A stretch of 64,000 nt of DNA, taken from NCBI GenBank assembly GCA_002269645.1, contig NIVC01001878.1, positions 17,946 through 81,945 of the forward strand, in the 5' to 3' direction. Below are positions 1-64,000 of the stretch, piece after piece. The stretch is from Macrostomum lignano. Taxonomy: Eukaryota. Each line of letters begins with the position of its first letter. The first letter of the stretch is position 1. Position numbers and translations under genes: made by a program. Below the pieces are notes generated by a model. That model searched no databases. It saw only the letters and a program-made list of their open reading frames with translations, and was not told where the DNA came from.

Positions 1-664
1 ATATAAATTGTGCATTTGTTTTTAAGACCTTTCTATAAATTATTATTAATTAAAGATTCAAATATATATCTAAATCAAGGATTGGCAACCTTTAGCACAA
101 AGGCTAGATCTAGCCCCTAAAGGCTTCCAATCTAGCCTTTAAGGTTTTAGATGATCTAGAATTCTCAAAAAAACTACACCAATTGTTAATAGATGGTCAA
201 ATATTCAAAAAGCAAAGTTTTTAATGCTTTCAATATTTAAATTTTCAATTTGAATGCTTATTGTCAGGGGGCTAGTATTGTAGTATGCTAATATATTTAG
301 CAACATCAAAAAGTTGCCATCACAAAAGATTCTGTCTGCGGTTGCCACTTTTGAGAGTGCAGGTAAAGTCTTTTATCTTTGTGAGTGACACAACTTGCTA
401 CATTGTGGCAGGCTTAATTTGAAGAATGAAGTGAGAGGCGGTGAGGCATGCAAGGATTTTGTTCAATGGATTAAAGCCACCCAATCAGTTTTTGTATTTT
501 TTTAGAATAGTCCAAGAGAAATGGCTTATTAGCCCATATAGTAATGACTTTTCAATGTTGCTGAGTATATATAAAATATCAAACAATAAAAAAATTGATT
601 TGGAAGTTGGTCAAATATTCAAAAATGGTTTTTTCATGCTTTCAATGTTTTGAATTTTGAATTT

Positions 665-1178
665 GAATTCCAGTAACCATTTGTTTTGCCCATAAACCAT
701 TTCAGCCATGGACATTTTGCCCCCAGACCATTTCGCCCATAGACCATTTTGCCCACAGACCATTTTGGCCATGGACCATTTTGGCTTTCGCCTCCAATTT
801 GGACCAGGGTTGAAATGAACATGCGCACAACAATACGATTTATTATAAGCAAGGTTCAATAGTAGCCACCCCCAGTCCAGGGCTAAAACACCAACAATCT
901 ATATACTAATCCGTATACTAAAATTACAATAGAGCAGAGATGTGCAAATTGAGCGTGAGCCGCGGACTATGAGCACATGTATTGCATTACTGGCTGACTG
1001 AGAAATAACATTAATACATATACATTGTAACTTCAATTCCATTCAATTCATTCCAGGCTAAAATATATAATCACCATTTTGGCTAAAACACCCATTGCCA
1101 AACTGGTTTATAGGCGAAATGGTCTAGGGGTGAAATGTACATGGCCGAAACAGTTTAGGGGCAAAACAACCGGAATTC
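665..1178. mobile_element. Degenerate non-autonomous DNA transposon (MITE-like) with ~20-bp ACCATTTTGCCC subterminal repeats
   Basis: Imperfect inverted ends (GAATTCC...TTGTTTTGCCCATAAACC versus GGGGCAAAACAACCGGAATTC); short repeats in opposite orientation in the two arms; no clear TSD. Confidence 0.3.
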
Positions 1179-1466
1179 TTGAATTCCCCATGGGGGCTTA
1201 ATACGCTAGTAGTCCCTAATTATTTTCTTGCTTGTTCTTTCCTATTCCAGGTCCAAATTTTGTCACTTGCAAAAAATAGCTTCTTAGTAACTCATATCAC
1301 TGATTAACTATAAACAGAATAACATATAGGTCACTAGGGGCTCTACTTTATGAGCTCAAGTTGATAGGCCCTTTGTATATAGATCCCAGGGCCATAATAG
1401 GCTTAGATATAGATTAACCTAGTAGGCCCCCTAATGCCCTAAGTAGAACCTAATATTGCAATAGGG

Positions 1467-1859
1467 TAGAGGTCGGACGGGATCCCGATCCCGATCCCGA
1501 AATCTCGGGATCCCGAGGAAAATTGAATTCCCGCGGGACCAGAATCCCGACCCTAAAAAAGTCGAGATTCGGGAACAGGTCTTTCGATTAATAATTTATA
1601 GAATTAGTGATTACTTAAAGGTATTTTGCTTCAACTTGTACTCGTTATATTATTTACTTTGTTGGTTACAAAACTTCATATCAATTTTGTTGTGTTTTAC
1701 TTCTTGATCTTGACAATCTTTTCTCAATTTTGTTTAACTTTACATGGACAATACACTAAAAGACCTGATCCCGATTCCCGAATCCCGATCCCGATCCCGA
1801 TCCCGAGAAAAAAATTATTCCCGATCCCGACCGAAGATTTCAATCCCGTCCGACCTCTA
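1467..1859. mobile_element. hAT-type MITE
   Basis: 16-bp perfect TIR TAGAGGTCGGACGGGA / TCCCGTCCGACCTCTA, 8-bp TSD CAATAGGG (1459-1466 and 1860-1867), subterminal ATCCCG hexamer repeats. Confidence 0.85.
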
Positions 1860-3461
1860 CAATAGGGCCTACCATAGGCATAGGCTCATAATAGTTTAAT
1901 TTTAGGACAAGACAAGACTAAGAAGGCTAAATAATAAATATTAGACCTAATAATTAATATTAATGGAAAACCCTATTTATACTTAGCCTAAAGGTTTATA
2001 TTTAAAATGAGTAAAGTAAAGTCCAATCATTTCTATGAACAATCTAGACTTAGGATGGTAGACTAGGCCTAGCTGCTATAAGTATACATCATAGGCATAT
2101 ATGTATGCCAAAAAGTTCCAGCATATAGAGGGATTTGGCGGCAATCTTCTAGTTTCACATGTTTAATTCAAAATATTTTTTTAAACAACAGTTAACGATA
2201 GATTTGTTTTATGTTTTATGCCTCAAAGGGCATAATAGTGTGCCACCCAGAAAAGGATGTTCCCAAAGGTATTGTGTAGGTAGCAGCAACACCAGAGAAA
2301 TTTGTCCAAGTGAATTTTGAACAGGGCCTTGGACATGCCATACATGGCCCTGAAACGGGCCTTAGCTTAGTGTATACCCATGTGCCCTCCACTGTGTTTG
2401 TGTAGACTTCTAGGTGGTTAGGATCCACAAAGTGCAGCTGATGGTTCACTATCAAATGATTGGGTAGTTTAAATAATTAAAAATGCTTTAAAATAATTAA
2501 ACATGCAAAACTAGAAGATTGTCGATTTGGCATATACCACTAGCATACAAATTTGCATAATAAGCCTACAGAGGGGCCTGGTATAGGCCTACATTGCATT
2601 ACCTATATTTAGTATAGAGAGCCTACCTCTTGGCCTTGGGCTTGGTATATAGCCATAGGTACAATACTAAATTTTGTGTATGTATATATTTTTGTTGAGT
2701 CCTAAGTTATTAATCTTATTTCATTGTCATCTATTTTTTCTTGTCATTTCTCAGATATTAGGCACTAGGCCTATCTTGTGGTTGTGTTCAGTTGTTCAGT
2801 TCAGTAAAGTGAGTAGGCCTAACTAGGCCTAAGTTCAACCTTTTTTAAAGTCTAACTTATGTCTCGAGCTTTCTAGTTTAACATTATATACATTCTCATA
2901 CTTTACTAGAATAGATGTCTAGCAGTTGTTAAAAATGGGGATCACACCATACATTACAATTCAGTATCACAATTTGCACATCATAGTATCGGGCACGGCT
3001 AGGCCTAGCAGGAGTGACTTACTAGACTTGGGGTCGTACATCTATAAAGCTGTTGTAGCGTAAGTTCGATCGTACGTCTTAAGTTTTACACTGCAGAGAT
3101 AGGAGCTAAGAACGATCTTATCTTACGATGGCGTTATATAGAACGGGCCCATCTTTACTTTACATATAAAAAAATAGTCCATACAGCGCACTCGCAGGAT
3201 AAAAATATCGACAATGGACGATAAACAACAGGAAAAAATCTTAATTTCTAACGTTATTTCACTCTTTTAAGGTACAAGCTAATAATAATTATCTAATTAG
3301 TTTGTAATGCTATCTTAGAAATAAAACATTTTGTTTTACTTTTAAGTTTCTCGGCAAACATATATTAACGCACGGATTTAAGACATGAGATTTTTCTGTT
3401 TAATTCGTCCTTTCTGAATCTGCAATACACATTTCGCTGTTTCGGAAAATAAATTGCGGAG

Positions 3462-5363
3462 ATGGCATCTTCTGAGCCAACAAAAATCGAAAAAGTTGTG
3501 AAAATTAATTTATCTCGAGGAATTAACGACGAAGTCACGGTCGACATAGAACGCTTAGAAGATTTGTTTGTATTGGACGAGGAGGGAAACTCAATACGCT
3601 TCGGTGATCTATTCAAAGATAAGAAGACGGTTGTCGTCCTTCTCAGGGTATGAAAGTTGGAGTATTTTGAATGATCGAGCTACGGTATGAAAAATCATGG
3701 TTACTAAAAAGGCAATTATATTTCCCTGTATGCACTGTTTTAAGGCACTGCACAAGTCGTAGCGCTGATGAGGGGACTAAGATAGCATTACAAACGTTCA
3801 ATTTGCACTGGATGTTCTTCACTCTCAGTTTATTGACGTCGACGATTTCCACTGAAATAAGCTGTGCTAAAAATAACCAATTAGCTTTCAGTGGCGCAAC
3901 TAAGGGGGACAGGGTCAGTCGCCCCCTTTAGGTGGAGACCTGAAAAAATCAAAGGGGGTAGGGACCAAGCGCATTTTCGCCAAAATACAGAGGCTCCCTT
4001 CCGAACCCGGCTAGTTGCGCCACCGTTTTAGTTTTTTTTCTGTTGAAAGTCGCACATCAAATTTTGATATAAAGATTTGGGCTTTCTTTGCTTTGATTCG
4101 AAGAATCATCTATCTTCAAGTAAGTCCTTTTTAAATTTAGTACCACCTCTAAAATTTTATCCGTTATTCTGCAGCATCCCCAGTGCTTCACGGCAAAAGA
4201 ATACGCTGAGGACCTGGCAAAAATACCAGATGACTACCTTGAAAAGGGAAATGTGCAGCTCGTAACCATTGGGCCTCATGGGCCTGATCTGATTCCTGTA
4301 CGTTTGACCCATTTTAACTCTTAAGAAATCTAAACACTAAAACAATGTTATTTGAGAAACGATCATTCCGAAATCCTCACAGATGTTCAGGGAGGAGACC
4401 GGATTCCGCCACGCTATGCTATGCGACCCAGACGCCGCAATCTACAAGGCGATCGGTTGCAAGTGCGACGAATTGAACGGCAACAATCAGGGTGGGTGCG
4501 GCGAGTGCCAGCATCGATTTTTGGAGGAGGGAGGGTTGAAAAGAGTTTTGAGGAAGCAAAATTCGAGGAATGTGAAGTTTCGGGTATTTATGAATTATGA
4601 GGTAACTTGAGGAATCTAAATAGTTGTAATAAATTCTTATCTAAACGGTTTTAGATAATGCAAGTCTTCCTCTCTTCCACTCTCTACCTCTCTACTTCTA
4701 CTTCTATCAGGCTCGATCACGCTCTCCCTCTCGCTCCATCTCTCCGCCTCTGACTCTACCTCTCTCTCTCACTCACCTATCTCTTTCCCTCACCCTTGTG
4801 TCTCTCCCTCTCCCCCATCTCTCCCCTCCCCCCCCATATCTCCCTCTCCCCATCTCCCTCCTCTCCCCCATCTATCCTTCTCTCCCCATCTCCCTCTCTC
4901 CTCTCTCCATTCTCCCCCGTCTCTCCCTGTCTTCCCCATGTCTCCCCTTTTCTCCCTCTCTCCTTTTGTCTCTTTGTACTTCTCCCAAGTCTCACTCCCT
5001 TTCCCACTGTCTTTCTCTCCCTTTTCGGCTCTCCCAAGGCATCATTTATATAGTTGTAAAACAGCAGTCAAGTGATTGTATTTTTTCTTTCAATATTTTC
5101 CAGACCCCACTACCAGCAAGCACGTGAAGTCTGGCTGGCTCTCCGGCATCCTCAGCAGCACCTACCGGGCCATGTGGTACCGCGACTTCAAGGCCAACTT
5201 GTTGCTAAACGGCGCCTGTCTGGTACTCGGGCCGGGCAAGCAGGTACACAGCAGCCACTTGGACAAGGGCATGTTCGACCAGATGCCAATCAATGCCATA
5301 TTAGAGGCTGTCTGCGGGCTTACGATGAGCTTCCCTAAGGATAGGCGAGTCTTGAAAGTTTAA
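3462..5363 (+). CDS. PRXL2C: Peroxiredoxin-like 2C / AhpC-TSA antioxidant enzyme (AAED1), 225 aa; exons 3462-3647, 4175-4297, 4383-4491, 5104-5363
   Basis: All three introns are GT-AG and splice in frame. The spliced protein (VLDEEGNSIRFGDLFKDKKTVVVLLR-HPQCFTAKEYAEDLAKIP...HVKSGWLSG...LVLGPG...DQMPINAIL) follows the PRXL2C family pattern along its length. Confidence 0.85.
4670..5035. repeat. CT-rich low-complexity tract (intron 3 of PRXL2C)
   Basis: Polypyrimidine simple sequence; the overlapping ORFs are compositional artefacts. Confidence 0.9.
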
Positions 5364-5689
5364 AATGATTTGTATAGAGTGGGGATGCTACACTCGCAAA
5401 TTGTGTGAATTTCGTCAGAGGACAGCCGGTTGTCGCTGCATTAGAAATTGAGCAAGAAATCTTGCATTGTCACAACTCTGGACTTCAGAATTGCAAGTGA
5501 GGCAGATTTTTTTCTAATTTCGAGTCGGAATTTAAAAGAAGAATAATCAAATGTCACTCGCAAAAAATGCGCTTATATTACTCTTTTCTCATGAGTAGCA
5601 TACTAGCAAGCTGCGCCCCCCTTGGGGAGCCATGCACAAAGAAATGGAATACATTTTTTTTAATAAAGTACGTGTAGATTCTAAACTCA

Positions 5690-5848
5690 GCTTTGACATC
5701 TCAGATTCCCCCATAATCCTTGAAATCTCAGCAATACCTAAATCTAAGCCTTGACATCACAGTGCAGTAATTCCCCCATAAGCCTTGACATCTCAGCAAT
5801 TCCCCCATTAAGCCTTGACATCTCAGCAATTCCCCCCAGTAAGCCTTG
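5690..5848 (+). repeat. ~31-bp minisatellite, left portion (interrupted by the Gypsy element)
   Basis: About 5 units of AGTAAGCCTTGACATCTCAGCAATTCCCCC. Confidence 0.9.
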
Positions 5849-6061
5849 TGTAGTGACTGTGCATCGGGCCTAGGTGTTGTAACTAACTAACTTTGAGGCT
5901 AGAATTGTTCAATTACTTTATATGCATCGTGCGTTCAATCATGGTATCGTTGTTTCGATTGCGTAACACTGTTTTCAACGTGCACATGAGTATAAATATA
6001 TTGAGCGAGACTCAAGTGTCTCCAACTGAATTGAGTTTAATCAATCAACTAGAACACAACA
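5849..6061 (+). repeat. 5' LTR of Gypsy element 1
   Basis: TGTAGTGAC...ACAACA, direct repeat of 9961-10173; contains TATAAATA. Confidence 0.95.
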
Positions 6062-6062
6062 A

Positions 6063-6860
6063 ATGGCGACGAGCGGACTTCCGTACCCAGCGGAGTTTCA
6101 ACCAGTACCAGGCGAACCTCCTGTGCCATGGGCAAGGTGGATCAAGTCATTTGAGAACTTCCTGGTAGCTGGAGCTCTCGAAGAGGCATCAGAGAGTCGG
6201 AAAAAGGCGATCCTCCTGCATCTGCTTGGTGAGGAAGGACGCCGCCGAGCTGCAAACGTCGATGCAAGCAAGTCGCTTCAGGAGACCAAAAAGGCACTGA
6301 AGGCGATTTTCAGCTCGTCGAGAAGCGTCATAGCAGAGCGCTTCGCCTTTCGGCAGCGAGCCCAGCACGACGGCGAGAGCATCGGAGACTACGTGATGGC
6401 CCTGAGAGAACTGGCAACAAACTGCAAATTTGACACCTTTCACGACGAAATGATTCGAGACCAACTTGTGGAGAAAACCTGCGTACCTCGCATTAGGGAA
6501 AGACTCCTGATGGAGGAGGACGATCTGACGCTAGATGACGCCATCAAGAAGGCTGAGCGAATCGAAGCAGCCATCAAAGATGCCAAGCAGGTCAGCGGCC
6601 CAGAGCTCCACGTGAAGGCGCTGAGCAAGAAGCCGAAGCCAGCTGCTCGCCATGAGAAGACCGCAGCAGCAGGTCCAAAGTGCACTCGATGCGGAGGCAA
6701 CCACGGACACAAGGGCGAATGCAAGGCGATGGGCCAGAAATGCAGACGATGCGGCAAGGCGAACCATTTCGCGAAAATGTGCCGCATGAAAGCGGTCTCT
6801 GCGATCGACACCAAAGAGCCTGCAGAGTCCAGTCTGACGGTCCTGGCCGTGAACAACTAG
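6063..6860 (+). CDS. gag: Gag of element 1 (capsid plus two zinc knuckles)
   Basis: W.RW...FE.F N-terminus, ERFAFRQRAQHDGESIGDYV capsid motif, knuckles CTRCGGNHGHKGEC and CRRCGKANHFAKMC. Confidence 0.93.
   Translation: MATSGLPYPAEFQPVPGEPPVPWARWIKSFENFLVAGALEEASESRKKAILLHLLGEEGRRRAANVDASKSLQETKKALKAIFSSSRSVIAERFAFRQRAQHDGESIGDYVMALRELATNCKFDTFHDEMIRDQLVEKTCVPRIRERLLMEEDDLTLDDAIKKAERIEAAIKDAKQVSGPELHVKALSKKPKPAARHEKTAAAGPKCTRCGGNHGHKGECKAMGQKCRRCGKANHFAKMCRMKAVSAIDTKEPAESSLTVLAVNN
6064..6073 (+). promoter_or_regulatory. Primer-binding site TGGCGACGAG (tRNA-Ser(GCU)-type), overlapping the gag ATG
   Basis: 2 nt after the 5' LTR; 10-nt complement of the ...CUCGUCGCCA 3' end of metazoan tRNA-Ser(GCU). 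Confidence 0.65.
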
Positions 6861-9800
6861 AGCACAGACAGCTTATTCTGCGAATGCCGTCTGGGCGGAC
6901 AGCTGATTCGACTGCAAATCGACTGCGGTGCTGCCGTTTCGTTGCTCAACATGGAGACGTTCAAGAAGTCCTTCGCTAGGCACCCGCTGCTTCCGACGAG
7001 CACAAAACTGGAGGCATACGGCGGATCTGCGATCAAGACCATCGGCAAGGTCGAGCTTCCAGTGACGTTCAACGGCATCAGGACAGAAGCCACATTCTAC
7101 GTCGCCGACAAAGGAGCGAACATCCTGGGCCGCGACCTGTTTCAGGCCCTCGGATTCAAAATCTTCCAAGGTGACAACAGAGTGATGAGCATCAGCGAGA
7201 CTACGATCGAGCGCGACTTCCCCGGAATCTTCGACGGTCTGGGCCGGTCCAAGAGCTTCATTCACCGGACAAAGATCGACGCCTCGGTCAAGCCAGTGTC
7301 TCAGCCAATGCGGAAGCTGCCGATCGGCCTGAAGGACGAAGTGACGTCAGAGATCAGCCGGATGGAGCAACAGGGCATCATTGAGAAGGTCGACGCGTCC
7401 GAGTGGGTTAGCAACGTTGTCGTGACGCGCAAGAAGGAGTCCAACAAGGTTCGTCTCTGCGTGGATCTGCGGCAGGTCAACAAGGCGGTGATCGCGGACC
7501 GCTATCCGGTACCGTCAATCGAGGACCTATCGGCCAGCATCAACGGCTCGAAGTGCTTCAGCAAGCTGGACCTGCGTCAAGGCTACCAGCAGATTCCGCT
7601 GCATCCAGACTCTCGAGGACTGACGTGCTTCATCACCGATGCCGGCCTGTACCAGTTCACCGTGGTGCCATTCGGGCTATCTAGCTCCGGAGCTGCCTTC
7701 CAGCGAGCCCTGCAGACGGTGCTTCGAGGAGCTCCTGGCGCCATCAACATCGTGGACGACATCCTGGTGCACGGCAAGGACGAGACTGAGCACGACAAGA
7801 ACCTCCGAGAAGTCCTAGGGCGGATTCATCGCGAAGGCTTCACACTCAATCGAGAGAAGTGCAAATTCCGGCAGGCGAGCGTGGATTTCTTCGGATTGGT
7901 CATCTCTGCAGACGGCATCAAACCGACCAAGTGCAACGTCGACGCAATTCTAAGAATTCCTGAGCCATCAACGGTCGCGCAAATTCAATCGTTTCTCGGG
8001 GCAGTGAACTTTTTGCACAAGTTCATACCGCATTACTCAGCAATTGCCGAGCCTCTGAGACAACTGCTCAAAAGGGACGCGGACTGGCACTGGGGTGAGC
8101 GGGAACGTACAGCCTTCCGTACACTCAAGTCAGCCGTAACCAGCAGCCCAGTGTTAGCTCATTTTGACTGCCAAGCTGAGACGTACGTCACCTGCGATGC
8201 AAGTCTAGACGGACTGGGGGCAGTGCTCAGCCAAGTACAAAACGAAAAAGAGGTGCCAATCGCGTTCGCATCGAGAGCACTCAGCCCAGCGGAAAAGCGA
8301 TACTCAGCCGGAGAGCGAGAAGCCCTGGCCTGTGTATGGAGCATCGAACGCTGGCACTACTATCTATACGGCAGACGAGTAACGCTGCGCACCGACCACA
8401 AGGCCCTGACAACTCTGCTCGACTCGAAAGGCATGGGGCACAGGCCTCTTCGCATTCATCGATGGGTCGAGAGACTTCGCGGCTACGACGTCCGGTTTGA
8501 GCACATCCCTGGCGCTGACAACAAGTGCGCGGACATGCTGTCCAGATGGGCCACGACGGAGCGCGTTCCAGCCGAGGAGACCGACGAGGAGGGCTACGTC
8601 TACGCAGTCGTCGACTCGAAGACAACGCTGACGGCAGACGCACTGGCAACGGCGACCAAGGAGGACGAAGTGCTGCAGGCGGTTTTGCAGTACATCTCGG
8701 GCGAGTGGCCAACGAAGGTGGACAGCTCTCTAAAGCCGTACTTCAACGTCCGGGACGAGCTGTTCTGCTGGAACAACGGTCAGTGCCTCGGTCGTGGTGA
8801 ACGCGCGATCATCCCGACGAGCCTGCGACTTCAAGTCATCGAGGAGGCCCACGAAGGGCATCCGGGCGTCGTTCGGTCAAAGCAGCGGTGCCGCGACACG
8901 GTCTGGTTTCCTGGAATTGACCGGCAGGTGGAGGACTACGTCAAGAACTGCACGGCCTGCACTCTGGCGGAGAAGTCCGGCAAGCCTCAACAGACGATCG
9001 TGACACCAATCGAGTGGCCAGATGGACCGTGGGACAAGGTCGAGATCGACATCTTCGGCGAGGTCGCCGCGGCTCCTCGACACCAGCGGTTTCTACTGGT
9101 GATCCACGACCTGTACAGCAAGTGGCCGGAGATTGCAGCCATGGAAACCGTCACCTCTGCCAACATCATCAAGACGCTTCGGAAGCTATTCGGCCGGTGG
9201 GGAGTCCCGAAGATGCTGATCAGCGACAACGGACCCCAGTTCGTCAGCGACGAGTTCGAAGAGTTCCTGCGAGCCGAGGGCATCAAGCACAGCCGAGTGA
9301 GCCGGTACTACCCGCAAGGCAACGGCGGAGTCGAGCGATTCAACCGGAGTCTGAAGGAGGGCCTGGCAGCGAACCTGAGGGCGGGAGCGAAGTTCGAGGA
9401 CGCTATCGACCTGGTGCTCAAGACCTACAGGACCAGCCAGCACGCTCTCACCGGGCTGACTCCAGCCGAGCTGATGATCGGGCGCAAGCTGCGGTCCGGA
9501 CTGCAGCTGCTCAGGCCAACTCCAGTGCAACAGCGGGACGACAGCGACCTGCGAGACAGTATCGCACAGAGGCAAGCCAAGAATGCCGACTACACCAACA
9601 AGCGAAGGCGAGCTCGTGACTCTATGCTCCAGGCCGGAGACTGGGTCTGGCGACAGACGCCGCACCGAGCGCACAAGCTGGCGACCCGACTGAAGGAACC
9701 GCTAAAGATCGCCTCCAAAGCAGGGCGCAACACCTTCGTGCTGTCCGACGGTACAAAGTGGCAAGCGAGTCGGCTGGTTAAGTGCAGCAGCCCACCGGCT

Positions 9801-9965
9801 GACAACGGCGCGGCCGACCAAGAGGACGACTGGTTCGATTTGCCGCTGCCGCCGGCTCCGCCCCCACGGACGGGCGAGCCGCCACCTCCACCTGAACGTC
9901 GAAGGTCAACTCGAGCTCGACGGCAACCGGCGCGTTATCCTCTTCCGGAAGGGGGGAGAATGTAG
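6861..9965 (+). CDS. pol: Pol of element 1 (PR-RT-RNaseH-IN), same frame as gag directly after its TAG
   Basis: PR IDCGAAVSL, RT VPFGL...NIVDDILV, RNaseH TCDASLDGLGAVL...EREALA, IN HEGHPG...CTAC / IDIFG...SDNGPQF...VERFN. The stop codon lies in the first bases of the 3' LTR. Confidence 0.95.
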   Translation, partial: STDSLFCECRLGGQLIRLQIDCGAAVSLLNMETFKKSFARHPLLPTSTKLEAYGGSAIKTIGKVELPVTFNGIRTEATFYVADKGANILGRDLFQALGFKIFQGDNRVMSISETTIERDFPGIFDGLGRSKSFIHRTKIDASVKPVSQPMRKLPIGLKDEVTSEISRMEQQGIIEKVDASEWVSNVVVTRKKESNKVRLCVDLRQVNKAVIADRYPVPSIEDLSASINGSKCFSKLDLRQGYQQIPLHPDSRGLTCFITDAGLYQFTVVPFGLSSSGAAFQRALQTVLRGAPGAINIVDDILVHGKDETEHDKNLREVLGRIHREGFTLNREKCKFRQASVDFFGLVISADGIKPTKCNVDAILRIPEPSTVAQIQSFLGAVNFLHKFIPHYSAIAEPLRQLLKRDADWHWGERERTAFRTLKSAVTSSPVLAHFDCQAETYVTCDASLDGLGAVLSQVQNEKEVPIAFASRALSPAEKRYSAGEREALACVWSIERWHYYLYGRRVTLRTDHKALTTLLDSKGMGHRPLRIHRWVERLRGYDVRFEHIPGADNKCADMLSRWATTERVPAEETDEEGYVYAVVDSKTTLTADALATATKEDEVLQAVLQYISGEWPTKVDSSLKPYFNVRDELFCWNNGQCLGRGERAIIPTSLRLQVIEEAHEGHPGVVRSKQRCRDTVWFPGIDRQVEDYVKNCTACTLAEKSGKPQQTIVTPIEWPDGPWDKVEIDIFGEVAAAPRHQRFLLVIHDLYSKWPEIAAMETVTSANIIKTLRKLFGRWGVPKMLISDNGPQFVSDEFEEFLRAEGIKHSRVSRYYPQGNGGVERFNRSLKEGLAANLRAGAKFEDAIDLVLKTYRTSQHALTGLTPAELMIGRKLRSGLQLLRPTPVQQRDDSDLRDSIAQRQAKNADYTNKRRRARDSMLQAGDWVWRQTPHRAHKLATRLKEPLKIASKAGRNTFVLSDGTKWQASRLVKCSSPPADNGAADQEDDWFDLPLPPAPPPRTGEPPPPPERRRSTRARRQPARYPLPEGGRM

Positions 9966-10173
9966 TGACTGTGCATCGGGCCTAGGTGTTGTAACTAACT
10001 AACTTTGAGGCTAGAATTGTTCAATTACTTTATATGCATCGTGCGTTCAATCATGGTATCGTTGTTTCGATTGCGTAACACTGTTTTCAACGTGCACATG
10101 AGTATAAATATATTGAGCGAGACTCAAGTGTCTCCAACTGAATTGAGTTTAATCAATCAACTAGAACACAACA
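9961..10173 (+). repeat. 3' LTR of Gypsy element 1
   Basis: Appears identical to 5849-6061. Confidence 0.95.
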
Positions 10174-12090
10174 CCTTGACAACTCAGCAATTCCCCCCAG
10201 TAAGCCTTGACATCTCAGCAATTCCCCCAGTAAGCCTTGACATCTCAGCAATTCCCCCCAGTAAGCCTTGACATCTCAGCAATTCCCCCCAGTAAGGCTT
10301 GACATCTCAGCAATTCCCCCAGTAAGCCTTGACATCTCGGCAATTCCCCCCGGTAAGCCTTGACATCTCGGCAATTCCCCCCAGTCAAGCCTTGACATCT
10401 CGGCAATTCCCCCCGGTAAGCCTTGACATCTCAGCAATTCCCCCAGTAAGCCTTGACATCTCAGCAATTCCCCCAGTAAGCCTTGACATCACAGTGCAGT
10501 AATTCCCCCAGTAAGCCTTGACATCTCACCAATTCCCCCAGTAAGCCTTGACATCTCAGCAATTCCCCCAGTAAGCCTTGACAACTCAGCAATTCCCCCA
10601 GTAAGCCTTGACATCTCAGCAATTCCCCCAGTAAGCCTTGACATCTCAGCAATTCCCCCAGTAAGCCTTGACAACTCAGCAATTCCCCCCAGTAAGCCTT
10701 GACATCTCAGCAATTCCCCCAGTAAGCCTTGACATCTCAGCAATTCCCCCAGTAAGCCTTGACATCACAGTGCAGTAATTCCCCCATAAGCCTTGACATC
10801 TCAGCAATTCCCCCAGTAAGCCTTGACATCTCAGCAATTCCCCCAGTAAGCCTTGACAACTCAGCAATTCCCCCCAGTAAGCCTTGACAACTCAGCAATT
10901 CCCCCCAGTAAGCCTTGACATCTCAGCAATTCCCCCAGTAAGCCTTGACAACTCAGATTCCTCCTATAAGCCTTGACATCTCAGCAATTCCCCCAGTAAG
11001 CCTTGACAACTCAACAATTCCCCCCAGTAAGCCTTGAAAACTCAGCAATTCCCCCAGTAAGCCTTGACATCTCAGCAATTCCCCCAGTAAGCCTTGACAA
11101 CTCAGCAATTCCCCCCAGTAAGCCTTGACATCTCAGCAATTCCCCCAGTAAGCCTTGACATCTCAGCAATTCCCCCAGTAAGCCTTGACATCTCAGATTC
11201 CTCCTATAAGCCTTGACATATCAGCAATTCCCCCAGTAAGCCTTGACAACTCAGCAATTCCCCCCAGTAAGGCTTGACATCTCAGCAATTCCCCCCAGTA
11301 AGCCTTGACATCTCAGCAATTCCCCCAGTAAGCCTTGACATCTCAGCAATTCCCCCAGTAAGCCTTGACATCTCAGCAATTCCCCCAGTAAGCCTTGACA
11401 TCTCGGCAATTCCCCCCGGTAAGCCTTGACATCTCGGCAATTCCCCCCAGTCAAGCCTTGACATCTCGGCAATTCCCCCCGGTAAGCCTTGACATCTCAG
11501 CAATTCCCCCAGTAAGCCTTGACATCTCAGCAATTCCCCCAGTAAGCCTTGACATCACAGTGCAGTAATTCCCCCAGTAAGCCTTGACATCTCACCAATT
11601 CCCCCAGTAAGCCTTGACATCTCAGCAATTCCCCCAGTAAGCCTTGACATCTCAGCAATTCCCCCAGTAAGCCTTGACATCTCAGATTCCTCCTATAAGC
11701 CTTGACATATCAGCAATTCCCCCAGTAAGCCTTGACAACTCAGCAATTCCCCCCAGTAAGCCTTGACAACTCAGCAATTCCCCCCCAGTAAGCCTTGACA
11801 TCTCAGCAATTCCCCCCAGTAAGCCTTGACATCTCAGCAATTCCCCCAGTAAGCCTTGACATCTCAGATTCCTCCTATAAGCCTTGACATATCAGCAATT
11901 CCCCCAGTAGGCCTTGACATCTCAGCAATTCCCCCAGTAAGCCTTGACAACTCAGCAATTCCCCCAGTAAGCCTTAACATCTCAGCAATTCCCCCAGTCA
12001 AGCCTTGACATCTCAGCAATTCCCCCAGTAAGCCTTGACATCTCAGCAATTCCCCCAGTAAGCCTTGACATCTCAGCAATTCTCCAGTAA
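10174..12090 (+). repeat. ~31-33-bp minisatellite array, right portion
   Basis: Roughly 60 units of AGTAAGCCTTGACATCTCAGCAATTCCCCC(C) with recurring variants. Confidence 0.95.
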
Positions 12091-12745
12091 GTCACATCGG
12101 CTTGTGAAACATATCTCAGACAAAATGCTTACTTGCTTCATTTGGAATTTGAAAGTCCAGAATATGTGAGGGTACACGTTGAAGCAATTTTAGTTCCAAA
12201 GAGACTGAAAACGCCGCGTAAAACTGCATGGCCTCCGCCCTCCGGAGAAATTTGGCGCATTTAAACCGAAGTGTAGTCTGGCGTTGCAGTGGACCGAAAT
12301 GTTATACTGTTAATTTGTTTTTTTTACTAGACATTTGCCTTCTTTAATTACGCGTACACAAACGTAATTCTTTTTAGCTGATAAATTAATTTTAATTTGA
12401 TGCAATTCATAAATTGCACAGACAACATTTTTTCATCTGCAATGATCTCATGGATAGTTTAGCGCGATATGCCGATATTACTAAAACCAAGCTTGGAACA
12501 TTTTTCTGTCACCTGCAAAAGTCTTTTGACGCACTAATATAGTCCTCAGTCTCAAGCAATTAAGCAATTAATTAAACTGCTGCAATTCTTTTATTTGTAG
12601 AAAAGTGCTTCATCATTTCCTACTTAATGGTTCAATCTTACGGCATGCATTTTAAATGTTGTCGCGCCTTTCTTATTCATTTCTTTAGTTCGTCAGCATT
12701 GATTGGTCTCTGTCTACTCTGTGTTCTCTCTTATCTGTTACTTTA

Positions 12746-13238
12746 GGGGGTCGCTTTCATAAGACCGAAATTTCACAACGCCGAAAACTCAAAATGCAGG
12801 GCCCTTCATAAGACCGAAACTTCATAAGACCGAAATTTCACAACGCCGATAACTGCTGCACGATCCTTCATAAGATCGAAACTATTAAGTTTTATTTAGT
12901 CAAAAATTTTCTTCCAATGTATAAAAATGATGTCGATTTCGGTCATTTGTAAATCTTGAGTATGTATTTGTTGTACTTAAGTTTCCGCCATTTTTATTTT
13001 ACGTTTTTAAACCATTAATTTTCTTCGCCCGCCGACTGTATGAACCTCATTGACTCAACTTTTTAAGCTTGAAATTTAACGTTTGAGGTTTGAGGCTCGT
13101 GCAAATAGCCAATTAGATTAATCTAATATCTAATTATTAGTTCTTAGTTATTTGTATTAGTAAGACCCTAGGTCTTATGAAGGGCCCTGCATTTTGAGTT
13201 TTCGGCGTTGTGAAATTTCGGTCTAATGAAACCCCCCC
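12746..13238. mobile_element. MITE with ~65-bp TIRs and GGGGG/CCCCC ends
   Basis: TTTCATAAGACCGAAATTTCACAACGCCGAAAACTCAAAATGCAGGGCCCTTCATAAGACC near 12755 is mirrored at ~13170-13231; TTTA on both flanks (possible 4-bp TSD). Superfamily uncertain. Confidence 0.7.
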
Positions 13239-13314
13239 TTTAGGGAGCACGGAAATTTCCCGCCGAGGTTTGCCCGCAGGGTCCCAATCGGAATTTCAAG
13301 TCAAATCCAGGCGT

Positions 13315-14675
13315 TAAGCCTCCGGGCCTCAGTTCTGAGAAATAAATCAATTAGTGTCCCCCCACTCCTGTCAGATGGTCAGCCCCATGGTGAGCTTGAT
13401 CGTGTGGCGAGCAGTCTAGGTCCTATAGCTAAGAGAGGGACAGCGAGAGACAAGCAGGGAGAATTTTGAAGGTAGAGATCAGCTAATCCGCAGATTAACT
13501 AACCCGCTGCCACCAGCCCGTGTGTCCTGGCTCACCAAACCGGGACTCTCGAAATCGGGCTTCCGACTAGAAGGGGCTTTGCACTTTACCTGCCAACTAG
13601 TGTCCTTTTGCTGTCAATCTCGAAGTCATAGCCGATGATAAGGGACTCTGCTGGGACGTGATCGCATTGGCCATGCAGGTACAGAGGGGACTTGTGCAGG
13701 GGATTCTTGCAGTGTCGAGACTATGAGGTACTGTAGCTACATGTACATGTATTTAAATTGCTAAATAAGAGGGATTGTATTTTCGGCCTTCAACGCGCTA
13801 ACCGGCCTCTCGTAGCGCTGATGATAAACTTACTCAAACTTTAGAGACCGCATGATTCATTACCCGAGCCGCTTGGCGAACCTAGAGTGCACAAAGTACA
13901 TCTCTGGTGCCGGTTTTGCACTAATTGGCAATTTTGCTCACTGATTTGATAGATTGATCGACTGAGAACTGCCTTGCCATTGGTCCACTGTGACCGGCGC
14001 CTACTAGCTTAGCCACTCATCTGAGCCATCGGCGAACAAAGAAATAAAACCGATAGAAATAACTGCCAGATTTAACCTTCTCACTGAATTAATTCACACC
14101 TCAGATTAAATTGGAGCTTCTGACTACTAACAGTATCATTGAATGATTTCTGCCTCAATAACAGCACTACTGAACAAAATGAGCAAAAGTGTGCGCCTAA
14201 TCCAGCTACTGAAATAGGGGACAGATAATTAAGGAATCACCCAATCAAGCAAGTCTAGGTAGCCTCTCACCCAACCAATCAGAAACCAGCCGGGAGACCA
14301 TGCAGGTAATCCACAGTGACCAAATCGGCTTAGTGCTTCGCAGCTGTAGGTCCGGAATGATGCTGTCCACAATCGTTGCAGATAGCTAGCAGGTGATGGA
14401 CTTGGTCCCGAAGAAGTCAACTGGGGGAGATGTTCTCAGTGACGAGAGGGGAGATGTCGTAGTCCGGGGGGGTCGCAAATCCAAGGGGAGTGAGACCGGG
14501 GATGCTTCTAGAGCCAGTCCGAGCGTCTAGAGCAGGGTCAGAGTGGGAAGAAGTGAAAGGTTGGTTCCGAGCGGGCCAAAACATCGGCTTAAATGGTCGC
14601 CAACTGGACCTTATAACCTAGTTTGTTATAATGAAACACCTCGACGCTGATTGGCTGAGCTTGTTGCCACCCAAC
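13315..14675 (-). repeat. Copy 1 of an unclassified ~1.4-kb dispersed repeat (LTR/promoter-like)
   Basis: Multiple blocks are similar to 36140-37555 in the opposite orientation. Confidence 0.65.
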
Positions 14676-15739
14676 TGAAGTGATCAAAAGATCCTATCAG
14701 TTCCCTCGCGGCCATAAAAATACGCCAGGTATTGTCATAAATCACTCAAAATCGCTACATAATGATTTATGGCTTTTTGCGTAGGAATTACTGCAAACAT
14801 TTATAAAAAATATGCACTAGAAGGTCTCATTATGTAGAAAGAAGATGATGAAGAGAAATCGATAATCGCTAATCCAAAAGTACTTTTAGGGATAAAACGC
14901 ATGCTGTCAAAGCTGACAAACGCTTGAGAAAACACGAACAACAGGCCCTGACCTCATAAATCTGATGGCCTGCCAAAAATGATGAGAAAAAGCCAACCGC
15001 CCGCATCTTCTCAGACCATCTGGCGCCAGCTTCAACACTGAGTGAGATGCAGGTGGCTGTCAGACACACCTACAAGCAATGATTTATGACCCAAAAAGTA
15101 CCGAAAACCACGCCTATGCTATAATGACTACAAATATGGCAAAATCATATAGCTATAAAAATCCTACTTGTATGAATTCGAGTAAAATTACAGAAAAGAA
15201 AGAAGTGGGAAGAATGCCCATATAGCCTGCTATCAGTAGGCTAACAAGTTTAGAACCCATATGTGAGCATGAGATATGGAAAAAAATGCGTCCTCATCAT
15301 ATTGACATAATACGAGTATATCCCCCTCTGGGCCCTGAGCCCCATTTTTGTCTGTTTTTATTGCTTTTAAATCTAATTAAACACTCATTCATGATTATAC
15401 ACTGTAATTATTTTCAAGGACTACTTAAGTAGTTAAGTAGTTAAGTAGATATATATGTTAATTTAGTCGTCCTTAATTATTTTTTTATTACACAATTAGC
15501 AGCTCTTGAGAGCTCAGCTATCTGTTTTGGCAGGACAATGAGTACAACCAACGTAGATACTACTAGTGCCGTCATGAGGGATGTGCATGCATGTAATGCT
15601 CACTCAATGGTTCTCAGATGGATTAATTAGAGAGCTGAGAGCAACCTTTTTTTCTTTTTTAGAACTTTCATCATTTTAGAAACAGTAGTTTCTGTACGAG
15701 CACTGCAAGCTGTTGAAACCCGCGGATTTTGAACCCGTG

Positions 15740-16025
15740 GAATTCCAATTTCCGGAACTATTTTTGCATGTACATGTACTCTAAAATCTGAAGTCATACT
15801 CAAACAAAAACTTGTTAATAGTTAGGATAGAGGTAAACATAAAATGGAGTAAATGCGTGAAATTAAGATTTGAAGCAAGCATTGATCTCATTGGCTGGAC
15901 TGCTGCGCAGAATGTCAGGCAATGTCTTTCGAAAACATGTACATGTATTGGCAAACTCTGGCCTCCGTCTCTGCCTCTCTCTATGTCCCTGATCAGATCC
16001 TTTGAAACTTCTATCTTCTCTTCTG

Positions 16026-16056
<31 letters not shown>

Positions 16057-16061
16057 CTTTA

Positions 16062-16134
<73 letters not shown>

Positions 16135-16540
16135 ATTTCTTCTATCCTCTCTCCTTTCGACTCTGTAATCTCTTCCCTCTCCTCTCTCCTCTCGTCTTCG
16201 TCTATGCAATCTTTTTCTCTCTTCTCTCTTCTCTCTCTTCTGTTCTCTCTACTCTCACATATCTCGTCTCTGCTCTCTCATCTCTTCTTTCTTCTCTTTC
16301 ATCTCTCCCAACTCATCTCTTCTCTCTTCTTTCATCCTTCCTCTCGCCTCTCTCCCCTCTTCTATCGTCGCTTCCCTCTCAGCTTCTCTCTCGTCTCCTC
16401 TCTCCTCTCGTCTCCTCTCTCCTCTTTGCTCTCCTCTCTTATCATTCCTCTCTCCTGTCTCATCTCTCCTGGCTCATCCCTCCTGTCTCATCTCTCCTCT
16501 CTTCTCTCTGCTCACTCATCTCCACTCTATAATCTCTTCC
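15740..16540 (+). repeat. Dispersed repeat leading into a (CT)n microsatellite and CT-rich tract
   Basis: The ~250-bp head (GGAATTCCAAT...GAACTATTTTT...ACATGTATTGGCAAACTCTGG) recurs at 38940-39150 and partly at ~43795-43875. In both long copies it runs into (CT)n. Confidence 0.75.
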
Positions 16541-16991
16541 GTTCCGCACGGAAATGAGTTCCGGCGCTGGCTGGTTCACCCTGTCGATTCTTGCAGCAGT
16601 TTGTGTGCAGATCTGCACAAGCCAACTCTCTGCAGGCATAAAGCTTAGCCAGCTTCAAGTCCTCCTTTATATTCCCTACTAGTATGACCACCGTCTTATA
16701 CGGTCTGACCTCGCCATCGCCCACACGGTAGTTGACGCTTTAAACTACGGAGTTCATGGCAGCTAATTCTAAAGATTGCAAGCTTGCTAAACTCGCTAAA
16801 AGGCATTGGAAGCAACTCGACAGCAATGTGGGTTCGTGATGCAGAAATATATTTCAAAGATGCTTTTAGGTCAAATTATTTGGAATCAGGGAGCGCAATA
16901 GAATGTACTGTATCTTAAATGCAGCGCACCGGTTGGCTGTGAGGAAGCTCTTCGTGCTTTGTGCTCTCACAGAACTCCACTCAGGTTATCC

Positions 16992-17071
16992 CATAGAAAT
17001 CTAGAATACTAGAAACTAGAATTTGGCGCAGAAGAATACTAGAAATCTAGTTAGTATTCTAGATTTCTATG
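16992..17071. repeat. 80-bp hairpin with a 20-bp perfect inverted repeat (mini-MITE remnant)
   Basis: CATAGAAATCTAGAATACTA ... TAGTATTCTAGATTTCTATG. Confidence 0.6.
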
Positions 17072-17989
17072 TATTTAACTGAGAAAAACCTTGGGTAGAA
17101 GAGCCCGCACAGCTTCAGACGTGAATTTTTCCGGCCATAAATACATCCAAAACTGATCAATCTTCCATATAACTAAATCTGAATAAAAACTCGGCTCAGG
17201 CACGGCTCGAAATCTGACAAAATGACATTGTAAAGTCTCTCCGACTTTTTGGTCTGGGATAAATTGTTTGCGATTGCTGTGCCCGGTCGCGACCTGGCTA
17301 CCATTTCTATTCATCCAACTCCGATTCATTCAGAAAATTTCCTTTTGTTTACTCAAGTTATTTCTCCCATTCTGACGCACGCACACAGCATTCGAATTCG
17401 CGCTAATATGAGGGGGCGCGGCCCACCACAGAGACTATATGGGATGGGGCGCCAGAAAATCCATCACGCGTGCTCATGGAGAGTAATTACCCGCGTTCTG
17501 AAAGATTGGTTCTGGTCCTAGGGTTCCTTCTTTGGTCTGTGCTGGGAGGGCAGCCTTATTTAGTTAATAATTACTCTAGGATAGCTTGTTGGACAGTGAG
17601 GTAAAGCGGTTATAAGACAAGGTTAATTATAACAAGTACCAGAAATATTTACTGGCTTTAATTGTCACACTTCTAGCAGAATATCTAGCAGAATAGGGTA
17701 TATTCAGTTGCATTGCAAGCCCGTAAAGCTTATTATAAACAGTTTTGTTCGACATGCATGCAGTCTCCTCAGTCATTGACACGTAAAACGTCAGAAGAGT
17801 TGATCTGCTTGTCTCTATTGAAACCTCACACTGTCATCAAGTCACACCACGGAGGTTCAAAGCGACAAAAGTCGTCAGATCAAGCTAAAGTTTTCTTCAG
17901 TTTATGCTGTTTTGAGTGGGCCTAATTAGGCCTCTTAAATTGCAATATCTTCGGCTTTCAGTTAAAAAAAGAAATTCCAGATACTCGAA

Positions 17990-18250
17990 GGGTTTGCAGC
18001 CTGGTGGTTAGAGCGTCAGACTCACGACTGAAAAAGTCAGGGGTTCGATTCTCGATCTCTCTCGGAATTTGTGTCCTTGAGCAAAACACCTTTTACCCAC
18101 TGCAGCTGTAATATGGGTGCCAGCATTAGCTGGGGCAATTGACAGTGTATGGCGACCCCCAGGCTTTGGACTGAACAGCCTTCAGAATTCCGGTGCGTCG
18201 CTCAATAGCTGTGGCTGAGCTCTCGGTTGCACATCTGCCCATTAGTGCAG
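17990..18250 (+). mobile_element. tRNA-derived SINE
   Basis: Pol III A box TGGTGGTTAGAGC (18002-18014), B box GGTTCGATTC (18042-18051), central TGTGTCCTTGAGCAAAACAC motif typical of conserved-core SINEs; the 3' half recurs at 49737-49908. Confidence 0.75.
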
Positions 18251-18665
18251 ACTCAATGTGCCGGGGAACTCAATTATTATTATTACGAGCTGTAGATCAA
18301 AAGGGGAAATACGTCTGTTGAGAAACCTGTCTGCCTGCGAGCCTGAAGCACAGCTTCTTCTATATGATAAGTTAGAGCTCGCACTGGACCTCAATATCAC
18401 TGGCGTGGCCGAAAGGAACTGAAAGCGGTTCCTGAAAGTGGGATGTTGAGGAAAGACTTTGGTGCGATCGTAATGGGTCGAGTTTCTAGCGATGGAACTG
18501 CCGGTCAGCTGATGGTATTTCTGTGCAACACCTGGCGCAGGTGCTTGAATATCAGGAAAAGAATCTCTGCGGACCCATCCTACATCCAGAAAGCTGTGCA
18601 ATTCGCGCCCTACGGCTGGCAGGACGGCTCTCAGAAAGAGTTCGGCATCATCCGATCTAAAACCT

Positions 18666-18792
18666 GTGCCCAATCCTGAAGACAGCTCTGATGTGGTCTT
18701 CCAGCGACACCTGGATAACAGCCTTTCGTTCGCACAGAACTGGGACACCTACGTGAGGGGATTCGGAGATCCCAGCGGCAACTACTGGATGG
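18666..18792 (+). CDS. Fibrinogen-related domain (FReD) exon; 5' boundary uncertain, other exons not found
   Basis: VVFQRHLDNSLSFAQNWDTYVRGFGDPSGNYWMG matches the FReD VFQRR.DGS..F...W..Y..GFG...G.YWLG motif and ends at a phase-1 G|GTGAG donor. Confidence 0.65.
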
Positions 18793-20029
18793 GTGAGCGG
18801 GTGGGTGACCCAGAGCCCATCTGGTTGGTAATCCAACGCAATTCAAGAGTACTGTGTGATGCAGTGAGCAGGTACTGGTGAGGGCGAGAGGCAGAGACAG
18901 CTCTTTTACAGCACATTTGAATTGCAAGCCCAGTACAAAGTTTAGCGGGTGGCAAGCTCCAAGTCACCACGTGTACAATCCGGGCCCCCAGACCAGAAGG
19001 GATGGGAGTGTACATTGTATGTACGATTATTCCTTTCTTTTTAATTAGCCAACTTAACTCAGCCCAACGACGAACGCCATCCATGCAAGCATCGCCAAGC
19101 AATCGCATGCAAATGCAATGCGGTATGCAGCTTAATCTGAAGAATTTTGGTTCAAAAGTGTCGGCGGGCAAACTTTGGCGGGCAAACGTCGTACCCCTAT
19201 GGTAAGATGGGGTTGTAGATGTGTTTTCGTATTTCTCAATAAACCGCTCAGCTTGCCTACCTTCCCTTTCCACCCCTTATGGGGTGAAAAGCGGTCATCA
19301 ATAGTTGCAGCCGAGGCAGTCTTAGCTGCCAGCTGCAACCCGCTTCGCGCTCAGAAAGGCAGGCTAGTGCTCGTCCTCGCGGGTTTGGGTCCAGGGTCAA
19401 TTTTGGTTGACGTCCTGGCGATACATACTATAGAAATGATCCCTAAAAGTATGATCTTGAAGATTGAGTGGCAATTTCAACTGGCATATGTGTGACCACT
19501 GGTAACATGGTGAATGAAAACTTCGTTTTCGTAAACTCGCTAATTTGAAATTTCTTTGACCTGAGTACTAGGCCGTTAAAATATTATTATAAACTCATAA
19601 ATACACGGTTCACCTACTTTTCCAATTGGATTTGATGTTTACTGCTATTGTATCAGTGTTCAAACAATTAGACGAGTAGGGGGTCAAATATACTACACGC
19701 ATAATACGTCGTGCTACTTAAAGTAGACGAAAAGCTTTTATTTTGAAAAATCTGTAATTTATTAATTGACGGGTCTCCGACTGTTGGGCTGCCTTACTGG
19801 AGGCGCTTCTCGGGTTGTGCGCGCAATCCAATTGACCTGCCGTACTCGGGTACAATTATTAAATGCCCCCTCACCGGAAGTGATGTGCATTCTAAAAATA
19901 ACTTCTTTCTGCCCTGCCCGGCCAGTTTTGATGCCTGCAGCCCGGCCCTGATGATCGAGGCTGAGCCGTTGAGCCCCAGGTACTTGTAAATGTATGGTGA
20001 TCGTCCATTAATTATTTGTGTTTTTATCC

Positions 20030-21067
20030 TATAAGAGTTAGAAATCTGAAGTTTTGACCCCAAGTTAGAAGATAGGTAGAAATTTATGAAAAGCCCAGGC
20101 GCAGTGAAGGGCGAGGCAGAAGAGTACAATGGAACCCCTATATAGCTATTAGAAGAGCAAACAGAAGCAGCTTTAAGATAATTAATCAACTGTCAAGTCA
20201 ATTTGAATAGCCGAATCTAACAAAGCCTCCTTCCATTCCAGTTAGTAGCGTCACCCCGCCGCAGGCACAATGGCGACTAAACCGGCCGGGAAAAGCAAAC
20301 TGAGCAGCAGCCTGACTTAGAGAACAACGCGGCACGCGGCATCTTCTGGCGCACCCTGAGGGAGAAAACGTGAGGCCCACCTAGAGACTCCTACCCAACC
20401 CGAAGCTGCCCAAGAAGGCGAGATCAACCCCAAGCTGCCTGACAACCGAGAGAAACAGAGGACTGTTTAATCATTCATGGACAGAGTGTAGAGACGGAAA
20501 ACTAAGCACTTTTTCTATAATCTTTCTATCCCAAATTTTATCCAACTCAACACATAGATTTGCGAAAGCCCGAATAATCTCTAACCTTCACACTTAGCAA
20601 CCTACTAGAACTAACTAAATTCATGTACAATTAGGGGACTGAGTCCCAGTTTGTTATTGCTCAAAACCCCCCGCCGTTGCTAACAACGCGAAGACACCCC
20701 ACCGGCGGCGGGGGAGGCCAAACATGCTAATTGGTACAAATAGACGCTCATCTCAAACTGGAGCGGCGCTTCGTTTTTTTCCTGCGCAGTTATTCGATCT
20801 TGAATTGCTCCATTTGAATTAGTTTCTGGATTATCCAGTTGGCAGAAACCCGAGTCTCAAATCGATCATTTGCCTTAACTGTGACATAGGGCAAATCTTA
20901 GGGAGACTCCAACTCAGCTTAGATACTAGGAGATCCCGTCAGTTTATACGGTCTTCTCTGACGGCCTGATAGGAGAGACTAAGAGCTGTAAGAACCTTAG
21001 ACCGCTAGACATCTATCTTAAGAAAGTGAGAACGCGAACTCAAAGGCCCCAGAGAAAGACGCGTATA
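20030..21067 (+). repeat. 5' LTR of element 2 (TATA...TATA termini)
   Basis: Direct repeat of 32779-33816; boundaries set by where identity ends and by the TSD. Confidence 0.93.
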
Positions 21068-21069
21068 AG

Positions 21070-21082
21070 TGGTTCCCTGACC
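21070..21082 (+). promoter_or_regulatory. Primer-binding site TGGTTCCCTGACC (tRNA-Glu(CUC)-type)
   Basis: 2 nt after the 5' LTR; 13-nt complement of the ...GGUCAGGGAACCA 3' end of metazoan tRNA-Glu(CUC). Confidence 0.8.
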
Positions 21083-22626
21083 TCGGAGTCATCTGATCAA
21101 CAGCTCTTCGATTTTCACCTGACGAGATCGCCCGGTATGGCTGAGTAACTTCATCGGCGGAGGACGGAGCGTGGAAGGCCAGGATGAGTGCAGTCACCTT
21201 TTAATTCTCTTTCTACGTAATTACTCTGTGTCGTAGAAGGACACAAACGCGTCCTTATTCAAAAAGAAAAAATTGATAAAATGCTAAAACGAACAAAAAA
21301 AATTGATAAAATTCGAAAACTAACAAAAACAATTAACTGTATTACCTTCCCTGGTGATGAACAGCGTTTCACTGCCAGTGGACACATAGACTAACCATAC
21401 TTTATCTGTTCGCGTAGAAGAGAATTTAATCAATTTTAATCACTTAACACTGTCTAAGAGGGTAGCTACCTGGATACCATAATTGATTTTGTCTAACAAT
21501 TGAATAATCATTTTCTGTTGAAACGGATCCGTAATTTATAATCCAGCCACAAGGTATGGCAATAATCCAGCCACAAGCTATGGCAAGTACCGTGCACGGG
21601 AATTACTTTTGATCACTTTAATCGACTGATCACTAAGGAGCTCACTTTACTAATTGCGCGCGCGAGTTTGGCCCGCGGGAAGGCAGGTCCTTGCGGGGAG
21701 AGTTCTACTCTCGGCAGCAGGGTTGACGTAAAGAATAGAGGTGCGAGTCACTGAGATGTCCTTATCCGGATCGGGCATCTCCCTGCCTAGCACTTCCATT
21801 CTGCACAGACGCCCGCCCGTGTCACTGCACCCTGCCAGTGTAGTGTCTTAGGGTTGTTAAACTAACACGTCTGCCCCACCAGGCATAGCTACATAAACCC
21901 TCGTTAATACTGAGCTCACTTTTCAAGGCATCTCAAGCCAACATAATACTGCTAACAGCGGGAAAGCCCGCAGAAATGAGTGATACTAAAAATAACTACA
22001 GCATTCCGCTATTTCCAGCTGCGCAACCTTAGCCATTCCAGGAGAAGCGCTACTTTTGATTGAATTATATTGTTAACCATTTATTAGGCGCACATAACAA
22101 AGCCAAGCAGAATCAATTCAAATGAAATTGTCCAGTTGCCTTCGAATTCATAGCTGCACCGGCACACTCCAAAGCCTGCGGGCACAGTCAATTTAATTCT
22201 CAATAAGTACACATCTTGCGTTATATTGCATAAACGTTAAATGCGGAATTTTGTTTTATTGCTTGAAATGACAGTCACTATGACAAAATGCATATAGCAA
22301 CACTATAATTATTTTACAACAAATGCGAATTGTTTGGTACAACAAAAACCCACCCCGACTGCACCGCCTGAGCCTGAAGCGTATCCTAACCTCTGCCCCT
22401 TCTCAATTTGTCTATTTAAAACCGTTTAATTGCTCACTAGCAGACCAGCACTGCCAACGATATTTTGTTTGTCTTTTATTATACTACTTGCAACCTGAAT
22501 CGTACCAATTTTTTGCGGCCCACACCGCAACGTTTACAAGCGCATCCTCACTTTTTGGAAGATTACCAAGCTCCAGACCCTACAGGTCTACCTAACAATC
22601 GACGTACTGCCCAAGCCAGAAGGCGC

Positions 22627-24324
22627 ATGCTTCAACAAGAAGAACAGCACCAAGAAGACTTGCATCAAGACGATCCTCAACAAGACCAGCAACAACCAGA
22701 AGAAGCACTACAAGACAACATGGCCGAAGATTTAGCGCAACTACAGGAGCGTATCAACGACCTGACAAGACAATTGGCACTGCAGCAGACCCGAGATCTA
22801 CCGACAGTTGTCCAAGCCATCAAGCTATCAGTAGGAGACTACGAAATGGGACGCTCATTCGTCCGTTGGTTACGAGAGTTCGAACTTCAAGCGCAAACAT
22901 ATGGACTGGGAAATGCTGAGAGATGTCGACTACTACCACTACTGCTACGACCGAATGCTCGCAATCAATACTCAACTCTGGACGAGGCAACTCGCCTGAA
23001 CTACGAGGAACTGATACCAGCACTACGGGCAATGTTCGACACCCGAAGGATGGACCGATCAACGGCGATTCTACAACTGGCATCCCGCAAGATGCAACCG
23101 GGAGAAGACGTCAACAAATTCATCGCAGATATCACCAACCTGGTCGAGAACTCCGTCTATCAAGAACCAGCCCCGGAAGAAGAAAATGCAGCAGATGCGG
23201 CACTACGGCGACAGAGGAACCAACGGATCATTCAAGATCACATCATGCTACACGTCCAGCAGAACGCAGTTCCGGCACTACGACTTCACCTAGCCAGAGG
23301 ACGCTATCAAACAGTGACGGAAATGACTCGAGAGGTACTGCAATGGCAAGCACTTCACGACATTGAGCGAGAAACCGAGGACACCCGCAAGCTATCGGCA
23401 TTGGTCGCCCAGATGGAGGCGACGATCAAGACAGTGAACAACAGACCGCAACAGTCATGGAACAATCCACGCCCGCGAAGCGGAAACGCAGCGACAAGCT
23501 GCCAGTTATGTCAGAAGCAGGGACATACGGCAGACAGGTGCTATCAGCGCAACCGACAGCAAGGCGCTAGCCCAGGAAGCAGCCGTCAACAGCCACAAGG
23601 AGCCAGAGGCACCAGCAGAAACTGCAACAATTGCGGTAAGCCTGGCCATTTGGCCGCTCAGTGCCGACGTTATTGTCACCATTGTAAGCAGAAGTCTCAC
23701 TGGACAGTTGAATGCGACCGCCCGAGCCCCCAGAGACAGGGCCAACCGGCTCAGCGTCAAGGATACCCGAGCAATAGGAATAACGGCTATCAAGGTCCTC
23801 AGCACAATAACGGCTACCAAGGTCCTCAATACAACAACGGCCGACCAAATCAGCAACGGCAACCACGACAAATCGCGGAAGTAACCGAGGAACAACCTCA
23901 GCAACAGCCACCGGCAGACATTCTAGCTGTGTTCACCCAGGAAGAAGAGAAAACAGCGGAACTAGTGGTGACTCGCGACGACTTCATTCAAGCTCGACGA
24001 CAGCTCCGCAAAGCAGCCAAGGTCAAGATTGGCTACAATACAGCGGTGACACCAACACCGCAACCACGGCAAACTGCAGAAGTAACCAAGGAGCAGCCTC
24101 AGCAACAGCCACCGACGGACACTCCAGCAGAGTCGACCAAGCAAAAAGAGACAGTTACGGAACCAGCGGTAACCCGCGACGACATCATTCAAGCCAGGCG
24201 ACAACTTCGCAAGGCAGTCAAGGAGGTCAAGATCGGCCACATCACGACGCGACACCAACACCGCGCTCCGAGAGCGACCGGACGAGAAGCAAGAGCGACC
24301 ACAGAAGATCGAGAAATGTCCTGA
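22627..24324 (+). CDS. gag: Gag of element 2 (coiled coil, capsid, three CCHC knuckles, Q/N-rich and duplicated C-terminal tail); frame is open upstream of this first ATG
   Basis: FVRWLREFE...LLPLLL...A...Y..L....NYEEL...L...F...QLASRKMQPGEDVNKF capsid pattern; CQLCQKQGHTADRC, CNNCGKPGHLAAQC, CHHCKQKSHWTVEC. Confidence 0.9.
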   Translation: MLQQEEQHQEDLHQDDPQQDQQQPEEALQDNMAEDLAQLQERINDLTRQLALQQTRDLPTVVQAIKLSVGDYEMGRSFVRWLREFELQAQTYGLGNAERCRLLPLLLRPNARNQYSTLDEATRLNYEELIPALRAMFDTRRMDRSTAILQLASRKMQPGEDVNKFIADITNLVENSVYQEPAPEEENAADAALRRQRNQRIIQDHIMLHVQQNAVPALRLHLARGRYQTVTEMTREVLQWQALHDIERETEDTRKLSALVAQMEATIKTVNNRPQQSWNNPRPRSGNAATSCQLCQKQGHTADRCYQRNRQQGASPGSSRQQPQGARGTSRNCNNCGKPGHLAAQCRRYCHHCKQKSHWTVECDRPSPQRQGQPAQRQGYPSNRNNGYQGPQHNNGYQGPQYNNGRPNQQRQPRQIAEVTEEQPQQQPPADILAVFTQEEEKTAELVVTRDDFIQARRQLRKAAKVKIGYNTAVTPTPQPRQTAEVTKEQPQQQPPTDTPAESTKQKETVTEPAVTRDDIIQARRQLRKAVKEVKIGHITTRHQHRAPRATGREARATTEDREMS

Positions 24325-24415
24325 CACTGACGAGCCCAAGCCACAGATAGCGATTCGACAGCCGAGAACTACACCGACATGGAGCCAAAGCCGACGAACA
24401 GCCTCAACCACAGGA

Positions 24416-26290
24416 TGGCTGCTGCGAATAGTACTGCTCGCACTGTTCTGCACCGCGGCTGGCAACGCAACAACGGCACAGCACAGCAGCTACGTGGACA
24501 CACCACTCTACTGCCCAGAAGCGAACAGCCTTCAAGCCTTCAAATTGCCTCCGGACATCGAATGCACAGTCCCGAGTAGCATTCAACAGCATCGGCAACC
24601 GATCAACATCACAGTCTACAAGGAGAACCAGGTATCACACCGGTCTACACTGAAGATATGTTACCGAGAGACCTACACGTTCACGAGTAAGCCACAGATT
24701 GTTGTAACATCACAAGTGGTAAGTCCAGCCATGACTGTTACTGTGCAACAACATTCAGTTTCGAAGGACGATTGTAAAACATGGGAAGAAAACACCCGAA
24801 CCCAAGATGGGACTTTAGAAGCAGGAACTAAGGCTATGGGACAAGCTAAAAGATTCATTACCCATAAGTGGACAACCCAGGAATTGGAACCTACAGCCAG
24901 TACAGCTCAAACCTTCACTCAAACAGTGTCAGTCCTAATCACCCAGGTCTCATTCTTTGTGGAAGAGAAAAAGATGTCTTCGTTAGCCCTCCCTATAGGT
25001 CAATGCGACTACAAGACAGGAACCTGTACCACGACTACTAGCCTCACGGCAGAGAAGGACTCGCCACTGAACCGACAGGCACCAGACAGACTCTGGGCCG
25101 TAATGGAATACTATGATCTCAGCTACACAGTGAGAGGAGATAGACAATACCGCCTAGTATGGACACCCAGCGCAGAGATAGACTGCCCCTATCAAACAGA
25201 CAGATTCATTCAAGGCAAAATTCACACTGGATGGTTCATGTCTAACGACGCTACGTTTGCCCTCACATTCAAACATCCACCTCAGACTAAGGACTTACAA
25301 TGTGGAGACACGACAGTAAAGCTATACAAGTCGGAACAAGGTAAACTAGTCCAGGTGCACGGCTCAGACCAAGAGTTTCGCAGCATAATTGAAGGTTCAT
25401 TCAACAATTCAAGCACCGCTAAGAGACCAAAACGAGACCTCACATCGGACACAACGCTAGCAGCAAAATTACAAGGGCTAGAACTCACAATGGAAGACAG
25501 AATAGGCGACCTTACTCGAAACATGATACTACAACAATGCAAGCATCAGCAAACACTGTTTCGGTACATAAAAGATCTTTTTCTTATGCAGCCCACCCTA
25601 GCAGCGCGCACTTTGTTCAAAGACAGCCAATTAAAAGCCACCACGCTAGCACAGCATGTAGTCATTTCTAAGTGCCTACCCATCAGAAACTTTCGTTTTC
25701 ACCAACCAAGATGGGATGAGAATATCTGCTTTACCAAACCACCAATTGCCTTCACGATATTCAACATGAACCACACAGGCTTTCTAGATGTTAGAACCCT
25801 GGAAATCCAAAAGGAACACCCGCCATTTCACGATTGCTCTAACCAAACGTCGTATTTCCTACCAAAAGGAGACGAAATCTACAAAACAGACCTCAACTTT
25901 ACGAAATTTACTGTGCAAACGGTCACTAAGCTAGAAAGAGAAGCGTGGGGGGTAACCCTCATAAAACCCCCAGAGATTCAGCATGTCATATTCACTCCTG
26001 ATGGAGACATCAGGATAGCCGATCTCAAAAGCCCGGTCACAGTACACGACTTGTACAACCAGCTAAATGACCAGAGAGAGTTCTTAAGAACTGTTTTCAA
26101 ACTGCCCAAGTCAGAAACCTCTCACTCTATACATCTTCCACCGTTAGATGCCACCATAGCGGAAGGCACCTTTGATCCAGCAAGTTGGCTACCATGGCTA
26201 GGCATGCGAGTGAATCTTTTCGATATCGCTGTAGGAGTAGCTGCCATTGGGTTCTACATATATCTTTTATACCAAATGATCCTTATCTGC
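24416..26290 (+). CDS. env: Envelope glycoprotein, class III fusogen-like (herpes gB / chuvirus G type), inside the frame open from 24173 to 27700
   Basis: Signal-like WLLRIVLLALFCTAAG (24416-24463), 12 ectodomain Cys, several N-X-S/T sequons, furin site KRPKR (25421-25435), helix LAAKLQGL...QQC, QPTLAARTL...ATTLAQHVVISKC motif, TM segment 26216-26290. Confidence 0.8.
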
Positions 26291-26539
26291 CACAGACTCA
26301 ACAAACAGAAGTACCAACGTCCTGGCATCCGCACGATCCAGCGCAAAGCTGCTGCAAAGCAAGAACAGCAGGAGCTACAGGAGTTACGAGCACCGCTAGT
26401 AGCGAACTCGACAAGCCAGAACACGCGGCAGGAGACCACGACAACCAGACAGGCACCACAGCGCCCGCCACCGTGGACGCCACCAGCACCAGCATCAACA
26501 GGACTCTACCCGAAGATAGAGTCCAGTTGGCCACCTCCG

Positions 26540-27505
26540 ATGGTGGCGACGGTCAACAACGGCCAGAAGCAGAAGTACACAATCACCCGACTTCAAGTGG
26601 GAACGCGATCCTGCCGAGCCCTGATCGACAGTGGAGCCGAACGATCCTTAATCGACGAAGCCACAGCAAAGCGATACGGCAGGACCTTCAAGCCGGCCAC
26701 AGTTGAACTGCAAGGAGTACAAGGCTCACGACTACAGCAATCCGGCATGATCAACCTCCCTGTGGAAGCTGGCGACACCACGGCTGACGTTGAGTTCCAC
26801 GTTATTCCCAATTTGAGTTCAGGAACTTATCAAGTCTTATTAGGCATCGATTACTTATCTCAACTAAATCAGGGCGTGCTCGTAAACTATCAGCAACAGA
26901 ATATCCATCTCAACGGGAAATGCTATGACATCCTCGCTATCACTACAAAAGAACCCGTTAACTGCATCAGATTAGTCTCTACAGTCAATCTCAATCCATG
27001 GGAAACAACTCGAATTTCCGCAAGAGCCATCGCCAGAGAGAAACTACCTCCAGCTATGCTTTTCGAACCCAACGAACGTATCCTAGAGAAGAAACCCATT
27101 TGCCTTACACCCGAATTGGTATACCCTGACGAGTCAGGAGAGGTTCAAGTCATCATTTCAAACGAATCGGCAACCCCAATGACACTATATCCAGACACCA
27201 ACATAGGATCTTTCGATACAGAAATCCAAGCCTTTGAAATTGCCGAAATCCAGTCAGAAACCCCAACAATGACGGAACAAGAGTTCAAGAACGCCATTGA
27301 TCTCAAAGGATCCAACCTGACAGAATCCCAGAAAGAACAGCTCATTAAGGTTCTCTGGGACAACAAGAAAGCCTTTTGCCTATCCGAGGAGGAAATAGGA
27401 TACACAGATGTAGCGAAACACGAGCTTCACATTAAGCCTAACGTGGAGATTAAGCTCAACAAACGGTACCCAATCCCATACCAACTCACGGGAGAACTCC
27501 AAAAA
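26540..27505 (+). CDS. pol: Aspartic protease, beta-rich spacer and start of RT, in frame with env
   Basis: RALIDSGAERSLI (Asp codon at 26627), VLLGIDYL, then YPIPYQL at the RT N-terminus. Confidence 0.9.
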
Positions 27506-30240
27506 TCATCGATAGAATGGAAATGCAAGGAATTCTTAGAAAAGCAGCCACCCCGTACATCTCACCAATTCTATTGGTCAAGAAGAAACCGGAATCGCCT
27601 CAAGCCAAACCAGTGTACCGTCTCTGTGTTGATTTTCGGGACCTCAACCAAATCCTGGTCCCAGAAAGGCAATGCATGCCCCGAATCCCAGACCTCTTAG
27701 CCAAATTAAAGGGATCAGAATATTTCACTACTCTCGACATGGCGCAAGCATTTTTTCAAGTGGCGCTAGAAGAAGAAAGTCAGAAGTATTGTGGCATCTC
27801 CACGCCCGACGGACAAACTTACGTCTTCACCAGAGCCCCAATGGGTCTACAAACCTCACCAGCAGCCCTCTCTAGAGCAGCTAGCTTAATCCTTCAAGGG
27901 ATTAACAGAGTCTCAACATACGTAGACGACCTACTTGTCTTCAATGAGACATTTGAAGACCATCTCGAGACATTGAAAGCTACACTAGAAGCTCTAGGAA
28001 AGTACGGCATGAAGTTGAAATTACAAAAGTGCAAATTCGCTAAGCCCACAATCACATTCCTAGGACATAAGATAGACAAAAATGGAATACAGATTGATAG
28101 AGCTTTAGTCGACAAAGTGCAGAAGGTACCAAAGCCACAAAATGTCACACAGCTCAGATGTTTCCTAGGACTCTGCAATTTCTTTCGCAAACACGTACCT
28201 AACTACGCCAAGAAAGCCAAGCCACTCACAGACCTGCTTAAGGGCACACCGAACACTAAGGCTCAAGCATCCAAAACCCCACTAAAGTGGACAGAAGAAG
28301 CGACCCAGACCTTTGAAGACATGAAAAAATGGATAGCAGAAGATCTCAGACTCACTCACCCTGACTTTAATAAACAGTTCATTGTCTCCAGCGACGCTTC
28401 TACAAAAGGCATAGGCGCAATGCTCTCACAGAAAGATGAGACAGGAAAAGAAAAACCAATAGCATTCACGAGTCGACAACTGAGAGAGGCAGAGACAAGA
28501 TATGCGGTCACCCATTTAGAACTCTTAGCCGTCTTTTACGCATTCAAGACATTCGAACAATTTCTGTACGCAGCACAAATACCCACATTGCTAAGAATAG
28601 ATCATGCACCACTCAGAGGTCTACTCACAGGGAAAACCCTGCGGAACAATCAGGTACTCAGATGGCTTCTCTATTTACAACAGTTTCAAATGCAAATTGA
28701 GTACGTCCCAGGCGCATCCACCAAACACGCAGTCCCAGACGCACTCTCAAGACTATATGAGGACCAAGAGACACCCATTAACTTTGTCACGATCAAGCAC
28801 CCGATACCACACCTGCAAGCCTTAAAAGAGGCTCAAGCAGAAGACCCATTCTGCCAAGGCATTCGAGCACTATGGGAACAAAAGCCCATGGATGACAGCT
28901 TAGCTATGAGATACAAAAGACACATCCAGCGACATCTATCGGACTATGCGGATATTCACGGAATCATTCACAGGACAGCAGATCACACCCAACAAATAGT
29001 GCTCCCATTCAAGTACCGTGAAACAATCTGCCACTCGTTACACGCACTACCACTAGCAGCGCACTTAGGCTTTGACAAAACCCTAGAAAGAATTAGGCGA
29101 CACTATTTTTGGATCTCAATGGTTTCCGATATTCGAACCTTCTGTCAAGACTGCATGGATTGCGCTAAGAACAAATCTGGCCAACTGCATAAGGGACTCA
29201 TCCAAATGCCTGAAATTCCGATGAAACCAATGGACAAGCTATCAGTAGACCTAGTAGGACCCATGGTCCCCACGAAAATCCGGAACGAGACCGTCACCCA
29301 CATCCTGACTATCCTGTGTTGTTTTTCAAAATTCGCCTTTGCATTCCCGATTCCAGATCTATCAGCAGAAACCACAGCCGAAACTTTGTTCCAAGTCTTC
29401 TGTATGTTTGGAATCCCGATGGAAATTTCCACCGATAATGGAAAAAATTTCACGGCATCGCTATTAGCGGAAGCTCTAGAAATTCTGGGAGTCAAGCACA
29501 TCTTCTCGTCTACCTACCATCCGCAAGCAAACCACGTAGAGAGACTACACTCTACCCTACATAACATGCTTAGACATTACACTGCGGAGAATCCAAACGA
29601 ATGGCATAAATATCTATCAGCCACAATCTACGCCTACAATACAGCCAAGCAATCCTCTTCAACTTATTCTCCCTTCGAATTGGTTTTCGCAAGGAAACCC
29701 CTGATGCCCACAGAGCTCACAACTCAGCTGAACCTAGTAAGATACATGGATGAGCCGTCCTATGCAGCCCGAATGCAAGAAGCTATCACCCTGGCTAGAG
29801 ACATAGCCAGACACCATCTCAAAGTGGCCCAGGAAAAGAACACAGGCAGAGCTAACAAAAACCGAATGGCCCCTACATTAGCCATAGGCACCAGAGTTAT
29901 GCTACAGATCCCAATGAGACAGGGAAAGCATCAAGCCAAGTTCACGGGTCCATACGAAATTGTGAAAAGAAATAGTGTCACGTCCGTCATGATAAGGAAA
30001 ATTGACGATCCGACTCAAGAACCCTTTCAGGTGCACACGGACAGGCTAAAGCCAATAGCATCGCCAACACCTAAGGTACTGCTCCCCGATCTGCGCCCGA
30101 GTGATCCGCGAAGACTGCAACGCCAGCACCGGCAACTGTTCAGCAAGGAAGTGGGCGTACAAGCTGATGACGAGACGCTCGCGGACACAGTTCGAAAGAA
30201 GTACAATCTAAGGAGCAAACCCATACTCCTAGACAAATGA
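27505..30240 (+). CDS. pol: RT-RNaseH-integrase of element 2 (-1 frame relative to env-PR)
   Basis: RLCVDFRDLN, APMGL, YVDDLL, SSDASTKGIGA, HLELLAV, HALPLAAH...CQDCMDC, SVDLVGP/STDNGKNF/VERLH, GPY motif. One extra A in the run at 27501-27505 restores LQKIIDRMEMQG. Confidence 0.93.
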   Translation: MIDRMEMQGILRKAATPYISPILLVKKKPESPQAKPVYRLCVDFRDLNQILVPERQCMPRIPDLLAKLKGSEYFTTLDMAQAFFQVALEEESQKYCGISTPDGQTYVFTRAPMGLQTSPAALSRAASLILQGINRVSTYVDDLLVFNETFEDHLETLKATLEALGKYGMKLKLQKCKFAKPTITFLGHKIDKNGIQIDRALVDKVQKVPKPQNVTQLRCFLGLCNFFRKHVPNYAKKAKPLTDLLKGTPNTKAQASKTPLKWTEEATQTFEDMKKWIAEDLRLTHPDFNKQFIVSSDASTKGIGAMLSQKDETGKEKPIAFTSRQLREAETRYAVTHLELLAVFYAFKTFEQFLYAAQIPTLLRIDHAPLRGLLTGKTLRNNQVLRWLLYLQQFQMQIEYVPGASTKHAVPDALSRLYEDQETPINFVTIKHPIPHLQALKEAQAEDPFCQGIRALWEQKPMDDSLAMRYKRHIQRHLSDYADIHGIIHRTADHTQQIVLPFKYRETICHSLHALPLAAHLGFDKTLERIRRHYFWISMVSDIRTFCQDCMDCAKNKSGQLHKGLIQMPEIPMKPMDKLSVDLVGPMVPTKIRNETVTHILTILCCFSKFAFAFPIPDLSAETTAETLFQVFCMFGIPMEISTDNGKNFTASLLAEALEILGVKHIFSSTYHPQANHVERLHSTLHNMLRHYTAENPNEWHKYLSATIYAYNTAKQSSSTYSPFELVFARKPLMPTELTTQLNLVRYMDEPSYAARMQEAITLARDIARHHLKVAQEKNTGRANKNRMAPTLAIGTRVMLQIPMRQGKHQAKFTGPYEIVKRNSVTSVMIRKIDDPTQEPFQVHTDRLKPIASPTPKVLLPDLRPSDPRRLQRQHRQLFSKEVGVQADDETLADTVRKKYNLRSKPILLDK

Positions 30241-30400
30241 TGTCAGGAGATGGGGGGAGAGTACAGAGACTATAAAGACTATTTGATTTACGTATTCATT
30301 CGTTGGCGTGCTGTGCACACTAGATATAGATATCCACACTAACTATTCACTCAAATATCAATACTTAATTTTACCCTTCTAAAATTACTCATTATACCAG

Positions 30401-31183
30401 ATGTATGACCGACAGCTCGATACGCTAGATGACTGTACCCTGGGAGACGAAGATACCCAGACACCGTGTCCTATAGTTCGACCTCTCTTCAAGCCAACAT
30501 CTCACACCGAAACTGATGACCCTAAGTGGCCCGAGCAAGATATGTCAACATGGACAGAACAACAGCTGGACAAGCTACGACAGGAATGGCAACGACGCCG
30601 ACCTACGCTCCCACGACAAGCAAGCACGGCAACATCGGCGAGCAACGATTTCCGCCAGGCTAAAACACTCGCAGAGCGATTCCAAACAGCTCTGGCGGCA
30701 CAGACGGTAGTTCAAAGCAAGCCGGCGCGGTATGATGAAACGAAACTGTTTGACATTCACCAGCAGATGCTTGACATGCCACTAATACCCGCTAACATCG
30801 TCACACACCTTACTACGCGACGCATCCTGTCAGATCCTAAAGACCCACGCTGGTTACTCTCTGACTATTCTATCTTGAACTTCAACACGACGCTCTTTTT
30901 CCTCTACGACGACACAGCTGCGTTCTCTTGTCTCCGTATCATAGTATGGAACAGCAGGGTGACGACAACCCTAATCCATCCTCGTGGACCGACCAGCACA
31001 CTATCACTCCAAGCCGACATGCTTATCACTTATCTACTCAACACCTTAAATTATCACGGCATCGAAATCAAACCCAAGGAACGGCAATCGATAGCCACGA
31101 TTGCGTATTCACCGGCCAACCTACAATGGCACCACCTTTTCACAGCGTTGAAAGCAGCAGAAGGCCCCAACCTGGACCCTTGA
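30401..31183 (+). CDS. Accessory ORF A of element 2 (260 aa, unknown function)
   Basis: Intact ORF inside the element; the ATG is directly preceded by a pyrimidine-rich tract and CCAG (acceptor-like); no family recognised. Confidence 0.6.
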   Translation: MYDRQLDTLDDCTLGDEDTQTPCPIVRPLFKPTSHTETDDPKWPEQDMSTWTEQQLDKLRQEWQRRRPTLPRQASTATSASNDFRQAKTLAERFQTALAAQTVVQSKPARYDETKLFDIHQQMLDMPLIPANIVTHLTTRRILSDPKDPRWLLSDYSILNFNTTLFFLYDDTAAFSCLRIIVWNSRVTTTLIHPRGPTSTLSLQADMLITYLLNTLNYHGIEIKPKERQSIATIAYSPANLQWHHLFTALKAAEGPNLDP

Positions 31184-31663
31184 GGTGCTATAGGAAGGCC
31201 CGGTTGCAAGAGAACAAAAGGATAATACAAGGGATGAAATACTGCCCTAGGGTTGTAGCGAATTGGTGGGATACCAATCCGCCTCATCCCTGAGGCACCT
31301 TCACCCACAGGTACGCTCCTTTGTTCAATGCAGCCTCACAGCAGGGCGGTCTACTCTTGGGATAAGACTAGACCAAACGAAAGTGAATTTTTGAAGCGAG
31401 CTACAACGCTATATAATCTAACACTAACCACATTAACCTTGAAACAAATTGTATCCACAAATATTGCTCATCCTGATAATTTTTGCACCCGAATTGTATC
31501 TCTCGATATATTCTCTATGTTACTCTTTATTCTCAACGTCGTGATATTCGACGCCCACTGACACTTATACACCCGATTGATAACCATGTTTATGACATAC
31601 AAAATAGACTTCCCGAATATATATTGTTATTAAATAATCTAATCAATGCAATCATTTTGCTTA

Positions 31664-31924
31664 CTAGGCAGGTAGGGCCTGGTAACGACGCCGGTAGAGG
31701 CAGCAGAATAATAGAACTAGGAGTAGACACAGGAGGAGGCCGCCGCCCCCCACTCCGCCCAGCCAACCTTGTAGTGTACGTAGCCCATAATCTTGCGAAA
31801 CCGATCGTGATTCCAAGTAAAGCAGTCGCCGCTCGAGACCGACAGACCGGTCTTCCACGGCGTGTAGACGCTCCTTCAACTCGCCAATAATGCGAATCAA
31901 ACGTTGCATAGCAAACTCAGACAT
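31664..31924 (-). CDS. Antisense accessory ORF B (86 aa from first ATG): coiled coil, C-terminal TM helix, CC, RRR
   Basis: Heptad LIRIIGELKERLHAVEDRSVGLERRLLYLE followed by GGGGLLLCLLLVLLFCCLYRRRY. Confidence 0.55.
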   Translation of the reverse strand: MSEFAMQRLIRIIGELKERLHAVEDRSVGLERRLLYLESRSVSQDYGLRTLQGWLGGVGGGGLLLCLLLVLLFCCLYRRRYQALPA

Positions 31925-32240
31925 AATGAGATCAGTTAGCGTTAAGGGCAATCGGAAAACAAGCTGAATAGATAACTTTAGGGGCTACTCTCACATGCGC
32001 CGCGTTTAAAAACGGAAGGAGCCGGCGATTAGAAAAGAAAGGACCCCCCCTGCGGCTCCAAGTCCAGATTCAAAACCCCTCCCCCATGCGTCCCGCCACA
32101 CCCACCACCCCATGTACGCAGGGGATAGATCTAATGTACAGTCGAACCGCTAAGCGAAGCTTTAGGCCAAGGACGATACACACTAAAACCGCCACACGGA
32201 AAATCAATAGCACACTCTTGCTTAATTTCAGAGCATTCCC

Positions 32241-32558
32241 ATGGCCACTTACTCACCCGAAGACGCTTATGCTCGGCGACCCGGCGAAGCCTTTGTGGAC
32301 GTAAATCTCCACGTCCACAAGTGCATCAAAAAGGATGCGCAGACGCAAGTCGCCGAGAGCGACATAGATGGGGGCCATTCAGTGGCCACCCAAGTTGACA
32401 ACGACGCCGAGTGGGGACGCGAGATGACCCCCACGGAGATACCGTGGAGGGGAGGCGACTACACGGCCTCCAGTACCATTCGACCCTGGCCCACACTGCA
32501 GGGATATCGTCAGTACCTATGGGCCAGAAGCGGCAATGTTCAGCTTGAAGATGACTAA
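32241..32558 (+). CDS. Accessory ORF C (105 aa, acidic, two TQV motifs)
   Basis: Intact ORF with a TTTCAG acceptor-like site 9 nt upstream; KDAQTQV and HSVATQV. Confidence 0.5.
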   Translation: MATYSPEDAYARRPGEAFVDVNLHVHKCIKKDAQTQVAESDIDGGHSVATQVDNDAEWGREMTPTEIPWRGGDYTASSTIRPWPTLQGYRQYLWARSGNVQLEDD

Positions 32559-32778
32559 ATACGGCCCATAGATACGACTGTGAACTGTTTCCCCTCAATT
32601 AATTTCCCAGGTTTCGCCTCTTTACACCTTTAACTATCTACGTCTCCAGACGCTTGACTCGTATACAGATTTCTAACGTCTTATATTTGATAATTTCAGT
32701 ACCTGCAATGTCGTTTAGCCCTGATGTCGATTGATCAAATCCTTGTTAGCACAAGGATTTCGAAAAAAGGGGGAATCA

Positions 32779-33816
32779 TATAAGAGTTAGAAATCTGAAG
32801 TTTTGACCCCAAGTTAGAAGATAGGTAGAAATTTATGAAAAGCCCAGGCGCAGTGAAGGGCGAGGCAGAAGAGTACAATGGAACCCCTATATAGCTATTA
32901 GAAGAGCAAACAGAAGCAGCTTTAAGATAATTAATCAACTGTCAAGTCAATTTGAATAGCCGAATCTAACAAAGCCTCCTTCCATTCCAGTTAGTAGCGT
33001 CACCCCGCCGCAGGCACAATGGCGACTAAACCGGCCGGGAAAAGCAAACTGAGCAGCAGCCTGACTTAGAGAACAACGCGGCACGCGGCATCTTCTGGCG
33101 CACCCTGAGGGAGAAAACGTGAGGCCCACCTAGAGACTCCTACCCAACCCGAAGCTGCCCAAGAAGGCGAGATCAACCCCAAGCTGCCTGACAACCGAGA
33201 GAAACAGAGGACTGTTTAATCATTCATGGACAGAGTGTAGAGACGGAAAACTAAGCACTTTTTCTATAATCTTTCTATCCCAAATTTTATCCAACTCAAC
33301 ACATAGATTTGCGAAAGCCCGAATAATCTCTAACCTTCACACTTAGCAACCTACTAGAACTAACTAAATTCATGTACAATTAGGGGACTGAGTCCCAGTT
33401 TGTTATTGCTCAAAACCCCCCGCCGTTGCTAACAACGCGAAGACACCCCACCGGCGGCGGGGGAGGCCAAACATGCTAATTGGTACAAATAGACGCTCAT
33501 CTCAAACTGGAGCGGCGCTTCGTTTTTTTCCTGCGCAGTTATTCGATCTTGAATTGCTCCATTTGAATTAGTTTCTGGATTATCCAGTTGGCAGAAACCC
33601 GAGTCTCAAATCGATCATTTGCCTTAACTGTGACATAGGGCAAATCTTAGGGAGACTCCAACTCAGCTTAGATACTAGGAGATCCCGTCAGTTTATACGG
33701 TCTTCTCTGACGGCCTGATAGGAGAGACTAAGAGCTGTAAGAACCTTAGACCGCTAGACATCTATCTTAAGAAAGTGAGAACGCGAACTCAAAGGCCCCA
33801 GAGAAAGACGCGTATA
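32779..33816 (+). repeat. 3' LTR of element 2
   Basis: Appears identical to 20030-21067 (constant offset 12749 at the positions checked). Confidence 0.93.
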
Positions 33817-34676
33817 TATCCCTTTTTGTTTTACTTTTTGGTCATGAGCCAACTTCAAAATTTTCGCCCCAGTTTTTCTTTGCGCGCGCACACTCGTTAT
33901 TTATGGATCGTTTGCATGGTGGGTGGCTGGGCACTGGAGGGGATCCTAACGCAACTGCGCCTCTAGCTTAAACCGTGTCATTTTTCTAAAGAAACTGACT
34001 GTATGCAAAATACAAGTATTTACGGAAGCAGAATAACGCGGTGTCCCCATAGGTTTAATTGGGTCCTGTATCGCTATGCTAGGGCCAGATCCTAGCCCCA
34101 ATCTTGGTCCCCTACACATCTACATGTAGATCCCGCGGCAGAGCCCTTCCCTGGGCTGACCCTAGGCGAGCTTAGCTCTCCACACCCTGTTTAAAAACAG
34201 TATTATTGTACTTTCGAATTAAAAATTCCAACCTAAAGATAAATCGAGGGACCGAAAGAAGACGAGAAGAAAGATATTATTTTTCCAAAATTACGGTAAG
34301 CATAGCCCGTGTTTCTACTACATGTAGCTGTTAGTAGTTTAATGTTTAGATGCACAATCGGAAAAAATATGAAAATTTTTCTAACTTGATCTCTAATTGA
34401 TAAATGTACTCCTACATGTAATTAAAAATACGATCATCCGCAGCTCCCTGCATCTTCCATTCTGCACCTTTTGTTACTGGGAGAGGACGACTTTTCGTCT
34501 CTTTATTTTAGAGACCTTAATAACATTACAGGTAAGTCTTTAATTATAATTTGTGGAACTGTAATCTCAAAGCATAAATTAGCATTTTAAAGCATAACTT
34601 GTGATTTTATGCTTTCCGTTTATTGCTTATCGGCGACGAGCTATGCACTTGATCTACTACGATGCATGACATATAC

Positions 34677-35372
34677 CAAGGACGACTTAAGTAGAAGGAC
34701 GGGAAACCTCGTTTCTTAGAAAAGTTTTGAAGGCACTTTTTCCCGAAAAATACACTACGGAGATAGGAAGTTTTCATTTTTTCAGCACAAAAATTGTTAT
34801 TGCGTTTGATAGGAGGCAGATCCAGTGTTCATCTTTTGATATGTTGTGCCTTTTTTATTGCTCTATCGATATTTATAAAGCTTTTCGTTCAGAAAATTAG
34901 GATTCTATGTTAATTTTTTATTCTACGTATATTTCCTGTATCTAAAAATCACAAAAATGCATGACGCAGCTCCAATATTTGGTTTTATGAATCTATTTTA
35001 TCATCTCTGTTACAAATATTTGCTACACAGTCGGGTAAGAATGATAAAATAGACTCATGAAACCAAAGAGCCCAGCCGTGGCATTCTAATGTATTTCAAG
35101 CACAAGACACGCGAAAATATACGTAGAATAAAAAATTAACATAGAATCCTAATTTTCTGAACGAAAAGCTTTATAAATATCGATAGAGCAATAAAAAAGG
35201 CACAACATATCAAAAGATGAACACTGGATCTGCCTCCTATCAAACGCAATAACAATTTTTGTGCTGAAAAAATGAAAACTTCCTATCTCCGTAGTGTATT
35301 TTTCGGGAAAAAGTGCCTTCAAAACTTTTCTAAGAAACGAGGTTTCCCGTCCTTCTACTTAAGTCGTCCTTG
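34677..35372. mobile_element. Mutator (MULE)-type foldback MITE
   Basis: 258-bp near-perfect TIRs (34677-34934 / 35115-35372) and 9-bp TSD GACATATAC. Confidence 0.88.
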
Positions 35373-36139
35373 GACATATACATGTACGAGCGTACGTACA
35401 GTATATATGTGACTTAAATGTACAGAGAGTGTCAATTGGACCATGTAATTGTATACACCATGCTAGTGGTCCTTGATGTGTGCATTTATATGTATGTATG
35501 AGGCACTGTTTTAATTACATGTTTATACCCTTATTCATATACTCCATCGTTAATATTTTTATAGCGTCGCTATTGATGAGGACGCTGCACCTTTTTTCAA
35601 TCTTAGAGCCGCACATTTTGCTTCGATGCGCTTTTCCCCTACTGTCAGTCGGCTAGCTTAGGAATTTCTCTCTATTCTCTCATCTAGGCTAAGTTCTATA
35701 CTAATTATGCCATTACTATTAGTTATGTTAGAAGCTCAATGTACTTCGCTTAGGATCCCAATTTTGAATTGTTTATGCATCTCTGAAGGTCAGACTGTCT
35801 GGGTTCGAGACGGATTGACCTACAACAGTCTAGGCAGGCGACACTAAGTCTGGGAGAAGTGTTTTCTGACCCCCAGATTTGTGGATTTTTCCCTGTGTCC
35901 CGTGATTTATGGCCGTCTAGCTGTCACTTTTGGCGCCAGCCTGTCTGGGTCAAAGAGGGTCCTTCCAGCTCTCTCCCCACTCACTCTGTTACTTTCCCCC
36001 TTGATTTATGGGCGTTTTGCTATCACTTTTGGCGCCAGAATGTCTAGACAAGTGACTTTTATTATGTTTTGCTTATGATTTATGATCGCATCTGTCAACT
36101 TCCCTGGGGTCTGAAGGCCACCTGGTGGGGTGGGTTTTG

Positions 36140-37555
36140 GGGTCTTGAGCTCAGCCAATCAGAGTCGACCGGACTGCCCCCGGCTCGACCAATCAGAAAA
36201 TTCGGCGCCTATGTTAACAATAAAAGCTCTCAGACATGCAATCGGAAAATTCGGCGTGCGTTATAACAAATCGGCCACGTGAGAGCTATAAAAAGGCGGC
36301 AACTCGCCCCGCGCTCGCTCACGCGCTCTCGCTCTTCCGCTCCGGACCCTCCTCTTCTGGTCCTGCCGACCTGATCCCCCTTTCCCCGGCAGTTTCGGCT
36401 TCAACAGCCAAGTTCCCCCTGAGAAGCATCATCAATATCTCTCGACAGTGATCAAGAGCAGCAACAGCATCCCATCTGAGCGCTTCGGTCTCTGTGGATT
36501 CCTTGGCTACCGGCAGATATAGGTCCTCTGATTGGTTTGGTGAGAGGCTCTCTTGACCTGCTTAACTGGGTACACCCTTTGTCTGACCCCTTCCTATAGG
36601 TATAGTCTGATAGGATTTGCACTTTTGCTTACTTGCTTTTGTGTGCCAATCTCGAGGCAGAAGTGCCAATTAATATTAAAATTAGCCATTTGCTCTAACT
36701 TAATCTAAAGTGTTTAGGATTGCGGATTAAGTGAGAAAGTCAAATCTGAAAGTTAAAGACTTGGCGTTTTCATTCTTTTTCGCAACGCCAGCGAGATGAG
36801 CAGCTAAATCTGGAGGCAGAGGTCACAGTGGACCGGAAGCGGCACTGCAGTTCCCAGTCAATCAGTCGATCTAAGAAATCATTATGTAATTAAGCATGCA
36901 AATTAAGTGCCAGACGCGGTCACAGGTGCCGCTTTGGCGCGGTCACAGGCAGTCAAGCGGCTAAAGTAAGTTAAGTATTAGTCTATAACGATCTCCGAAA
37001 GTGACAATGCATCTTCATCATCGCTATCTGTCGACGTGTTAACACATTTAGTGCCAAAAGCGTGCAGTTACGTGTACTCTTATACATGTACTTCTGGGAA
37101 TTTGGTAATGAAATAGCATTTAGTAGTGTATGAAGGCTCGCCAGCGCAAGAACCCCCAGCAAAAGTCCTCTCTGTCCCTGCAGGCCAATGCGATCTTAGT
37201 CCCAGCAGCGTCCCTTCTATTCGGCTATGACTTCGAGATTTAGACAGCTAAAAGACACTAGATGGCAGGTATAGCTAGGAGAAGACAGCGAGAGACAAGC
37301 AGGGAGAATTTGAAAGGTAGAAATTAGCTAACCCACGGATTAACTAACTCGCTGCCACCAGTCCGTGCGCCCCGGCTCACCAAACCGGAGCTGTCGAAAT
37401 CGGACTTCCGACTAGAGGGGCACTGCACTTAGGACCTTGCTGCTCGCCCACAATCTAGCTACCATGGGGCTGACCATCTGACAGGTGAGCTAGTAGGCCA
37501 TGCAGAGCTCTTAGTGATTCATTTCTGAGTTCTTAGGCCCGAAGCTACAGGCTTA
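36140..37555 (+). repeat. Copy 2 of the ~1.4-kb dispersed repeat, with a Pol II promoter-like 5' end
   Basis: CCAAT boxes at ~36155 and ~36189, CACGTG, TATAAAAA at 36287; homologous to 13315-14675. Confidence 0.65.
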
Positions 37556-38329
37556 AAAAGGCCGAACCCATCACTATGTAAAAAATGATTCCAGCAGTTT
37601 ATAAACATTATATTACATGTAAAATCCAGAATTAGGTGTAATAAGTGTTCGATTTTCAGGTACGTTAACATCTTAAAATTTTCATGAGAACGGATTCGAA
37701 AACTAGAAAAAATCCTATTCTAAAATCAAAATGTAGAGAACTATGATTTTTTTAAGTTTAACACAACACAAGGGTCCGGACTACTCATGTCGTAGTAGTA
37801 GCTACGTACTTGAGTAGTCCTTGGTTTAACAGCCCTTATAAGAAACGTTGACATTTAGATTTAGAAAAATTTTTAAACTCCTAAACAAGAACACTGTTTT
37901 GGAACTAACTAGCTGATTATGTAAACGCAATATTGAAAACAAGGTTCGAACCATTTTCGTTTTCAGAAAGAGTAACTCGTCGTAATATGAGAGAGCTTTC
38001 TAATAAGTATATTATTAAGCTAAGCAAAAAAATCATTTAAAAAAACTTTTACAATTTTTTTAGGTTTTTACTTTAGGATCTTGTAACAGAACATACGTTA
38101 ACAACAAAAAATCTTTTTGTTATAATGATTCTCTAATCATGATCAGAGATATTAATTGATATTTGTATTCCATGACTCACTTATTATTCGGAATCTGAAT
38201 CGACAAGTCAGTACTGATCTCTGGAATTCAGTTTTGTAAATTTTTCAACTTACTTAAATAAAAACTATTAGGCCTTGCTAGGCTGATAGTATTTCGATTC
38301 AATTTCTGTCAGTTAACTGTCATTGAATT

Positions 38330-47040
<8,711 letters not shown>

Positions 47041-47199
47041 CTGGCTAAACTTGTGCTGAGCCTGACAAAACTGGAATATACATGTACTAGAATGATAATT
47101 GAATCGATCAACTTCATCTAAATAAAGTTGCGGTTAGATATTCATCCAGTTGGGTGCATTCTTAGTTTATAGTTTTTTACATGTTTGAGAATAGGGTAC

Positions 47200-47448
47200 C
47201 GTGTCAGACAAAATACCTACTTGTCAGACAAGTTACCTACTTGTCAGACAAAATACCTACTTGTCAGACAAAATACCTACTTGTCAGACAAAATACCTAC
47301 TTGTCAGACAAAATACCTACTTGTCAGACAAAATACCTACTTGTCAGACAAAATACCTACTTGTCAGACAAAATACCTACTTGTCAGACAAAATGCCTAC
47401 TTGTCAGACAAGTTACCTACTTGTCAGACAAAATACCTACTTGTCAGA
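47200..47448 (+). repeat. 20-bp minisatellite TTGTCAGACAAAATACCTAC
   Basis: About 12 tandem units just downstream of the CHMP4 stop codon. Confidence 0.92.
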
Positions 47449-47927
47449 TTTAAGAGTTTATTATTTAAGGCTGTCTATCCCAGTTGATTACATATGTGAC
47501 GTTTCCTAAACTAATATAATATATTATATTATCGTATGTTCATATTTTCTTAATAAGGCTTAATATCGCTTTACTGCGGAATTGCTATTATTTTTTTCCA
47601 ATTTATTTCTGCTGCTTTTGATCTTCAGCACTTCTTTTCGAACTTCCTAACAACTGTTTAATGGGACTGTCACTAATACGCTCATTTCTGTATTTATTGC
47701 CCTTTATATAACTAAAAGATTGTATAATTTCTATTATTCTTTAACAAAAAATTTCTAATCAGACTGATTGTCCATTGCTTCGGTTCCCTATGCCGCATCG
47801 CCGTAAAATATACGAATGACGCAAGGGCGATCTGATTTTTTCTCTCGATTTTAACCAGATTGATTTAACTTGTTATAACTGCAAAAAAAATGGATTGGCT
47901 ATCCGCGTTTTTATTTTCGTGTAGAAG

Positions 47928-48942
47928 ACATCGCATGAGCCGGCGGTACTGGAGGGGATCCCACCGGTAATGCTTCCTGCCTAGACATCGCATGAGCCGG
48001 CGGTACTGGAGGGGATCCCACCGGTAATGCTTCCTGCCTAGACATCGCATGAGCCGGCGGTACTGGAGGGGATCCCACCGGTAATGCTTCCTGCCTAGAC
48101 ATCGCATGAGCCGGCGGTACTGGAGGGGACACCGGTAATGCTTCCTGCCTAGACATCGCATGAGCCGGCGGTACTGGAGGGGACACCGGTAATGCTTCCT
48201 GCCTAGACATCGCATGAGCCGGCGGTACTGGAGGGGACACCGGTAATGCTTCCTGCCTAGACATCGCATGAGCCGGCGGTACTGGAGGGGATCCCACCGG
48301 TAATGCTTCCTGCCTAGACATCGCATGAGCCGGCGGTACTGGAGGGGACACCGGTAATGCTTCCTGCCTAGACATCGCATGAGCCGGCGGTACTGGAGGG
48401 GACACCGGTAATGCTTCCTGCCTAGACATCGCATGAGCCGGCGGTACTGGAGGGGATCCCACCAGTAATGCTTCCTGCCTAGACATCGCATGAGCCGGCG
48501 GTACTGGAGGGGATCCCACCGGTAATGCTTCCTGCCTAGACATCGCATGAGCCGGCGGTACTGGAGGGGATCCCACCGGTAATGCTTCCTGCCTAGACAT
48601 CGCATGAGCCGGCGGTACTGGAGGGGATCCCACCGGTAATGCTTCCTGCCTAGACATCGCATGAGCCGGCGGTACTGGAGGGGACACCGGTAATGCTTCC
48701 TGCCTAGACATCGCATGAGCCGGCGGTACTGGAGGGGACACCGGTAATGCTTCCTGCCTAGACATCGCATGAGCCGGCGGTACTGGAGGGGACACCGGTA
48801 ATGCTTCCTGCCTAGACATCGCATGAGCCGGCGGTACTGGAGGGGACACCGGTAATGCTTCCTGCCTAGACATCGCATGAGCCGGCGGTACTGGAGGGGA
48901 CACCGGTAATGCTTCCTGCCTAGACATCGCATGAGCCGGCGG
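47928..48942 (+). repeat. 54/57-bp GC-rich VNTR
   Basis: About 18 units of GACATCGCATGAGCCGGCGGTACTGGAGGGGA(TCC)CACCGGTAATGCTTCCTGCCTA-type sequence. Confidence 0.92.
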
Positions 48943-49736
48943 CATTCGGAGAAGCGTCTCCATGTGTGCTCGGCTCGTCCTGTCGAGATGCTCTCGGGGA
49001 TGAGACCCCGCTTCCGAGCTGCCAGCATTTTGTTTTACATCGGCGCATTCGTGCCGGACATCGTTAGCGACATGAGAAAAAGATGCGGGCTGGCCTGGGC
49101 CGCCTTGAGTGTGCTGCGATCTGAGGCTCTGGAGTCTGGATGACGTTTGAGACCGTTCTACTCTATCAGACTGAGACCTGACCGACCCTGACGACTGCCC
49201 TGGAGAAGTACCTGCATGGACCTGGACGCCGCGCACTCTTGCGATGCTGCGTTCTGCGTTATAATATGCGCGAGCCCTCCGTTCTGACTAGTTGCAAGCC
49301 ACTTTATGCAAACCAGCTCGGCTATTTTATAATATACCATACGAGAATATTATAAACTTTATCCAGGGGATCTTCTAGATCTGTGGTCGCTTCGTTTCCT
49401 AGGAAGCCATATTTTTCTACGCTCGTAACTATTCATCAATATTTATTTATTAATTTACACAGAACAGAACTTTTGAAAGGAAACATTTCCATATATTAAG
49501 ACTCGACTTTGAATAGTTATGACTTGGAAAAATTTTGCCTTGGCTTAAGGGAACTTCAAATGGCAGGCTGTCAAATTTTGTGTTTCCAAGGGCCTCCCGC
49601 CGAAGAGATCACGTAGCAATGTCCATAAATGCTAAAGCTACATGTAAATGCATATGTGCATTTGTGTCTACTCACATGCAGGGTTGTAGCCAAGGACCAC
49701 TGTAGTAGAGCCACAGTAGTAGAGTACAGTAATTGA

Positions 49737-49908
49737 TTCAGTTCACCCAGCTATAAAATAGGTGCCATCATTACCTGGGGTAATTGAGGGTGCGGCGATC
49801 CCCCAGTCCTTGTGTCCTTGGACTGAACAGCCGTACGCAGCCTTTAGATGCGCCGCTCAAAAAGCTGCGGCTGAGCTGTCGGTTGCTCATCTACCTATTA
49901 GGGCAGGT
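49737..49908 (+). mobile_element. 3' fragment of the same SINE family as 17990-18250
   Basis: Shared CTTGGACTGAACAGCC...GCTCAA.AGCTG.GGCTGAGCT.TCGGTTGC.CATCT.CC.ATTAG. Confidence 0.65.
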
Positions 49909-51601
49909 GTAATCAAATATTATTTTTAACGAACGTATTGTTATGATTTAGACTACTCAAGATACTAGCCATTGGAAATGACGCTCAAGCATTCTGGGTT
50001 TTTTTTTCAACATATGCTCAAAACAAGAAGCTATCTGCGCTAGTCAGCTCAACCCGTTCCTCGGTCCCGTGTGGAAAGCGCATCCAGCTGAATTCGCTAT
50101 AGTGGCAACAATTGTAGCAATTAAATTAAATGGCTAATTGGGTTATTCATGGCTTACACTTGATAACTTGAAGAGACACGGTAAGATGGAATTTTACATG
50201 TATATCGACTTTTTAAGACTCAACTACAGAAGTAAGGCAGTTCGCGGCGCTAAGCGGTTTTAATGAGACCGGGGCGGTGGACAGGTCAGCTGGGCACGCC
50301 TGCAATTAATGCTTTGTCTATCTTCCACCTAGCGGCGCCAAAAAGTTTGCCTCCTTAGATGGACCAAGATTACTGAGAGATAGTGAGATGATCTAATCGA
50401 AATTTTAATTCCATGCATTCTCGAGTTCTCCACAACCCCTTTCTTGGAATTCTTTCATTCCGGACATCAGCATGTAACAAAATTATACTTGATTTTTTCT
50501 TTATACTTGAATTTTTTATTACGGATAATAATTATAATTTTAGTCAGCCTACAGATCGCGTTAAAAGGAATTTGAAACGCCTACGAATAGGCTTAATGCC
50601 GATGCTAACTGCAATACTATACACTGTAAATAGCGGGTATATTGTCGTACTGCTTTGACCAAAAATAAGCGAAAGTAACAGGGACACTTTTGCAGACCTT
50701 TAGTTTTTTTGAGCCAATCTTCCCAGATCCTCAGTTGTTAAGCCAGCCTCCCAGATCCCCAGTTGCTGTGCCAGCCTCCCAGATCCCCATGCAGTTGCTG
50801 GGTCAGCCTTCCAGAGCGTCAGTTGTTGGGCCAGCCTCCCAGTTCTATTTACCTCCCAGATGTATTTTGGAGTATCTGAGTTTACAGACCATGCAGGCTG
50901 TACATGTACACCCTCGTGAGGGCGTCATTGTCAAAAGACATGCAGTGCCATCAGCTGCTATTGATATTGCTACGTTACTTAGTAGTATGTATATAAAAGT
51001 ACATGTTACGAATCCAGACCCAGAACCCCTTTTAAAAAACTTTGACGTTTGGAACTGATTCGAGATATTACACGGGCAATTCTCGGGCGGGCAATTAATT
51101 CTATAGACAGACTCATTCTCACCGCCATCAGCTGAGCCATCAAATCACGCGAACGGTCGCCATTTGATTTCGATTGTGATGACCTTTGAGAGTTTGTTCA
51201 ACATGCAGATACCGGAGAGCGTTCCCTCTTGCACGTTCCCGCGTGGCATTATCTCACTAATTGGATTTAACAGCAGTGTTCAGCTCTCGTGTTTCAGGGC
51301 TCGTCCTGCTATACGTACGCAGGCTAAAACAAACAAGCGTAAGAGTGCGCAATTAGACTTATTAAAGCAGCATGATCTAGAGCAAAAACCACAGAGGAAA
51401 ATTAGGTCTTAGATTATAGAGCGTAGTTTTTAAAAATTGGAAGCGTCCTTTCTTCGCTTTGTTGTTATTTGGGAGTTGTCAATACAATTCCGAGTTCTGT
51501 GCTCTTTCAGGAGCTCCAGCGAATGACAGCAGGCTGTCCTCGAAAAGGAAAGACAGCGCGGAGGCGGTCTGGGCCTCGCTGCAGCCAATGCCTGCCGACC
51601 A

Positions 51602-52817
51602 ATGGCGTCTCAGATTGTCTTCCCAGCGCATATCAATAATGCTCTGCAACCCGCTATCCCCTGATCCCAGTGTCTGGAGCAGAGCAGCAAAGCGACACCA
51701 TGTTCGCCTTCTGGTACAAGCACTTCGCCAAGCTCCTTGGAGTCGTGTTCGCCGCGGGCCTGCTGGGCAACGCTGCAGTGCTCATCGCTGCGGTGACTCA
51801 GAAAACGGCGCACAAGGTGATCAACGTCTACCTGGCTAACTTGGCTGTGGCCGACCTGCTCCATCTCGTCTCCATTGTGCCGCTCATCCGCCTAGCAACC
51901 GTGAACAGCTGGCTGTGGGGAACGGCCCTGTGCAAGATGAACTACATGATCCACTACACGAACTGGACCGCCAGCATCTTCATCATCACCGCTCTGGGAT
52001 TCGATCGGTTCGTTGCCGTGGCGATGCCTGAGCGCTCCGGCAGCCTCCGCAACCGCCGGTTCGCCTGGGGCCTCACGCTGGGCCTGTGGATCCTGAGCGG
52101 CCTCCTCGTGAGCCCCATCGGGTTCCTCACCAGCGTCACAGCCAATGCGTGGCTGCTGAACGGCACGGACTTGAAGGTCCTCTACAGCTGCGGCCACTTT
52201 GCGCCGAAGCTCAACCGCTCCGACGCCTTCTTAGACGTCCTTCAGAGCCTCGTGCAGGACCCGATGATCTTCTCGGCTTGCGCTTTCACCGTCGGGTTCG
52301 CCGTGCCGCTCCTCCTGCTCGCGGTGTTCTACGGTATGCTCATCAGGAAGCTGCTCAACCAGTCTCAGGCCACAACTGCTGGCGCCCAGGCCGCTCAGAG
52401 GCGCTTTGGCCGCGTGACCCTCATGGTGGCGGCTGTGATCCTGCTGTACACCGTCTGCACCCTACCGCACTGGATCCACGTGGCGCTGAACTTGGCGGGG
52501 TCATCAAATCGTACCGAGTCCTGTGGCTCACGTCGCACTGCTCAACTCTGCTGGGCTACCTGAACAGCGCCTGCAATCCCGTGCTGTACGCCTGGTACAA
52601 CAAGCCGTTCCGCCAGGGCCTGAGCCGCTGCCTGAGCCGCTGCCTGCCGCAGCGCTGGTCTGACCGGCTGAATCGCAACGACAACCATCGGCAGGCGGAC
52701 GACCGACCTCGCAGAGCTTCTGGGCAGCAGCAGCAGTGCCATCAGCAGCAGCAGCATCTGGAGGTCGCTCTGATGAACCCGAATGTCGTTGTTACCGTTG
52801 AAACAATTGATGATTGA
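51602..52817 (+). CDS. Class A (rhodopsin-like) peptide GPCR, somatostatin/allatostatin-C/opioid-like; interrupted by apparent 1-nt deletions
   Basis: GLLGN, NLAVADLL, WLWGTALCK, DRF, FAVP, CTLPHW and, after a frame change at the G-run 52497-52500, LGYLNSACNPVLY. An ATG at 51602 joins the main frame if one C is added at 51657-51660; otherwise the start is the ATG at 51700. Confidence 0.85.
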
Positions 52818-53489
52818 GCAAGTTCATCTAAACTGAAAATTTTCAGTTTCTTACACCCGATATAATTAATGTCGCTTCGTTGTCGATTTTATTTGATATG
52901 TTCTTATTGGAATAGGAGTTTTCCTGCTTTTACCAGTGATTGTTGCAGTGTACAACACAGTTGAGTTTGAAGTTCACCCGTTGACAAGTTCAGTTCGAAA
53001 CTAAACAAAACTCGTTGAGGGACCAGCTCGTATGTAAGTGTTGCAAAATCGCACTAGATGTGTTTTAGCGCATTGTTAGCTGTTTTTGTCAACTATGAAT
53101 AAATACCTGTCAGGCGTCAGCAAATAATCTAATACCACACACACGTACGCAGCTTCGCTGATTGCAAGCGAATTAATAAGTAGATGCAAATATTCACCGG
53201 AGGGCTGCGGGCATCCAGGCGCAACATCTTCAGCGACATCGTTTCACAATTCCAGCCCTTTTCTTTTCTTATAGCTCCATTGATTTTTGTAGAGCTTCTT
53301 GTTAAGAATAAAAGGCTTTAATTATACTAGGCTAATATTTCTGAGAAAAGCTACTTAGTCTAGTTCACAATGGTCTCATTTTTCGGAATGCTTGAATCAT
53401 TGCACGAGCGTAGTAAGTATGAGTAAATATAGATTCATAAAGCGAATGAATCAAGCTGTTTGCCATTTTTCGGATATTTAGGCACAGGA

Positions 53490-53733
53490 CATGTAGTAAC
53501 ATAAAAAGTTAACATCACAGAATCCTAATTGTTTTCAAACAAAGAGCCTACGAATGTCATTATCAGAAGACGAGCATTGGGTCTGCGTCCTATCAAAAGT
53601 AACAAATTTTGTGCCTATAAACTGAAAACCGCGTTCATTCCCAGTAATGTACATGTATTTATTCGGCAGAGCCTGCCTTCTAAAAATTTCCAGGAAATGT
53701 AGTTTCCCGTCATTCTGCTTGAGTAGTCCTTGG
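53490..53733. mobile_element. Diverged single arm related to the MULE MITE at 34677-35372
   Basis: Colinear similarity to the right TIR, ending GTTTCCCGTCATTCTGCTTGAGTAGTCCTTGG. Confidence 0.5.
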
Positions 53734-53884
53734 GTTCATTTCGCATAATCAAGCAGAATCGGAGCTGCTGTTGCACGAGCGCAGATGCCCTGTTTCGTGG
53801 ATTCTGGATGCAGCTGAATTCTACCTGAAGCAGTTTCCATCTCGGTTTATAATATACCTTAATATAATTTATTGCTATCGGAGG

Positions 53885-54390
53885 GTACTTGCTATTTGGG
53901 GATGCTTGCTATCTGGGGGATGCTTGCTATCTGGGGGATGCTTGCTATCTGGGGGATGCTTGCTATCTGGGGGATGCTTGCTATCTGGGGGATGCTTGCT
54001 ATCTGGGGGATGCTTGCTATCTGGGGGATGCTTGCTATCTGGGGGATGCTTGCTATCTGGGGGATGCTTGCTATCTGGGGGATGCTTGCTATCTGGGGGA
54101 TGCTTGCTATCTGGGGGATGCTTGCTATCTGGGGGATGCTTGCTATCTGGGGATGCTTGCTATCTGGGGATGCTTGCTATCTGGGGGATGCTTGCTATCT
54201 GGGGGATGCTTGCTATCTGGGGGATGCTTGCTATCTGGGGGATGCTTGCTATCTGGGGATGCTTGCTATCTGGGGATGCTTGCTATCTGGGGATGCTTGC
54301 TATCTGGGCGATGCTTGCTATCTGGGGGATGCTTGCTATCTGGGGGATCTATCTGGGGATGCTTGCTATCTGGGGATGCTTGCTATCTCG
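53885..54390 (+). repeat. 17/18-bp minisatellite GATGCTTGCTATCTGGGG
   Basis: About 27 tandem units, each with a G4-G5 run. Confidence 0.93.
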
Positions 54391-55729
54391 GTGGGGGGTG
54401 GGTGGGCGATGCTTGCCGTCTAGGGAATGCTTTCTACTTAGGGGGAACGCCTATTATCTTTGTGAAGGCTTTATTTTGTTGTGTACTTTTATTACTTTTA
54501 GACAAGAGATTCATAGCAGACATCTTTGTCCATGACAATTTTACTCAAATATAAGGTGATTTATAAACCGAAGAAAGAATCGCGGTTTTCAAGAAAATGT
54601 GCTTCTTTAATGGATTTGCATGAATAATTGTTCGGCGCCACGAAGGGGGGCACTAGATTGCTAGTTTATCCTAGGAATCTTCTGCCATGCTATCCCATAT
54701 CCCACAGATTTTTTTTCTACAAGTTCAGCATTATCCCTGGCAGAACGCTTTTGGCGACATTGACCCACAACCACAATTGCTCACACAGGGTGTACATCGG
54801 CCCTGACTTTCCAATCGTCAGGCATGTGCACTCTCGATGCTTTTGGGTGGTATATCAGCGCGACAGCTACTGACGCTAGCGCAAAGTCTCCAACGCTAAC
54901 TGTCTCCATCTGTAATATCAGCATAGCCATTTTCATGAAGGGATCTATTAGTACATATATTACCTTCAAACACGAATATATCGACTTACGAATTCTAGTT
55001 TTTGTCCGTGCATGAAAATCATATTTTTGTGTACGTTAGCTCACGCCACCCTACAGCCTGCTTATCTAGGGGGGGGGGGTTGTCCTACCCCCAGCCTTTT
55101 TGATATTTTGATATCAAGTATTTTCATTTGCAGTGGAGACCGTTCGCTCTGGTGACAATTAGCTTTCTGCTGATAATAGCGATGAAGAGACAGTTAGCTG
55201 TGGAGAAGACAGCTTAGTGCTCATGACAGTTAGCATTGATTGGTATATAAACATTTTCGGATGCACAATGAGTTGAGGATCGAATGAAGTGGGGGGAGCG
55301 GTGTGCGAGGGTTGAACGTATTAAAGCTACTCCAATCAGTTTTCTTGTATCTTTTATTTCAGAATAGTGTAGTGATCCGCTAGTTTGGTGTTAGGCGTCG
55401 CATTATTGTCAGCAGCTTCCTTCGCCCTCGCCCTCGCCCTGGGTTGCTGTCTGCCGCTGGGCAGCCTCCCTCCCCTTTTGCTGCCTGTTCTCTGGACTCT
55501 GGCGCCCCCCTCTTCTCTGCGCTCTTGCTTGCAGCCACGAGCTTCTCTGCTGTGGCCTGCTCTGCGTTTCGTTCCTGTCCTGAGGTCAAACTGGTGGCCT
55601 GCTTCCCTTGTCATGTGGCTAGCAAGTCACCTGACAAGTCTTGTTTTCTCAAAGTCCTAAAGTGCAGTAAACATGTTTACTGTACTTATTGGCCCGTGTT
55701 TACAGGAGGAATCACGTGCTTCGGGGCCC

Positions 55730-55915
55730 TTGCCTTCTCTAAGGTAATAGGTGACTCATGTTTCTAAAAATAGATACTGAGTCATGCGGCCCTGTGCACT
55801 TTACCCGCAGACCCTGCCTTCTCTAAGGCAGAGAGTGACGTCAGTTCTAAAAATAGACCAGAGTCACGAGGTCCGGCGCACACTGGTGCGGCGGGGATTT
55901 CCTGCCTATAAATAC
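55730..55915 (+). promoter_or_regulatory. Duplicated enhancer module (AP-1/CRE plus MEF2) followed by a TATA box
   Basis: TGACTCA 55752, CTAAAAATAG 55764, TGAGTCA 55778, TGACGTCA 55836, CTAAAAATAG 55847, TATAAATA 55907. Confidence 0.55.
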
Positions 55916-56398
55916 GTGCCCCTCACCCTTGGTTCAGTCAGGGATTTGTCCAGACGCCCAAGACGCCCAAGCCTAAGGGAGGCTAGAACTGCCTTCCCAG
56001 CCACCCCCTGAGCCCGGCGGGATCTGCTGACCAGGACGCCTTGTTCATTAATCTGCAAATCTGCACGCTGTTCTGAGTTCGTTGACTCGTTTATTTCGTT
56101 CCGACGGGAAGCTCACCTCACCGAAGGCCGAGACCTGAATGAAGGAACTGGTGGCAGCACTACCTACGCTACTAAGAGCTAATAGAAGGCTTCCGGTTGA
56201 GAAGACGGAGAGCCCAAATCACTGTGCCAGACAGCAGGAGAAGCACAGGTACAACATTGGTGGGAGAGGTGGGATTCAAAGACCTACCAGGCCACCTCGA
56301 GACAACCCCGAGACGACCATAAGTACTTCAATAGTCCAAGAGAAATTGCTTACTGGCGCATAGAGTGGCGCCTTTTCAATGTTGCTCAGTATAAATTG

Positions 56399-56565
56399 GA
56401 CGTTGAAAAGTATCCACACCCTGATCTAGTGAGACATAGATTTCTCTCCGATCGCAACTGGAAGTTACGTAACTGGCATCCTGCGCGGAACGGTATTATT
56501 CAATTGCACACTTATACTCGTAGTCCTATTCATCACTAGATCAGTGTGGATATTTTTCAATATCC
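56399..56565. mobile_element. Small MITE-like element with ~35-bp imperfect TIRs
   Basis: GGACGTTGAAAAGTATCCACACCCTGATCTAGTGA versus TCACTAGATCAGTGTGGATATTTTTCAATATCC. Confidence 0.5.
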
Positions 56566-57264
56566 GTGACTGTACATGTAGATGAAATGCTTGACTTCCC
56601 TGAGCAGGCACACACTCACAAGGGAGTGTACAGCGGCCCTAAGTTCATTTATTGTTAGACATGTACTCTTCCCTGTGCCCAGTCTGGTTTGAGGGTTGGC
56701 CCTCAAGGGCGATAATTGCACGAGCAGAGCCAAGCCAAGATTCTAATTTATAGCTCTAAATTACATATAATGCGACTGCACTTGGAATCGAGCCTGGGCC
56801 GCTGGGTTACGGCCTCTCCTGCCAACACCCGCTCTCAGATCAACAGCCTTTTTTTCTGTGGCTGAAACTGTTGAAATATTTAGCTAGCTGCGTTCGTCAT
56901 CTTTCATACTATGTCAAAGCCCATAAGAAATATTAATTCCCATAAAATTACGAGTTTTAGTGGTTAGTATTTCATCAGATTGACAATACGGGGCAGAAAT
57001 GAACTCCACTTGCAGTACGAGATACTTAATAATTTATTGCATCCATATGCTTCCATGAAAAATGGACAAAATTAAAATGAACCAACTATATATAGCACGT
57101 CGAATAAGATTATTAAAATTCACTTCGAAATCGGCATTAGTGAGGCAAAAGTCAGTGGCGTGTCCAGAGGTGCCAGAGAGCGTCCACCGCAAAAACTAAA
57201 AGACTTGAGCTCGACGAACGACAGGAGTTGCTATCTCTTGGACGTGGCATTCACCGGTCTTCGA

Positions 57265-58030
57265 AACAGGGGCGCCACACCAAGAGACAGCGGCGTCACA
57301 TCAAGAGCAGCGGCGTCACATCAAGAGACAGGGGCGTCACACCAAGAGACAGCGGCGTCACATCAAGAGACAGGGGTGCTACACGAAGAGACAGGGGGTG
57401 CCACATCAAGAGACAGGGGCGTCACACCAATAGACAGGAGCGCCCACCAGAGACAGGGGACTTGCCACACCAAGAGACAGGGGCGCTACACCTAGAGACA
57501 AGGGCGCCACACCAAGAGACAGGGGCGCTACACCTAGAGACAGGGGCGCTACATCAAGAGACAGGAGAGCTATATCAAGAGACAGGGGCGCCACACCAAG
57601 AGACAGGGGCGCCACACCCAGAGACAAGGGCGCCACACCAAGAGACAGGGGCGCTACACCTAGAGACAGGGGCGCTACATCAAGAGACAGGAGAGCTACA
57701 TCAAGAGACAGGGGCGCTAAATCAAGAGACAGGAGAGCTACATCAAGAGACAGGGGCGCCACACCAAGAGACAGGGGCGCTACACCTAGAGACAAGGGCG
57801 CCACACCAAGAGACAGGGGCGCTACACCTAGAGACAGGGGCGCTACATCAAGAGACAGGAGAGCTACATCAAGAGACAGGGGCACCACACCAAGAGACAG
57901 GGGCGCCACACCAAGAGAACACCAAGAGACAGGGGCGCTACACCAAGAGACAGGAGAGCTACATCAAGAGACAGGGCGCCACACCAAGAGACAGGGGCGC
58001 TACACAAGAGACAGGGGCGGCCACCAAGGC
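57265..58030 (+). repeat. 21-bp minisatellite CACCAAGAGACAGGGGCGCCA, forward array
   Basis: About 35 variant units. Confidence 0.9.
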
Positions 58031-58659
58031 AGAAAATATTGGCGCCAAGACGCCCAGTATCTTGACGCAGCTATTTTAGTTCATACATATGAATTTTTAG
58101 TGTGAAGTGCTAAACTGCTCCGCTTCTCTAATTTGTAACGGCGCAGCTGTAACAAAATGAATGGCATGTATCGTGCCTGCTTTCAGTGACGTACTGGTTA
58201 CAGCGACCGATGTGTAAAACCCTCTTGGGATTCACGCCATCTCTGATACATAAGCAGCTGTAGTGTTGTATGTAGGGCTCCCTTTGTGGTTATCTAATCA
58301 GCTTACAAGATGGATTACCTGCTTCATAGATAAGCTAAATCTGAAATACGGATCTAAAGATTCTTTTGTGCTTGCATGCTTGTAGCAAGGATGTCCATAG
58401 TCTCGTAGAATTGGGGTACTTTCATAACTTCGAAACTTTAACGTAGACTTGAGATTTCCTCACCGGTTAAAGCTCAATAATGTGTATTACTTTCTCACAA
58501 GCGATGTGAAATTTTGAGCTTGTAAAAGCGATCTAAGTATACAGTGTACATAAGTACATTTAACAGGAATTTCAATTAGATAGGGTCGCAACCCTAAGCT
58601 AGGGGCACCTACATGTATTATATTCGGTGTCTTGGTTGGGCGTTGGAACCTTTGTCTTT

Positions 58660-59085
58660 TGGTGTGGCACCCCCCGTCTCTTGGTGGGGCACCCCTGTCT
58701 CTTGGTGGCGCACCCGTCTCTTGGTGTGGCGCCCAAGTCTCTTGGTGGCGCACCCCTGTCTCTTGGTGGCGCACCCCTGTCTCTTGGTGTGGCGCCCAAG
58801 TCTCTTGGTGGCGCACCCCCATCTCTTGGTGTGGCGCCCCTGTCTCTTGGTGGCGCACCCCCGTCTCTTGGTGGGGCACCCCTGTCTCTTGGTGTGGCAC
58901 CCCTGTCTCTTGGTGGGGCACCCCTGTCTCTTGGTGTGGCACCCCTGTCTCTTGGTGGGGCACCCCTGTCTCTTGGTGTGGCACCCCTGTCTCTTGGTGG
59001 GGCACCCCTGTCTCTTGGTTGTGGCACCCCTGTCTCTTGGTGGGGCACCCCTGTCTCTTGGTGGGGCATCCCTGTCTCTTAGTCT
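58660..59085 (-). repeat. Same 21-bp minisatellite family, reverse array
   Basis: Units read CACCCCTGTCTCTTGGTG(T/G)GG on the plus strand, the reverse complement of the 57-58 kb array. Confidence 0.9.
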
Positions 59086-59288
59086 CTCATAAAGAGGCGG
59101 TAAAAGCCGAGCCTCTTACATGTAGCTTTAATTTTCGGACGAGGGCAGTACTTTTTTGCGAGGCACTGTTTTTGTGAAGGCGTTTTTTAGGGGAGTTCGC
59201 CCAGTGACCTCAATTCCTCTGCGTACACCAACCGGGCGATAGCTACGTAGACTCTTAAATTTCGATGAACTTTTAAAACTTTTCTGCA

Positions 59289-59497
59289 GGCAATGGCTAG
59301 AGTTCCGGCACCGGAACCCATTTTCTAACGGCTACGGATCCGGCAATGCCATTATAATATAGATGGAACATTATATGCTTCTAATATTCAGACTTCTTAA
59401 GATATGTTCTTAGCAGTCTTTATATGCCTCTATACGGCACTGCCGGATCCCTAGCTGTTAGAAAACGGGTTCCGGTGCCGGAACTCTAGCCATTGCC
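59289..59497. mobile_element. Mutator-type MITE, 209 bp
   Basis: ~60-bp imperfect TIRs starting GGCAATGGCTAGAGTTCCGGCACCGGAACCC; 9-bp TSD TTTTCTGCA (59280-59288, 59498-59506). Confidence 0.85.
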
Positions 59498-61028
59498 TTT
59501 TCTGCAACTTTGACTGCTTGTCAATTCTCCGGAAGCATATCTAAAAGTGACAGCTGGACCGGACAGCCATAGCTGTATAAAAATTCACAGCAAACTACGA
59601 TGTATTTGAACTGAATTCAGTCCAAATTACAGTGTTCGCATCGGCATTCATCTTGTTTTCAATTCAAGTTTTCATCTTGAATTGACATCGTTAGCACATC
59701 GTTAGCTGGTTGCTTGTTCTAATTTGAAATTTTTACAAAGTGCTCAAACTTTGATAGCACTGATGCCACAGCCACTTAAGAAGAATCTCTGCCACGCTGA
59801 CACGTCAGACTGCCGTCGGTCAATTTGAATGAAGAATAAACCAAATCGGACGCAAAAGTTATAACTGCATCAAGAGCAGCACAGCTACGCTCACCTGCGC
59901 AGCCTATCAACCGCTCCAAATCTGCTCAAATAGATAACAAGTGGAAAATTTCAAGCAAAAAATCCTGCACTTCATTTCTATTTGCTAAAGTAAGAGGCTA
60001 CGCTGGATAGAGATAACGCAGGATTAAGCTACTAGTATTATAAAACCTTATCATGGCAATAACGCCTTATACTGGAGAGACTGGGTATAAGGACAAGATG
60101 AAAGGTTGGGTGAGAGAAGAGATGAGAACCACTGATTTTTGCTACGTGAAGTTTTAAAGGACCCCGAAGGCCGGGGTTTGCCGACCCCTGCTTCACATAA
60201 TTAATAACATCACGAATGGGGTAGCTTCCATTCATGTATCTTTTGCAAGAAAAAACATATTTATTATTTTTCAACGGCTCATCACGTCATTCGCCTTTTG
60301 AGGCCCAATCAGATAGCAATCAAGCGAATCCCATTGGGAATCGCTAGAGGCAATATGAAACAAGACGTGGCACAAGATGTTGATCTGATTTGTGGCAAGC
60401 GTACACCGCGTCAACACGCCAGTATGTTAAACAGATTCTAAAGATGTTGACGATTATTCCTTGTGACACTCGGGCTGTCACTTGAGCTGAAGGTGTGGAG
60501 AGCGGGCGAGTCAAGCAAAATCACGTAGCGTCCATCGGATAACTAAATTTCTAATCAGATTAGTAGGTTAGATTGAGCTGACAAAATTCTATATTTTCGC
60601 TTAGCTACCGCCTATGAGTTTCTTAAATCCGTAGGGCAACAATTGTTTTTAATAATTTGTATCAGACACGAAAACGGAAAACAGATTAAATTTAGTCTCG
60701 TCATACACACTTTGTAGTGTATTTTATGCTTTTGGTACTAGCGGAGTATGTACATTAATCCACGCATCTAATAGTCATTCAGACAGCTACAAAGGCGACA
60801 AAAGCAAAAAGGGGCAAAGAGAAAAGGAAATGCGGCTGGATACTTCAAACAAGAATTGAGTTAATCAACTTGAACCGAGAGTTTTTTGACCAAATATGGA
60901 CCAAAGATAATGGCTACTTTGATTGACTATTACTCGTATTTATGAAAAAACACTAGCGCATCAGCTCACGGCAGTAAAACAGAGGGGTAGGTAGGAACTA
61001 GCGAGCCCGATAATAAGATTAAACTGCC

Positions 61029-61450
61029 TTACCCAAATCCAGCGGGGCAGTGATCTAGGGGGGGGTTGGTGGTAAGGGATAGGCCATAAAATTTAATTGT
61101 TTTACCCAAATCCAGCGGGCAGTGATATAGGGAGGGTTGGGTGTAATGGATAGGCCATAAAATTAATTTCCTTACCCAGCCCAGGCTCCAGAGAGGCAGT
61201 GATATAGGGAGGGGTTGGGGTGTAAGGGATAGGCCATAAAATTAATTTCCTTACCCAGCCCAGGCTCCAGAGAGGCAGTGATATAGGGAGGGGTTGGGGT
61301 GTAAGGGATAGGCCATAAAATTTAATTTCCTTACCCAGCCCAGGCTCCAGAGGCAGTGATATAGGGAGGGTTGGGGGTAAGGAATAGGCCATAAAATTAA
61401 TTTCCTTACCCAGCCCAGCCTCCAGAAGGGCAGTGATATAGGGAGGCGTT
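61029..61450 (+). repeat. ~79-bp tandem repeat
   Basis: About 5.5 units; period 79 measured between 61170 and 61249. Confidence 0.88.
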
Positions 61451-61659
61451 TGGAGTAGGCTATTAAATTAATTGCATCGCCAAGTGAGTATGGATTACAC
61501 TCTTCAGCAAAGCCGAAACACTGGCTGATATTAATGCAGCGCCATCTTATTGCCAATACTTATAGCAGTCACAAAAGAGCGAAACAAGTGCTTGTATGTG
61601 CTGCTAATTAGGCTGACCAAAGATTTAAATATGAAGTAACAACTGTTTAAGCAATATAG

Positions 61660-63465
61660 TCACTGGCTGACCCAGTAGAGGCTAGACAGTTTTTGTAGCG
61701 CCAATCGAGAGGCCAGCGAAAGACCACCACTACCGCCGCTACCGCTGACTAAGCCACCGCCAAGGCCGAATGCCGTTGAAGATGCCGACGCCGGTGCTGG
61801 AGAATTATTTGCCGATGCAATGATTCTTTCAACAAGCTCGGCGAACGGTTTCGGCAGCTGGAAGCCGGCAGGCAGAGCGCTGAGGATGGCGTCTAGACGG
61901 GAGACCAGGCGATCAGTGACTGGCAGATTGCCAAGGCCTACTAGAATATAGCGGCTTAGCAGACAGTCTGCGCTGAGCTGTGCAGCGTAGTAGGGCTCAG
62001 CAGTTCGGAGAAGCGCAAGACATTGGTGAACAGTTTGATAGCCTGGGGGCAGGATTGGAGTTGGCTTCAGCTAGATTCATGGGCTATCTATAATTACATA
62101 GCAAAGCTGTAGTTAGTAATTTTCAACCAATAAACAAACCGGAAGTAGGAAATTATCAACTTGAAAATTGGTGCAAATGTACTTTTTAGCCCTGAACAGC
62201 TCACCTGAACCAGCTGCCTATTGTAGAAGGTTGACTCGGCCGGTTTAGGCATCATCAGCGGTATAAAAGGCTCCTTGGCAACAAACTCGGATAGTCGGTC
62301 GTGCACGGCAAGACACAGTCGCTGAGTTCGCGCTGATCCGGCATGAAAAGTTGGAAACTCGCGAGCCAGAGAGGCGAGCAGTGAGCTGAGACGCTTGCTT
62401 TCGCTGCTGGACATCGGGTCCCAGATCTGAGTAGATTTGCGACACAGTCTGTACAGTTTGTCTCCATCAATACTACTCAGTGATTAGTAGGCAGTTAAAA
62501 CTAAAAGCAACCAACAACCCAATCAACGAAACAGCCAACAACCCCATCAGCAAAGCAGTCAACAACCCCATCAGCAAAGCAGCCAACAACCCCATCAGCA
62601 AAGCAGCCAACAACCCCATCAACAAACCCATCAACAAAGCAGCCAACAACCCATCAGCAAAGCAGCCAACAACCCCATCAGCAAAGCAGCCAACAACCCC
62701 ATCAACAAAGCAGCCAACAACCCCATCAACAAAGCAGCCAACAACCCCATCAACAAAGCAGCCAACAAACCCATCAACAAAGCAGCCAACAACCCCATCA
62801 ACAAAGCAGCCAACAAACCCATCAACAAAGCAGCCAACAAACCAATAAAAAACTAGAGTCACCCCCTACCTGTTCAACAATGTCGATAAGCCTGGGCAGT
62901 AGGACGAGTTCCACTAGACCCGGTACGACCTTGACCTCATCCGGTGGCTATCGAGGTCAAGGTAGTCCAGCACGTGACCTAGCCAGGCTCGCCGATTGAA
63001 CTCAACACAGTCGGGCGTCAGCGGATTATAAAGCAGCATTTCAACGCGCACCAGAGGCGACAGAAGCCGCGCCATACAGGCTGGAAACCTGGCTCGCTCG
63101 TACAGATCCGGTTGAGAGGAGCGAAACTCCGATAGACGGCTGAGCAGCGACTCGAGTGTGCAAAATTCTGGCAGAACGTCGGAGAACAGCTGAGACTCTT
63201 GCACGTGCGCACCTGAGGAACAGGTTGAGGAGCGTTGAAGTCATCTAGTTAATCAAATTAAAGAAAGCATAATTATAAGCAGCAACCGAGACGCCAACCT
63301 GATCAATAGCGGATTCCCGACCCATTCGCTCCGCCGACGTCTCCTCATCGTCGGTGCTCTCGCCGCTGTCGTGCGTCGCGTCGGTGCCGTTGAGTTCGCG
63401 TTGTCTTCGCCGGCGAGTGCGCCGGGCTTCGCGTTCAGCCACTCGGCGAATGAGCGCCTCGTCCT
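61660..63465 (-). CDS. PAXBP1: PAX3/PAX7-binding protein 1 / GCFC family, 3' exons (63465-63299, 63212-62870, 62426-62205, 62042-~61660); upstream exons lie beyond the window
   Basis: VAEREARRTRRRRQRE...STDDEETS, LFSDVLPEFCTL...LLSPLVRVEMLLYNPL, VVPGLVELVLLPRL, IWDPMSS, FIPL...FYNRQ, AIKLFTN...LSADCLLSRYIL follow the PAXBP1 C-terminal half. Three 1-nt deletions must be assumed (~63205, ~62944, ~61980). Confidence 0.82.
62510..62845 (+). repeat. ~23-24-bp minisatellite CAAAGCAGCCAACAACCCCATCA(G/A) in a PAXBP1 intron
   Basis: About 14 tandem units. Confidence 0.9.
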
Positions 63466-63521
63466 CTGGCGGGTGGGATTGGGAAGCAATGGGGAGAGTG
63501 AGGCATTTTAAACTGCATCAA

Positions 63522-64000
63522 ATGTCGATTCTCGAGGACATTGAAGGGCGATTCTTGGGGACATCGAAGGGCGATTCTTTCATCTTGCGGACATTAAAGG
63601 TCGATTCTTGAGGACATTGAAGGGCAATTCTTGGGGACATCGAAGGGCGATTCTTGAGAACAATGAAGGGCGATTCCTGAAGACATTGAAGGGTGATTCT
63701 TGAGAACACTGAAAGGCGATTCTTGAGGACATTGAAGGCGATTCTTGAGGACATTGAAGGGCAATTCTTGGGGACATTGAAGGGTGATTCTTGAGAACAA
63801 TGAAGGGCGATTCCTGAAGACATTGAAGGGTGATTCTTGAGAACACTGAAAGGCGATTCTTGAGGACATTGAAGGCGATTCTTGAGGACATTGAAGGCGA
63901 TTCTTGAGGACATTGAAGGGCGATTCTTGAGGACATTGAAGGCAATTCTTGGGGACATCGATCGGCAATTCTTGGGGACAATGAAGGGCGATTCTTGAGG
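63522..64000 (+). repeat. 22/23-bp minisatellite TTCTTGAGGACATTGAAGG(G)CGA in a PAXBP1 intron, running off the window
   Basis: More than 20 variant units. Confidence 0.9.

Follow-up and report, generated by a model that had tools for sequence, protein, structure and literature searches.

The window analyzed here is a 64,000-nucleotide stretch of contig NIVC01001878.1 from the flatworm Macrostomum lignano, and all features described lie on its forward strand unless stated otherwise. It contains an element bounded by a 5′ LTR (20030..21067) and a 3′ LTR (32779..33816), which are each 1038 bp long and, when compared with one another, show 0 differences. A 5-bp target-site duplication, TATCC, flanks the element (left copy at 20025..20029, right copy at 33817-33821). 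The 13 contiguous bases of the primer-binding site (PBS; 21070..21082) are complementary to the 3′ terminus, with CCA added, of a tRNA-Glu encoded in the same genome, and a polypurine tract (PPT) lies at 32762..32775. The LTRs, duplication, PBS, and PPT of the original prediction were thus all recovered. The LTR termini read TATA...TATA rather than TG...CA, with identical ends in all copies displayed, and no canonical heat-shock element was found in the LTR. Two more copies with both LTRs are 99.4-99.6% identical to the window copy, each with its own target duplication. Duplications of 5 bp were present at 9 of 10 LTR loci, the tenth being a 3′ LTR whose outer end was not testable, and these differed from one another in 9 of 9 cases.

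Between the LTRs, Pfam matches and motifs recovered the predicted order of gag, glycoprotein, protease (PR), reverse transcriptase (RT), RNase H (RH), and integrase (IN). The gag region (22720..24324) contains a capsid-like region and three CCHC knuckles, and its tail of approximately 69 aa is duplicated (23856-24264). Its end at 24324 is due only to frame breaks in the window copy, as sister copies run on into env. An aspartic protease with a DSG motif at 26627 (26570..26870; Pfam, motifs) is in frame with env, and is followed by RT (YVDD at 27919), RNase H, and integrase with HHCC and DDE motifs (27454..30240; Pfam, motifs, PDB match).

The glycoprotein region (24416-26290) showed the features that had been read from the sequence. 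It opens with a putative internal signal or signal-anchor segment, H1 (24416..24463), with a hydrophobic stretch at 24419-24457 by hydropathy and basic residues on its N-terminal side. The ectodomain (24464..26209), assigned by PF24664, a structure model, and fold matches, is followed by a predicted transmembrane helix, H2 (26231..26287), identified by hydropathy and with basic residues on its carboxyl-terminal side. Twelve cysteines lie in the ectodomain and 14 across the whole region, along with a furin-type KRPKR site (25421-25435) and 6 N-glycosylation sequons. The ectodomain was modeled with a pLDDT of 77.9 and a pTM of 0.49, and includes a 46-residue helix.

The suggested class III, gB-like nature of this envelope was supported by both profile and structure. 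PF24664 scored 29.1 bits against the Pfam cut-off of 27, and the model matched herpesvirus gB (E 1e-20) and Midway nyavirus G (E 4e-27), while its top match in BFVD was a nyamivirus G. Domain IV of gB aligned with the model over 169 residues (Z 11.4, rmsd 3.9). Over the whole chain, TM-scores to gB were 0.24-0.37 among PDB entries and at most 0.43 in BFVD; these low values, together with the pTM, leave the packing of the domains uncertain. Compared with herpesvirus gB and the G proteins of Monjiviricetes and nyamiviruses, fold and domain order are alike and PF24664 is above cut-off, whereas identity is only 10-19% and the flatworm protein would be released from a retroelement polyprotein. As modeled, env has the class III fold of herpes gB and nyamivirus G. 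The gene is under purifying selection (dN/dS 0.17; pN/pS 0.29 where dS was saturated), and the whole ectodomain, its 12 cysteines, and the furin-type site are kept in 15 of 15 intact env segments (17 examined). A search with the full HMMER library found 64 env homologues; word-index protein searches for longer ones, a method of low sensitivity, gave no hit.

In the window, gag, env-PR, and RT-IN occupy different frames. As assembled, the ORFs are interrupted by three single-base frame breaks (near 24,250, 24,285, and 27,500), none of which occurs in any of the 3 close copies compared. They are likewise absent from every contig spanning them in 4 of 4 sequencing runs from 4 studies, so that the unbroken form occurs in four runs; runs X1 and X4 do not extend into the host flank. 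The glycoprotein segment lacks a start codon and is read in the PR frame. Twenty loci were picked from 71 rows, with long frames favored; 19 of these 20 carried the order gag-env-RT-RH-IN (broken in 11 of the 19), and 8 of the 20 ran from gag through IN in one stop-free frame of 2480-2866 aa. No methionine was present within 60 residues upstream of H1 in the window's family or its nearest subfamily. In more distant sister families, a methionine shortly precedes H1 in 5 of 8 rows, and a separate env start is therefore possible there. The charge pattern fits a two-pass topology by the positive-inside rule in 8 of 8 rows. Among nematode homologues, env, then PR, then RT likewise lie inside one protein (e.g., P0027 from Globodera), and Sacco et al. 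reportedly found nematode elements in 2022 with a continuous gag-env-pro-pol ORF and a nyamivirus-like env. Comparison of the copies shows Gag-Env-PR-RT-RH-IN to form a single reading frame in this family, which includes two membrane segments. The original placement of env upstream of pol therefore stands, while its status as a separate gene does not, as env is an in-frame segment of a polyprotein.

Three other readings of this arrangement were weighed. Gag, env, and pol could be three separate genes linked by programmed frameshifts or splicing, as suggested by their different frames in the window and by the Ser-stop context at the end of gag, which we take to resemble a +1 shift site. However, the breaks are missing in the close sister copies and in all four runs, distant families have a single ORF, and env lacks a start codon in the window's family, leaving this reading a slim chance; a programmed +1 frameshift at the gag stop was ruled out, since the breaks are private to the window copy. 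Alternatively, env could stem from an assembly error or from an independent viral insertion (EVE) within an otherwise ordinary Gypsy element, as might be argued from the private single-base indels carried by several copies in the assembly. Yet env occupies the corresponding place in 19 of 20 loci, even where Gag identity falls to 23-32%, and is fused in frame at both ends; in two runs, one contig of 6.1 kb and one of 8.8 kb each span env and pol. Both forms of this objection, which the original prediction had raised against itself, thus fail, and we regard their probability as negligible. Finally, chuvirus- or gB-type glycoprotein captures have been published for BEL/Pao (PMC13524379), and the element might have arisen by such a capture in a Bel/Pao lineage or in a true retrovirus. 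Against this, Pfam matches in Pol were of Gypsy type (RT_RNaseH, Integrase_H2C2, gag-asp_proteas), with no Pao-type family among the matches of the element, and the top PDB match of Pol was Ty3 Gag-Pol (E 4e-81), with foamy and other retroviruses far below; this origin is highly improbable. The window element is a copy of a Ty3/Gypsy (Metaviridae) family, and its identical LTRs, PR-RT-RH-IN order, and Ty3 match agree with its earlier description as a young one. In an RT tree built without reference elements, and including six further RT loci whose env status was not checked, the window's family formed a long branch of its own, and no order was settled among the three env-bearing groups of this genome.

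Taken as a whole, the locus is very probably best explained as a young GAG-ENV-POL errantivirus copy with a gB-type class III envelope in a two-pass polyprotein. Gag would be synthesized in the cytosol, and H1, serving as an internal signal, would direct the glycoprotein into the ER lumen. Transfer would then halt at H2, which would leave PR-RT-RH-IN facing the cytosol. Cleavage of the luminal part may fall to host signal peptidase and furin, while the element's own protease would release Gag and the Pol enzymes. In this way, capsid, fusogen, and enzymes would probably be supplied to a single membrane in a 1:1:1 ratio, with no need for frameshifting or for splicing of an env mRNA, and budding particles would already carry Env. 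The two-pass topology thus predicts production of Env without an mRNA of its own. Cell-to-cell or soma-to-germline spread is the predicted purpose of the fusogen, which we favor by a modest degree. The glycoprotein may instead have been retained for a non-infectious role, either as an anchor for intracellular assembly or in cell-cell fusion without free particles. Its fusion to Gag and Pol would supply anchoring anyway, and the transmission mechanism is called unknown for most elements (PMC13524379). However, anchoring would require the helices only, whereas a full ectodomain of 580 residues with 12 cysteines and a furin-type site is conserved under purifying selection, and we consider this role rather unlikely.

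The gene order had been put forward as one not recognized from described elements, a claim that did not survive comparison with the literature. Chary & Hayashi (eLife 2026; PMC13524379) describe GAG-ENV-POL gB-type Ty3/gypsy elements in nematodes, bryozoans, and flatworms, including Platyhelminthes_Rhabditophora_Mlig_errantivirus_2 from Macrostomum lignano itself. The gene order adds little, therefore, as it is already published. In the window's family, env lies between gag and pol, and a gB-type ectodomain is flanked by a signal/TM segment and a TM segment, which corresponds to "GAG-ENV-POL HSV/gB-type errantivirus", an operational term of PMC13524379. Mlig_errantivirus_2 likewise combines a Ty3/gypsy Pol with a gB-type env between gag and pol and is multicopy in a flatworm host. 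Its listed PBS is that of 9 sister-family loci in this genome and differs from the tRNA-Glu PBS of the window's family, and its LTRs measure approximately 864 bp against 1038 bp in that family; the window element is thus not of the Mlig_errantivirus_2 family itself. Identity between the window's family and the sister families sharing that PBS is 39-40% in RT-RH and approximately 25% in env. Judged by listed PBS, LTR length, and approximately 40% RT identity, the window's family is a distant sister of Mlig_errantivirus_2.

The main text of PMC13524379 makes no mention of a polyprotein, splicing, accessory genes, RING, or frameshift, and the part of the PMC12801592 supplements covered, comprising six consensus families only, does not include the window's family. 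The family and its three small extra genes appear undescribed. As cited in PMC13524379, noncanonical nematode endogenous retroviruses have ENV and POL flipped (Sacco et al. 2022, J Gen Virol 103:1739); the present host is a flatworm. In a quick env tree with loosely cut ranges, the envs of this genome formed a clade apart from nematode envs, and the RT tree likewise separated its elements from nematode ones. The Drosophila gypsy and ZAM errantiviruses also have an envelope on a Ty3/gypsy backbone, but theirs is F-type and encoded by a separate ORF3 behind pol, whereas here a class III fusogen lies inside the polyprotein. The window's family, which is young and multicopy, occurs in a tractable regeneration model in which the spread of gB-type errantiviruses could be tested.

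Three extra ORFs behind pol had also been predicted, and all three are conserved in diverged copies, one of them in antisense. In classical errantiviruses, env is carried by a spliced subgenomic RNA, which in gypsy and ZAM joins the leader to a site behind pol. In the window's family, the slot reached by splicing holds ORF X (30401..31183; 260 aa), and a spliced subgenomic RNA would serve the accessory genes. Splicing of a candidate GT-AG intron of 9266 nt (21135..30400) would take out gag-env-pol and open ORF X, whose start codon would then lie right at the junction. The junction was found in one contig of one run of four, presumed to be RNA, with 23 nt on its short side; the donor GT and the CAG|ATG are conserved in a subfamily at 84% RT identity. 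No Pfam family, Atlas match, outside homologue, or PDB sequence match was found for ORF X. In a low-confidence model (mean pLDDT 45.7, built from 3 sequences), residues ~106-260 resemble the protease fold of the CE clan (Ulp1/SENP). CE-clan proteases filled the first 18 VIA rows, the best with Z 10.3, rmsd 3.7, and 148 aligned residues, and the first unrelated row had Z 6.1. In the His-Asp-Cys triad of this clan, the cysteine sits at the start of the last core helix. Read by eye, all 6 rows reaching that helix (of 7 aligned) lack a cysteine there, and the one invariant cysteine, Cys177, is located in a strand. We tentatively propose from this model that ORF X may be a SUMO/ubiquitin-protease-like binder without catalytic activity, with host silencing or turnover as its target.

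In the sister families, the same slot behind pol is occupied by RING-finger genes with tandem double-RINGs. Ulp1-like genes are known to have been captured by DNA transposons; the portion of the literature covered held nothing on point for SUMO-protease or RING capture by LTR elements, and no description of the accessory genes was found in print. A more speculative proposal, which we consider doubtful, is that the polyprotein took in the fusogen and that the spliced env position left vacant behind pol came to carry ubiquitin/SUMO effectors: a dead Ulp1/SENP-fold binder here and tandem double-RINGs in the sister families. Such effectors would counteract SUMO-dependent silencing or ubiquitin-dependent restriction, with help from a membrane protein encoded in antisense and from a binder of dynein light chain. 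The accessory genes would then point to retrotransposon ubiquitin/SUMO counter-defense, and, if true, to a complex retrovirus-like accessory kit within a Metaviridae lineage.

The antisense ORF (31664..31924, reverse strand; 86 aa) encodes a helical, coiled-coil-like N-terminal part, a Gly linker, a TM helix, and a tail of CC and RRR. Its dN/dS was 0.11 and 0.41 against two diverged copies, compared with about 4 for the overlapping sense frame, and an Atlas search returned a single row at 0.80, which is chance level. Like the sORF2/FAST-like proteins of MDG1-group retrotransposons, as far as covered in PMC11952523, it is short and has a single TM helix with a patch of basic residues next to the membrane. 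It lacks their N-myristoylation motif, however, has an N-terminal part of ~60 rather than ~30 residues and a tiny C-terminal tail, and is antisense, whereas all sORF2 candidates in that portion of the source are forward-oriented; we therefore rejected it as an sORF2/FAST-like fusogen and regard the likeness as mere resemblance. ORF B (32241..32558; 105 aa) contains two TQ motifs, has an AG acceptor-like site 9 nt upstream, and showed a dN/dS of 0.18-0.27 against three copies.

The element extends over positions 20030–33816 on the forward strand and is delimited by two LTRs and a flanking 5-bp duplication. The LTRs are 1038 bp each, are identical to each other, and carry TATA at both termini; with zero differences, their divergence is below 0.29% (95% bound). 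A 5-bp duplication was found at 9 of the 10 LTR loci of other copies examined, different in each case, which confirms the ends of the element; the tenth, a 3' LTR, has no outer end that could be tested. Six of the LTR loci examined are solo LTRs, each with its own duplication. Together with at least 40 LTR matches at 87–100% identity (40 of 187 candidates scored), these show that the LTR family has been active over a long span. The primer binding site (PBS) is complementary over 13 bases to a tRNA-Glu from the same genome, and the identical LTRs, duplication, and PBS of the original prediction are thereby all confirmed. The TATA...TATA ends of the LTR (20030–21067) are non-canonical. The 1.65-kb leader (21068–22719) contains 15 ATGs upstream of the gag start, which suggests that ribosomes enter internally or that an additional splice removes them.

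Pfam searches identified a zinc knuckle in gag, then Monjiviricetes_fusion (above the cut-off) and an aspartic protease in one frame, followed downstream by RT, RNase H, and integrase, bearing out the predicted order gag - glycoprotein - PR - RT - RH - IN. Among solved structures, the best match of Pol was Ty3 Gag-Pol (E 4e-81).

Every feature predicted for the glycoprotein was recovered in the sequence, and its reading as a class III envelope was supported when the ectodomain was modelled with AlphaFold2 (41 sequences, pLDDT 77.9, pTM 0.49) and the model was used for structure searches. All PDB matches listed were herpesvirus gB (best E 1e-20), the top match in BFVD was Midway nyavirus G (E 4e-27), and gB domain IV could be superposed over 169 residues (Z 11.4, rmsd 3.9). 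We consider the predicted fold class of env secure, and the modelled conformation not secure, since whole-chain TM-scores were low. Matches to env in the genome number at least 71 (with 70 of 294 candidates scored), and purifying selection acts on env.

In the window, gag, env-PR, and RT-IN each lie in a different frame, and env lacks a start codon. We fetched 20 of the 71 env-matching loci, a choice biased to long frames. The order gag-env-RT-RH-IN was found in 19 of them, and in 8 a single stop-free frame of 2480–2866 aa covers everything; another 11 ordered loci are interrupted at scattered positions, and the last is an env fragment only. Compared with three close copies, the window carries three single-base breaks, near 24,250, 24,285, and 27,500. 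Every contig spanning these sites, from four sequencing runs of four studies, has the unbroken form. As such contigs lose rare variants, the breaks could be either assembly errors or private mutations. Nematode homologues found with HMMER have the same layout inside one protein, and Sacco et al. in 2022 reportedly described nematode elements with a continuous gag-env-pro-pol ORF.

The ectodomain is flanked by two hydrophobic segments; in all eight rows, basic residues precede the first segment and follow the second. As basic residues mark the cytosolic side of membrane segments (the positive-inside rule), Gag and Pol are predicted to be cytosolic and Env luminal, a topology comparable, by analogy, to that of flavivirus and alphavirus structural polyproteins. 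A Gag tail of ~69 aa is duplicated at 23856–24264 (DNA identity 78%) and contains motifs resembling those flanking PR (hydrophobic-A-E/V-hydrophobic), which are candidate protease sites for freeing Gag from the signal anchor.

The original prediction held this architecture to be new and proposed a search for the same gene order, a claim now refuted on its own terms, as the order is already published for Platyhelminthes. According to excerpts of Chary & Hayashi (PMC13524379), errantiviruses of Nematoda, Bryozoa, and Platyhelminthes have only HSV/gB-type ENV, in the order GAG-ENV-POL; the flipped order in nematodes is attributed there to Sacco et al. 2022, and a table gives nine flatworm elements, one of them from M. 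lignano with 16 copies. The PBS of that element is the one found at nine sister-family loci, whereas that of the window differs. The element is thus a real, young member of an already described kind. No published description of its own family was found, although the figure supplements or GitHub sequences of PMC13524379 may include the family as raw hits; the main text of PMC12801592, on M. lignano LTR elements, makes no mention of an envelope or glycoprotein. An ORF of sister-family locus L021 matches an M. lignano protein in NCBI (P0001) with 100% identity over 2859 residues, and this flatworm is therefore the probable host. This 2866-aa polyprotein is annotated as a hypothetical host protein, and its env ectodomain is ~220 residues longer (809 versus ~585).

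Behind pol lies ORF X. One contig of run X1, whose RNA status is a guess, joins 21134 to 30401 at GT..AG with a short side of 23 nt; none of the other three runs shows this junction. Such a splice deletes gag-env-pol and places the ATG of ORF X at the junction, and both the donor GT and CAG|ATG are retained in a subfamily of 84% RT identity. Seven aligned homologues share 35–77% identity, with pN/pS ~0.5 and dS saturated. With a low-confidence model (pLDDT 45.7; residues 161–250 at 57–69), Foldseek retrieved SENP/Ulp1/NEDD8 proteases and bacterial deubiquitinases (best E 1.6e-4), and such proteases also took the first 18 places (Z up to 10.3) when 48,161 chains were searched independently. Read by eye, the catalytic Cys position holds another residue, so that ORF X is probably a pseudo-protease.

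In sister families, this slot is occupied by RING-like ORFs: one or two Cys-rich ORFs of up to ~250 aa with tandem RING-like motifs (L016, L018, L019, L022, L023, L025, and L027). Of eight scanned with Pfam, one matched zf-C3HC4_3 above the cut-off (30.1 bits, cut-off 27) and five matched Sina_RING, all below it; in two, CAG immediately precedes the ATG. Accessory ORFs were compared against excerpts of PMC11952523 and PMC5408684, and neither a spliced accessory gene with a SUMO-protease-like predicted fold nor these RING genes were found described in the literature.

An antisense transmembrane ORF (86 aa) and ORF B (105 aa, 32241–32558) are conserved under selection, and the sense frame overlapping the former is not (dN/dS ~4). 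ORF B has two TQ motifs, which resemble binding sites of dynein light chain LC8; two diverged copies keep both and a third keeps one.

Another young Ty3/Gypsy element, which lacks env, is inserted in a 30/31-bp satellite at 5848–10172. It has identical 213-bp LTRs and a 5-bp duplication, and its gag and pol share a frame in which only one TAG, of the read-through type, stands between them. Host genes are represented by a fibrinogen-C domain exon (18670–18790), ~1.2 kb upstream of the env-bearing element, and a rhodopsin-family GPCR (51640–52563). Just downstream of that element, two 259-bp arms form a perfect inverted repeat around a 180-bp spacer (34676–35373).
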